In this document: positions 1 through 64,000 of the stretch, piece after piece
How positions within the stretch are numbered: position 1 is the first letter of the stretch
Layout: each line of letters begins with the position of its first letter
DNA from: Craspedostauros australis
Lineage: Eukaryota
Direction: 5' to 3'
Length of the DNA: 64,000 nt
NCBI GenBank assembly: GCA_030167865.1
Contig: JALAGF010006090.1
Coordinates: 1-64,000 of the forward strand
Notes under the pieces: model-generated
Seen by the model: only the letters and a program-made list of their open reading frames with translations
The model's database searches: none
Told to the model about the DNA's origin: nothing
Program-made: the position numbers and the translations under genes

Positions 1-1835
1 ATGCTTCTGAGAATACCAATCGCGACAGCAACGGACGCGTCGATAGCAGCCCTGGCTTGGACCTGCAACAGGATGCAACGGATCCAAATCAAAAGGCTCC
101 GATCATGGCGACGCTGGCGCCTTGCGTTGATCAGGTTCGGGAAGGTCTCAAGGACGAAATCACGCAAGAGCTTCGAATCCAACAACAGAGTGCGAGGGTG
201 TCGTACGATTACACTCACCTTCAAACTGCCATCGTGGTGGCGAGCGACGGGAAGGCCGTGGATATGGAGAACACCATGCTCGCCGACGGACGAAGTGAAA
301 ACCTCCACGAGAACAACGACGAGTCAGACAGCAATGCTGCAGTCGCTCAACGCAAGCGCCGGCAATTGCAGATGGTGGCAATTGCCATCTGTTTACTCAG
401 CACAATCGGAATTGTCGTAGCTGTCATCCTTGCCACAGGCGCGGGCACAGATGCTGGTAATGGCAGTGCCGTCGGAGACAACGAAACAGACGACCAGGTG
501 GGATTTAGCAACACTTCATCTCCAACCATCATGCCAACACTGTCTCCGACCTCCTCCCCGACAACTGAAGAAACATTTTTTCTGACTGAGGAAACGGTCA
601 TCGACCTTCTCGTCAGCATCATCGGTCCTGCCTTGATGGGGCCGCCTTCCTTCACCAACGCAACGGTATTTATGGACAAAGAATCAGACGAATATCAAAC
701 CATGCTGTGGATGTCAACCTCCGATCAACGGACTGCGGAGTTGATGCTGCGGAACGACCCTTCTGACGCCGCGCACCTGCTGGAACGCTACATCGTCTCC
801 AAGATGCACCTCGCAATGAATGGATTCGCGTGGAGAAACCAGGTCAACTTCCTCACCGACATGGACATCTGCCTGTGGAACCAAGTGGAACCCCAAGAAT
901 ATGGTATTTTCTGCGATCCGGAAGGCTTTGTCCAATCCATCATGTTCTTCAACAACAACATGAAAGGCACCATCCCTTTGGACTTCTACCAATTGTCCAA
1001 TCTACAGAATGTATGCTTCAGCGTCAACTTCAAAATCACTGGGACGATTTCGTCGTACATCGGCAACTTGCGCAATCTGGCTACTTTCCAAGCCCACTCG
1101 ACCAGCCTCAGTGGATCAATCCCAACAGAAATTGGATTGCTGGTGGACCTGATGCAACTGTACCTACCCTCCACACGACTCTCTGGGGAAATCCCGTCAG
1201 AGCTCGGGCGCCTCACGGCGCTGACCCAGCTTGACCTCCTCAAAAATCAGATCTCCGGCACGATCCCAACTGAACTGGGGGATTGCACGAGCATGGTCAT
1301 TTTGGGAATGCATGACATGCCAAAGCTGAACGGGACTTTACCATCCGAACTGGGGAGGATGACGAGGCTGGCCAACGTCTTCTTCTCAAACACGGGCCTG
1401 AGCGGAACAGTTCCCTCGTCTTTCGCTCAGATGTTCAACCTGTTCCAATTCTACATTGGAGGATCCATGATCACTGGCAACCTGGATCCGATCTTTTGCA
1501 GCGACAGCACGGTCCCGGCAGACATGTGGAGCGACTGCAGACCGGATCTTGTCGATGGTAACCCACCCCGCGTGGCATGCAGCTGTTGCGCAGGCTGTTG
1601 CAGCGACGGCCAGGCATGCGAGGAGCGAATACCGCAACATGACGGATGCAACAGAAATTGCGTCGCCTGCGATACTTTTGGCAAAGGTGTCTATGCGTCG
1701 ACCTGCGAATCGTGTCCGTCCTTCCATGATCCCGACACGAACGAGACTGTGCATCAGTGCTCCGGCTCGTGCCAATGGAATTCAACAGAGGGCGTTTGCC
1801 AGACCAGAACAACCGGATTCTACGATGGTGATTGA
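1..1835 (+). CDS. Single-pass transmembrane leucine-rich-repeat protein (diatom LRR receptor-like family), 5'-partial
   Basis: Frame is open from position 3 to TGA at 1833-1835. It contains a hydrophobic helix (MVAIAICLLSTIGIVVAVILA) after a basic patch, a PT-rich linker (SPTIMPTLSPT), plant-type LRRs (lsGsIPtElG.L..L..L.L..N) and a Cys cap (DC...VACSCCAGCC), followed by an extra Cys-rich tail. Confidence 0.9.
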   Translation, partial: ASENTNRDSNGRVDSSPGLDLQQDATDPNQKAPIMATLAPCVDQVREGLKDEITQELRIQQQSARVSYDYTHLQTAIVVASDGKAVDMENTMLADGRSENLHENNDESDSNAAVAQRKRRQLQMVAIAICLLSTIGIVVAVILATGAGTDAGNGSAVGDNETDDQVGFSNTSSPTIMPTLSPTSSPTTEETFFLTEETVIDLLVSIIGPALMGPPSFTNATVFMDKESDEYQTMLWMSTSDQRTAELMLRNDPSDAAHLLERYIVSKMHLAMNGFAWRNQVNFLTDMDICLWNQVEPQEYGIFCDPEGFVQSIMFFNNNMKGTIPLDFYQLSNLQNVCFSVNFKITGTISSYIGNLRNLATFQAHSTSLSGSIPTEIGLLVDLMQLYLPSTRLSGEIPSELGRLTALTQLDLLKNQISGTIPTELGDCTSMVILGMHDMPKLNGTLPSELGRMTRLANVFFSNTGLSGTVPSSFAQMFNLFQFYIGGSMITGNLDPIFCSDSTVPADMWSDCRPDLVDGNPPRVACSCCAGCCSDGQACEERIPQHDGCNRNCVACDTFGKGVYASTCESCPSFHDPDTNETVHQCSGSCQWNSTEGVCQTRTTGFYDGD

Positions 1836-2447
1836 GGAAACACATCAGAGGAGCCCCCATCCCGTCCCGTCACAAACGAAACTGCGCGAAGAGTTGATGG
1901 GACAGCAGCTCTCATGGAAGGTATCTACATTCCACATGCACGAACGGAGTTATGCGTACCTGCGCTCAGCCCCGATGTAGCTACGAGTAGAAAAGAATAG
2001 TAGTATGGTGCGCGTACACACACACACACACCCTATCCGAAATAGAGAGCCCACTATGTTAGTAGAGGACAGTCAAGACGCTTTCGTGGAGGTTGTCGCC
2101 AATGTGCAGCATTGGACCTACTCGTGCGCTGAAACCGTGGAATCGATCGATGCAGTTGTTTCTTTCGCCTAGCATCTCCTTGTGCACGAGTAGTCGGATT
2201 ACACACAGCAACATCACAATCAATGTTGCTTCCCGTGCTTTCCTCCTGCTCTTCCATTGGCACTGTTGTGTCCTCGCCTTTGTACGCGTGTCCTGGCGCA
2301 ATCTTCTCTCCGTGACCGGTCTTGCGACCGCCAGCGTTTCCCCTACTCGAATGGTGAAATGATAGAAAGGGCATGAATCCGCAACCTCAACGAGCAACAT
2401 AGTCGTCATGTTAGTGTTATCGGACGTGTGGAGAGTGCAGCAGCGCA

Positions 2448-2467
2448 CTCTCTCTCTCTCTCTCTCT
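2448..2467. repeat. (CT)n microsatellite
   Basis: Read directly. Similar short tracts lie near 2016 (CA), 28642 (CT), 38420 (GA) and 60318 (CT). Confidence 0.9.
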
Positions 2468-3290
2468 GGGGAGCCGAGCGGCCGTCCACCATGGCTGTTG
2501 GATAAACGTGATTGAAGGAGGCTAAGAAGGGAGGAACGAGAAGAGATGATGGCAGGTTGGCTCTAGTCCCGAATCAGTCTTGTATGATTGCGTTCGAACA
2601 TCACTTGAAAACAGAACATAGAACAAGTTCGCTCCAACACTCCGTATTTGTTGGAATATGTTTTCTTCCCGATACCCCATCTGAAAGCTGCTGTCCAATT
2701 TACGGACAACAGACATGTCCGTCAAAGCAACAACAAAAAACAATACAGTGTCGCTAACGACTCGCGAGAGGGTAACGGACACAACAACCAATATCAGCAC
2801 ATTCACCGAATCATGTAAATAGAAATGGCGTGACTGAGCGCGACTCACTATTCCAATCTTGACTAGATTAAACGTAGGTGTCGACCATGACGCTCCGCGT
2901 GTTGCGTGAGCGCAACGGGATACCTTCACGACAACCGCTCTTTCCCGTCGACCGCCACAAGTCATAGCCCTTCTCATGTACGGTATAACAGCGACAACAA
3001 CAGCATCTCCCTCGCTTGTTGCGATGAACAGCAGAAATATGTGTATAAAGAGATCGGACAACTCTCTGCGTGTACGATTAACTTCGAATTGCTATTCTAC
3101 CATGCTTTATGTATTAAATTCCGAAAGGGTGGCCCATGCATGGTTGTCCAGACTCGCTTCATTCCAATTGACTCCATTGAAGCGGATGAATGCCCATTCA
3201 CGTCCGTATCTCTGCCTGTATGTACGTGCGGAGCGTGTGTGGGTGGTATGATCACGCTGATTCGCCATGACTACTCTGTAGTATTCGAAC

Positions 3291-6200
3291 TCAAAGCAAA
3301 TCCAACAACACCATCTCAGCATCCGAAAATGTGGATTTGGCGGCGGTGGTGTCCATGCTTCTGCTCGTATTCTGTTCCGTCTCCTGTTCGTTGGTGTAAA
3401 CATCGTCACCATCGAACATGGCACTTTCGACGTACTTGAGCTTTCGCAGCAAGGACAATGTCTGCGTGGACGGCTTCGTACCAAGGGATGCCAATTTCTC
3501 CTGCAGTGATCAACGAATGGTTCATGAGCGAACATGATATGGCATGCGTGTACCATGGTGTGCGTGGTTTCAAGGGGCGAAGTTGAAGAACAGCGTTGGA
3601 TGGTGAGTGGTGTTGTTCGTATGAAGGGTATCAGAGGGCACGCCCAGGAGCTCCATCTTCAATCGGCAAACATGTGTCATAGTCCCTTCCTTCCAATATT
3701 CACGTGCACACATTAACATTGACATTCACATCATCTCCCTCCCTCTCTCACACACACACTCAATTCGTCCCACCACTTCTTCCATTCCAGACACAAAAAA
3801 CGTACCCGAATTCTGGGATAAAAGTCGATGCGTGGCATCAAGTGCTTGGCCCGTTTCGCCGATGGTGGTTTGTTGAGATCCGTGAGAACCGTCGAAGGTC
3901 GTTTGTGCGCGTTGATGTGGATCGGCGTGGCTGGCAGTTTGGAGCTGTGGGAAGTGGTCGGTGACGCAGCAGCGGCGGCGGCAACCGCAGTTGCAGGAGG
4001 AACCGCATCCTCTCTTTCCACCTTCTCGTCTTCCACGAGCGTTGACATGCCGTTCATGTTTACATCAATCTGGACACTGGCGTTGGCCGCACCGTTGGCG
4101 AAACTGTTCCTTTCCGCAGTTCCTCCGTTTTGCTTTTGCTCGTCCGCACCGCCTGCGGCTCCGACGAGATCTGCTGTCGAAGTGTTAGTTCGCAGTTGCG
4201 TATCGGAGGACTTGGCGGAGCCAGTGTCGCCGTCGGAACCATAGGCAGGTGAGAAGAAGTACTGATGGAGCTGCCACAAATCCGCATTCTTGAATTCGAG
4301 ATTCGTGAGGTCTTGCAGGGCCTTCGCGTGATCACGGAGCCATTTGAGATTCTTGCTGCGCTGGTGTGTGTCGACCTTCGGCTTCATGCTGCTGCGGCTG
4401 CTGCGATGTCGGAGTCTATTCAAGCTGTTCTTGCTGCTGCTGCGCTTCCTGCCGCCCATCCTTCGGCCTTGCGAGTTGTGCCGAGGTATGCCAGTCACGG
4501 TGACGGTATTTGCAACGCCGTCTGCTGTCTCGGCAGTCGAAGCGACTCCAAGACCTTCAATGCCATCTTCGCCATCCTCTTCGTTGTCATCGAACGAGTA
4601 GTCGTCCGAGTACGATGATCGGTCGAAGGAGTCTGTTTCCGACCATTCTCCGGCCTGCTCCGCGCCGCCTCCGCCATCAAATCCGTCATTCCAGGCCGGG
4701 ACCCGCAGGCTGCCATCCTGTGCACCTTCCAGAATCGCAGCATCGGCAGGCAGCACAGGCGATCCTTCCAACTCAACATGCTCCTCCTCAAATCGCATTC
4801 TGGCTGACTCGGACTCCGACAGCGCCGTGAATGCCTTCTTGGCGGCACCTGCGACAGTCGCGGGTGCCTCTGGACCAGGTCGGGCCCCCGTCGACCGTCC
4901 GAAATTGCTCATCGAGTTGTGCAAACGATATTGGAACCACATGTACCGCACGAAGCTGAGGATTCGGTCATTGCCCCAATCTTGTGGCAGTTGCGGAATT
5001 CCGAGCGTCATTGTGATGGCTGCAAATCAAGATGCAGTAGAGTATTGGGAATGAACGAACGAACGAACGAAAAACGAGGCACATGGCACCGATGAAGACA
5101 AACCGTATGAATATGGTTGTGCATGGGTGGAATCGTTTAACGGGACGTGAGCAAAAGGTGATGTTAGTTGACGTGTGGTTCGTTCATGGCAACGAAGTGC
5201 AACAAATGAATCAAGCGGTGGAATTCAACAACACGATACACAATATCGCAGCGCACTTACGACCAAGCGGAAATCCCGTCAAGGAGCGGAGCGTGACTTC
5301 TCGGTTGGAGACGATGCCTGCGACTATGTGGCGTTGTCCGGAGTAGCCGATGGAACAGCTGTCGACGTTGAGGGCCTGCAATGTCGTGTTGTAGGCCAAG
5401 GCGTAGGATGTGGCCTTGGAGGCATTCTGATCCATGGGCATGCCAGCCAGGGAGATGGAGCGCATGGTTTGGTTTTCGGAGATGCTCTTCATGAGGGCCT
5501 TGATGCCGATGGTGGTGACGCGGTTGTAACTGAGGTCAAGCATTTGCAACTTCACGGCGCCGAGGACGACGGAGCACAGCTGCGCGCCGCGATCCTGTAT
5601 TTTGTTGCTGTCGAGCTTGATGACGCGCAGGGTTTGCGATCCCCAGATGGCGTTCATGAGGCTTTCGACGCCCGTGCAGGTGATCTGGTTGAAGGAGACG
5701 TCGATGTAGGTGAGGGGCATGTTGCTGTTGTTCTGCGAGATGGCCTTGGAGAGGAGGTCCATGTCCTGATCGTCGATGTTGTTGTTGGATAGGGAGATGA
5801 CCTTCATGCCCGCGTTGGTGATTATCATGGATGGCAACGCTAGGAAGCCTCGCCTGATTTTATTTCCGCTGGCGGAGACGCGGTTGATGCCGACATCGTT
5901 GAGGTAGAGCTCCTCGAGCGGGGTCGGCTGTCCCGGAAGGATCATGCCGCCGCTCTGCTGCAGTATTTGGATTCGCCTGGACTCCGATTGCGTGATGGCG
6001 CCCACAAGTATTTTGACGCCGGTGGAACCGATTGGGTTTGCGGAGAGGTGGAGGGAGGAGAGGCCGCTGGCACCGTGGAGGATGGCGCCGGCGATGGCCG
6101 CCACGCCTTTCGTTTTGATGTAATTCCCGGACAGGTATATGGTGCGCACGGCTGGGTTACCTGCGACGAAGTGAAGAGCGATGGCCGCGCATCCGGCATC

Positions 6201-8308
6201 GCCAATGTGATTGAAGCCCATGTCGAGCACGGACAGGGTTCTGTGATGCTCGTTGTGCTGCACGCAGGCGGCGGCGATGATGCTGGCGCCTTCGTCACAG
6301 AACTGATTGCATGCTAGTTTGAGGACCGACAGTTGCTGGTTGTTTCGGATGAGGTCACTTATCCTCTGTGCGTCTGACAAGCCCAATCCTCTCCGTGACA
6401 AATCCACCTGTGCCCATTTGGTGAGCAAGGACGTAATTACACATGTGCGCGTGTGCGAGTAACACAGCATGACGGAATGAGAAGAAAGGGAAGTGTGATT
6501 TGGTGAGAAGGTTGTTGTTGCCGTGTGGTTGAATGCATACTGAAACGGGTGTTTGAATGAATGAATGAACGCTTGGAGGAATGAACGGACGAGTGCATTG
6601 ATGTGAAGTGGTTGATTGCGATCGCCGAACGAGAAGGAAATCAAACAAAGCGAAGCGCCATCCCGAACTCCATCGGAACCGTCTGCGCGGACGTGTGATT
6701 CGTGCCGACGCCGCTGAGTGCAAGAGACTCGCTTCATCGGCGATGCCAACATGGTGGTGTGGGTGCGACGATGACGCATGGTACGTATCAGGTTCCTTCC
6801 TGTTTTCCTTCCTTCCTTTCTCCATTCGCACGCTCTTTTGTCCGATCGTTTGTTTGTTCATCTGTTCGTTCACGCGATGCCACGCCGCCCGTCTTCCTTC
6901 CATCGATGTGCTGGATAGCTTCCCAATGCTCAATGCACAGTGTCCAATGCACAGTGTCCAACGCAACACACATACACATCCGCAGATACACAGGCATGCT
7001 CCACATTCACAGTGATGGCGACCCTGATGATGACAAGGATGAAGTTGGCATGGATGTCGGCACCCGTGTCGACGTCAAATACCAATGTCATTCTCATTGC
7101 CACCACCATTCTGGAAGCCAATATCGACTTCAACACCAACGTCAAGGCGTATTTGAACGTCGATGACGATGTCTGATGCGCTTACGTACCACCAATAATC
7201 TTCCCGTGGGCGTGGCCTGCTGTAATCGATGCAAGAGAACATCCCTCGTGCGCAAGGAGAGAGATGTGCATACGTAGCTGTTCTGCAACGGTTCCACATC
7301 TTCGACAATCAACAATTCGTGATGCTGCGGCAGGGTGGGCAAGGCCGTGGCTGCTGTGTCATCGCCACCAAAGCGGCCTCGTTCTGTGTCATGATCCGAT
7401 TCTTCATCTTCCTTGGCGAGGTATTGCTGCACCTGCGTGGGCAACAAGGTGGCATGGTCCTGTTCGGCGGAGGTGCGTTCGTGCAGCGCACCAGCCGAAT
7501 CGTCGCTTGCGTCTGTGACCTGTCGCGTTGGATCGCCGCACATGGATTGCTCATCGCTGGAGGAAGCGTCACCCGAGATGTCCATTCCGATGTGGTTGCT
7601 GCGGTGAGAGTTGTCATGCAGATGACTCCTGTGTGCGAATGATTGATGCAGTTGGAGTTGCTGCTGCTGTAACTGTTGCTGTTGTTGTAATTGGCGATGT
7701 TGCTGCTGCTGTTGTAATTGGCGTTGTTGCTGATGTTGCTGATGCTGCTCCTGTTCTTTTTGTTGGTTCTGCTTGAGTTGTTGCAGTTGGTGTTGGTGTT
7801 CCTGCTCCTTGCGTTCATGCTGCAATCGTTGCAGGTTCTGGTGTGACGAAGTAGATAACGACGATGCGACGGCTGGTGGAGGTGGTGGATGCGATTGCTG
7901 CTGGTGTGTGCATCCTTCCTTGATGGTCGCTGATTGTGTTGCCGATTGTGTTGCCGATTGCAATGCTGATTGCCTTGATGATGGTGTTACTGCCGGTGCT
8001 GATGGTGTTGCGACTGATTGAGCCACAGCGGATGATGAAGGCGTTGCCTGGCCGTTGCCCAGCTGACTGCCAAGGCTGATGTGATTGGTCTGGCTGCCTT
8101 GCGACGCTTGATGGCTTTGGGCGATCTGAGAAGCGTGAGCCATTGTTGTCTGGGCCATCGATGTGTGAGCTATGGATGTGTGAGCTATGGATGCGTGAGC
8201 TATGGATGCGTGAGGAAGCTGAGACAGCTGAGAGACTTGAGTGGTCGCACGGGCGGCTGTCCCTCCGGCCGCCCCGCTCGGCTGCTGTGTTTGGTTGATT
8301 GTTGACAT
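3291..8308 (-). CDS. RNI-like (NLRC3/RanGAP-type) LRR protein with Gln-rich disordered N-terminus; exons 8308-7190, 6407-5261, 5019-3806, 3500-3291
   Basis: Four ORF fragments join in frame across GT..AG introns (6408-7189, 5020-5260, 3501-3805), giving RLLV|VDLSRRGL, LG-P|ITMTLG and PRIR|EKLASL. Exon 2 has ~28-aa LxxLxLxxNxIgdxG repeats. The first in-frame ATG is at 8308. Confidence 0.85.
6931..6965. repeat. 14-bp tandem repeat (CAATGCACAGTGTC) x2+ in intron 1 of the LRR gene
   Basis: Read directly from the sequence. Confidence 0.85.
8160..8214. repeat. 15-bp coding minisatellite (GATGYGTGAGCTATG) x ~3.7, encoding S-I-A-H-A/T pentapeptides
   Basis: Direct tandem copies start at 8160, 8175, 8190 and 8205. 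Confidence 0.9.
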
Positions 8309-8874
8309 CAGCGAATGCGCAGCAGGGTCGTCATGGGAGGTTTGCTGCTCCTCCTTTGCTCTCCGACTCTTCCTCCGCTTCGTGTCTGCGGCTGCCACTT
8401 GTGCTGGTTGCGCCTGCGTCTGCGAGTGTGTCTCAGTATGCCTCACTATGCCTCACTATGATTCAGTATGCCTGTGTATCTCAGTGCTCGTATTCTGGCT
8501 CGTACGACTATGTCTGTGCGTCCCCACTCGTGCCCGTACTCGTACTACTACTCGTACTAGTGATTGCGATTGCTGGTATGGTGCGATACGAGCAGCCCAG
8601 CGTCTAGCTTGGCTCGTCTTGTGTATTGTTTTATGATATTAATGATCGTCCGTCAACGTTTCTCTCGTGGTTGTTGTTGTGCACAATGGTGTGATCGTGT
8701 CCTGCGGCAGATTGGCGGTGGCGCTTCCGGCTTGCTTCGCTCCTTGCCTCCTTCCTCTCTGGCTCGTGCAGGTCGTGCAGGTCGTACGATTCTTGCCGCT
8801 GTTGACACTCTGCTGTTGATGTCAATCCTAAAATGGCGATGCTGGTTCTAATGCCAGTGCTGCTGAGGTTTCCT

Positions 8875-8918
8875 GATGCTGTTGCTGTTGCTGTTGCTGT
8901 TGCTGATGCTGTTGCTGT
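8875..8918. repeat. (GCTGTT)n hexanucleotide microsatellite
   Basis: Read directly from the sequence. Confidence 0.85.
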
Positions 8919-10234
8919 GATTGTCCATCCAGTGCTTCGAAGCGGTGTCTGTCTCTCGTGTTCCTCCGTCAGTGTGTAGTCGTCCGGTGGTCCAAGTACC
9001 AGACTATCGCAATACCACAACCAACTCGTATCGTGCTACCGATCCTCGTACCAACACCAACATCGTCAACAATCGAACCGCACAGCAAACGAACGCCGCA
9101 GCGGGGAAACACCCGCGGCGACAACCAGACACAAACACCACCTCGTTCTGCTGTCTCAATTCTTCGCTGCTCGTTGTCGTCGTCGCCTCCGTGCTCGTCC
9201 GCATTGCGGCGAACAGTACACGCCCTACTGCCGCCAGTACCGTGCTCGCCGTTGTCCTGCGACACAAGACGGCTGGTCCAATCACGCAGCGCGGTGCGAG
9301 ATGACTGTTAAATGCGAGTGCTGCGTCAGAAAGTGTTACTTAATGCACGAGGAAATTAACGATTTTGATTCGCTCAGAACGAATCATCTTTCCTACGTCA
9401 TAAAGCAGAAAGTTCGCCCAAACACAAAAGTGACGACAGAGTGACAATTGTTGTGCGGAAGTAGACAGACCAGGTTAGGGACAGAGGAACCAAATTCTGT
9501 CCACGCACAACAACGCCATTGTCGCATCTTCGACAAACGGCATCGCCCAAGGATCTGCAGAGAGTGTTCATACCACCCAACACGAGCGCGTGCGGTACAC
9601 GATCTGCGAGGACGAACCCGACGCTCTGCTCCGGAGAACCAACCCATTTCAATGCAACCTGTTCAATCCGTCCAGTTCAGTCCTACGAGATACTTCTCTG
9701 CCTATAAACTGTTCTCAAGGGGGGCGAGGGAAAGTAACAACGGTGCGGACGAGCATGCGTATGCGTATGTGTGTGTGCACCATACCTATCAGTGCAGAAA
9801 ACGGCCGCAGCGTCGGAGTATGCAGAGTACAAATGCTTAGGGCAAGCTACGTGTACGACATGGCCGTATTGCTCCAATTCGGGATGGGCAGTGAGTTTTG
9901 GGAGCACCAATCCACACATACGCGCACCATGGTCATCCGAAACAATCCATCAATTCGCTGTGCCGTATCAGTGTTCGTGATGAAGCGCCACGGATGTGTT
10001 CCAACTGCTTGGTTGCTCTGGCCCAACGATTGATGGGGCGGTTCAACTCAATTCAGATCAAATGTCATGCCATCCATTCTCCTCCAACACTTCATCAACT
10101 GAATCCAATGCATACATTCCTGTACATGTACGTGTTGCACGTATTCCTTGGATCGGTGCCGCGCCATTCCTATTCTTGTGAGTGGAATTGCAGCACTCCA
10201 TGGGCGAGCACCAGCAACAGCTCGTCGTGACGGT

Positions 10235-11556
10235 CTAGAATGCAGAGAATTCCGGAAAGTCCGGAAAGTCAGGGAAGACCTTGAAGTGCAAGAACTTCAG
10301 CCCGATGTACGCCGTCACCCAGAGCACCAGGTATCGTCCGACGAACAAGTCGATGGCATCCAGCACGCTTCTGGCAAACTGTCAACAGGGAACCATGCGA
10401 TGTTAGATGGAATGAAATTCAAATGATTTGTCAAACGAGGCAATATGTGAAGTTAGTCAAACGATCTTCTGTCCCCATGCTCTCAAGGATTGTCGAACGC
10501 ATCGTGCCATATCATATCAGTGACACAAGACATCCAATGCGCAATGCATGAACACACAACACACAAATCACACATCACGCATCACGCAATACATGCCCAC
10601 GTCCACATCGCACAAAAGAAACTCACCCCGACCGTCGTTCCGACCGCCTTGATACCGCCGCTCAACAAGATGAGGAGCAGAGCGGGAAGGCCGCGTTCTG
10701 ACAACACCAGACCCAGATCCACACGCTCGTCGGTGTTCATCTCCTCCGCCTTGGGGCCCAGCACGCGCGTCTTGAAGGGACCCACTCCGAAATCCAACGT
10801 GACCGGCTTTCCCGTGGCGCGATCGAAGGTGAAGCCGCCCAGCAACCGACACGGAGCGCCCAGCAGGAAATCGGCGTACGTGAAGATGACAGTGAGGATC
10901 TTCGTGGATCCCACCAAGATGAAGGTCGTGGCCAGGCTGAAGACGACGCCGGCCAGGAAGGTCTCGACCGTCTCGTGCAGCGGCAGAATCCAGCTCAGTC
11001 CGTTCTGCTGGATGAAGGGACCCACGGCCTCGTTGAAGAAGGATTCGACGACGCAGAGCTCCAGCCGGATGCGCAATAGACCGCCGGCGATGAGGGGACC
11101 GTACTCCGTGAAAGCCTCGGGACCGACCACCGCCTGGGTGCCCTGCTGCAGGAAGCGATAGAAACCGTCCGATGCCGAGCAGACTGGCTGGAATTTGGAC
11201 GGATCGAACTGCCCGCTCGAGATGGAGGGCAGGGCTGGCAGATCGACGGCCGCAGCGTTGGCCATCGAAGGGACCACCATGGCCGTCAAGAGAGCAGCGG
11301 TTGTGGGTGCGGCGTTGTTGATGCCATCATTGGTGGAGAGCATGCTGCGATCGCCGTTGTGGATGTCGCCATTACCCTCCAAATGGAATGGATCAAAGGA
11401 GGCAATCTGCTGCACGCGCTGCTTGTTGTCATCGCTGGTCGCCTGCAGGAAGCTGGATCGCGAGGCGGTTGGCAACGCTGGCTTTTGGAATGCGGTGACG
11501 GAATGGGACATCATGGCCAAGCACGGCAACAGCACGGCTGCCTTCATCTTCATCAT
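10235..11556 (-). CDS. Plastid-targeted (probably thylakoid) membrane protein of unknown function; exons 11556-10627, 10378-10235
   Basis: Signal peptide ends in VTA|F, followed by an S/T-rich transit-like segment and several hydrophobic helices. A phase-0 intron (10379-10626, GTGAGT..CAG) joins a last exon ending LKFLHFKVFPDFPDFPEFSAF*. Confidence 0.8.
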
Positions 11557-12088
11557 TGTTGCTGTTGTGCCGCTATTGTGCTGATGTTGCGTCGCTGTTG
11601 GTGGGTTTCTGCTGGACGAGAGAATGACTGTTGATGCGTGTGATGACTTCTGATCTGTGCGTCCGTATGTATGTGTTGGTTCCGATTATGGATTGCAAGA
11701 TGATGCACGTACTCGCGTGTACAATATTTTGCAGTCGAGCACCAATAGTTGGATGAATGAACGAGTCAGCTCAAATTGAATTCGACCCGCTCTGCTCCAC
11801 AAAATTGATGTGATGAACCACAACGGCGAGACACTCCGACCGGAACCACAACAACGATGACGATGCTGCAGATGCTCCTGCTGATGCTCCTGCTGTTGGT
11901 GATGACCAATCTCGTCGCGATCTTTGGTTTGAATGGGGAACCGAGCGATCCTTCGCTTGTTGGCTTGCGTTCCGTTGCTTTGCGACACGCAGGATAACTC
12001 CCTCATGTTGTCCTTGTTGTTCTGCTGGGGTTTTCTTCTTCGGATTGCGTCAGATCGTCGGGAAGTTTGGCTTGAAAACATCACTTTT

Positions 12089-12171
12089 ACGTCATTTCGC
12101 TGTTGCAGTTGTGACGTGTGGCAACCAAAAAGAGTCGCCAAGATATGTCTTCAATCACGCATATGACGTCA
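12089..12171. promoter_or_regulatory. Cluster of three TGACGT/CRE-like bZIP boxes in a divergent promoter
   Basis: ACGTCA at 12089, TGACGT at 12112 and TGACGTCA at 12164, between the plastid protein gene (-) and INTS7 (+). Confidence 0.45.
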
Positions 12172-12422
12172 AAAGGGACTAGAGTGGGATTCAGCTCTGG
12201 ATCACCATCTTTCGGCGACACACCAACAAAGAAATCCACGATCGTTGATGTCCGCATCCAATCTCTTGCATGTGGTGGCTGTTTCGAAGCATCGAGACGT
12301 TCTGATGCGAGCGCACGGAGGTCTGCCGAGGGGCAGGCGGCGGCTCAGAGATGGAGGGAAGCAAAGGGTGCACACCATACTGGCACAAGAGTTGCGATAC
12401 GCAAGAGATGGACAGAGCAGCC

Positions 12423-15400
12423 ATGAATGAAGTCCCAGGCTTGATACGGGTGATGGAAGATGCCTGTCAACGGACGTTGTACGACAGCATCGGTATCACT
12501 GACGACAAACCGACTGCCTTTGATGCCATCTCCATCAAGCCAAGAGACGGCCAGTTGCGGAGCGACGGGAAGGGCGTTCAGAGAGCAGCAGATAACGCCA
12601 ATGATTCCAAAACAAGCGGAAACAAAGACAGCAGCTTCCATACCGGCAAGGACAGTGGGGCTGTAGGCGTCACCGGCACCGGCACCGGCGCCAGCACAAC
12701 AAACAGTGGCGGTGGCAACATCACCAGTAGGAAACGTCCCAGACTCAATCCACAAGCGCACGAGGCCGGCCAGCACACATGGACAGATGTAAGCCAAATC
12801 AATGTCGGCATGCTGACAAAATGTGTTCTTGCACTCTCCTCTTCTCTGTTCCCTCCAGTATTGCTCCATCATGATTCCATGTATTCATCGACACAGTCCC
12901 AATTCGTCATTCCGCCTTGCTCTCTCATCGAGATTCTCACATGATCACCAAGTTGCATCGGATCGAATCGTATTGTATCGTATTTTATTTCGCTTCCGCA
13001 GTTGCTCCAACATGCGGGCATGATTGCCCTTCAGATGACAGAGCAGGAGCACGGATACGTCCTCAACTTGGCAACGACCATGCTGCTTGGCTATCTGCTG
13101 CCCCTTTCCACTGGAAACCATTCCCAGCTCCTGCAGCATGTATCCAGCGCCAATGGCAAGCAGCAGAAGCAATCAGACTTCGTGCCATCGTCGACGCCAG
13201 CTTCGACATCACCATCGACACAATGTCCCATCAACAATTCCAGGGAGTACGTCCTCGCCATGTCCCTCATTGAACGCATGGAGTGCGGTTGCCAAAGCTA
13301 CACTTCCACGGAGGTCCGCGAGTCGGAGGTCTTCGGAGATTCCGATCTCGACCTGTGCTTCCACCGTTTCATCCATCGCGGGTTGGCGCAGCTTCTCGAT
13401 CGACGCCCCATCGGCGCCCGGTCGCCGGACATCCTGCACCTCATCGCCATGGCCATCCATCCTCAACCATCTGAGAAGTATGTCCGCAAGACCGTCAAGA
13501 AACTCGCGGACATGAAACCAAAACCGAAAGCCTGGATCGAGAGCCAGCGGTACTGGACGTGCCAGATACCGCACTACTTCCACATCAAGTACGCGCAGCG
13601 CATGGAACTCGTCAACCTCGTCGTCAATCACCTCATCCTGCCAGAAAACGACGGCAAGGACCACGCCGTGGTGGAAACGCCGCTGGATGCTGCGATCATC
13701 CATCTCAGAGCGTCCTTGCATTCCTTCTACTACTGTGCCATGTCTGCTTGCGATGCGCACATCGCGCAATGCGCCATCGTGTCCTGCACCATCCAGCTCT
13801 CCAAGGACGCCATGGTGCGCGAGGAATGGGATCTCCTCCTTAACCGCATGATGGACGACACCGGCGGCTATGATCACTGCCGTTGCCATCGCCATCGCCG
13901 GCAGAACGGCACCTCCTGCCTCGACACGCCTGCCTACAAGGACTCTGTCTCGTGGATGACGCAAACTCGTTCCACCTTCTGCCCGCATGCGGCACGCGGT
14001 CATTTGCTCACGCGCTTCCTCAATCGGTACAGCGAGGCGAGGCATTATGCATCCATTCCATTTCTGCATCGCTGTCTGTCCACCTTGACAGATGCTGTGG
14101 AATGGCAAGTGCATCGCTGGACGAAGCAGGCAAGCGAGGCCGCTGATGAAGACAAGACTAATGAAGAAACAAAAGACGATGCAACAGCGGATGGCAAGGA
14201 AAATGCCGACGATGCTAGCAAGGAGGAAGAAGTGAGCAAGGACTCCACTTGCATGTTTGCATCGCTGCTCTTCGCAGCAAAGAACCTCTTCTACTTTTTG
14301 GTGACATCGAAGATCGACGCAGAAACAGACGCTGAAGGCCAGCCGGAGGAGGAAAGCCAGTACAAGGACATGCTCGTGAGCTGCGCAATCCAACTACTGC
14401 ATCACGAGGACCGAACGATCGTGAGGGAGGCATCGCAGCTGCTATCCATCGCCATCTCGTACGGCAGCGCCGACATGGTGTCCGACTACGATTCCGCCAT
14501 TGTTGCAAGCATCCGGATAGCCGTTTCGCAGTTGATGGGCATCAAGGAGAAAGATCACAACAAACCAAAGCAGCCGGAACAAAAGCAGCAACAGGTGCTG
14601 CCCGCAACCCAGAACCTGTGCATGCTGGTATCTCAGAAAAGTCCTGCATTTGCGCGCACGCTCATCAAGCTGCTTTTGGAACAAGCCAAACAGGTTCAAT
14701 CGGACAGTCCCAACGACCAATCCAAACGAGAGATCCTCTTCGCTTTTGCAGCAGGCATCGCAACCGCATGTCCGCAGGTTGCAAAAGAACAGGCATCATC
14801 CTTCTTGGAGGATCGAGCCGATTTGACATCCAGCGCAAGTTTCCATCTCGCCGCTGCGTTGCTCGCCACTCGCATGGCTCACTTCTTTGTCACAGCAGAT
14901 CCATTGAGCTCTGCCATCACAAAGAAATTAACGCAGGATCCATGGAAGCTATACCTGCTCGGGAGACATGCTCTTGTGACGGGCAATCCCAGCAACGCGA
15001 GCGAGTTTTACGGCATCCTCCTCAAGACTCATTGCGAAACAGAGGACAACTACATGTGGCTTGCCGCTCTTAAATCCATGGCAGACGCGGAAGCCATGGT
15101 CACGAGCAGAGGGTGCCTGGGATTTCCCATCGCGATCCAAAAGCTAAACCTAGCCATGATGCATCTGCAAAGCATCTCGGGAAGGGATGATCACGGTCAT
15201 CGATTCAAGCTGCAAACGGACCTGTTTCGACTCAGAGCAGACTTTCTGCAGCTGGGGGTAGGTTTGAGACAGCTGCTGGCGGAGATGCGATTGACCGGCT
15301 CGTTGCCCAAGAAGTTCACTCGACCAAGGTTGCATTTGGCGAATCTCATTCGCTCCTTTCGGCTTCTCGCAGATCGGTACCATGAGCTGTACAAGGAGCA

Positions 15401-16310
15401 CGGGTTGTTCATGTGCCAGCAGTCTAGGAGCTCCCTGCGCACGTGCATCGCCGTCTGCTTATTCCTGGCGCGCTGCATCGAACGCAGCTTCCCCGATGCC
15501 TTGGATAATTCATCCAAGATGGCATCGATGAAGCCCAACGACGAGATGGGCATCTTACCATTGTCGGATGAATCGCATTCCATCACCAAATTGATGATGC
15601 GACTCCACACGCTGGTGTTCGCCGACATGGACGTCTCCATCGAACCTATAGTGCGCGCGGCAGCGATGCTGGAAGTACTGGAATGCATCGCGAAGTCGCC
15701 ACTCCCGATACCACGCGGTGTGATCACCGTTGGCTGCCTCCCAACCATCGCGGTACAACTTGCGGGTGATCCCGACACTGTCGACGTTGTTTCCACCGAA
15801 GAATCCGTCGACGGCGTACCAATGATTGAAGTCGTCGCCGGACTTCCCTTCAAAATCATTGCCAGCGGACGCTTTCCACCGCGGCTTTTCCGGGGCAGCC
15901 AAGTGGAATTCTCCACAGTGCTCGTGGAATACAAGCTAGAGCAGCAGCAGCAGCCAGCAGAAGAGTCCAACAACAACACCAACAACACGGGCAGCGGCGG
16001 CAACAACAGCACCACCAATACCGATACCAATGAGGAAGATAAGGCGTCAAATGCCGCGACGGAAGACAGCACGCCCGCTGAAGAGGACGATGCCGATGCC
16101 GATGCCGCCAACACGAAGTGCGCGGCTGCCATCTCTTCGGATGGTAACTTCATCATCCCGATCCGATGCGAAGGATGTTCCGAAGAAGGCATCCATACGT
16201 TCCAAGCGACAGTCGGGTGTCGCGATATCCGTGGCGACGAATGGAAACTCCGGTTGGACTCGAGTTCCTGCAGCACTGTGCTGATCCGAATCACGCGAGC
16301 TGGTCGTTGA
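12423..16310 (+). CDS. INTS7: Integrator complex subunit 7-like protein; exons 12423-12788, 13002-16310
   Basis: PWKLYLLGRHALVTGNPSNASEFYGILLKTHCETEDNYMWLAALKSMADAE matches the INTS7 block W..Y.iaR.A...G.h..A..ly..L.....sE..y.WL..Lk. RLRADFLQ, FRLLADRYHELY and the C-terminal D.rG..W also fit. Phase-0 intron 12789-13001 (GTAAGC..CAG). Confidence 0.75.
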
Positions 16311-16499
16311 TGAAAGTAGCGTGCTCGAGCTCGTGCTCTCTGAGCAATTATCCCCCTGATGTGCGCAAAGGAATCTCGTAGGTTAGGTGGTATGGTAGGA
16401 ACGAGATTAGACTTGAGTACTCTCTTTCTCTCTCTGGAGTGCAATGCGCACGCTCACACTATAGCTTTCCTATGCACTATACTCGCAACTCGAATGCTA

Positions 16500-17825
16500 T
16501 TAACCCAGCCGAATGTCATCACTCTCCAATTTCCAGTCATTGGCCCATTCTCGAATCTGCTGCGACAACTGGGCATGGTCGATGTGTCCCTGCTTATCCA
16601 TCACCAGCGCCAAAAAGAAATCCAACTTCTTTTGCATCATCCGCAATTTGGTTGCGTTTTGCTCCGGTTGCTGTTTCTGCTTCTTGGCATGGCGGATCAA
16701 TTCCTTGGCTTCCAAGAGGGCGCGTGCCATCAGTCTTGGATTTTGACACAGCGTGGCGACATCTTCCATCAGGATTTGGTACTCTGCGTTGCACTGCCCC
16801 AACTCCATCTGTTTGGTGGATCGTTCTGCGCATTGGATCAGGGTTTGCTCCAACGATTGCTGCTGCTCCAGATTGGTGCCCTGAAACGCGCTCGATGCCA
16901 TGTACAAGGTCGAGACGGCATCGGAATAATCCTTTGCATTGTCAATTCCGTGATGTAATCGTAGCATCCAAACGGTGGCGTACAGCAGGTCGATGCACTG
17001 GAATTGTGTCGAACTATGTGGTTCTCGTTTGCAGATGGATGCAAATGGTTTGATCTTGAGGAGCCGTTCGTCCAATGTCTTTTCCGACCGCCGTTTCCGT
17101 TGTTGTTGTTGCTGCTGCTGTTTGGAATGGTCGTCGCCGCCGCCTCCGTTGCTGTCGACGTCATGGCTATCCTGTTGTTCCTGAGTGGGCAACGCATGGC
17201 CGATCGTGGCAGTCCACCACGGCGCCCATGGTTTCAAGATATCTTGCCAGACGTTGCCCTGCTGCAAGGACTCCAAAAAAGCCTGCCTTACTGAAGCCGG
17301 CAGAGACTGCGGCAACACCGCGCCGGTATCGTCCATTTCCAACTGCTCCAACGCCAACTGCAAATCCGCGTCATCCAGAGCTGGCGCGTTGGCTGCGACA
17401 TCTTCTTCGTACCGCTTGGACAGGATGCCCTGCACGGAATCCCTTGACTCCAGGATCTCCAGTCGTTGAACAGCTGCCACGCGATTCTGATGAAATCCTT
17501 CGGTGCAGGCATGGCCATTGTCGTCGTTGGAATGCTGCTGGTAGCATGCCACTTGGCAGTACCACAATCCGCATCGTGGGCAATTGTATCGAGCAAAGTT
17601 CTGCCGGCAGACTTGGCAGGATCGCTGACGTTCGCGTTTGTCCGTGCCTGCGCACCTATTGATCGCTGTGCCGCTGGCAGCGATGGCAATGTCATGATTG
17701 TTGTCCTCCTTGTCGGCATTCTGAGTGAGAATGATGGGATTGCTGTCACGCTTGGTCACCTCGGATCGCTTCCAACGTGAGTTGGCGAACTTGACGACGA
17801 TGGGTGGTTCATCCGTTTGGACCAT
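16500..17825 (-). CDS. ZNHIT2: HIT-type zinc finger protein, ZNHIT2-like
   Basis: zf-HIT motif CQVC....ARYNCPRCGLWYCQVACYQQH.......CTEGF followed by a W.PWW motif typical of ZNHIT2. Single 441-aa ORF. Confidence 0.8.
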   Translation of the reverse strand: MVQTDEPPIVVKFANSRWKRSEVTKRDSNPIILTQNADKEDNNHDIAIAASGTAINRCAGTDKRERQRSCQVCRQNFARYNCPRCGLWYCQVACYQQHSNDDNGHACTEGFHQNRVAAVQRLEILESRDSVQGILSKRYEEDVAANAPALDDADLQLALEQLEMDDTGAVLPQSLPASVRQAFLESLQQGNVWQDILKPWAPWWTATIGHALPTQEQQDSHDVDSNGGGGDDHSKQQQQQQQRKRRSEKTLDERLLKIKPFASICKREPHSSTQFQCIDLLYATVWMLRLHHGIDNAKDYSDAVSTLYMASSAFQGTNLEQQQSLEQTLIQCAERSTKQMELGQCNAEYQILMEDVATLCQNPRLMARALLEAKELIRHAKKQKQQPEQNATKLRMMQKKLDFFLALVMDKQGHIDHAQLSQQIREWANDWKLESDDIRLG

Positions 17826-18264
17826 GCTGAGATGGAGTACAGCGATCCTTTGCTTTGCCTTGCCTTGCTCTGTCTTGCTCTATCTTGCTATGCGTTGTCC
17901 TCTCTTGTTTGGGTTCCAATCGATGGTGGAATTGTGGGAGAGAAGGTCAGCTGCTCTGTTTTTGGTGAGTTGTTGTTCTTCGTGAAGAGAAGGCGGACAT
18001 CGTGGATTTGTTCTTGGTTCTTTGGTTGGATGCGGTATCAACCGCACGAAGGCCAGACCCAACATCTGACGGCAAGATGCACCAAAGCGCGAGCGTAGTC
18101 CCCCGATTCCTTCCCCATGGCATGCACATACGCATGACAGAAAGCATGCATGATCATAGTCGTACTCCACCAAAACAATATCATATAATAGTATCCCACG
18201 ACATGGTCCACAGAACATCACTGCTTGTCATCCTCATACAGATAATAGTATACCTATTAGACGA

Positions 18265-19929
18265 TTACAGGTCATTAAAGTTGAAATCCTCGGCGTCGGC
18301 CAACTGGCCACGCGATCCCGCGCTTCTTGGAGCCTCGTCTTGATCATCCATAGCATCGCTGTCGCTGTCGTCGCCGTTGTCATCCTGCTCCATATCCTCA
18401 TCGTCTCCCTCTTGCAGCGTCTGCAGCAGATTCGCCATCTTGCCCGCCTCCGCATCGCGCTCCGGCAGATTGGAATCAGACAGCTGCACGAAATCCATCT
18501 CATCCTTGTCCTTGAGGCTGTCCAAAATGCTGTTGTCGTACTTGGACAGATCGAATTCCGCACCGAAGGTCGACACGATGACGGCCTGCCCCTTGGAGCT
18601 CTGCGTGACCTGATCGGCATCGGCCGGCGGCGTGGTGAAGTAGGGGATCTTGCCGTTGTTCCAGTCCTTGAGGACGGCCCTGGCTGCGGCGATCTTGTCG
18701 GGGATGCCGCCCTTGAGCACGCGGCCGTACGTGCGCGCCACCATGGCCAGGAACATCATGGTGTTGCCCGGTGGGAAAGCGGGTATGTTGTAGGTCATGA
18801 TGAGGCTCTTTGGATCGCAGCGTTTGAGGAGGGCATCGATGGCGGGGACCGGATCGTCGACGGAATCGGCATCGACGCAGTTGCCCAGCAGGGCCGATTT
18901 GTCATCGAAGACGACGCCGGGCGAATCCAGCAACCGCACGTTGCGATCCAGCACGACTTCCTGCATGGAGGTGGTGAATCCAGGTCTTGGACTGACGCCG
19001 ACGGCACGCGTGCGCTTGAGGGCGTTGATGATCGATGACTTGCCCACGTTGGGGTAGCCTATGATTCCGACGACGATGGTGGTCTTGGCCTTGCCCCCCG
19101 TGCCGCCGGTGCGCGCGTAATTCTTGAGGAGCTGCAGAACGGCCTCCATGCCCACGGCGGAGGTGGAGTGCGCGGCATCGATGGTGCTGTCATCGTCCTT
19201 GCGATGGCCGCTGGCTTTGACGGCGATGGCGGGATGGGACCGCCTGAGGACCGTGAGCCAGCGTCCGATGACCTCCTTGGGCACCAGGTCGATCTTGTTG
19301 AGGACCAGGACCATTCGCTTCTCTGCCTGCGACAGGATGGCCTCCTCCAGAGTGGGGTGGATGCGGGAAGCCACGGGATCGCGAGCATCCAGAACCTGCA
19401 GCAGGACATCGGCCGTGTCCACCACCTTCTTGAGCTCCCTCAGGTAGGCTCGTCGCGACTGCTGTCCGGCCGCCACGGATCCGTCGCTGCGATGGCTTGT
19501 GTTGCTGCTGCTGCTGCTAGTGGTGCCGGATGCTGCGATCGTTGCGGACGTGCCACCCTGCTTGGCGGCATATTCTGCCTGCGTCTGCGAGACCTTGGAC
19601 ATGAGCTCCTCGATGGTCCTGGCAGAGCCGCCCGATGCCTGATGCTCCCTCAGAGCCCGCAGCTTCTCCTTCTTGTTCTGCTTCTTCTGGTCCTCCAGCT
19701 GCTGCTGGCGCTCGCGGGAGCGCTGGATCTCCTTGAGCAGGTCCTGCTTGAAGGGCCACGAGTTGGGAATGCCGGGATCCTTCTTCTTGAGGTGGGGCTT
19801 GGTGATCCCATTCTTGGCATCCCTCCTGGCCTCCTTCTTGCGCTTGCGTCCCGTCTCCGCGACGCGCTTCTGGATCTTGTACTTGTCCTTCAGCGTCGTG
19901 CGCTTCGACTTGCCCTTCTTCTTCACCAT
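18265..19929 (-). CDS. NUG1: Nucleolar circularly permuted GTPase, nucleostemin/Nug1/GNL3 family (60S biogenesis)
   Basis: Basic N-terminus with KKDPGIPNSWPFK; DVLLQVLDARDP; G4 NKID precedes G1 GYPNVGKS and G3 DSPG; DWNNGKIPYFTTPP near the end. Confidence 0.93.
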   Translation of the reverse strand: MVKKKGKSKRTTLKDKYKIQKRVAETGRKRKKEARRDAKNGITKPHLKKKDPGIPNSWPFKQDLLKEIQRSRERQQQLEDQKKQNKKEKLRALREHQASGGSARTIEELMSKVSQTQAEYAAKQGGTSATIAASGTTSSSSSNTSHRSDGSVAAGQQSRRAYLRELKKVVDTADVLLQVLDARDPVASRIHPTLEEAILSQAEKRMVLVLNKIDLVPKEVIGRWLTVLRRSHPAIAVKASGHRKDDDSTIDAAHSTSAVGMEAVLQLLKNYARTGGTGGKAKTTIVVGIIGYPNVGKSSIINALKRTRAVGVSPRPGFTTSMQEVVLDRNVRLLDSPGVVFDDKSALLGNCVDADSVDDPVPAIDALLKRCDPKSLIMTYNIPAFPPGNTMMFLAMVARTYGRVLKGGIPDKIAAARAVLKDWNNGKIPYFTTPPADADQVTQSSKGQAVIVSTFGAEFDLSKYDNSILDSLKDKDEMDFVQLSDSNLPERDAEAGKMANLLQTLQEGDDEDMEQDDNGDDSDSDAMDDQDEAPRSAGSRGQLADAEDFNFNDL

Positions 19930-21020
19930 CTTCAATCGCAAGTGCTGGTGCTGGTGCTATTGCGATCCTCGTTGAGCGGGGTATTGTTCTCAGTATCAAT
20001 GGATGAATGCATCCACCCATTCACCAACTGCGAGAAGCATGAGAAACAAGAGAAGCAAGGAGAAGAACAAAACAAGGAAGCCAACGAAAGAAAGGAAAGA
20101 AGAACGTGGATGAGAGAAATTGTTGCCATGTCCACGCACACAAGCAGCGTCAACATTTTGGTTGGTTCGGAGGCGGAATGACTCACTCGACCCATTGAAA
20201 CAAGTTCCAGATTCCACCTTTCTCTCTCTTGATTCGTTGTTGATTCTATGACGGAAAACAAGAAAGGTGAACCAAGACCACCAAGGACGAGCCGGCCGCG
20301 TGATGTGGTGCATTCCTCGGCAGATGGTTGGCCGGTTGCAATTACACTCCGACTTTTCCCATTGCGTTCGTTGGAGGGAGACGGATTCATTGCAGTTGGT
20401 GCGGTTGATCATTCATTGCGGTTGGAGACGTTGAGAGGACGCTTCATTGTGCCATACTTTGCAGGAAAACATACATAATAGTGCAACATCTGAACACACC
20501 TTTTGCATAATAGATCGTACAGATAGTACCAGTCATCGCATAATCGCACCGCTCGTACCCGTTCCAATCATTTTCGGACGACTACTCATCCTGCACAGCA
20601 CTCGCAATCACATCGACGCCCAAGGCTCCCGCAAAGGTGCGACTCGCATTCGCCGAGAAGATTGCCATTGCCCCAAGGGTTCGATTCGCTGCATTGCAAT
20701 CATTATCATCGGGGCGCTCCACAAGTATCAAGTAGAGTACCTTGCTCTGCCATATTACTGCTCCACTCTGCTCAACTCCGCTCTACTATACAGACTTCAT
20801 TGAAGAAGCAGCGCTCAACAAGCCAGTTCCGTTGCACATCGGTTGGGTTGAGTTGGCGTGGATCCTCGTGAGAAAAGAGAAGAGAGGAACGGTGGACATC
20901 TGCTCTGCTCTGACTTGACTTGACTCAACTTCAGCAGCTGGAGGCAACAAAAGTCAGCGCACAACCACCAGCACAACAGACAAACAGACAGGCAGAGAAA
21001 CCGAACAACAGACGATCACA

Positions 21021-23237
21021 ATGTTCGAGGGCATCCTGGAACTGCCCGACACCCACGCGTGGGCCAGCCTGGTGGGATTGCTCAACCCTTCGGAGTACTT
21101 CGTCACCGTCGATCACTCCGTCCTGTGGCAACGTCATGTGGCATGGAGCAAGCCCAAGGGATCGGAGCTGCGGCAGTACATCACGCAACGTTATTCCTCC
21201 AACCAGGTATTCCTCTCATTGATGCTGGGTGCCCAGCTCGGCGTCTTTTTCAACAGCAGCATCGACACCACGCAGATGCGCGAATGCTTGAAGGATCAGT
21301 CCTACGGCGATCTCAAGTACTGGATTGGCCTCATCGTTCTCCTCGATGCCTGCGTCACGGTCGTGGCCATCGTCATCAACTTCACCCTGTGGGGGATGGT
21401 GTCCGCAAGTAAGTCGTCCACTCTGTTCACTCAGTGTTTTCCATGGCATGTCACGGTAAAACGATTGACTCAACTTACCTGCATGACGTTGGCACGTTGG
21501 ACGCCAAGCGAAGTGAAGTGAAGTGATTAAGGCTGAGTGACTTCATTTTTTGCGGGTGTCACCTTTGTTGTCGTGTGCGTTGATGCCTTCAGCGACGTTC
21601 AAATCTATTTTCTGACCCAACGCACCACTCAATTTCATCCCATTCCAATCACATTCCTCTCTCATTTCACAGTCTCCGATACAAACACACACTGCGTCAT
21701 GAGATCCAGCATCGGGCAGTACATCATCTGCCTGCCGCCCAGATTCATCGTGGCCTCTCTCTACCTCTTTCTCATTTGGCTCCTCCTCTGGTTCATCGAA
21801 CTGCTCAGCGGTCCCATGAAGTACGTCGTTGCGTTCGGAGTCATCATGCTCTTCTTCCAGGTCGTCGTCCCCCTCTCCGCATTCGGTCGGTTGATCATCC
21901 ACACGGGCGCCATGGCAAAGAAACGTGTCATCGATGAGGATCTCGAGAAGGATCTCCTGCCCAGTGGGTTGCATGCCTCCTTGCTCATCCGTGCCACCGA
22001 CCGCCGTCGCAAGTACGCCAACCCCGTCCAGCAGTACCGAAAGAAGGGCAACGCATCAAAGACCTATTCCACCAGATCCCTCCCGGCCGACAGTGCAGGA
22101 TGCACCACTAGCCCAACACAGCACGGCAGATCGCAAAACAACGACCTTCAGCGGCATCATTCGGCTCCCGCCAACCACAAGCAGCAGCAGAACAGCGTCA
22201 GATTTGATAACGAGCGCTATCATTCAAGTTCGTTGGATTTCGATGTCGAAGAGCAGATCATTGCCACAGTCAACATGCTCAATGGAGGAAACGCCACTCG
22301 TAGAACCACCAACCCGAACAGCCCGTCTGCGAATGAATCGAATGCGGCTAGTCCCGGTGGTGGCAACTGCAATGTGCACAACACTCCCAGCAGCAGCTCC
22401 GCGAGACCGCCGCGCTCCAAAAGGAAATCCGGCGGCGGGCGTCATCGCAGAACATTCAGCAATGATTCTGCCGACTTCCATTTCCCGCGCGCCTCCATCC
22501 TCAATTCGGCGTCCAACTTCGCGTTGCAGGATGTTGTCAACCGCACTCTCAATGCTGCTGCGCATGAGAATTATGACAGCGATGACGACGATGATCATGA
22601 TCGCAGTAATATTTACGGTAGCATTCGCGGCAATCAGGTGGGCCGTGCCAGCCCTAGAAACAGTGGGAGCAATTGGCGTCCAGATCAATCCGTCCCGGTC
22701 CCCAAATTGCAGAGAAATGGCTCCACCTCCAGCAGCATCGATGGCGCTGATGATCATCCACATGCCATCACCTTTGCGCCGTTCAACTCCTCCTCCTCGA
22801 TCGGTCTCTCCACACCCAGCCCACGGCAGCGTAGCCGCAAGAGCTTCCTCGGTAGCTTTGCCTCCACACGGCAGAACTCCTCGCGCCGCATCATTGACGA
22901 ATGGGCGCAGGAGGATGACGTGCGCAATCATTACGGTGTCTCGCCACCTGCGGACCTCATTCCTGAAACCGCGGAGGAGCTGATGGCATCGCCCACGCAG
23001 ACAATACGGCGTACCCGCGCCAGCATGCTGAACCAGTCTCGCGGGTTGATGTCGTTGCACGAACTGGTTACCCGCGAGACGATGGATTCGCCGGCGTCGA
23101 CGGACAATGAAGATGACGAAGAGTATCGACCACCCAGCCCGATCGATGAAGAGGATGACAGCACCAACGGGAATGAAGAAACGAGCAGGCTGCTGACCGA
23201 CCGCAAGAGTCCGTCCCGTGGTAGGACGTTCTCATGA
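21021..23237 (+). CDS. Multi-pass membrane protein of unknown function with long Ser/Arg-rich disordered C-tail; exons 21021-21408, 21673-23237
   Basis: A phase-1 intron (21409-21672, GTAAGT..CAG) joins GMVSA-I|SDTN in frame. About four hydrophobic segments lie in the first ~230 aa. Confidence 0.75.
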
Positions 23238-23773
23238 AGCGGAGTGTGATGGCAGATGAGACTTGCAACACGAATACGCGCAAGCGTGCGGGCATCGACA
23301 CCCAATGCATTGCGCAGAGACCAGAAACTGGAGACATGGCGCGAAAGATACAGGATGACTTGGTGCTCCACGTATTCTGTTTGAGTTTAGATTGAGTCCA
23401 AATATAGTATGGTATTGCTCCGTTCGTCAACTACTTTTCAATTTGTTGTGTTGTTGGTATAGTAAACTCCGAGAAAACCAAACAATGGAGTTGGACACAT
23501 CCCTAAGGCGCAAACAGAGAGCATCGCCTCCACCGAAGCTGCGGATTGGGATGTGGATCTCCTGCCTCTCACTAAGCAAACGAATGAACGAATTGAACAG
23601 GAAACTGAATCAATGAACGAATGAATGAATTCCATGAGGCCTGCATGCTGCGATGCATAATGAAATAGAGTATAATACTATAGCTCGTATTGTAGCAGTG
23701 GTGTTGTTGTCTCTGGTTCGCGTGAATATGATCGCCACAGGAAACACCATGGATTGTACGCGCGTACACACAT

Positions 23774-25171
23774 TTACAATTCGAAGTTGATGATTCGTGC
23801 GAACTTGGAGGAATCGAGCGAAGCACCTCCGACCAGTGCACCATCAATGTCTGGCTTGGCGAGCAGTCCATCAACCGAGTCTGGGCCGACGCTGCCGCCG
23901 TAGAGAATTCGTGTCGACTCGGCGACCTCCTCATCGTACATATCCTTGATGATGTTTCTGCAGATGGCATGCACATCCTGCGCAATTTCTGGTGTGGCGA
24001 CCTTGCCAGTGCCCTGTGTGATGTACATGCCAGCATTGTCACATGATGATGATGAAAAAGAAAATAGAGATGGCGGAAGGGATGATGTGATGTACGAACA
24101 GTGCACGTTGGTGTGAGATCATTGTATCTGCCAATTGCCATCCAGAAGTTCTTCAACCATCCGCATACACATGCACATACACATGCACATGCGCAACTAC
24201 CGAAAGCATACTCATCGCGAAGGCAGAATTCTCTCACGAACTTACGATGGCCCAAACTGGCTCGTAGGCGATGGTGACCTTGTCCATATCCTCCTTGCCG
24301 ATGCCTGCCAATCCCTTCTTGAGCTGAATTTCGCAAACCGAACCGACGAGGTTCTTCTCAAATTCCTCAAGCGTCTCGCCGATGCAGAGGACGACGTTCA
24401 TGTCGTTCTGGACGAGCATGGTGCACTGGGCGTTGATTTCCTCGTCGGTCTCGCCGAAGATGACGCGGCGTTCGGAGTGTCCGGCCAGAGCCCATGTGAT
24501 GCCCATGCTCTTGAGCATGCTGGGTGCGACGCATCCGGTGAAGGCGCCTCCGGTCTCAGGGTAGACCATCTGCCCATGAAGAATGTGGTGATGTGACGTG
24601 ACATGACATGATGCGAGGAGTATCGGTATTGCAAATATGACATGGAGCAAATGGGCACGTGATGTGAGATGGAGAGAAAGGAGAGCGAAGTTGTTGTCAA
24701 CGTTGTTGTCAACGTCGTCGTTGTTTGGTGAGAAGACGTTTCAGATCATTGAACCGATCTTGTGTGTGCGCGCACGGAAACAGAGAGCTTCAATGCATTG
24801 CACTCGACGGACACAGCGAAAACCTCTCTCATCTCCTAACTCGCCCACCACATCCAAGGACTCACCTCAGCACCGACAACGAGACTGTTTCCGACAACCG
24901 ACTGGACGCTCTCGAGGAATGGGAATGGAACGAAGAGACCGACATCGGCTGGGGATGCTGGTGTGATCGCGTTGGCAATGCCGGTGGCAAGCTCAACGGC
25001 CTCCTGCTTGGTGGCTGGGTTGAGCTTCCAGTTGCCTGTGATGAATGGCTTGCGTCCGAAGAGCTCGACCGAAGTGCGTGCGTTGCTGTGAGCCGACGAG
25101 GCTGGTGCGACGAAGGCGTTGGCGGCGGTGCCGAGCGTGAGGAGAACGAGGCTTGTGCTTGTGAGTTTCAT
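23774..25171 (-). CDS. TPI: Triosephosphate isomerase, plastid-targeted; exons 25171-24866, 24569-24246, 24013-23774
   Basis: [30 protein letters not shown] and [10 protein letters not shown] are all present. Signal peptide ends in ANA|FVAP (ASAFAP-type). Two phase-0 GT..AG introns. Confidence 0.97.
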
Positions 25172-26305
25172 GATGCTGATTTACTGGTAGAGTTGGTGGA
25201 GTTGAGTTGGGTATGGAGTGCTTGGAGACGGTTGTCTGTTGCTTCGCTTGTTGCTGCCGCTGTCGCTGATGATTGTTCGGAACAATGGAACGGAAGGTAT
25301 AATAGTTGAGGGGTACAAGTTGGTACAAGTACAGTACTTTATGTATGTGTGATAGTAGTACTTGTGGTGATTGAGGTTGTGGTTGTTGGTGCGGCTGTTG
25401 ACGTGGATGTGGAGTCGGGAAGTTGCCGAGAGCGTCGGTATCGTTGGAACTGAGCAAAGACGAGCGACTGTGTGTGGCGAAGAAACAAAGAAACGATGAA
25501 AGGATCCTCCGCCGAGAGCTGTCCGTTTCACCTGTATCCGATCCGATTCGTTCCAAATCGGAAGGATGACGTGCGGTTGGAGCGATAGGTGGACTCGCAG
25601 CGAGCTGCGACAACAGCACAGCGCGGTTCTGTGATCGTTCGTGACGCTCACAAATTGAAGCGATGTAGTGTCATTGCGTTCTGTTGCATCATCATCACGT
25701 CATCCCATTGGCATTTCCACACCATCTCACCACAGAATTTCGCTCACCGCACTGTTTGTTGGCACGTATTTGTGTGCGTCATCGCGACATCGCGCATGGA
25801 TGGATGCCTCCAGAACCACTGAATCTGATCATCACAACAAGTTTTGAAACAGAGACGTGTTGCGCGTGGAGTTGCGATCGGCGAACAGTCGTCCGAAACG
25901 TTAAATGACGTTATTATTGACCGAGAGTGCGTCAGTGCTTCTCGTAGGTGCAACGAACGAGAACTAAACTCTTCTTTTCGAATTCTGTCCGACAAGCGTA
26001 CACACAAAGTTGTTCACGTTTGATATCTCCAATCACGAGACGGAAATGACACCAATGACGACACTCTCCTTCGAAGCCAAATCGTGGATGGACAGCACGC
26101 CGCAACATTGGTCAAATTCAGTTTCTGTCATGGTGATCACTTGGTCCACACATCAAAGAGGCATCCCTGTCGACATCCACAAGCTGAATCCCTTCCTTCC
26201 TTCCTTCATCCATCTATCCATTCATTTCTTCTTTCCTTCCTTCCATCATTGCACCATTCATTGCGCCTCTCTGCGGTTCCACTGTGTGAAAGCTCAAGGT
26301 GAAAG

Positions 26306-26868
26306 ATGGGGTTCCGCACGAATGAGCGTTCGTTGACGGAGGTTATCATCGTGAGTTCTAAAACCTGCGACTGCCCTTGCTCCGCTGCTACAAGCATGCA
26401 TGCCAGTGTGCGGTTGCTGTGCCTCGTCAACTCGTATGCAGACTTTCGTACTCACGCTCAAACTGCACTGCCAATCAAACGTAAACCCAAATACAAATAC
26501 AAACACGAACGCATGTCCCATGTGCGCACTGAAAAAGTGAACAGGCCGTCACGTTGATTTGCTTCTTGATCGGCTTCGTCACGGTCCTCTGCTTGGGCAA
26601 CTACTATCGCGCCAAACGTGCCATGGAGCGCCAACGACAACGACGGCTGGCCAAACTGTCCGGTGGCGGTGGGAACGGGGTGGTGGGATTGGAGGATTCG
26701 CCAGCGTCCACCACGGAACGGCAGAGTTTGCTCATGACGACGACCTCGTCATTTGCCAGCAGACGGCGGCCGCCCTCCACGCCGAGCCGGACCTTGATGG
26801 ATGATGAAGGGGTGGATTCTCTCTTGCTGGATGTCCATGGTGATGGCACGTCCAGCGGGGCCATGTGA
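26306..26868 (+). CDS. Small (122 aa) single-pass membrane protein; exons 26306-26350, 26545-26868
   Basis: A 15-codon ATG exon ends at GTGAGT and joins in frame at CAG|GCC. The splice builds a continuous TM helix VII|AVTLICFLIGFVTVLCLG followed by basic RAKRAMERQRQRR. Confidence 0.6.
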
Positions 26869-27877
26869 AGCTGAATTGGAGCACAGTGCATACTCTTCGA
26901 TGAACACTTTTACGCTTCGCTGCTCTGCTCTGCTCCGCACTGTCGTGGAAAGACCATATGGTCGACCGCAGGATCAGAGGTTCCAGGTGACACCGTGTCA
27001 AGCCGGGTGAAGTCATCCAAGGACATGCAAGAAGATTGAATGAAGCAAGAAGAGAGCTCCCACCTCAAGAAGCCCAGTGCGGCTTCAACCCAGATCCTTG
27101 GCGAAACACCGCGAAGTTGACAACCAAGCAGAGAGGAAGCAACCAATCGCTCTGTCATTTCTTCTCGCATGCATGAGAGTGGACCTCCTTTCGCAATCCG
27201 ACGATGTCTCGGTGCTTATGCATCTGAATCTGTATCTATATTTACGTCCACTCCGCAGCAAACGACCAGCGTTCCAGCTACTGCGCTCGTTCCAGCTATC
27301 TAGGAGAACACATGAGATCCAGCTGGCAAAGGTCACGAATGCGCCTCCCGCTGCGATTCAAGCACAGTTGACTCTCGACTATCATGTGATCCCAAGTATG
27401 GCGGCAGCCATGGTATTTCAAGACTACGCAAATGGAATGCAACCAGCAGTTGTCTTCGAACACCCTGGAAGCAAAACAACCAATTGGGATAGAACAAAGC
27501 AAGGAAATGAGGGTGAACAGGGGGCAGCAGATGGAACTGGGTTTGATGCTCTATCTCTCTCCCCCTATACCCTCGTACATCTACAAGCGGGAAATTGTTT
27601 TGCTCTGTATGCACGGCGGTATTGAATTTCCATGCAATAATCGGAACCTGACAACGGAAGCGGCACCAGTATGATGGGAATCGACCAGACTTCAGCATTT
27701 GGATCGCGCAGAAGCAATACAAGAAAAGGAAAGGGAATTCTCGGATGTGGGCTCCACGAGAACGCATCACTCTGTCAATAACAACATGTCGCGTTCCGCT
27801 CACCTTTCCAAGAACACAAGGCCTTCATGAAGCGAAAAATCCACCATACTGGCACCTGTGCTGACTGTTAGATCAAA

Positions 27878-30429
27878 TTATAGATAATTCAAATCCTTCA
27901 GTGCTTCCACCGAGATTTCCTTTCCCGCCAACTCAACGTAGGTGCTGTATGTGGGTGGCGCTGTGTCCGCCTTCGGATAGATCAGCCCACGCACGTCCAG
28001 TCCCAACCGCTTGACTTGCTCCTGCTGCGTCATGTCGATCGTTTGGAATCGCTGGAACACGTTGGCGCTCAGAATATCGGACCAGATGTAGTCGCTGTGC
28101 AACTGCGATTGCGAGAAAGACCGGAAGACGTCCAGGGAAGGCGTCAGATCCTTGGGCTTGTGGAATGGCACGAGCGTCTGTGCTAACCGCGTTTGCATGG
28201 CCATCAGAGATTCGTCACTGCGTGGGTGGAACTTGCCAGCGCCAAAGAGTTCATGTTCGAGATGTGCCAAGAAGATGTGCTCCATGAGATCCATGGACTT
28301 GTCCTGCACCTGGTTCTTACGTACGAAATGGAGCAATTCATCGGGGAAAGTGTGCTTGTCTTGGGACAGGGTTGCGAGACGCTGAACGAAGCCGTCATTC
28401 TGGAGCCAATGGAGCATGAACTGTGGTTGGCAGCAGCATGCAGATAAAATAGAGTTGAGGAGAATGGAGTGATGTGCGTACACACAAGGAATGAATAGTT
28501 GAGCGAATGAGTGGGCGAGTTGGTAAATGAGCGAAGCGGAAATATGCAATCGCAGAAACAAGTTGAAGACGTAGGTCGAGAGATAAATGCACATTGACAC
28601 GTCCATGACATCCCAATGCAAGCCATTCTTGTAACACTTCCTCTCTCTCTCTCTCTCTCTCAACAATCCCCACTCAATGCAACAATTGACATCAAAGCCG
28701 AGAAGACCGAGCCCGAATATCCCCGTGGACTCACATGACCCAAGAAGGATGATCCACCGCGTTGCAGGGGTGCCTGATGCAGATCCGCCGAGGCTTTCAT
28801 GAGAAGGAGCTGCACGGCTTGGGCCATGTGGAAGAGGACCGATCGTGCATTGTTCCAATGCAACGGTGATGGCTCGTTATCCCACGCGGGCGGTTTGGCA
28901 TCGAGAGACACAACGGCGATCGGTGCAAAATCGGTCAGCAGTCGCGAAAAGTTGGCATCCGCCTTGCCCTGTCTTTGGTAGGGATCGACGTAGAAGGATC
29001 CGAGGTATTGGTCGTTGTTGCTATCGGCCTCGCTACTCGTTTCCTTGTCAGTGTCTGTATCGTAGACATGGAACAACCGCACATCCTGATGCCAAGCATC
29101 CAACGGACCTTTCGCCTCGATGATCCGAATAGCGAAGAGACTTTCGAAGAAGTCTGTGAATCCTTTCAGGACGCCATCCATGGTGAGCAGCTGCTTGACG
29201 CTACGATTCGCCTCCCATTGCATCTTTTGGTCTTCGGTGGGGCCGGTGTCGGTGGCCTTGGACGAGGAGATGAAGGCGCCTGCTGCAACTTCAGCATTGA
29301 GCTGTTCCACCTTCGCAACGTGCGGTGCGCAGATGTCGGTGATCTGCTGCATCATGCCGAGCAAGTTCTCGTGTCCGTCCATGACGCTGGCGTAGTTCCC
29401 GATCTCCATCTGCATGTGCAGGGGGTTTTGGTATCCCAGCAGCTTGGCGTGCTTGTCGCCCAAACCAATGACGTTGTACATGTCCGAAACGGATTGCAGC
29501 TTGACCGCCTTGGATGCGTTGTCGAAGCCCGTGATGGTTTGCAAGCGCGTCATCTTTTCTTGAATCTGCTCGTTCAAGTCCGCCAGCATGATGCCATCGT
29601 CGGCACTGGTGCCATTGGATGCACCACCGCCAGTGTTAGTGTCGGGCGTACCAGAACCATCCTCACCAGGATCAGCCGCTGTCAAGTGCACGCCATTCAT
29701 TTCGAACTGACGCATGAGAGTATGTCGACGCGGTGTGTCATCGGGTGCCTCCCGCAAGGCCTGGTACACGATTTTGGAGTTCTTCTCCATGATCTTGCGA
29801 TCGAGCGCCGCCAATGCCTTGTGGTAGGACTTTTGCCAGCGTGTGTCGTTACCATCGTCGTTGGCAAGCTCCGAGTAGAGCCTTCCAATCTCGCGGATCT
29901 GATGGATGGGCGCCTCGATCGCATCGATGTGATTGGCAACGGTGGCGGCGCGCATGCCGATGGTGGACGTGATGGCAACTTCGGTGCTGGCGATGTCCAC
30001 GGCGTACTGCTTGGATGCCTCCTGCACGGCCGCATCGAGATGGTAGGGCAGGATGCGCGAGAATGGTGGCAAAGCAGCTTCGGGATCCGCCGGTGATTGG
30101 TCATCCGTGGCATTGCCATCGCTGTCTGGTTTGGCGATGAAGGGTTTGGGAACATTCTGAAGCACGGGATTCGGTGGTTGCAGACTGCCCGTTCGCACGA
30201 CGTCCTTCACCCATGAGGTGAGGCTGGACAGTCCCGACATCTCGCGCGTCTGGATCGAGCCCCAGCGATGCGAGACAATCCGACTTGTGGTTTGCTCTCC
30301 GACACGCTCTGCAGCCATTGCTGGCATTGCATTCGATCTCCGCCGGGATGCTCGTACCATGAATGAAGCATCGCGAGCACTCTTCATGCCTGCACTCCTC
30401 TGCAGGTGAATGCAGCGAGACAGCATCAT
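27878..30429 (-). CDS. Peptidase M3 (oligopeptidase A-like) homologue, probably catalytically inactive, with mitochondrial-type presequence; exons 30429-28735, 28420-27878
   Basis: M3 hallmarks: LPPFSRI, HAKLLGYQN, AWHQDVRLFHVYD, YLGSFYVDPYQRQGK, DYIWSDILSANVFQRF. The HExxH site reads FHMAQ. The N-terminus is R/S/A-rich. Phase-0 intron 28421-28734. Confidence 0.8.
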
Positions 30430-30973
30430 CTTGAATCTTTGCTGCCAGCACAGATATGACCCAACTTGCAGTCGGATGGGATGGCAGAATGAGAGGTGCG
30501 AAGTGGTGCCAATCCTCTCGGCTCTCTGCCCTGCCCATCGAGGGCGTTTCTGGCACGCAAAAGATCTGCGTTGGTCGGTGCGTTCGAACGTGAACCATTC
30601 TCTTGTTCCACGATTGATGGCTCTTGTTTCGTTTGAGTCACGATGCCGAGAGTTCGCAAACTCACACACCAGTCGTGGAATTTCAGTCACGATCTGATCT
30701 TGGCGCCACCCATTTTCGTGCGAAACAAGGCGATTTGTGTGGGTGTTTGTTTGATTCACAACATCAAAAGATGTGGGTTGATGTCCGAGCAACCATCCCA
30801 GTCTTCCAGAGTCCTCATCTCCGCACTCATTGCGACCACACAAGTGCATCTGCATGCTCCCAAGCGCACCACCAACTCAATACCATACGAGTGCTCCACA
30901 CAAGATTATCCGTGATTACCATTCTACTATCCGTGAAGACTATTATACGACGATATCGCATCAAAGCTTGACA

Positions 30974-32907
30974 ATGGAAGCATCCAAAACGCTTGCCGAT
31001 TCCCTCCTCGACGATCTTGATGATCTGTCGGATGGAGATGAGGAGGAAGAGCAGCGGCAGGCGCAGCAATCGGATGATGATGATGATGATGATGACGACG
31101 ACAGCGACAGCGGCGATAGCGATGATGGCAGTGACGACAGCGACAGCAATAGCGATGAGGACAGCGATGACGATGGATCGGCCGCAAAGGCAGCAGCAGC
31201 TAGGACGGCACTTCAGAAGCAATTCCTGCAGGCAACCAAGCTGCAGCGGCATCTGAAGAAGCTGAAGGAGGTCGTCGCTCCATCGTACGAGGAGTCCATG
31301 CCGCAGAAGGAACTGGAGAATGAGAACCACCAGCTGGTGGTCACGTCCAACAAGTTCCTCTCCTCCATCGCCGACGAGCTCTCCAACGCCCACACCGCCC
31401 TCATCAAGGCGTACGAGCCCAAGTTCCCAGAGCTGCAGGAGCTCCTGCCCAACCCCATCCAGTACAAGAACGCCGTGCGCACCATCTGGAACGAGATGGA
31501 CCTCACGCGCGTCAACGAGGAGCTCAATCAGATACTCACCAGCAACCAGAGCATCACAGTCTCCGTCGCATCCTCCACTACCTCCGGTCGAACGCTATCC
31601 AAATCAGAGCTGCAGAACGTCGATGACGCCGCCACCTACATGGAGGATCTCGTCAAGGTTCAGAGGGAGCTCACGCAATTCGTCGAGAGATCCATGCAGG
31701 CGCTGGCGCCCTCCATCTGCGCGCTCATCGGTTCTGCGACGGCCGCGCAGCTCGTCGGACTGGCCGGCGGGTTGGCCGAGTTGACCAAGATCCCGTCCTG
31801 CAACCTCCAGGTCATCGGACAGGTCAAGCAGAACAGCGCTTCGCAGGCCGGTTTCTCCGGCATTGGCACGAAGAAGCACACGGGCATCTTGGCGCAGTGC
31901 GATCTCGTGTCCAACTGCGCCAAGCCCTTTCAGAAGAAGGCGCTCAAGACGGTGGCGGCCAAGCTGGCGCTGTCGGCGCGTTTCGATTTCATCAACGTCG
32001 ATGCGGGGCGTCCGCGCACTGCTGCGACAGGGCAACAGTTTCGTCAGGAGTTGCAGAAGAAGTTCCAGAAATGGCAGGAACCCGACAAGGCGCCCACGTT
32101 GAAGGCGTTGCCAAAGTGAGTTCAGGCAACTTGGACGCTTGCTTGGACGCTTGCTTGGACGCTTGCTTGAAGGTTTGGGTGAATGCATGCTTGGATACAT
32201 GAGGGAATGATGAGAACGAGTAGATACCGAACATGGCTGGATGGATACATGCTTGCTTGCTTGCTTGGATGAATGGCTGTCGAGATCATCAGCTCTGCTC
32301 TACTCTTCTGCACGCGAGTATTTTGTCACTTTCATTCTCTTCAAACCCATGCGTGAATGCACAACAGTGCACTAACATTGCTGCCCCTTTCTCTTGCCAA
32401 TACTCTCTTGTATCCACTTATCCTTTTACTCCTCTGATTCTGTATCTGTTCTCGTTCCATCCTCTGCACGATGACAGACCCGACCTCACGGTGAAGAAAC
32501 GACGCGGCGGTAAGCGCATGCGGCGATGGAAGGAACGATTTGAGGAGACTGCCATGATGAAACAGGCCAACACCCGTGCTTTCTCTACGCAGTCCGGAGA
32601 GTACGGTGACGACGCCATGGGTTTGTCCATGGGACTGCTCGAGACCGCCGACAATGGAGGTGGCATTCGCAAGTCGGTGGAAAAGAAGAAGACGCGGCAG
32701 GCCAACACAAAGTCATCGCGCAAACGGGCCATGCAGATGGCGCAGCGGGCCAGCAATACCGACGGTCTCGCCACCAGCGTCGTCTTCTCCTCCACCACCA
32801 GCATGGAGCTCGTCAATCCCGAGGCACAGAAGGATCGTGTCAGGCAGGCCAACAAGAAGTGGTTCAGCGACAACGCAGGCTTTCAGTCAGCAAAGCGTCA
32901 GAAGTGA
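30974..32907 (+). CDS. PRP31: U4/U6.U5 tri-snRNP protein Prp31; exons 30974-32115, 32478-32907
   Basis: TLADSLLDDLDDL, NOSIC/Nop motifs (YEPKFPELQEL, AGGLAELTKIPSCNLQVIG), KALPK|PDL..KKRRGGKRMRRWKE and a C-terminal ELVNP...KWF. Phase-2 intron 32116-32477. Confidence 0.95.
32131..32168. repeat. 12-bp tandem repeat (TTGGACGCTTGC) x3 in the PRP31 intron
   Basis: Read directly from the sequence. Confidence 0.9.
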
Positions 32908-33448
32908 AACAACGACGAGGAGGAATGGACGTGCGGTGGGCTGCGCATGTATGTATTCATACTTGCGTAGTGCGTGCTTGTGTCAGAACCATGGACGTCC
33001 ATATTAACTACGCCCCGGTTGCCATGGCGTTGGAGTATGCTTGTGTATTGAGGTACAGCTATGCGGACACTCCAACTGGAACGAGCAGCATCGCCATGGG
33101 TCAAGTTTCACAGCACGGTTGCACATCTCGTTTCTGTGGAAGCAAATCATAACGTCCTCTCTCGGCGAATAGAATACTCCCAGCTCAATTGTATGGGTTG
33201 CGAACAATCATGCTACACTTCTTCAATGCAATACGAGTACTAGCCTGTTGTGAACTCAAGCGCCTGATAGCTATTCGTTTCTCGTTAGGTTTGACACTTT
33301 ACTGTTATATGACACAATGCGGGCGAGTACTCTACGAGATATGGCATGCCCGTATCCGTTCCTCGCTGTTCGAACTACGGATGTGCTACACTGCACTGTA
33401 CGATCTACTGCACTGTTCGCTCGCTACTCGCACATACCCTAACGGCGT

Positions 33449-36008
33449 TCACATGCGACCGCCTTGCAGCATCCGCTTGTTGGACTGCCGACGCAATCGC
33501 CTCATCTTGAATTCGGCTGCTGCTTTCGTCATGGTGAATTTGCCATCGATCGTCAATGGTAGCACCTTGCGTCCGTTCTTGGTGTTGACACAGAATCCTT
33601 GCACGTTGCGTGTCCACGATGGTGGAACGACCTTCATGTCCTCGACGATCTCGCAATGCGCCACGATCATGGAGGTGTAGGTGAGGGCCGGTGCGAGATC
33701 CTGCATCGTCTTCATGACCTGCTGGTCGACGAACCCATCCTGGCAGCATTTTTGGAAGATGGTCTCCAGCAGCAGGCGTCGACCACGCGTGTCGGGCAGC
33801 AGGTGGAAGCAGCATTGGATCAGGGAGCTGTAAATCAACGAGTTGGGTTGCAAGCCCATGGCTCGCAAGTCTTCCACAGCCAGCATGGCTGTTTTGAATG
33901 TCGCCGTGTTATCGTTGCTTCTGTTCCCATCGCTGTTGGTAGAGTTGACATTCCCTCTTTCCTGTGTCGGCATTGCCTGTGTTGCTGCAGTTGCTGCTGT
34001 TCTTGTTTCGGATGCACCTTTTGGAGATTGGTCGGCACTCGCACATATCTGCACATAGGCTGCGAAGGCTTCAATGATTGGCTCCGCGTTGGATTCGGAG
34101 AGTGACAGCAAGGTTTCGGCACGCGCCTTGAGCCGATCCAGAACTTGCGTCGCCTCCTGAAGTTTCGATTCGTTTCTGCTCTCTTTCCAAAAGTTGAGCA
34201 TGAGTTTGTACGATTTGCCGTCGGGAAAGAGATGGCTGTCATCAAAGTCCTCAACGTTTTCCAATGCATCCATTGCGATCTCCATGGTTTCCAGCAGCGT
34301 CATGGCACGTTCGATGATCCTGTTGCTCTTGGTTGGCATGGCCGCGAAGGCCTCAAGAACGTCGTTGTAATTGGCGGTTGTGGGAGTGATGTCGTCTTCG
34401 GTGGTTCGATAATGCGCCTGGATCATCTCTTGCAACAGCATGAAGCACCGGACAGCAGCAGCATCCGGATTGATGCAGTCTTCACCCTTGGTGACGTGCA
34501 TCCACGTCCGAATTGCGGCTGTGTACGTGGCACTATCGGGAATGAAGAATTGTTCCTTCATGGTGCTGAGGATTGCGTCAACGGCCTCTCCCGTTTGCGT
34601 GGATGCGTTGGGTCTGCGAGACATGGTGATCAAGGCATCACGGTAGCACTGCTTATCTAGACGGATCTCCGTGTTTCCTTGCTTGTACGCGTCCTCGACA
34701 ATGCCTACCAATGCGATCACCTTGGATGCGGCGTACTTGTCACTGTCGGTTGCATCGCAGTTGAAAAAATAAAGCATGGCGAAGGGGCGGTGGTACAGTA
34801 TGGTATGATAGTGCATTGCAAGTTAATGTGATGAACATAGTCGACAGTTGGTGTACAAGTATGCAAAGCATGCGATAACGAAGCCGCAGTGATCGGCTGA
34901 CCGACGATAATGTATGGTGCGCATATCTGGTGGAGCATGATCTCGTGAGCAGTCGGAACAGCAACAATGACAGCATACTGCGTTGCTGGCATGCAAATCA
35001 TCGTGCGTTGCTCTCTGCCGACACTGAGTGCACTTACTCAGCTCGCGTCCATGCTTCGAACAGGACATGATAGTCCTCCAAAGTGGGCGTCTGACTATTT
35101 CTACTCTTGCTGCTCTTGCTGACGCTGTTCTGTTCATCTGCAGCAGAACCAGCAGAACCAGCACCTGCAGTGGCAGCCGCGTCCGAACCATTGCTTGTAC
35201 CCTTCACATTCCGTCGAAACTTGTTGATCATGCGCGCAAAGTGATTCATGGCAATGTTGGAGCTGCCGCGTTCTCTGCTCCAGCACCAGGCACGGACGAT
35301 CCACTGGTAGGATAGCAGCAACGCATCATCCTTGGCAGCACCGCCGCGTTTGGTGTTTGCTTCCGGCAGCCGCCTGTAGGTCTGTTCCGCCATCGTGCCG
35401 CGCAGATGCTCTTGGCTGCATGCCCAGGCACGGATGATGTGATTGACGGCCTGTCGGTGTTTCGATGGCGACAAGGAAGACGACTGCTGCGTGAGCTCCC
35501 ACCATGACAGCAGATGTTCGGCACGTTGCGGAATACCTCTCAAGATTGTTGTCGTGGAATCCTTGGCGGCATGCGTGCGCATGGACTGGCTCAGATCCGC
35601 CCACATTTGAATCGCGGCAATGAGATCATCGGCAGATGGTGATTCGGATCCTTGCAATGCGTCCGATGCTTGATCGGCGGCGTCGTACATTTCTGAAAAC
35701 GACATCGCGGTGGACGTTGATGCGGAACCATCCATCGTGAATGATCTCGTCGTGATGGTGGGAGAGGCTGCTTGCGTCCGAACGGCAGCATCACGCCATG
35801 ATCTTGTCGATGATCGCACTGAACACATGGATCTTGAATGAGCAGCTGGCTGCATTCCTCGTCTCACATCCAGCGATGCCTCCAATGACGGCATTGCGCA
35901 TTGCGGCGGTGCAAAAGACAATCTCAGCTTTCTCATTGGTGCTACATGCATTCGGGGAGTGGCCATCGCCCTCCTTGATGCAGCAGCTCTCGAAGCGATC
36001 ATCATCAT
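33449..36008 (-). CDS. Degenerate pentatricopeptide-repeat-like protein, probably mitochondrial; exons 36008-35038, 34742-33449
   Basis: Repeated PD..tY..ai..w / PT..nYn.vL.A / PNSLIYSSLI helical motifs. Arg-rich, nearly acid-free N-terminus. A phase-2 intron (34743-35037) joins the frames. Confidence 0.75.
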
Positions 36009-36527
36009 GTTCGTTTCACTCGTTGAAGTGTAAAGTGTGAAATGTGGAGTCTGAAGTGTTGAGTCTGGAGGGTGTAATCTAAGTGCTCGTGCTGGTGCGG
36101 CGACAGGATGGGAATGTCGGTCACGATGACGACGAATGATGGTCGTGATGGCGACAAGCAAAAGATGATTGGAGTGCGTGCGCCGTGTGTGTTCGGAGAT
36201 GTTCTCGTGTTCCTTGTTGTTGAGTCGAATGGGTCAATAACTTGATTGGGTTCTGAGCCAAGCCTGCTCCCAACAACCAACCCACAAAATGAAAAGAGTT
36301 TTGCGATTTCCCTTCTTCCACCCAAACATCGTCCATCATGTTTGTGTGGTATCGTGTTTCTGTGGCATCAGCATCTCTCCTTCGTTGTTCTCGCGAATGG
36401 CAATAGGAGTTCCATCTGTTCCACTCCACGGATGCTCTACCTATCACTCGATCAATCAATCACAGCACTACCACCAACACTATCATCAACACTATCACCA
36501 ATATCCACGCAGATTCCAAGAAGAAAC

Positions 36528-37982
36528 ATGTCCGATTCCGACTCTGACGCCGGCAGCGACCAGGGAGAGCAGATCCGAGTCTCCCTGACTTTGGCGAAAT
36601 CCGTGAAGGATCGCTCGTTGGAAGTTCCATCGGAACCCATCGCCGTTCCATCCGACATTGGACGCAAGGGTCTTTCCGCCGTCATCAACCATCTGTTGGG
36701 ACGCGATGGCGGCAAGGACAGCGATGACGACAGCGATGATGATGATGCCATGAAGACGAGCGACGGCCCTGCCGCAATTCCGTTCGAATTCGTCCTGACG
36801 AGCGCCACCAACAAGCTGCTGCGGAAGGGCGTGGAGAAGGAAGCCCGGCAGCATGGGCTGTCGTTGGAACGGGCCGTGGAGATCTCCTACTTTCCGGCCG
36901 CGCTTCAACCGGAGCTGTCGGCCGACAAGGAGGAGCTGCCGGATTGGATTTCGGGTCTTTCTGTGTGCGACGATCTGCTGTTTGCGGGGTGCTACGATGG
37001 ATCGATGCACGTGTATGACATTCGAAAGGATGGTTCCGTTCACAGCGTGCTCGCAGATGCAGTGTCAACAGGTCCAGTCAAGTGCATGGACACGAAGAGG
37101 ATGGCAGGAAGAGGCAACAGATCGTCCATTTGGGTGGCTACCGCATCGTTGGCGCACACGCTGCATCTGCATCAATACGATACCACCAGCAAACAGCTGC
37201 GAATGCACGCGTTGTGCAAGCAGGAAGAACAGAGCTCGCCCATCACGAGTGTGGCCTTTGCCAGGGGCAAGCACGACATCTTTTGTAGCGGTGACACCGA
37301 TGGCAACATCTACGTTTGGGATCCCAACACCGTCGAGAACACATCCACGAAACGCGCGAAGCACAGCGATGGTTCAAAGTCATCATCGTCGTCATCGTCA
37401 TCGGCCTTCATCCAACCCAAGATTTCTCTAACTGCCGCGCACACTCAGCAGGTCAGCGGTCTGTCGTGGGGCAATAGCACGCCCGACAACACCAAGAACT
37501 TGGTCACCGGGAGCTACGATCACTCCCTGAAACTGTGGGACGTCAACCGCCAGGACTGCCTCCTCACACTGAACGGTTCGCGCGTCGTCACCTGCTTGGA
37601 TACCTCCTACTACTCCGACGGTGTCGTGGCCACTGGGCACCCTGACTGCACCATCCGGCTGTGGGATCTGCGTGTCTCAGGCAGCGATCAATCCTCCGTC
37701 ATCGTCGACAACACCTTCCGTCCCTCCCACAAGGCGTGGGTGTCGCAGGTGGCCTGGAGTCCGGCCAGTGCCTACCATCTCACCTCCACCAGCCATGATG
37801 GAACCGTCAAGCTTTGGGATATCCGTTCCTCTCTTCCTTTGCACTCGATGCGCGTCTTTGCGAAGGAGGAGAAGAGTCTCAGCCTCGGCATCTTTGACGG
37901 TAGCGGTGAGACGGGCGCGGCCAACGGCATGCTCTTTGCGGGCGGCACAGATTGCATTCTCAAGAGTCTCAAGGCTCAGTAG
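36528..37982 (+). CDS. WDR12: Ribosome biogenesis protein YTM1/WDR12 (NLE domain + WD40)
   Basis: NLE-like N-terminus (PIAVP....RKGLSAVINHLL...PFEF) then PDWISG and WD repeats (TGSYDHSLKLWD, GHPDCTIRLWDLR, SHKAWVSQVAWSP, SHDGTVKLWDIRS). Confidence 0.9.
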   Translation: MSDSDSDAGSDQGEQIRVSLTLAKSVKDRSLEVPSEPIAVPSDIGRKGLSAVINHLLGRDGGKDSDDDSDDDDAMKTSDGPAAIPFEFVLTSATNKLLRKGVEKEARQHGLSLERAVEISYFPAALQPELSADKEELPDWISGLSVCDDLLFAGCYDGSMHVYDIRKDGSVHSVLADAVSTGPVKCMDTKRMAGRGNRSSIWVATASLAHTLHLHQYDTTSKQLRMHALCKQEEQSSPITSVAFARGKHDIFCSGDTDGNIYVWDPNTVENTSTKRAKHSDGSKSSSSSSSSAFIQPKISLTAAHTQQVSGLSWGNSTPDNTKNLVTGSYDHSLKLWDVNRQDCLLTLNGSRVVTCLDTSYYSDGVVATGHPDCTIRLWDLRVSGSDQSSVIVDNTFRPSHKAWVSQVAWSPASAYHLTSTSHDGTVKLWDIRSSLPLHSMRVFAKEEKSLSLGIFDGSGETGAANGMLFAGGTDCILKSLKAQ

Positions 37983-38239
37983 GACTTGTAATTGTACTTG
38001 CATCAGTAGATCACGATAGTATCAGGTAACATCAGTGGAGTCGTTTGTTTGGTTCACTACTATGAGGCACTGCACTATTGCGTACAATGGGAATGCATAG
38101 CACAAGAGCGTTCTCTCTGGAGAAGAGAGAGAGAGAGACAAGTGCCAACATCATTCCTCCACATCGCACGAACAACAAGTCAACCACGATTTGGATGGTT
38201 TTGTGTTTAACCGTTCTTAACGATTTTTGGCGCGAACAG

Positions 38240-38265
38240 ACGTCATTGCACTGGCGTTGACGTCA
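38240..38265. promoter_or_regulatory. Paired TGACGT/CRE-like boxes upstream of the MFS gene
   Basis: ACGTCA at 38240 and TGACGTCA at 38258, about 310 bp upstream of the ATG. Confidence 0.4.
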
Positions 38266-38419
38266 CGGCATCACGTGTGCGAGAACAACGACACGCGTCG
38301 CTTGTTCTTGTGGACAGAATGACTTCTTTGGGCCCGCGAAGTTGCTTGTCACTCCTTCACAACAACGACGACGACGACAAGACTCCAGAAGACACAGGAG
38401 GCAAAGACAGTCCATTTCA

Positions 38420-38451
<32 letters not shown>

Positions 38452-38572
38452 CAAACAAATCAAAGCAACGCATCGAAGAAACGCGACGAATACAGCACTC
38501 CACGACATTTCAATCTACTTCGATCAATTGCATCGCTCGCAGAACTCCCAAACCATTGCGTTGATCGTTGAC

Positions 38573-40132
38573 ATGCCGCCACGGGAGACCTTCGGCGGCG
38601 GCGAGGCCCGCAATCGTCGAGGAGCGGCACAGCAGCAGCGACAGCAGTTGGGGCCTCAGAATTTCAATGGCGATGCTGCCAACCAGCGCGCCGCCTACGC
38701 TCGTGCGACATCCTCGTTGGACATGGAGATTGCGGCAGCTTCCGACGACAACGACAACGATGTCAACGACAAACGCTCACATTCCAACGACTTTGTGGTC
38801 GGCACCGCGCTTCCGCTGCTGGTGTTCATTGACATGTTCGCCGTCTCCTTGGTCGTGCCGTTGCTCTTTCAGTACTACATGATGGCGGGCGTTGCCAACG
38901 CCACGCAACGAGAATTGCTTTCCTCCGTCTTCAGCACCTCCCAGATAGTCGGAGGGCTGGTCTTCGGGGCGTTGACGGACGCCAAGTGGCTCCGACGCAA
39001 GACCATCCTCTACCTCTCCTTCGGCGGATCCGCCGTGTCCTACCTCATGATTGCCTATGGAAACTTCCAGCTTCTGCTGGTCTCGCGGGTCCTGGTCGGC
39101 CTCGTCAAGCAGACCATGACGGTCACCATGTCCATGATCACGCAATTCACGACCGAGGACGATCGCGCCGTGCACCTAGGCCGCTTGCAATCGGCAGCGA
39201 CGGCAGCTTGGATCGCAGGACCGACCGTCGGTGCCTTTCTCTTCACGTGGGATTCCAAGGCGCCCGCGCTTGCAGCATGTGGCTTGTTTGCGATCATTAC
39301 GGTGGCATCGGCCGTGCTGCTGCCGGAAGATATTGAAACGTCGTCATCGAACAACAACAGTAACAGTGGTAGTGGTAGTGGTAGTATGGAAAACAACAAC
39401 AGCAGAAGCGGCGTTGGCGGCAATAGCAAGAAGCAAGCGCAAGGTTCATTCTGGGAAAACCTCAAGCAATGCTTCAGCTCCCGAAATTTGGGCTTCGTCA
39501 TCGCATCCCACCTCCTGTTCTACTGGATCAACCGCTCCACTTCGTACTCCAGCATGGGCAGCTACTACGAGGACATGTACGGATTGATGCCGCACCACCG
39601 TGGGTACATTCGGAGCTACCAATCCGTCATGCAATTCATCGTGCAATCCGCTCTCATCGGGCCCGTCTTGCAATTCGTAGGCGGCGAACGTCAGGCCTGC
39701 TGCCTCGCGACCTTCGGACTGGCGATTGCGACGTTCGCCGAGACGCAGCAATCCATGCCGCTGTTCCTCGCCATCATCTGCCCCATCATCTCGCTGGGCA
39801 TCGCCATGCTCACGATCTCTCTCAAGGCTCTGCTGACCAACATCGCACCGGCCGACAGCATCTTCTCCGTCTTCGCGGCCCTTGACGTGCTGCAGAATGC
39901 TGCGGCCGTGACTGTTCCCTTCTATCGGACACAACTGTTTGCAGTCTTGCCATCGCGTGGCGCCGATTCCATGGGAATGAGTGGCGATCCTGACGCTGTG
40001 GCGTGGGCATACTCAGGTGCCGTGCATTGGTTGGTAGCATCGTGCGCAATGACGTTCCTGCTGATGCAAAATGGAGAAGGCAAGCGAAGGCAACCTCGCA
40101 AGCAGCGGTACACGCAGAATAAGACAGTGTGA
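38573..40132 (+). CDS. Major facilitator superfamily transporter (DHA1/SLC22A18-like)
   Basis: About 12 hydrophobic helices; D in TM1 (VFIDMFAVSLVVPLL); motif-A-like GALTDAKWLRRK; SRVLVG; IAGPTVGA. Confidence 0.88.
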   Translation: MPPRETFGGGEARNRRGAAQQQRQQLGPQNFNGDAANQRAAYARATSSLDMEIAAASDDNDNDVNDKRSHSNDFVVGTALPLLVFIDMFAVSLVVPLLFQYYMMAGVANATQRELLSSVFSTSQIVGGLVFGALTDAKWLRRKTILYLSFGGSAVSYLMIAYGNFQLLLVSRVLVGLVKQTMTVTMSMITQFTTEDDRAVHLGRLQSAATAAWIAGPTVGAFLFTWDSKAPALAACGLFAIITVASAVLLPEDIETSSSNNNSNSGSGSGSMENNNSRSGVGGNSKKQAQGSFWENLKQCFSSRNLGFVIASHLLFYWINRSTSYSSMGSYYEDMYGLMPHHRGYIRSYQSVMQFIVQSALIGPVLQFVGGERQACCLATFGLAIATFAETQQSMPLFLAIICPIISLGIAMLTISLKALLTNIAPADSIFSVFAALDVLQNAAAVTVPFYRTQLFAVLPSRGADSMGMSGDPDAVAWAYSGAVHWLVASCAMTFLLMQNGEGKRRQPRKQRYTQNKTV

Positions 40133-40570
40133 AGTACTCTACTCAATAATGCCCCGAAAGTGCAAGTGTTGGCAGCGTTTCTACCCCATGCCACGACGAC
40201 AGAGAGTCGGATTGCCTCCATTGCAATATGTTCGAATGTTGGTGGTGAATATTATACTCGCAACAGCCCACCTCTCGCTTGCTTGAATTCTGTTCGTATT
40301 CAGCTCCTGACTCTAGATTCGATTTGTAGGCTTTTCGCGCTTTTTGTACTCAGTCCCGTTTTTGTTGGCATTCGTTGTGGAGATTTATTGTCCACGATTG
40401 GGAGTTCCACGCAACAATGCCGTTGGCTCCGAATGCAACGAGAGACACCATGTTGCGCAAAGACAGGCAACACAAAAGCGGCACAGAGCATTGTCACAAA
40501 GACAAAGCAATCGGATCAGAACAGAGCATCCCAATCCGCACTCCCAGAGAAGAAGAAGAACGTCAGCATC

Positions 40571-41158
40571 ATGGCAACCGAATTTCACGAAGATTCCGTC
40601 ATCGAACGCACGCACGAGCGATGGGTGGGCAAGTGCGTGAGGATACGCTCGCGATACGGATCCTTGGACTTGGCGCAAGACGGCAATCAGCTCGTGACCA
40701 GCCATACCAGCCATGCGCTGTTTGAAATCGTCCGCGTGGCACCGGTGGGTGCGTCGTCGGAATCACGCGTGGCGTTCCGCGTGAAGGACAGCGACCAGTA
40801 CATCACGGCCGTCCTGTACGGCGATGCACCACGGCAGAACATCCTGGAGGCCTTGGTAGAAGAAACCGCGTTGCCGCCGGAGATGCTGAGGCAGGTGGTG
40901 GGTTACGCCGTCGAAGATGCCTCTCCCACTGACAACTTCGAAGGTGCTGGGTTTAACTATTCCCCCATGACGGTGGAACCAGGACCGATTAATGCCATGC
41001 GGCAGTCGTTTCAAATGGAGGATTCGAACGGTGGTCGATTCGGTCTGCGCAGCTGCTTCAACACCTACTGGAGATCGCAGCACTGGGAGAACACGGTGTC
41101 GCAGAGCCCGCATCGGTTGGGCGATGAACTGTGGTACATCAAGGAGGCATCCAACTGA
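40571..41158 (+). CDS. 195-aa fascin-like beta-trefoil protein with central insertion
   Basis: Three internal repeats of the v.lRs..g.yl.a ... F.i pattern: CVRIRSRYGSLDLA..FEIV, RVAFRVKDSDQYITA..FQME, RFGLRSCFNTYWRS..WYIK. Confidence 0.6.
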   Translation: MATEFHEDSVIERTHERWVGKCVRIRSRYGSLDLAQDGNQLVTSHTSHALFEIVRVAPVGASSESRVAFRVKDSDQYITAVLYGDAPRQNILEALVEETALPPEMLRQVVGYAVEDASPTDNFEGAGFNYSPMTVEPGPINAMRQSFQMEDSNGGRFGLRSCFNTYWRSQHWENTVSQSPHRLGDELWYIKEASN

Positions 41159-41783
41159 ATATCAGTCTGAAGATGAAGAGAAGATGAAAATGAAGGTGTC
41201 ATCGCGACTGCTAGAATGCTCAGCGCCGCAACCTACTGTATGTGAACAGCCGTACACTGGGCCCCGAATGTCATGCTGCTCATGGTCGTGCGAGTGCCTG
41301 CCTCACTTGCACTCGGTGGCATGGCACCTGAATTGGGAGAACAACGAGGAGTCAAAGAGCGTCATACGGATGAAGAGAGTCAGACTACAGCACAGATGCG
41401 ATTTATGGGTGAGCCTCTCATGGCTTCCCTGTCATTGGATCTTTCAGCGCAACCCCGGATGAACTTTGTCCATTCTCTCCCTCTCTCTCTCCAGAGTTGG
41501 TGGACCTGTCTTGGCCGTCAGTATCCGTAGTGCATCATCCTTATTTCTTTACTCTACCAACTTTGCTCCTCTACGTACGCTGCTCTGCAGATTCGCATCG
41601 TGTTGGACGTTAAGATGACAACTGTATGAATGTCTTTCTGCCGACGTCATCGTACTCGTCTTCTCCTTGCGAGAATCCTCTCTTGCTGTTGACGGGCACA
41701 GTATGGCCCATGTCGTGACAAGAACGGCGATAACCGCGGTGACGGTCCGACCGCTGAGGATGGATATCACCGGCGATTGCGGC

Positions 41784-43097
41784 CTATGACTTAGATTCAG
41801 CAATAAGCTCATCCAGGAAGTTCAGCGTTTCCTCCTGGTGGACCTCGTCGTACGGTGTTTCGTAGATCGCCGCTCTCATCATTACCTGGATCGCTGATTC
41901 CAAGTCGCCCTTCTCCTTGTAGCACAACGCCAAGTACTTGTGCGAGTCCGGGAGATACCGAATGAAGGAAAGAACGAGCACGGACATGTCGAGGCACGCC
42001 TGTTTGTCTCCCAATTCGAAGCAACAACGTTGCAAATCCATGCGTGTGCGGAAGAGGAATCGGTCGTCTTTGCTTCTGGCTGCCCGTCGCACTTCGACCG
42101 TCAGCTTCTTCTCGAGTTTCTTCAAGATGGTAAAGGCCTCTCGCCACTTTCCCATTGCCATGAAAGCTTCTGCGCGGGCCAATTGCAACCCGAACGGTCT
42201 GCTGGCTTCGGTGACGGCCAAGTTGCCCGAGAAGCGGAAACCAAGATCGCATGCGTTCCAGAAGACGAGATGAATGTCCGTCGTCTCGTCATCTGGGAAC
42301 TTGTGCTCGACCCAAAAGTCGTGCTCATCTTGATAGTACACATCCTGCTTGTGATCCTCGAACCGCCTGATCTCGATTTGGACGATCTGGTCCAATACCT
42401 CCAACGCCTCCTCGTGGCGGTTGAGCATCGGCAGGATCGCTGCCTTGATGTACAGCGCCCTGAGATGGGGAGATGGGCTGTGTCGGAGCATCCCCTCAAT
42501 GAGTTCGAGGGCCTTCTCGTTGAGCAGATTGGCGTCCTCCATGTTTCGCTTGACAACCAGATTGATGGCATGAGAGACCAAAGTGTGGATCTTCTCCAGC
42601 TCACGGAATTCGAAGTGATGCACCTCGGACTTGCAGTGGGGACACGGCAGCACTGGCTTCGTGCCGGTGTTGAGAGTTGCTCTCTGCGCGCGCTGGTGTG
42701 TCACCAGGCACTTCCTGCAGAAGCCATGGCCACAATCGACCACAGTAATGCAAGAATTCTCATCCTTGTGCCAGCAGATGGTGCAGTTGGGGTTTTTGGC
42801 TGGTCCGTACGAATTGCCCTTGCACACTTTCTCGATCAGGTCCTTCGCGACGATGTCTGGAGCTCCGTAGGTCGTTCGCACCCTGTCGTACATGGCAGTG
42901 CAGGGCGTCTTGTGCTTCTTCCAGCTCGCCTTCTGGCACGCCTTGGAGCAGTAAAAGACGTCCTTGCATCTCGTGCATCGCAACCGAGCACCGGGATTGT
43001 GGCACCCCCTGGCATCGCAGACGATAGAATCGCGTGGGATGGCAGCGCGTCTGTCGGCGAGAGACTTGTTCTTCGCGGCGCCATTGGCATCTGCCAT
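41784..43097 (-). CDS. MYND zinc finger + RING finger + TPR-like protein
   Basis: MYND CDARGC...CTRCKDVFYCSKACQKASWKKHKTPC; C3HC4 RING CTIC...CGHGFCRKC...CPHC; TPR-like helices (LNRHEEALEVLD, MGKWREAF, KGDLESAIQVM). Confidence 0.88.
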   Translation of the reverse strand: MADANGAAKNKSLADRRAAIPRDSIVCDARGCHNPGARLRCTRCKDVFYCSKACQKASWKKHKTPCTAMYDRVRTTYGAPDIVAKDLIEKVCKGNSYGPAKNPNCTICWHKDENSCITVVDCGHGFCRKCLVTHQRAQRATLNTGTKPVLPCPHCKSEVHHFEFRELEKIHTLVSHAINLVVKRNMEDANLLNEKALELIEGMLRHSPSPHLRALYIKAAILPMLNRHEEALEVLDQIVQIEIRRFEDHKQDVYYQDEHDFWVEHKFPDDETTDIHLVFWNACDLGFRFSGNLAVTEASRPFGLQLARAEAFMAMGKWREAFTILKKLEKKLTVEVRRAARSKDDRFLFRTRMDLQRCCFELGDKQACLDMSVLVLSFIRYLPDSHKYLALCYKEKGDLESAIQVMMRAAIYETPYDEVHQEETLNFLDELIAESKS

Positions 43098-43883
43098 CGT
43101 TACTTCGTCTTGCTCTGCTGTTGTTTCTGGTGTTGCTTCTGGTGGTGTGTGTGCGTGCGTGTATGGGGGATGCTTGTGCTTTTATGTGGAGATTGAGTGA
43201 GCATCCGTGGGAGTTGCTGCGTGGTATAATAGACGCTGCGAGGGGGTGCGATGTCCCCGAATTGCCATCACGTGCATGGATGTCAACGTTTGTGAGTCGT
43301 CGTACGTGCACAGACGAGGTTCGTTTCAGTCTGGCCTCATTCTTCGCCAAATCGCCTCGAATCATGTTGTTCGTCGCGTTTGGTGATGGTATCATTTTGT
43401 ACCCTTGTCCGACAAAGTAGATGTACAGCGCACGTGCCATGTTTGTTCTGATGCGATACTGTCTGTTTTCTGGTGACGTCTTCGTTCGGTGCCATCAAAC
43501 GCCAATTATCCATGAATGAAAAGAACGATGAGTCAGAGAGGTCTAACAGATTCGGTGGTGACAAAGAAGAAGATGGAAGCTCGAAAACGCCAAAAAATGA
43601 AGCGATGATGGATGATGTGTCACCGCGAAAACAGTGATGACCGTGCCATCCGCGATGTGACTGGTCTCGACAGCCACAAACAGGAGAGGACATCAACAAG
43701 TCGCGACGAGTTCCTCGCCAACGAAATCCGCAAGGCTCGCTAGATTCTGCACGAACAAGATCCATCTGTGCATGATACGCACATGCCTGTCCGCAAAGAC
43801 ATACAATAGCAACAAAGAAAGAAAGCACTCGAGTATTGCACTCCATCTTATCGGTCCTTCAAACGACACTTCGCAACGGCTGG

Positions 43884-45137
43884 ATGAAACTCAGTCAGAC
43901 CTTCCCGACCTGCATGTTCCTTCTTCTCCGTGGTGGTGGAGGTGTTGGTAGTGGCAGAACCGCATTGGTTCGTGCATTGGCAAGCGATTCGGCGTCTTCC
44001 TTCTCGAGACGACCGCGAAGCGCGGTAGATGGAGATTCAGCATCGGCAGCTCGATTCTCGTCTCTTTCTGCAACCGCACCATCTTCCGTTGGACAACGAG
44101 GAACACCAACTTCGCCTGCCACAACCAGGCTATTCTCCACCATCGAGAAGGAGCTAACGACAACTGCGAGTACGATGGTCGACGCCAACGGTGAGCCTTA
44201 CCCAACCGAGATGACGGAAGATGAAAGGTACCTGTTCGATTTGAACGGGTACATCATCATCCGCGGGGTGCTGACAGAGGATGAGGTCCGACGCGCCAAC
44301 GAGGCCATCGACAACCATGCTCACGAATTTGTGGAACGCGGAGAGGGCGCGCTGCGCAATGCCGTCGAGGGCACCAAGATGTACGGCAGCGGCCCCGGTC
44401 GCAAGGACCTCGGCGGGTGCTTGGAGTGGGGCGAGATCGAATCCCGCGTCTTCCAGAGCATCCTGGCTCACCCACGGTTGCTGCCCGTCTTCAATGGCAT
44501 CCTGGGCGAGGGATACCGCATGGATCACCTACCCATGGTTCTTGCGCAGGACAAGGGAGCCGAAGGATTCCGACTGCACGGCGGCACAATCGACTGCAGT
44601 TCAGGCGAGTACAATCCTTACCTCGCGTACACATGCCAGCACGGCACACTTCGATCGGCGCTGCTGGGATGCAACGTCCTCTTGGCGGATCACAGCGCCG
44701 GGTACGGCGGATTCTGCGTCGTGCCGGGCTCGCACAAATCCAATTTCAAGATGCCGGCAGGCATGGTGGATGGTGAGAGGTATGCCGAATACATCCAGCA
44801 GCCCGTGACGAAGGCTGGTGATGTCATCCTCTTCAGCGAGGGCACCGTGCACGGGGCCTTGCCTTGGACCGCCGACACCCAGCGCAGAGCGTGCCTGTAC
44901 CGTTTCTCTCCGTCCACCAACGTCTACGGACGTTCCTACTTTGGCCACGAAGGTGGCGGGTGGCCGACCAAGATGTACGAAGGACTTTCGGAAGCAGAAC
45001 GCGCAGTGCTGGAGCCACCGTACGCCAACCGTCTGGATCGCCCGACGGTGCGGGACGATGGTTCTGTCGAGGTCCAGTCTAGGGGCGAACGCAAGAAGCT
45101 TCACGATCAGCAGGTCTTTGGTACCAAGTACTTTTGA
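43884..45137 (+). CDS. PhyH-family Fe(II)/2-oxoglutarate oxygenase with atypical H-x-G motif (start 43884 or 43914)
   Basis: YLFDLNGYIIIRGVL, GGFCVVPGSHK and KAGDVILFSEGTVHG...RR are PhyH-fold hallmarks. The S/R/A-rich N-terminal extension resembles an organelle presequence. Confidence 0.88.
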   Translation: MKLSQTFPTCMFLLLRGGGGVGSGRTALVRALASDSASSFSRRPRSAVDGDSASAARFSSLSATAPSSVGQRGTPTSPATTRLFSTIEKELTTTASTMVDANGEPYPTEMTEDERYLFDLNGYIIIRGVLTEDEVRRANEAIDNHAHEFVERGEGALRNAVEGTKMYGSGPGRKDLGGCLEWGEIESRVFQSILAHPRLLPVFNGILGEGYRMDHLPMVLAQDKGAEGFRLHGGTIDCSSGEYNPYLAYTCQHGTLRSALLGCNVLLADHSAGYGGFCVVPGSHKSNFKMPAGMVDGERYAEYIQQPVTKAGDVILFSEGTVHGALPWTADTQRRACLYRFSPSTNVYGRSYFGHEGGGWPTKMYEGLSEAERAVLEPPYANRLDRPTVRDDGSVEVQSRGERKKLHDQQVFGTKYF

Positions 45138-45354
45138 AGTGTCCAACGCAGCGCAGCGCAGGCAGCACAAAAATAGACAAGCACATAGTACCATTGTCTG
45201 CTCTACTGCGGTATGTTATTGCGCATTGTTCTCAATCTACTTGGATCTGTGATCACCTACGATTCTAATTGTGCGCTGCGACGACGCGGCATACTCGTAA
45301 CACACATGCTGTGAGCATGGGATACCTTGTCAGCCAGCATTGAAGGTCGTTGCA

Positions 45355-47442
45355 CTATTGTTCAGAGCTCTCACCGGCACCGTATGAGGCATATTCCCGA
45401 AGACCTTCGGCGCAGGTACGCAGAACACGGCATTGCGACCATCGCAGGGATGCTGCGAGTTGAAGGGACAAGACTTTCATTGAGTCCGCCACTCCCACTT
45501 GCTCTGCTGAATCCAATGGCCTGTCATCATCATCAAAGATATCATCATCATCATAGAGATCATCATCATCATATAGATCATCGTCGTCGTCGTCATAGAA
45601 TTCATAATCATCCTCATCTTGATCGACGTTGAGTTGCTCCCACAAATCTTGAACGTTTTTGTCAGTAGTGACCGTGGCGCTGCTGCGACGGCGTTGCGGT
45701 GAGAAATCGTTGTCCAGCAGCAGCTGGTAGGCAACGTCGGAAAGACGATCTGCTATTCGCAGTGCCACTTCCGGCGTCAGGTCGACCTCCGCTTCGTCAA
45801 TGAAGCCTTCTTGCTCGTCGCCGTCCGTGTTGACGATGCCTGCCTCAGCCTCTACGATGGTGCGTGCAGATGCCACCAGGTCCACAGGGACAGTGTCGGG
45901 ACCGACCTCGTACCGGACGCCCTCGAAGTACACCTCCGCCACGCTACTGCTGTCGTCTTCTTCAAGAGCATTGGCGTACTGGTCTCCATTCTCTGCAAGG
46001 ATCGAGGGCGATACCTTCGCTGGGATGAATCCATACGAAAGCAAACACTTCCAATCGGGCGTTGTGGATTCCTCCCCGTAGCTTATCATCACCTGGCAGT
46101 TCTTGGGAAGGTTTGTGGCCGCGCGGACCACCACCTGCTGCTGGCCGTCTAGAGCCTCCAAACCAAAGTATGCGTTTGCGTACCTGCTGGTGTCGAACGA
46201 CGGCGGCACGGCACTACCGAGCTCGGTGCCATGTAGACGTGGAGCAGGTGCGTGGTTGATCATGTCGAAAATGGGAGCGACCGTGCGTCGCATGCGGAAT
46301 GTCGGATCGTTCAGATCCGCCGGACTGCCATCATCGGCCATTGATGACGGGTGCATAACGCGGCATGCCCTTGTCTGAACGATATCCAACGCCCAGGATG
46401 CCAGGTTGTAGAGGTCTGCGTCCGTCAGGTCCGTACCATCCATGTTGTACTTAGTTTTGACGGCATAGACGAGATCCTCCGCCGCTTGCGCACGAGCAAA
46501 GTACGCCGAGTCGATGGCAAGCTCCAATGCCGTGCAGCATGCGGTGGACACAACCTCATCCGACCAGTGGACCGGGAGAGACGCATGCAGCAAATCGGGA
46601 TTTGGCAACAGCTGCAGCCACAGCTCGTGCCCATCGTCGATGCTGGCTCCACCCTGATTGGAACTTCTCACGCCTTGCGACTGCGGACGATCATCACAGC
46701 CCTTGCCCAATCGAAGACGTAAATCCACCAAGCTCGCCGCGACTCGAGTGGCCCACAAACTCGCACCGTATGGCCCGACGTTGCTGTCACTGTTGTTTGG
46801 AGGAGCGGCAGAATCACAGCTCTCGCTGCCATCGCTGTCATCGCCGCCACCATCATCTTGCAGTTCCATCATCGCATCTTGGAACCATTGCGGAACCTGA
46901 TCATCCACGAAACACGAATCGAGAGGAACCGCAAGCAGAATCTCATCTGCTTGCACGGGGCGGTTCAGAAAGATGCCTCTGACACCATGCGAACCTTCGT
47001 CTTCGCTGTCGGCGTTGCCATCATCATGCGATTCATCAGTGGATCCCAAGTAGTCTAGCCGGATCGCATCATTGCCTGAGCCAGTCGAGGCGTTCAGCAG
47101 ATGCAACAAATTCTGGAATGATTCATTTTCCGAATCAAATGTTTGCGACGGTGCATCTCCACTTGGATTCGTTGCCGCCGCTGTTGCATCATGGGAGACT
47201 GCACTGCCCACCACGACACGGCGTGCCACCCTGTGTTCGTTCTGGGCAAATGGATGCAGCAGCCACGGTTGCGTTGCGTGTGACAGTGTTTGCTGCACTG
47301 CCGGTTTCTCGCGCAACAGCGGAACGAAGGCCATCGTGACAGTCCTGGAGGCGATGCCATTCACAGCGCCTAACGCATCCAGCACCCCCAATAGCAACGC
47401 TACCAGGGCCATGCGAACCATTCTCTGTGACGAACGGTGCAT
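45355..47442 (-). CDS. SET-domain protein lysine methyltransferase (Rubisco LSMT/SETD3-like), probably plastid-targeted (start 47442 or 47421)
   Basis: GVRGIF...ILLAVP, WALDIVQTRA, APIFDMINH, VMISYG and LLSYGFI. Hydrophobic signal peptide followed by MA|FVP. Confidence 0.85.
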   Translation of the reverse strand: MHRSSQRMVRMALVALLLGVLDALGAVNGIASRTVTMAFVPLLREKPAVQQTLSHATQPWLLHPFAQNEHRVARRVVVGSAVSHDATAAATNPSGDAPSQTFDSENESFQNLLHLLNASTGSGNDAIRLDYLGSTDESHDDGNADSEDEGSHGVRGIFLNRPVQADEILLAVPLDSCFVDDQVPQWFQDAMMELQDDGGGDDSDGSESCDSAAPPNNSDSNVGPYGASLWATRVAASLVDLRLRLGKGCDDRPQSQGVRSSNQGGASIDDGHELWLQLLPNPDLLHASLPVHWSDEVVSTACCTALELAIDSAYFARAQAAEDLVYAVKTKYNMDGTDLTDADLYNLASWALDIVQTRACRVMHPSSMADDGSPADLNDPTFRMRRTVAPIFDMINHAPAPRLHGTELGSAVPPSFDTSRYANAYFGLEALDGQQQVVVRAATNLPKNCQVMISYGEESTTPDWKCLLSYGFIPAKVSPSILAENGDQYANALEEDDSSSVAEVYFEGVRYEVGPDTVPVDLVASARTIVEAEAGIVNTDGDEQEGFIDEAEVDLTPEVALRIADRLSDVAYQLLLDNDFSPQRRRSSATVTTDKNVQDLWEQLNVDQDEDDYEFYDDDDDDLYDDDDLYDDDDIFDDDDRPLDSAEQVGVADSMKVLSLQLAASLRWSQCRVLRTCAEGLREYASYGAGESSEQ

Positions 47443-48315
47443 TGAGAACTTATGCGGAAGGCCGTGCGTGTGAGCTCGAGTCTGTGCGTTCTGCGCCATG
47501 TTGCGGAAATCAGCGTCTCCTGTTCTCCCCACTGAGTTGTCTTTGTCGTGCTGATCAAGTGCAGTAGAGTACGTATGGTAGTCTGGATTGTACGCAACTG
47601 GGGCAATGAAATAGTGATGAGGTTGGTCCTCTATGCCGTCTGCCAAGCCAGAAGATGAAGTGAGAAAGCATGTGCTACGAGTCGTAGGTTGCAGCCGCAG
47701 CATCATCCTGTGGTCGTGGGCTGGACTTCGCCTGGCGTCACATCTGTGTTCTTGTTTTTGTTTGGTTCTGGTGTTGTTGTATCTTTCCCCTTGATGTGTC
47801 AAATTCTTGCCTGTCATGCGCACGTTGCAGACATTGTTGACGTGGAGGATAGAACTTCCGCGATGAGCCACAGGTATGCACTGTACATCTGGTACAAACA
47901 ACATTGTTGCGAGTTGGATGTTGCAAGTATTGGATAGCGCATTGTGCTAAGATCTACAAATGTTTGTAGGATGCTGTCATGTGAAGTTGTCCCTCTCGGC
48001 GCCAACATGAATGCATATCTTTGTCTTTCTTTCGATGGACTAATATTTTTGACTGTCGATCACTTTGGCATCGTTGCTGTTATCGCCACAGTTGGTATCC
48101 GTGTTTCTCTGCTATGAGCGTTAAATGTGTCAGAAGCAACCCAAATGAGGTGTATAGTGCGATGGAGTATGCTATCATGAGTTTATGGTGATGTAATGGT
48201 GGGCGCTCTTGTTGGGCGCGATGAAGGAAGAAAATTATCGAGTATTGTGCTCGTATTCGTGCGCAACGCGACGAGGGCCAGTCTCAAAATGGGATGTTGC
48301 GACGGTTGTTCGCAC

Positions 48316-48918
48316 TCAGCGATTGTGGATCAAGGAGTCCCAGTCGTATCCACTGTGCCCGTCACGACGTGATCTCCGTGATGCGAAGGAGGCAACGGCT
48401 CCCCCTGTATCATTGGTGACATCATCGTCATCGAGGTCTGGATTTGTATTGGAGGTGCTCGAGGCGTAAAACGAGGCCGCGATATCGTCTTCATCCTCCA
48501 GGTACTCAATCCGTGTCTTTTCTGGAAAGAGCTCGAACATGCACTCATAGGGGTTGTCTTCCGCGGCTGCGGAACCCGCACCAGCGCCATCATGCGACCT
48601 TGCCGTTGGATGGTGCTGATGGTGACTGCCGCGGCGATGGCGGTCTCCGACATGGCGTAGCCCCACGGGGCCCGGAGATTGCGGATCATCCCCACCATAC
48701 GGCGGCGATGGCATCATCGGTGCAGATGCGCGTCTTCCTGTGGCTCTTGGACGCGAGTTGCTGACGCCGGTTGGGCTGTAGAGATCTTTCACGTTGCGCC
48801 TGGGACTCGCGCTCGCTTGGAACATGGATGGCACGAGCGACGCAGCGCCCTCATCGTCGTTCCTGTTGCCGCGGTGCATTCGGAATGCACGGGCGCGGTC
48901 GGGGGCCGGACTTCTCAT
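48316..48918 (-). CDS. Hypothetical 200-aa disordered protein
   Basis: ATG-initiated ORF with Ser/Pro/Asp-rich composition like other exons here, preceded by a CA-rich leader as other genes are. No recognisable domain. Confidence 0.45.
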   Translation of the reverse strand: MRSPAPDRARAFRMHRGNRNDDEGAASLVPSMFQASASPRRNVKDLYSPTGVSNSRPRATGRRASAPMMPSPPYGGDDPQSPGPVGLRHVGDRHRRGSHHQHHPTARSHDGAGAGSAAAEDNPYECMFELFPEKTRIEYLEDEDDIAASFYASSTSNTNPDLDDDDVTNDTGGAVASFASRRSRRDGHSGYDWDSLIHNR

Positions 48919-50110
48919 TGTTCTGCTTCAGTTCGTGTCGGTGCGTAGTGGTAGTGTGTGCGAAGCGACAAAATCAAGCCGCCTTGGGTTTTATGGTCGC
49001 TGGTATCCGTGCGGTGCTGTTGGTGTCCTTGTTCTTGATGAAGAGAGGTGGAGCGAGTGCAGATGATGTCCGAATCGCGTGGCACGATGGACCTTGCTTG
49101 GTTTCTTGATTGTTGTTGTGCCTTGCTCTTGTGCTTGCTGTTGTCGTGAGCGAGAGCGTTGCAGAACAATGGAGAGCAAGCAACGGGACGTGGAAGTGGA
49201 GGTGAAAGTCAAAATGAGGAGAATGCGATCCGAGTTGTCGTGCTGCCGTGCTGCCGTGCTGATGTCTTGTCGCCCCTTGCTGCCTCAGTGCTTTGTGACG
49301 ATGGTGGGAAGTGCTTTGTGCTTAGTGCTTTTGTTGTGTTTGTTGTGCCTGTGTTTGCACACGGAAGAGACTCCCTTCCGCAACACAAACACAAACACGA
49401 GCACAAACGAAACGAAACGAAACCAAACAGAACAGAGACGCGCGGCCACCAACCCAGTCTGTTTCACATCACGGGCGCAGCTTCAACTACAATGTCAACA
49501 CACAAGCTAACAGACAGTCGCGCAGAAAACACACACGCCCACAACAGTTCTGATGCTCATCTGTCTGCTCAGCGCCCGCAAACACCAAAAAGAAGCGCAC
49601 AGAAACAACCTGTCGACGAGCCCTCCTGGACCCATACAAAAGCAACAAGAGCCCCGCGAGACAGAGCTTCTCCCCGAGAGCAATTAGCACCATTCGTGTC
49701 ACTGCATGTCACTGCGCTTCATGCACGAAGACCTTGTTGCTGAAGTGGGTTCCCGTTCTCGCTTCAATTTGTGACTCCAGTTGGTTCTCTTTCGGGTGTG
49801 ACATGTTCGTTTCGGAGTTGGGTTGCGAGTGGCAATCACGGACATAGTGGTTGAGTCAAGCGAACATTGTCACAACAACCACAAATTTCCACGATCGTGT
49901 TTGTGACGTCATATGGACACGGACGACGGACGTACTGAACATGTGACGGTCATATGTGAAAGAGAAGCGTGTCCTTTCTCTCGATACCGTTTTGATTCTG
50001 AATTTGAGGCCTTGTTTCGTCGCAAATTCTCTGTTGGATCAGCCAAGACCAATCATCTTCATCGTCCACCACCATCACTATCCGGACATGGGACAACACA
50101 ACACTTGATC

Positions 50111-51001
50111 ATGACGGGCCATTCGGAACAGAACCAGAAGGAATACTTCGATGTGACAGCGTCCGCGGCTGCCCATGGATTGACGCTGGGCACCTGCTTG
50201 AAGGAGGCTCTGGACGAATTGCGATCATCGGCTGTTTACGGCGTCAATAAAATCGAAGCGACGGTTCGAGCTGATGCCACCGATGCTCGTGAGGACGTCC
50301 GCGACTCCAGGGGCAGCAATACAAACGGCAACAGCGACGATAACGACGACGATAACAACGCCAATAACGCAAATGATGACGAAAACGACAATGCCAATGG
50401 TGGTCCGCAAGACAATCCCGACGACATTCCCGAAGACAGTCCCCACGATGAGCAAAACCGGAAACGAAAAGCTGCAGATCAGCCACAGGCGCCAGATCAG
50501 CTGCAGGAGCAGCAGGAGCAAGAGGAGCCGGATCAGGAAGAGCAGCATCCATCGCAACCCCGACGAATCATCATGGACAAGGACGCCCAACGACGCATCG
50601 TGATGTCATTTGGGCACGCCGTTGCCGAGAGCTCTGCAATCTTTGCCAAAAGGCATGCAATGCGCGGCAGCCACGACAGCAACAGCAACAGCAACGATGA
50701 TGATGATGACGATGGGAGCGGCGAAGAAGGAGATGCCTACCAAATCTCCCCGCCATCTGCGATGCTTTACGCCCGCCTGGATCACTTCAACCGCGTGGGT
50801 TCCGACTGGAGGGTTGTGGTGGACAGCGTGAGAATTGGCCCACCGAAACGCCCCAAGCGATGGCCGAGCGGCGCCAAGATGCGCATGCCAACAATCGAGC
50901 CAAAGCCCATCGCCATCAGCCAGAACGAGCGCGATAAGATGCAAATCCTCGCCTTCAACGACGAAGAGTGGAGGCGAAAGAGTGGGCGGAAGGGTGGATG
51001 A
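50111..51001 (+). CDS. Divergent TFIIA gamma (small) subunit-like protein with long acidic insertions
   Basis: Four blocks match TFIIA-gamma/Toa2 in order: TLGTCLKEALDEL, RIVMSFGHAVAES, LYARLDHFNRVGSDWRVVVDSV and DKMQILAFND. Confidence 0.65.
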   Translation: MTGHSEQNQKEYFDVTASAAAHGLTLGTCLKEALDELRSSAVYGVNKIEATVRADATDAREDVRDSRGSNTNGNSDDNDDDNNANNANDDENDNANGGPQDNPDDIPEDSPHDEQNRKRKAADQPQAPDQLQEQQEQEEPDQEEQHPSQPRRIIMDKDAQRRIVMSFGHAVAESSAIFAKRHAMRGSHDSNSNSNDDDDDDGSGEEGDAYQISPPSAMLYARLDHFNRVGSDWRVVVDSVRIGPPKRPKRWPSGAKMRMPTIEPKPIAISQNERDKMQILAFNDEEWRRKSGRKGG

Positions 51002-51262
51002 GCTACATCCGACCGGCACTTGATGAAAATGCCAAGGCACTGCGCCAGATCATGGCAGTTCTCATCAACTGCGGAACCGCAAGACAGCAGTCCATTATTC
51101 AAATGAGGAATGGAGGAATCTATTCTAACCAATGGAGTATGATCTCTACGTTCGCAACCGCTTAACTACGCAACCGGAGATCGCTAATGTCTGATCTCCC
51201 GGCTTCCTCGCTCTGTTCCTTTCATCCTTCTGCTCTTGCTCCCTGAATCTTCCCAGCTTGCT

Positions 51263-54200
51263 TCATGTGAACATCGCCTTCATGTCGGCCACCGTCAGCA
51301 TCTTCAAGGATGCAGCATCTCGGCCGACCGTACCGTCAAACACGAGGCGCTTCTTCTCTTGGAGTTGCAGCACGCGTTCTTCCACGGTGCCTTCCGCGAT
51401 GAACCGCACGGCGCGGATGGGCCGGAACTGTCCCAAGCGGTGGGTGCGGTCGATGGCCTGCGCTTCGGCCGCGGGATTCCACCACGGATCCAGGAGGTAG
51501 GCTTCGTTCGCCACTGTGAGGTTCAGCGCAACGCCGCCGGCCTTCAATGACATGAGGAGCACACGCACGGAGGGATCGCCCTTGAAGGCCTTCAGCGCTT
51601 GGTCTCGCGACTGAACGTTCATCCCGCCATGAATGATGCGGACGCCGATGCCCAGATCGTGCAGGCAAGGGTCGGAATGGAGCCGCCAACGCACGAGATC
51701 CAGCATGTTCACGAATTGGGAGAACACCAGCGCCTTGCTGCCCGGACGCTCGCGACGCATGCGGACGAGTTCCTGCACGAGCGCTTCCAGCTTGGTGCTT
51801 GTTGAAAATTCGGCCAGGTTGATGCGACGGAGGATGGACCCGCTGGAAACGTGCGTCATCTGGCGCAACGATGGCATATTCTCTGTGGGTTTCCCGACAG
51901 CGGCAGCGCTCGGACCGTCCTTGTCATCATCATCACCTGGGACTTCCAGCGTGCCGTCGTCGACCAGGTCCGACGAAGCCTGATTCAGATCGATGGAGAA
52001 GGGGGCGCTGCAGCTCGGGCAGGCCGTGCCATCCCTGTTGGTGCCGTCGAGCACTGGCGTCATGAAGTCGATGACGCAGCTCCGGCAAAAGGCAGCGCCG
52101 CAACAGGAGCTGACGACGCGATCCGTCGGCGGTTCGTTGCAAATGTCGCAATCGACGGTGCCGTTCGCGATCGGTCTTGCGTTGAGCTGCTGCTCGGCCG
52201 CTTTGGCCATGTTCCTCTTGGAGTAAACGATAAGGTACGGGTGATTCACGGCTTGGCGCATGCGGCTGAGCAAGTCGAAGATGTGGGAGTAGTTGTTCAG
52301 CAAGGTGCCCTCCGCAACGAAGTCGTTGAAGGAACTCTTCGTTTGGTTGTAAAGTGCGTTGTAAAAGTCCTCCTCGATGGGATGCAGGCGGATTGTGCGG
52401 ATAGTCACGAGCCGGGGCGGTAGATTCATGTCAGCTGCGCGCGTTTGCTTTGTGCGTCGAAGCAGGCACCTGTCCAACACCTCCTCCTTGAGCATCATCA
52501 TTGCACGCCGTCCGTCGCGTTGGTAACCATCGCGTTGGATGGGATTGAGGATGTGCTTGTTGAAGTGGGAATAGTGCTGCACCGAGGCGTGCCCACAGTC
52601 CTGGCACTTTTGGTGCAGCATACGATAATGCAGACTCTTGCAGTCGCAGCCCTGTGCGAGTGTGTCGATGGATACAACCACCACACACCAACAAGCCAAT
52701 GAACCAACAAGCCATCACGCACATAGAGTGTAATAGAGCAAGAAGAAGAAGACGTGTCAGTATCAGCAGCACGGCAAATGATAGAGCAGCGTGAGCATTG
52801 AAGGGCCTCCAATCCAGCCTACGTTGATGTCGTTTCAGGTGCACCCGCACTGATACTTTCAATCCACCACAGTCACCACCACATCAACCCACATCAACCC
52901 ACATCAAACCGCATCAAACCGCATCACGTCGCAACGCATCATACAACGTCACGCGCTAGGAATGCTCCCTGACTTACCTCCTTGCGGCAGAAGTAATGTG
53001 CCATCGGGTCGATGCGCAGGAATCGAATCAAGGAGTACAGTTCTCCGACACGGTTCTGCAACGGCGTTCCCGACAGACACCACCGGTTGACGGAAGTGAG
53101 TGAGAATGCTGCGGCAGCTGTCTGGCTTGATCGGGACTTGATCATGTGCGCCTCGTCGAGGACCACTCTCCACCAGCACATAGTGTGGAGGTGACTGGCA
53201 CGAGAACCCGCCATCGCCTCTGCCATCAGCTTGTCCAGGTCAATACCCTCCATCGGGTCAGCCTTGCGTCCATTGTTGCGATCATCGTCAGAACTCTCAG
53301 AGTCGCTGTCATCCGATGAATAGTCACCATCATTCGGTTTTCCCTTGTTCTTCCCCTTCGCTTTGCCTCTTCCTTTCCCCTTTGCCTTGGCACCCTTTCC
53401 TTTCTTCTTCTTCTTCTCCTCCTCCATCTTCTTGGCAGCCTTGTCTTTTGCTCCCTTGCTGGGCTTTTTGTCCTTCTCTTGCTTGGCTCGTCGCAAGGCC
53501 AGCTTTTGCTTCTGGCGAACCCGTTCCAACGCAGAGTCATCCGAATCCGAGCCCGAACCTGATCCGCTGTCCGCCGATGAATCATCATCGTCATCGTCAG
53601 AGGTTGTTCGTTTGCGTTTGCCAGTTTTGTTCCCCGCGGTTTTGCGCGATGCTGCTTTCGATTTTGCCTTGCCATTGCCGTTGTCATTCGCCTTGCCCCT
53701 TTTCTTCTTTGGCACGTCGATACTGCCATTGTCGCTGTCATCCTCTTCGGTCTCAAGGTTGGTCACGACACTGCCGTCGTCATCGTCACCACTGCCGCTA
53801 ACACTCTCCTTTCCATCCTCATCGTAAATGTCCTCGACTTCTTCCTCGTTTCCCTTCTGCCTCGTCATCGAACTGAGTCGTTTGTTGGCAGCTCTTGCTG
53901 CGGATCGTGACGGCCGCTTGTTCGTGGTTGCAAGATACTGGATCTCCTCATCGACGGAAAGGTCGCTGTCGCTTTCGTAGTTGCTGGAGCTCTTGACGTG
54001 GATGGTAGGCTTCTTGGCTGCGACCTTGGAGCTCTTCGATTTCGGTTTCGCTTTTGCTTTGGAGTTCCTGCCTCTTCTGGGTTCCGCTTTCACTGCCACC
54101 ACTTGCTCCTTCTTGACTTTAACCGTTTTGGTTGTTTTGGTGGGGAACTGCTTCTTCTTGGATGAGGCCTTCTTCCGGACTGATTTCTTCTTCGCGGTCT

Positions 54201-57200
54201 TTGCCATCTTGCCACCGTCGTCGCTGCTATCATCATCGTCACTGCTACCATCCTCCCTGTTGGCCGCTTCCTCGCGATCTCTGGTACGGCGTTGTCGTGC
54301 CTGGGCTTCTGTTCGCTGAGCGCCCTCTCCGCAAAAGTACTTCAAGTGCACGTGGAGCTTGTCGATCTGTGCAGATATCGTTCCGTTCATCATGTTGATC
54401 ATGTTGGCATATCAGATTATATCGGCGCAGAGGTCCGGTTAGCGATTGAACCATAGCATCCATGCGACGAATGTGCAACCAGTTGCACCCACACGCACAC
54501 CCGCGATCGCACACACACACACAAGAACTCACCTTATATGTACCACCGCAATTCGGGCATTTCACCTTGTTGGGAGACACCATCTTTCGGAAATCAGCCT
54601 CCAGCACTTGGTACGTCGTGAGTACGACATCGTACTTCACCAGCATCTCACGAGGCATGTCCTTGGCGCGGTTGGGACCGTGGTAAATGCCAACCGTCAA
54701 CGCCGTTCCGTTCGTAAACTTCTCGATCTCCGTCTTCCACTGATACAGCGCGATTACTGGGCATATCACCAACGTTCCCGCACGGCAAGCACTGCCGACC
54801 TTGCCTTTCGTTGCCTTGGGAAGGATTTTCTTGGGGATGTTGATCATGTTCATCTCATGATCCCAATCCTCTCTAGCCCGATTCCACAGCCCTTCCTCCA
54901 GTTTGCGCTGCTCCACGTCGGTCGCACCTGGCGGATGCTTGGCGCCTGGCTGAGCATGCTGGAGCTTGGGACGGTTGTCCAAGATGGTGGTGATGGTTTG
55001 CAGCGTTTTGCCCTGATCATACATGTGGATCGTTATCGTTGTCGTTATTGTGGTCGTCATTGTCAAATGGTCATTGTTGGATGATTGAAGCATCCGGACG
55101 AGGTGTTGTGAGTTGGTGGAATGAAACATCACACACTCCACACAGTAGCAGAGCAACAGCACACATCACTCTTGACATGGTCGCGAGAAAAGAAACAGAC
55201 AACCGACATAACCACAACCACAGCCACATCCGCATTGCGATTCTACACTCACCATGCCCATCTCGTCTGCAAGGATACCGCCCCGAACCTCAGTGCCGTT
55301 GACCTCCTGGCAGTACATCCATGATGCTCCCTCCACCTGGAACGGAAGCAACGACGCTGTGAGCCCCGCTGGCGCCGAGCGCGTCTCTCCGGTGAACCCA
55401 GCCTGCACAAGTTCGTCCGCGTGCAATTCCTGATTCTCTTGTTCGATCTCCAGCTTGGATTCTTCGATGCGGGCCTGCAGCTTGTCCTGATCCTCTTTTG
55501 ATAATTTCTTCCAGCCACCAATCTGCTGGACGTCGATGACGTCCTCGTTGAAAATGACGCAGGCCGGGTGGCGATACACCACGTATCCTGGCCGACCACG
55601 GAAAGGTGGACGATGCGATATGCGGATGCTGGCCTTGTCGATCTTGGAATCGCATCGACGGCACGTGGCGCGTGAGGTTGGGGCGTAATCCACCTTGTAC
55701 GGGACCTGGGTGTACGACACATAACTCTCCTCGTCCTCGTCTTCGTTGGCATTAACGATGATCAACTTGGGTTTCTTCCTTTTCGGTGCGGCAGCCTTCT
55801 TTGCTTTTGGTTTCGCTTTCGCCTTGCCTTCGCCCTTCTTGGTTTCTTCATCTTCGTCGGTATCGGATGTCGCCTTGGCAGCGGCTGGCTTCTTCGCAAG
55901 AGAAGCAAGTGGCGGATCTTCTGCTTCATTCGTACGACTACGAGTACGACTACGAGTAGCGTTTGCATCCCTATCACTTGCATCCTCTTTGTCCTCGTCC
56001 TCTTCCGACTCGTCGCTCCCTTTCTTTTTCTTCTTTGCGCTGGCGCGGGCAGCCGCTGCGCGTCTTCCCCTTCTGCTTCCTGCGGTGTCTTCCTTCTTCA
56101 CCTTCGTGCCTGCCTTTGACTTGGGCTTCGCCTTGGGTTTGGTCGCAGCAGACACTACCTCATCGACTTCGTCCACCTCGTTGCCATCGTCATCGTCGTC
56201 ATCCTTCTTAACTTCTTTCTTCACCTTGGCAGCTGATTTCTTTGCAGTCTGCTTGCGCTTCGCGGCTGGTGTGCTGAGCTTCTTACCCTGTCTAGCGACA
56301 GCCGCCTTCTTGATTGCCTTGCCTGGCGGTTGTTCTGTAGCATCATCCGCCACCATGGCGGAGCCCGTTGGTTCTGGTTGCTTGCTTGCTGCTCTTGCGG
56401 ACCTCTTGGCTGCCGCAGCCCGGTCGATGGCTTGAATGCGCGAGCTGGATCGTGTCTTGCGGCGGCTCCCCTCCACCACGACCAAGACTTCGATGTCACT
56501 GTCTGCCTCGACATCCGCGCCGCCATCCTCTGCGTCCATCTCCTTCGGTTCCTTGTCTTCGTCTTCCTCTTCATTGCCGCCACCGTCAGCGGCAGCTTCT
56601 GCGGCAGTTGCTGCAGTGTCGGCGGTGGGATCCTGTGGTGTCTCGTCAGCCACCTCGACGACTTCTTCAGGGCCAGGTAGCTTGTAGATGGTCTTGGTGC
56701 GTTGGAAGAGCTTGCCTTCCTTGACGCCGGTCTTGAGTGCTGACATGTACTGCGGCTGGCTCCATCCTGCTGCCTCCTCGCTCTCGCTCATCTGCGACCG
56801 GATGCATTTCTTGATCGCGTGGATGGAGGAACCATTGCGATCCTGCAGTTCCTTGATGGCCTCGATGATGGAAGGCAGGTAATCGAGAGCGGATTTGGAT
56901 GCCGTCTTTGGCGTTCTCTTGTTGGACTTGGGCTTGCGATGTTTTGATTTTGCGTCGGGCTTACTGGCTGTTTCATCGGCGCCAGCACCGTCGCTGTTGC
57001 CGACATCATCTGTATCCTCGATGAGCTCGATGTCGTCCATCTCATCCAACGGCGGAGATGGAGTGACGCGGGGGGAACGCTTGGGTGCTTTCGCCTTTGC
57101 TTTTGCAGTCGATGATGTTGAAGGCGCCTTCTGTTTCTTGGCGTCCGCAGATGCGTCCTCCGTCTTCTTCTCGTTGCCGTTGGCATCCGCGATGATTGCT

Positions 57201-57589
57201 GCGTCGTCCTCGTCATCCTGAGAGTCCTTCTCCTCCACAAACGGCTTCACGGCACTCGGTGCAAATGCGCGCGTGACAACGATCTCGCTGTCATCGTCAT
57301 CATCGTCGTCGTCGTCATCACCAACATTCGATTTGGCTTTGCCACGTTTGCCGCCTCCACCAGCCTGCTCCAACCGCACGAGGATACCGTCATTGAATCG
57401 CTTGCGTCCCACGGCGTAGGTCGCATCGAAGCCGACCACGTAACCCAGTTCGCTCCTCGCACCCTCGCTTCCGGGTGCCGCCGTTGCGCAAGATCGGCGT
57501 GGTCTGCCAGAGCGCATCAACGATGGCGCAGGATGGTTTGGATGCACCAAAACCTTTTGGTTGATCTCGAACAGCGTTTGTGTTGCCAT
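51263..57589 (-). CDS. RAD16: RAD16-like SNF2 ATPase/RING protein with N-terminal linker-histone (H15) domain and PARP-type zinc finger; exons 57589-55253, 55012-54533, 54366-52978, 52651-51263
   Basis: [68 protein letters not shown], an internal [23 protein letters not shown] and [21 protein letters not shown]. Three phase-0 GT..AG introns. Confidence 0.92.
52878..52927. repeat. Degenerate 10-bp tandem repeat (CCRCATCAAM) in RAD16 intron 3
   Basis: Read directly from the sequence. Confidence 0.8.
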
Positions 57590-58369
57590 CGCGATGGAGG
57601 GAAACTTGGTCGTTGTCGTTCCGTTGCTGTTGCTCTTGTTGCTGGTTGTTGTCACTTGGTTCGAATGGTGGTTGTTGCTGTTGCTTGTTCTGGATGATGA
57701 TTGTTGTTGCCGTTTGCTTGTTCTGAATGATGATTGCTGCTGTTGCTCTGCCAAGGCAATCCTTTCATCACCATTGCTGTTGATGTTCGTCTCTTCCCTC
57801 CGCACTCGCGATGTGTTTGGCGGGTTGGTCGCCGTGTTGATCGCAGTGCCTCGCAGCCAACCAGCTCAGGATGGACAGAACTTCACTCCGACTTCGGATT
57901 CGAGTGGAATTTGTACCACAGGGCACGTTTGATGTCCACAGGAACATCTTCGGCGTCCCCAAGCCCCTGATGCTGTCAGAGAGATGCAGAAGGGAGTCGA
58001 GACCTATTATACTTGGACAGCGTATCCGTTGTTGCTGGTGGTGGTGTTGCCGTCTCATCAAGCGACGCCTCAGCATACTGTCCTCTCTCTGGAGAGATGA
58101 AAAGTATGGACAGGAGTGTAGCAGTTCCAAGTTGGAGCGGAGGACAGAACAACTGCTTTGTGTGGCTCGTAGTAGTTAGTCTACGAGTATAGTATAATAT
58201 GTATTATATGACACAGTTATATTCCATGCTCAACTCCAAGTAGTACAACATCCAAACGTGGGCGGACAACATACCCAACGCATCCCATGCGCATACGTCC
58301 TCCAGTACCCTGACCATCCATTTCAGGCCAGCGCACTTCCATCATGCAATTTTCCGCCTCCATCTCTGC

Positions 58370-59098
58370 TCACGCTGACACAGGTTTGGCGCATTTGCGT
58401 CCTTCCCGAATGCCGGTCTCAGGACACTCCATCTCCTTCCAGCTCACGGGGATCATGGGCTGCTGAGACGTTGCCGAGACGGCATGAATGACACCCAACT
58501 GCGGTTCGGAAGTCGACAGGAAGTACCGTCGCATATCGCCCATGGCCACGACGCGCGCGAGCACAACATCGTTGGGCTGGAAGCACTGATCCATGGTGAA
58601 GACGGCGTCCTTGTCACTCGATGAGGAGGCATCATTCGAGGACGACGCTGTATTGGTGGTGCGAACATCTTCCATGCGAATGCAAGCGTCATGGCCGTTG
58701 CCATGCAAGACGCCTGCCGCTTCGGCCACGGGGATGTGCACGAAGGCCAGATGATTGGCGATCCGTATCACGCGCCCCAGCACCAGCTGTCCGACGCTGA
58801 GCACCTGCGAGGTTGCGTTCGGCTGCGTCGCTTTGTGGATGCAGCATTGGAATTTGGGCATGTCGTCTGTGTTCATTGTTGTGTCTTGCGTTGATGATGA
58901 TGACGATAATGATGACGATGTTGGTGGTGGCAGCTCCACCGGCTTGACCTTGAGAGATCCGGTGAGGGATGCGTAGATGTGTCCCCCTCGGTTGTACGTT
59001 CCGACGCCCGGAAGGACCTGGCGGATCGTCCCGATGCGGTCGCCGGGCACGACGCTGGCACCTATCTCGTACCGCAGAGTCGGAAGGGTGTCGGTCAT
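58370..59098 (-). CDS. CSL4: Exosome complex component CSL4/EXOSC1
   Basis: VVPGDRIG...PGVGTY...HIYASLTG; S1-like IRMEDVR...FQPNDVVLARV; YFLSTSEPQLGV; MIPVSWKEMECPETG..E.RKCAKP. Confidence 0.93.
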   Translation of the reverse strand: MTDTLPTLRYEIGASVVPGDRIGTIRQVLPGVGTYNRGGHIYASLTGSLKVKPVELPPPTSSSLSSSSSTQDTTMNTDDMPKFQCCIHKATQPNATSQVLSVGQLVLGRVIRIANHLAFVHIPVAEAAGVLHGNGHDACIRMEDVRTTNTASSSNDASSSSDKDAVFTMDQCFQPNDVVLARVVAMGDMRRYFLSTSEPQLGVIHAVSATSQQPMIPVSWKEMECPETGIREGRKCAKPVSA

Positions 59099-60714
59099 TT
59101 TTCTGAAGTTTGATGTGGCAGGTATGGACACAGAGAGCAGCAGCGTTTTCGTCTTCTGGGATAGATTCGTATTGGTCCGAGCAGCGTTGCTTTCCTGCAC
59201 TCGTCCGTCAACACTGGCGCAATACTCGGCGGCGGTAGTATGAACAGTGTTGCAAATAATAGTTCATAATACTTGGGTTGGACCATTGACGCCATGGCCA
59301 TGAACGCCCACAGGATCGTGGACACGATCATTCGCAATCATCGGTGGCATCAACCTTTGGCTCTTCGCTTCATTTCTTGTTCCACGTTTTCGCCACAAAT
59401 CGATTCTCCACATCTCGACGTTTGGTTGGTGATGTTGGAGTCCACAGAGTCGAAAGAAATGTGCGCGACATTGACGTCATAGTACTCAAACAGTTATTCT
59501 GACCGTTAACAAACCCTTGGTTGATTGGCAGCTGCTTGCTCTGATTTATGATGCGACATGGATGAGACACTTCTTTTTATGGCGAAGCGCATTCGTTTGT
59601 CCACGCAAAGGCATGATGATTCGTCTTGTCCATCGCCCCAAAGCCGGAACGGAACAACGAACGCTTCTGTCTGCGATGAATGGCGCGTAGACGCCCACGT
59701 ACACGCTAAAGCACTTTTCGTGCGCTTCAACAAGACGGACACATTCCGTGATCGTATCTCCCCGTACGATTCCTCGCTATGGCATTTGCGACAGTCAGTG
59801 TCGTGAACGGTGTCATCAGCCAAGAAGAGTCCATCGTGTCTTCCACCGCTGACAAAAGACCGAAAGGCGGACATCGAGCTGTCATCAACAAGCGGCGAGC
59901 ATCCACCCATCCATCCATCCATCGATCCATCGAATAGCTCGTCTTGCAGCGCTCCTCACATCAGGACGCTTCGATCCCTCTTGGTACTTCTCCGCACTGC
60001 TCTGTGCTGTGTGCTGTGTGCTCTGAAGAAGGTGAGGATCTCACCGCTCAAGGGCATCCATCCTCTAAATTGAGAGACCAAACGCAGGACTGAACTGGGT
60101 TGGATCGGATCGGATCGCATAACATTGCGTTGCTTCCAACCAGGCTGAACTGGATCGCAGGTGGAGCAAGAAGGGTGATTTCTAACACCAACGATCCGTT
60201 TCAATTGGGTCTTCGATACTCTGCTATTCTCTGTTCCTTTGAACGGTCTGCAGGAGGTGAAGAAGGACGGAGCCTCGGCAGCAACATTGCTTGCCCCACG
60301 TAGCAGGCGGCTGGAGATCTCTCTCTCTCTCTGGCGTCAATCGCGTGATCGTCGCGCGTTGGTGGGAACTTTGAATTGGGGATGAAAGAAGGTTGGACCA
60401 AAAGGGACAGCAGAGGACTGGAACGAGACAAGCGAAGAAGCTTGAGGTGAAGGATTGATCGGTCGCCAATCTCGAAGCGGCACCGATCTTTGAGTGCGAG
60501 GCAGGTCCAAACAGGAGCAAGAGCGTGTGTTACTCTATTCTGCCCCAGCTCGTGCAAGGACGAGCACGAGTAAGAGCACCTTCTTCCCTTGTCCAACCAA
60601 GCCAAGCTGGACGAGGCAGAGCCACTCTGATTCAAACACTGTCCGGCGGCACACATCCCGTCTCTTTTGACTCTGCGTCATTGTTCGGCTGCGACTTCCG
60701 ACACATCTTCCCAA

Positions 60715-63700
60715 ATGTCTGCGGCAGCTGTGGCTTCCAACTCACCTCCAACTTCTTTGATGTCATCGATGGCCGACCAGAAAGAGAAGCGCAATGTTGG
60801 AGACGGGGATGACACCAGCGAGGCCGAAGGAGGCAACGCAACTGCCATGTACCACCAGAAGAATGAAGCCGACGGCACCAGCCTCCATGTCCGAGCGCAC
60901 CCGCCTTTGCATTCTGGACATGCTTTTCCGCCTTTGCATTCTGAAGGAGAGCCTTCGAGCAGCGCATCGTCACAATCTACTCCGCAAGATCTTCACAGAC
61001 ATCATCCATTATCGCAGCAACATCCGCAGGCCCACGTCCACGCAGATCAAGCAGACGCAACGCTTCCAACGCCATCGTCATCGTCATTGTCATCACCAAC
61101 AGTATTACTGCCGTCAGTGCCACCGTCTTCGCATTCGTTAACACGTTCAACAGAAGAAGAGACGAAACCAACAGCGGCAACGGCAATAGCAGCTGCTGCA
61201 AGAACAGGATCATCTGCAATGGCAACACAGACATCGACGTCAACATCAACGTTAACATCAGTCGAGAAATCGTTGTGTGAAGATGCCATGTCGTCGGGTG
61301 AAGCTGCAGCTGCAAACAAGCTCAGGACGGCCAACACAGCCTTGGTTACGAACGCAATTGCGAAACTAAACGCATCAAGCGTAGCCGCGGCGCCTGTTCA
61401 GCCATTTACGCTGTTGGGCGACTTGCGAAGAATCCTCGTGGAGGTGGCCAGGACGGGTTCCTGTTCGTGGCTGCCGTGGGATCATCCGGACGCCGTTGTC
61501 ATCGGTGCCAGCAGGGTGGCTGTTGTGGCCGCGTCGGCAGCGGCTTCCGAGGGCGTCAAGGAGCACAGAATACAGCAGAGCGTTGGCAGCACCTGCACGT
61601 CGGGCATGGCGACTCCCACGACATCCGGCACGTATTCATCCACGCTTCCGGCATCCGGCCTCAATTCGCTTTCCACACCAGCATCCACCGCTGCGATTGC
61701 CAAGTTTTCAAAGGCAATTGCAGCAACAAGTGCGAGCAGCGCCAACGCCGGCATGGGTGGTGGTCCCATCTTGACCAAGCCCGTTCCTTCATCGACAGCA
61801 TCGTCGCAGAGCCTTACCCCCATCCATCCCAATGCTGCCAACTCCATGTCCACATCTCCCGCAACTGCCCCGGTCATTGCGAACGCAACAGCTTCACCAG
61901 CATCGAAGACAGCAGGAACAGCAACGAACATGTCCTTGGGCGGTGCGCAATCGTCATCACAGCTTGCGACATCGCAAACAGCAGCAGCATTGGTGCAAGG
62001 GTCTACGCCCACGACAGCACCAAGCACGACATCCGCACAACAGGCCACACACACATCACCTCCTACACCGAACACTGCGACAGCTGCATCAGCATCCGCG
62101 CAACCGTACCAACAATCCTTCTCGACGCACAGACGTCCAGTCACAGCGCTGGGAGCCAAACCACCAAGCCGGAAGAAGCACCGAAAGAACGGCCGTCATA
62201 GTGGTGGCGCTGCCTACCGCCAAGCAGGCGTTGCAGCTGGATCGCGGAAGCGGCCTCTATTCCTGATCCGCACACCCACCAACGCATCACCGAACGCCGC
62301 AGTTGCCATGGCCTCCGGTGCGTGCGGATCTGTCGGAAGCAGCGGCCGCGCATCAGGAAGCGAGATGGATGACTCCACGCAGTACGAATGTGACTCGGAG
62401 GGCACTTCGGCAACCACCAACAGCGAAATGAGCTGGGATCGCAGTCGCAGCGACCTGTCCGTCCGCGGCAAGCAGATGCGAGGCGGGCAGAACACGGCCG
62501 TCCTTGCCAACCTCAGGACCGGATACATGATGGAAGATGCAACCTTGCTCGAAGAAGAATCGGCACCGCCCATCCATTACAAGACGATGCAGGAGGCCGT
62601 ACGCGTCGCCATCGGCCTTGTTCTGGATCATTTCTACCGCCGTCGAGGTGGCTACAAGCTCTCACCAGCCGAGGAGCACCGGAATGCCATGTTGGAGGCA
62701 AGCGCTGGCGACAGCAACAGCAGCAGCAACGCTGGCAGCAATGTTGGTACCCACGGAGGCCCAGCGTCATCATCCACGGACCGGGACTCCCAAGACGCTG
62801 CATCCACCACTTCTGCAGCGAGGAGCATCACCGGAAACGCAGCCCGGCAGGCGCTGTCGGCAGAAGCCATCTTCCAGCAACGACGAGAACGACTCCTGCT
62901 CATGCTGATATCATCGGAACCCGACCGTGAAGGATGGATGGGCAAGCCAAGGGGAGATCGCATGAGAGCGCCACCATTTACCATCCAACGTATTGCGGAA
63001 GTGCTGCTCAATCCAGAAAAGGTGAGTTCGCTGCAATGTCACTGATGTTTGTGTGTTGTTGATGTTTCAGTTATCCTGCGCTTTTCATTGCATTGCTATC
63101 TTTGCTGCATTTCACAACGTACTCCTGCAGATTGAAGTGTCACGCACACGGTGGATGCAGCACACCGTATCAATCTCACACCATGTCGATATCATCCAAA
63201 TCGTCGCGCCCTTTCGCTCTGTCACGATCCATTGCTTCATGAAATGCCATCCTCTATGCATTCATCGCATCGTATCGCAGTATTATACACAAACGCACAA
63301 GCTCTGCAACTGCTTGGAGAAGCTGCTGTTGGTCACATCTTCGACGAGAGCATTTGGGGGTAGCACTGGTGGAGCTACATCGCAAAGTCGAACGGAGGTA
63401 CGATTTACCACATTGCGCGCATGTCAGCAAACGTACAATGAGACTGTGATCCTTGCTCGATTGTGTTCTCACGACGAATACGAATCCGACGATGATCCCC
63501 GTGCTCGACCATGAATTGCAACTCTCTTCGAATTGTACCATACGCTGACTATTTTGTGTATTCTACTGTTGCTTTCTCCCATCACGTCAGGAACGAGAAC
63601 TGGCCGCGTTGGCGGACGAGCAAGGCCGTGTGCAATCGGAGCTGCGACAACGCAGGGTGAAGAGGCGAATGTCATCGCCGTCGGATGATACGGTAGTTAT

Positions 63701-64000
63701 ATCGAATGTGCATGATGCTGGTGGGCCACGCAACCTCGACTATGGTCACAAAGAACATTCGTCGGATGATGTGCCGTCGTCCATTGTATCGAAGAAGATG
63801 AAACGGAGCTCATCGCCGGATATGCAATCACGGCAAACAGAGGGTGTGGAGGACACATCGACGAGGGAAGTGCTTGTGGCGGCGGCGCGGGCATCGTTAC
63901 GTTCAAAGTTTGAGCATGTTGGAATCGACACGCATTCGTCGTCATCCAACGCGAACAGGGATGCGCGATCGATGACTGAGAACAGAACCATGACCAAGTC
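60715..64000 (+). CDS. PPP4R2: Protein phosphatase 4 regulatory subunit 2-like, 3'-partial; exons 60715-63021, 63281-63397, 63591->64000
   Basis: PPFTIQRIAEVLLNPEK|YYTQTHKLCNCLEKLLLVTS is the PPP4R2 core motif; ILVEVARTG...PW lies upstream. Two phase-0 introns; the last exon is open to the window end. Confidence 0.85.

What the first reader, a model, noticed from the sequence alone, without database searches (positions are those of the whole stretch)
55478..56881. RAD16-like ATPase fused to a linker-histone globular domain and a PARP zinc finger
Seen, within one uninterrupted exon ahead of the SNF2 motifs: an H1/H15 winged helix ([25 protein letters not shown]...[13 protein letters not shown]...YKL, 56678-56881), an H1-tail-like K/A/P-rich tract, and a PARP-type finger ([18 protein letters not shown]....IRI...YRHPAC...[12 protein letters not shown], 55478-55699). 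Known: yeast Rad16 has neither domain and works with Rad7 in global-genome NER; H15 binds nucleosome dyad/linker DNA; zf-PARP senses strand breaks. Inference: a self-targeting chromatin repair enzyme combining nucleosome reader, break sensor, translocase and E3.
Basis: partly seen in the sequence, partly recalled or inferred. Interest (0 to 1): 0.72.

Follow-up and report, generated by a model that had tools for sequence, protein, structure and literature searches.

The report
Diatom Rad16-type ATPase with H15 domain
A diatom gene for a Rad16-type DNA-repair motor protein carries a PARP-style DNA-break-sensing zinc finger, as its diatom relatives do, and also a linker-histone domain seen in none of them, an unusual but not unprecedented domain mix.

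Summary
A minus-strand, four-exon gene (51266-57589, 1864 aa) has a 779-codon first exon. Pfam finds in it a Linker_histone/H15 domain (aa 241-298, 41 bits, cut-off 22.4) and a zf-PARP finger (aa 634-707, 48.8 bits, cut-off 39.3). The SNF2 domain starts 43 residues after the finger. All three splice junctions align without gaps to transcript-derived diatom homologues.

The finger fused to the SNF2-RING ATPase is not special to this gene. It is present in 125 of 128 relatives scanned, from pennate and centric diatoms.

The H15 domain is special. None of 232 Pfam-scanned relatives has it, nor any of 235 by local phmmer. It lies in a variable slot between a conserved N-terminal domain and the finger. 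Relatives carry nothing, a second finger or a Tudor domain there.

The K/A-rich tract is a family trait, not an H1 tail brought in with H15.

No RNA data, own genome or close congener was available. Translation of H15 in the main isoform, and any function, are therefore inferred. Verdict: a new variant of a known kind, with human SHPRH as precedent for H15 in a SNF2-RING enzyme. Moderate interest.

The parts
51266..57589 (-). Whole coding region of the gene. Four exons, three phase-0 GT-AG introns, 1864 aa, stop codon at 51263-51265.
   Evidence: Exon boundaries were read from the sequence. The spliced CDS is 5592 nt with no internal stop. The junctions align without gaps to homologues, including the transcript-derived P0043 and P0089.
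55253..57589 (-). Exon 1 (aa 1-779), from the first ATG to ...ADEMGM.
   Evidence: There are 0 stops in frame and a coherent codon-position GC pattern. No GT[AG]AGT donor lies inside it. The only three such donors in the gene are the three intron donors.
57362..57571 (-). N-terminal conserved domain (aa ~7-76, motif NDGILVRL at aa 66-73). It carries a ~27-aa insert relative to homologues and matches no Pfam family.
   Evidence: A profile built from 33 homologue N-termini hits only this ORF among the window's 632 ORFs (16.3 bits, E 1.8e-4; next best E 0.86). A smaller 9-sequence profile was not significant (E 0.33). Pfam finds nothing (protein 1). The domain is distinct from the Pfam Tudor domain of some relatives.
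56696..56869 (-). Linker-histone H15 winged-helix domain (aa 241-298).
   Evidence: Pfam PF00538, 41.0 bits (cut-off 22.4), E 2.3e-10. Hho1p globular domains at E 0.004-0.05. The nearest ESM Atlas clusters are all PF00538, but the score is only 0.84. Predicted H-H-H-E-E order at low confidence.
56465..56695 (-). Acidic tract (aa 299-375, 33% D+E).
   Evidence: Composition.
55730..56464 (-). K/A-rich basic low-complexity linker with acidic blocks (aa 376-620; 19% K, 20% A, 5% P).
   Evidence: Comparable tracts precede the finger in relatives without H15.
55469..55690 (-). PARP-type zinc finger (aa 634-707). Ligands are C643, C646, H674 and C677.
   Evidence: Pfam PF00645, 48.8 bits (cut-off 39.3). 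PARP1 fingers at E 7.5e-13. Ligands invariant in 183 of 183 sequences.
55253..55342 (-). Start of the SNF2 ATPase domain (aa 750-779). The Walker A motif DEMGM|GKT is completed across intron 1.
55013..55252 (-). Intron 1 (240 nt, GTGAGT...CAG).
54533..55012 (-). Exon 2 (aa 780-939), SNF2 lobe 1. It ends in the first half of a C2HC zinc knuckle ([21 protein letters not shown]).
   Evidence: SNF2-rel_dom 57.5 bits. The knuckle is continuous across the junction in all six aligned sequences. Homologues score weakly on PF13913 zf-C2HC_2 at this place, below its cut-off in most and above it only in P0129 (29.9 against 27 bits).
54367..54532 (-). Intron 2 (166 nt, GTGAGT...CAG).
52978..54366 (-). Exon 3 (aa 940-1402). 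It holds a ~370-aa K/D/S-rich insert (about 53194-54306), followed by the DEAH box (VVLDEAH) and SNF2 motifs.
   Evidence: SNF2-rel_dom 77.8 bits at exon residues 388-457. Composition. Homologues also have a long gap between SNF2 profile positions ~120 and ~116.
52652..52977 (-). Intron 3 (326 nt, GTAAGT...CAG). It contains a short run of GATG(C/T)GG(T/G)TT decamers.
51266..52651 (-). Exon 4 (aa 1403-1864): a Cys cluster, the end of SNF2 lobe 1, the RING-like finger and Helicase_C.
   Evidence: Best solved relative is Rad5 (6l8n), E 2.9e-43.
52010..52150 (-). RING-like finger (aa 1570-1616): C-x2-C-x11-CC-x4-C-x2-C-x18-C-x2-C. All eight candidate ligands are Cys.
   Evidence: zf-C3HC4 17 bits, below the cut-off of 21. 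The CC pair and the missing His are shared by all 11 diatom sequences aligned. The three more distant relatives lack the CC pair: two (P0234, P0011) have C-G-H-V-F-H and P0228 has C-S-C-T-F-H.
51431..51793 (-). Helicase_C (SNF2 lobe 2).
   Evidence: PF00271, 70.2 bits.

Best explanation
This is one nuclear diatom gene. It encodes a 1864-aa Rad16-type SNF2 ATPase/RING enzyme.

Domain order:
- a conserved N-terminal domain of unknown fold;
- a linker-histone H15 winged helix;
- an acidic and then K/A-rich disordered linker;
- one PARP-type CCHC zinc finger;
- directly after it, the split SNF2 motor, which holds a C2HC knuckle, a long charged insert, an all-Cys RING variant and Helicase_C.

Shown:
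- The domains, their order and the reading frame.
- The splice junctions.
- The finger-motor fusion is the common diatom architecture.
- H15 sits in a variable slot between the N-terminal domain and the finger. Relatives carry nothing, a second PARP finger or a Tudor domain there. Two further relatives have an HMG box upstream of the finger, but the N-terminal domain was not detected in them.
- H15 was found in no relative.

Inferred:
- The finger brings the translocase/E3 to nicks, gaps or other DNA discontinuities, as PARP1 and DNA ligase III fingers do. These could be repair intermediates.
- The slot module tunes which chromatin the enzyme docks on.
- In this lineage an H15 module was acquired. 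It would dock the enzyme on linker or dyad DNA of nucleosomes, in the manner of H1 and by analogy with SHPRH.
- The basic linker would add non-specific DNA affinity.

The enzyme would then act like Rad16: ATP-driven DNA translocation or torsion plus ubiquitin ligation in global-genome repair.
For: Domains: Pfam hits above the gathering scores for H15 and zf-PARP, and SNF2 and Helicase_C throughout the other exons. PDB sequence matches to Hho1p and to PARP1 fingers. CCHC ligands invariant in 183 of 183 sequences.

One gene:
- 0 stops in 779 codons, against 7 and 31 in the other frames, with a coherent GC1>GC2<GC3 pattern and AAG bias in every segment.
- GT[AG]AGT occurs only at the three intron donors.
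- The junctions are seamless against P0043 and P0089 (both transcript-derived) and four others. Identity to P0043 is 55.5% over 1184 columns.
- The N-terminus upstream of H15 matches the N-terminal domain of the homologues: E 1.8e-4, the only hit among 632 ORFs. The motifs DGI[LMT]V[KR][LFM] and [RK]VTPSP each occur once in the window's 80,458 ORF residues. Both are here, in the homologues' order. H15 is therefore internal to the protein, not an upstream gene.
- The next gene upstream is an exosome-subunit-like ORF at 58373-59263.

Family-wide finger: 8 of 8, 60 of 60 and 57 of 60 homologues have zf-PARP. Named sources include Seminavis, Mayamaea, Thalassiosira, Cyclotella, Nitzschia and Skeletonema.

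Slot: of 114 homologues with both the N-terminal domain and the finger, 86 have no Pfam domain between them, 25 have a second finger and 3 have a Tudor domain. The spacing is 124-387 aa (median 213), against 558 aa here. Two further relatives have an HMG box before the finger.

H15 unique: 0 of 232 by Pfam and 0 of 235 by phmmer. None was found by an H15-only search. None of the best 150 representatives aligns over H15 in its best stretch.

Precedent: SHPRH contains an H15 domain (PMC6055012 figure legend). By its title, PMC6702750 describes SHPRH as a nucleosome-stimulated ATPase (search listing).
Against: - No transcript evidence: no RNA run was listed and no genome is held. Internal Met codons at aa 351 and 412 could start a shorter isoform lacking H15.
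- H15 is a singleton. With no orthologue carrying it, purifying selection could not be tested, and it could be a recent neutral acquisition.
- Its wing is shorter than the Pfam profile. The match covers profile positions 8-63 of 74.
- The structure model is poor (pLDDT 54.3) and Foldseek gave no significant match (best E 0.49).
- The support for N-terminal orthology is modest. A first 9-sequence profile gave E 0.33. The motifs and the 33 training segments were chosen after I had seen the window aligned, so there is some circularity.
- The tree does not resolve the window's position. It has no branch with strong support and a long end branch of 0.8, so 'gain' and 'replacement' cannot be told apart.
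- Rad16 orthology rests on automatic names and on 42% identity to a Toxoplasma protein named RAD16. It does not rest on a phylogeny with reference Rad16, Rad5 and SHPRH sequences.
- The RING scores below Pfam's cut-off.
- Every functional statement is inference.
Confidence: 0.6

Rival explanations
1. The H15-coding stretch is in frame but is not part of the main protein. Transcription or translation would start at an internal site (Met 351 or 412), or a cryptic intron would remove it. The working enzyme would then be the ordinary diatom finger-Rad16, and H15 would be a leader or a minor isoform.
For: - Internal Met codons exist at aa 351 and 412, downstream of H15.
- Weak donor-like sites GTAAGC (codon 209) and GTAAGA (codon 435) lie in exon 1.
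- No RNA data could be obtained.
- Homologues manage with 124-387 aa between the N-terminal domain and the finger.
Against: - A Pfam-significant domain kept in frame with no stop over 871 codons, with coding-like GC3 (0.71 in the H15 segment), is not expected of an untranslated leader.
- The conserved N-terminal domain lies upstream of H15 in the same frame. The orthologous start is therefore upstream of H15.
- No strong donor lies in exon 1.
Confidence: 0.15
2. H15 is translated but is a recent, functionally neutral capture of a linker-histone gene fragment into a disordered linker that tolerates insertions. It would add nothing to targeting.
For: - It is a singleton among 232-235 relatives.
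- It sits in a low-complexity, length-variable region.
- The wing is shortened and PDB similarity is weak (E 0.004).
- The window's branch is long (0.8).
Against: - The domain still scores 18 bits above Pfam's cut-off, with the GSS..AIKK and G.L...Y.L signature intact.
- The same slot holds other chromatin or DNA modules in relatives: a second finger or a Tudor domain. An HMG box lies before the finger in two others. This suggests the slot is used functionally.
- SHPRH shows that the combination is viable.
Confidence: 0.2
3. The junction of H15 with the Rad16 gene is an assembly or contamination artefact.
For: Only that no second genome, read set or close relative could be checked.
Against: - The frame stays open on both sides of H15.
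- Codon usage is uniform along the exon.
- Orthologous N-terminal motifs lie upstream and the orthologous finger downstream of H15, on the same strand and in the same frame.
Confidence: 0.03

Closest known systems
Diatom zf-PARP-SNF2-RING-Helicase_C proteins. Examples are the Seminavis robusta entry named 'regulator of chromatin subfamily A member 3-like 1' (P0002), the Mayamaea pseudoterrestris hypothetical protein (P0003), the Thalassiosira exigua hypothetical protein (P0009) and the MMETSP transcript P0043.
   Same: - Same finger directly before the SNF2 domain, with 51-63% identity over aa 620-779.
- Same C2HC knuckle, long charged insert, Cys cluster and all-Cys RING.
- Same N-terminal domain in 114 of them.
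- 55.5% identity over 1184 columns to P0043.
   Different: - None has H15.
- The window's spacing from N-terminal domain to finger (558 aa) exceeds all 114 measured (124-387 aa).
- Some relatives carry a second finger, a Tudor domain or an HMG box instead.
Yeast Rad16, S. pombe Rhp16 and Arabidopsis RAD16 (global-genome nucleotide excision repair, with Rad7).
   Same: - SNF2 ATPase with a RING between the lobes and Helicase_C. ScRAD16's domain list comes from passages of PMC10454142.
- Relatives of the window protein are named 'DNA repair protein RAD16' by JGI.
- 42% identity over 564 columns to a Toxoplasma protein named RAD16.
- No HIRAN or PHD domain.
   Different: - Per PMC10454142, Rad16 has no N-terminal finger or H15.
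- The diatom RING lacks the His ligand.
- A ~370-aa insert splits lobe 1.
- Orthology was not tested by phylogeny here. A Rad7 partner could not be looked for because no genome is held.
[quoted passage not shown]
   Same: A Rad5/16-group SNF2-RING enzyme that contains an H15 linker-histone domain (PMC6055012 figure legend).
   Different: - SHPRH also has a PHD finger. No PHD is found here.
- Here H15 is far N-terminal, about 450 residues before the motor.
- SHPRH has no PARP finger in the domain list given in that legend.
- H15 is absent from all sampled relatives of the window protein. Its presence in both proteins would then be convergent (my inference).
PARP-type zinc fingers of PARP1, DNA ligase III and plant-type ZDP 3'-phosphatase.
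   Same: - CCHC finger with a C-x2-C ... H-x2-C spacing.
- Best solved matches are PARP1 Zn1 and Zn2 (E 7.5e-13). DNA ligase III is weak (E 0.053).
- A ZDP-like protein (three fingers plus PNK3P, P0227) turned up among the hits.
   Different: - Here the finger is attached to a SNF2 translocase/E3, not to a polymerase, ligase or phosphatase.
- There is a single finger here, against two DNA-binding fingers in PARP1.
- DNA-break binding was not tested.

Membership tests
Linker histone H1/H5 globular domain (Pfam PF00538, H15) | Profile match above the curated gathering score. | tested here: met
   41.0 bits against 22.4, E 2.3e-10, aa 241-298, profile positions 8-63 of 74.
Linker histone H1/H5 globular domain (Pfam PF00538, H15) | Winged-helix fold: three helices followed by a beta hairpin. 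| tested here: inconclusive
   The single-sequence AlphaFold model gives H24-38, H42-56, H64-76, E80-83 and E86-89, but its mean pLDDT is 54.3. Foldseek against the PDB found no match at E <= 0.001. Winged helices, including H1 and Hho1p, appear only among non-significant rows.
Linker histone H1/H5 globular domain (Pfam PF00538, H15) | Binds nucleosomal dyad or linker DNA. | not testable with these tools
   Needs EMSA or nucleosome-binding assays.
PARP-type zinc finger (Pfam PF00645) | Profile match above the gathering score. | tested here: met
   48.8 bits against 39.3, E 1.2e-12, profile positions 1-86 of 87. PARP1 fingers at E 7.5e-13.
PARP-type zinc finger (Pfam PF00645) | The four zinc ligands C-x2-C ... 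H-x2-C. | tested here: met
   C643, C646, H674 and C677 are invariant in 183 of 183 aligned sequences.
PARP-type zinc finger (Pfam PF00645) | Recognition of DNA nicks, gaps or ends. | not testable with these tools
   Inferred from what is known of PARP1 and DNA ligase III only.
SNF2-family ATPase | SNF2-related N-lobe with Walker A (GKT) and a DEAH box, plus Helicase_C. | tested here: met
   SNF2-rel_dom scores 57.5, 77.8 and 34.2 bits on exons 2-4 and Helicase_C scores 70.2 bits. DEMGM|GKT is restored by splicing. VVLDEAH is visible in exon 3.
Rad16 subfamily (Rad5/16 group) | RING finger inserted between the two ATPase lobes. | tested here: inconclusive
   An eight-Cys cluster sits at the right place (aa 1570-1616) and is conserved in 11 of 11 diatom sequences aligned. 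Its Pfam zf-C3HC4 score of 17 bits is below the cut-off of 21, and the His ligand is absent.
Rad16 subfamily (Rad5/16 group) | Groups with Rad16 rather than Rad5, HLTF, SHPRH or Ris1 in a phylogeny. | not tested
   No reference sequences of these subfamilies could be obtained. Indirect evidence only: the JGI names 'DNA repair protein RAD16' on relatives, 42% identity to Toxoplasma 'RAD16', and Rad5 as the best solved structure.
Rad16 subfamily (Rad5/16 group) | Absence of the HIRAN domain that marks Rad5 and HLTF. | tested here: met
   No HIRAN hit at E <= 1 on any exon.
Rad16 subfamily (Rad5/16 group) | Works with a Rad7-type partner. | not testable with these tools
   No genome is held for the window.
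SHPRH | H15 together with a PHD finger, embedded in the SNF2 region. | tested here: not met
   No PHD hit. H15 lies about 450 residues before the SNF2 domain. The definition is taken from the figure legend of PMC6055012.

The most novel reading that the evidence does not exclude
Diatom Rad16-type enzymes may be self-targeting repair remodellers. A built-in PARP-like finger would read DNA breaks or incision intermediates directly. An exchangeable slot module would choose the chromatin substrate: a second finger, a Tudor domain or, here, H15, with an HMG box before the finger in two further relatives. This arrangement could replace the accessory targeting factors used in yeast. In this lineage the H15 module would let the enzyme take the linker histone's place on the nucleosome dyad at damaged sites. 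That would couple H1 displacement or ubiquitination to ATP-driven remodelling.
Probability: 0.12. Interest if true: 0.7.

Novelty: new variant of a known kind. Interest (0 to 1): 0.42.

Why it matters
If the protein is made as predicted, it shows three things.
- A whole algal group has fitted its Rad16-type repair motor with a DNA-break-sensing finger.
- The region in front of that finger is a slot where chromatin-binding modules are swapped during evolution.
- H15 in this slot has a parallel in human SHPRH, probably arrived at independently.

This gives a concrete, testable idea of how global-genome repair enzymes find damage in chromatin when the yeast or mammalian targeting factors are absent or different. 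It also offers natural domain-swap variants for experiments. The practical weight is limited. The finger fusion is already visible in public domain annotations. The H15 addition rests on one genome and has no expression data.

Tried and rejected
- RNA evidence: the look-up of sequencing runs listed no RNA holder for 54400-57900.
- Own genome: none is held. Other H1 genes, a Rad7 partner and paralogues could therefore not be looked for.
- H15-only homologue search (aa 228-312, lengths 428-1364): 108 candidates, none at E <= 0.01.
- Metagenome loci with the H15 segment: 595 pattern matches, none confirmed by tblastn.
- Representative search with aa 225-779: 357 hits at E <= 0.001. Among the best 150, none has a best stretch starting before query residue 124, whereas H15 lies at query residues 17-74.
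- Structure: the single-sequence AlphaFold model of aa 215-320 is poor (pLDDT 54.3). Foldseek against the PDB gave no match at E <= 0.001. I had no H15 homologues to build an alignment, so no second fold was run.
- ESM Atlas: the nearest clusters are H15 families, but the top score of 0.84 is below the level that counts as more than a lead.
- Idea that the N-terminal domain is the Pfam PTM/DIR17 Tudor: rejected. In P0002, P0006 and P0236 the conserved N-terminal domain (aa ~2-78) and the Pfam Tudor (aa 138-213) are separate. Pfam finds nothing in the window's first 110 aa. BLASTP of aa 1-224 against P0002 gave only E 0.04.
- Idea that H15 replaced the first of two fingers: not supported. The window's nearest rows are one-finger proteins, and its clades of 2, 8, 19, 32 and 40 tips contain no two-finger protein, though support is only 71-79. 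No remnant of a first finger was found.
- First N-terminal profile (9 sequences): 6.1 bits, E 0.33, not significant.
- Idea that 'SPYF' in relatives is a relic of an H15 start: considered and left as speculation, since nothing supports it.
- Earlier findings of this scan: none.
- Literature: 'PARP-type zinc finger' + SNF2 gave 0 papers. zf-PARP + RAD16 gave 0. PARP + zinc finger + SNF2 + diatom gave 1 unrelated paper. A Toxoplasma paper lists zf-PARP among the domains of that parasite's SNF2-type proteins in a figure legend (PMC12215852); I did not see which protein. A look-up in PMC6702750 failed on a term-syntax error and was not repeated.
- Cluster look-up for taxon names of ten relatives gave no organism names.
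Full report
**Observation**

The finding lies on the minus strand. The frame 55166-57865 is open from stop to stop for 899 codons. It has its first ATG at 57589 and a GTGAGT donor at 55252. This gives a first exon of 779 codons.

Pfam finds three things in it:
- Linker_histone (PF00538) at aa 241-298: 41.0 bits against a gathering score of 22.4, E 2.3e-10.
- zf-PARP (PF00645) at aa 634-707: 48.8 bits against 39.3, E 1.2e-12.
- The start of SNF2-rel_dom at aa 750.

In window coordinates the two domains are 56696-56869 and 55469-55690.

For the finger, phmmer against the PDB gives PARP1 fingers at E 7.5e-13. For H15 it gives the yeast Hho1p globular domains at E 0.004-0.05, aligned over about 70 residues. 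The four zinc ligands (C643, C646, H674, C677; C-x2-C-x27-H-x2-C) are invariant in 183 of 183 aligned sequences.

A single-sequence AlphaFold model of aa 215-320 has the helix-helix-helix-hairpin order expected of a winged helix. It is of low confidence (pLDDT 54.3). Foldseek on it gave nothing significant (best E 0.49). I therefore rest the H15 call on the profile match, not on structure.

**Gene model**

Three phase-0 introns (240, 166 and 326 nt) with GTGAGT, GTGAGT and GTAAGT donors and CAG acceptors join four exons:
- 57589-55253
- 55012-54533
- 54366-52978
- 52651-51266

Together they make a 5592-nt CDS with no internal stop, encoding 1864 aa.

Each junction restores a conserved motif: DEMGM|GKT (Walker A), [21 protein letters not shown] (a C2HC knuckle) and FCRKE|GCDCK. 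Each aligns without a gap to five homologues, among them the transcript-derived P0043 and P0089. Identity to P0043 is 55.5% over 1184 columns. GT[AG]AGT occurs in the gene only at these three donors.

Exons 2-4 carry the rest of the SNF2 domain, a RING-like cluster and Helicase_C. The best solved relative of exon 4 is Rad5 (6l8n, E 2.9e-43).

**Is the N-terminal part the same gene?**

- Exon 1 has 0 stops in frame, against 7 and 31 in the other two frames.
- Every segment shows GC1 > GC2 < GC3. GC3 is 0.62 in the N-terminus, 0.71 in H15, 0.58 in the linker and 0.70 in the finger, against 0.69-0.76 in the conserved exons. Every segment also prefers AAG.
- The sequence upstream of H15 is orthologous to the N-terminus of the homologues. 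This is the most telling point.
  - A profile built from 33 homologue N-termini, none from the window, hits only this ORF among the window's 632 ORFs of 60 aa or more. The score is 16.3 bits, E 1.8e-4, and the next best E is 0.86.
  - The motifs DGI[LMT]V[KR][LFM] (aa 67) and [RK]VTPSP (aa 174) each occur once in 80,458 ORF residues. Both are here, in the homologues' order.

Caveats:
- A first 9-sequence profile was not significant (E 0.33).
- The motifs and training set were chosen after I had seen the window aligned.

H15 thus lies between two orthologous landmarks in one frame, which argues against a separate upstream gene. The next ORF upstream (58373-59263) is an exosome-subunit-like gene.

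No RNA run was listed and no genome is held. An internal start (Met 351 or 412) or an alternative isoform cannot be excluded.

**What is common and what is special**

Searching with aa 620-779 gave 10 longer and 139 similar-length relatives. Named sources are pennate and centric diatoms: Seminavis, Mayamaea, Nitzschia, Thalassiosira, Cyclotella, Skeletonema, Discostella and others. There are also two apicomplexan proteins named RAD16, which lack the finger.

On re-scanning, zf-PARP is present in 8 of 8, 60 of 60 and 57 of 60. The three without it are P0129-P0131. More distant representatives (P0228, P0234) combine the finger with SNF2, SAP and Helicase_C, and P0234 also has a RING. The finger-motor fusion is therefore the rule in this family.

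Linker_histone was found in 0 of 232 scanned relatives. The E thresholds were 0.01, 1e-4, 1e-3 and 1e-3. A local phmmer of aa 225-320 against 235 relatives gave a best E of 0.026 at 9 bits.

An H15-only search, a metagenome locus scan and the full-library representative search found no relative with H15 either. The best identity to any relative is about 63%. The organism's near kin are therefore not sampled, and H15 may be shared by an unsampled genus-level group.

**A variable slot**

The conserved N-terminal domain was detected in 114 relatives that also have the finger. Between the two lie:
- no Pfam domain in 86;
- a second PARP finger in 25;
- a PTM/DIR17-type Tudor domain in 3.

The spacing is 124-387 aa, median 213. 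Two further relatives have an HMG box before the finger. The window has H15 in this slot and the longest spacing, 558 aa.

I built a tree of the finger-plus-SNF2-start region from 134 rows. Another 49 rows with short N-termini were left out. The tree puts the window among one-finger proteins: nearest P0006, and clades holding Mayamaea and Seminavis. Support is only 71-79, and the end branch is long at 0.8. No remnant of a first finger is present. I read this as gain of H15 in a one-finger background, not replacement of a finger, but the tree does not settle it.

**Low-complexity parts**

Directly after H15 comes an acidic tract (aa 299-375, 33% D+E). A K/A-rich tract follows (aa 376-620; 19% K, 20% A, 5% P), broken by acidic blocks.

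Relatives without H15 have similar basic tracts. In the 150 residues before the finger, the median is K 15% and K+A+P 30% in 157 homologues, against 20% and 43% here. The 'H1 tail' is thus a family trait. A second charged insert of about 370 aa splits SNF2 lobe 1 in exon 3, and relatives have one there too.

**RING**

The cluster at aa 1570-1616 is C-x2-C-x11-CC-x4-C-x2-C-x18-C-x2-C.
- All 11 diatom sequences aligned share the CC pair and lack the His.
- Of the three more distant relatives, P0234 and P0011 have C-G-H-V-F-H and P0228 has C-S-C-T-F-H.
- Pfam scores it at 17 bits, below the cut-off of 21.

It is probably an all-Cys RING variant. E3 activity is untested.

**Mechanism (inferred)**

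From what is established for the families:
- PARP1 and DNA ligase III fingers bind DNA discontinuities.
- H15 binds nucleosomal dyad and linker DNA.
- Rad16 is a SNF2 ATPase/E3 of global-genome excision repair (PMC10454142, passages).

From these I propose:
- The finger recruits the motor/E3 to nicks, gaps or repair intermediates.
- The slot module biases chromatin docking.
- In this lineage H15 anchors the enzyme on nucleosomes.
- The charged linker gives non-specific DNA affinity.

SHPRH is the precedent for H15 in a Rad5/16-group enzyme. Its H15 and PHD domains are listed in the figure legend of PMC6055012. The title of PMC6702750 calls it a nucleosome-stimulated ATPase (listing only).

**Comparison and novelty**

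The gene is a member of the diatom finger-Rad16-type family, which is visible in public domain annotation. My three searches found no paper discussing it. One Toxoplasma paper lists zf-PARP among the domains of SNF2-type proteins in a figure legend.

The gene fails the SHPRH definition: it has no PHD, and H15 is not embedded in the motor. Rad16 orthology proper was not tested by phylogeny.

I rate it a new variant of a known kind. The architecture is real, and the slot idea is interesting. But H15 is a singleton without expression or selection evidence, and domain shuffling in front of SNF2 motors is common.

Noticed in passing
P0135 (protein; domains listed): A 1376-aa representative consists of 11 tandem PARP-type zinc fingers spread over almost its whole length. 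It was not Pfam-scanned or examined further.
   Followed up: no
Homologues P0012-P0018, P0022, P0029, P0030, P0033 and others: A subgroup of diatom Rad16-type proteins carries two PARP fingers in tandem, as PARP1 does. That is 26 of the 133 with an informative N-terminus. The label needs only 3 changes on the tree, so it is largely one clade.
   Followed up: partly
P0124 and P0125; P0002, P0006 and P0236: Other relatives have an HMG box (65-66 bits) or a PTM/DIR17-type Tudor domain in front of the finger. In the three Tudor cases the domain lies between the N-terminal domain and the finger. In the two HMG cases the N-terminal domain was not detected.
   Followed up: partly
window 52010-52150 (-), aa 1570-1616: The diatom RING has lost the canonical His ligand and gained an adjacent Cys (a CC pair). 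This gives an eight-Cys pattern, conserved in 11 of 11 diatom sequences aligned.
   Followed up: partly
window 53194-54306 (-), exon 3: A ~370-aa K/D/S-rich charged insert splits SNF2 lobe 1 between the C2HC knuckle and the DEAH box. Relatives show a gap of similar size in the SNF2 profile match.
   Followed up: partly
window 57362-57571 (-), aa ~7-76, and 114 relatives: The conserved N-terminal domain (…G.V.V…E.G.V…DGILVKL…F.P..V) matches no Pfam family. Its fold and function are unknown.
   Followed up: partly
P0228 and P0234; P0010 and P0011: More distant Rad16-type proteins carry a SAP domain. In P0228 and P0234 it lies between the two parts of the SNF2 domain. The apicomplexan ones also have UBA and lack the finger. 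P0228 and P0234 have the finger as well.
   Followed up: no
P0227: A protein with three PARP fingers and a PNK3P phosphatase domain. This resembles the plant ZDP type, as far as I recall.
   Followed up: no
window 52860-52940 (-), intron 3: A short tandem run of GATG(C/T)GG(T/G)TT decamers lies inside intron 3. A (GT)n-like run follows the donor of intron 2, near 54505-54525.
   Followed up: no
window 57590-57865 (-): The frame stays open for 92 codons upstream of the first ATG, with a Q/S/N/T-rich translation and a different codon-position GC pattern (0.38, 0.55, 0.62). This is probably the 5' leader.
   Followed up: partly
window, other ORFs: The neighbours are ordinary nuclear genes: an exosome-subunit-like ORF with ECR1_N (58373-59263, -), a Nop domain protein (30782-32116, +), a GNL3-type GTPase (18268-19956, -), a WD40/NLE protein (36246-37979, +), an MFS transporter (38261-40129, +), a peptidase M3 in two ORFs (27881-30876, -), PhyH (43776-45134, +), and zf-MYND/TPR (41787-43181, -).
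   Followed up: partly
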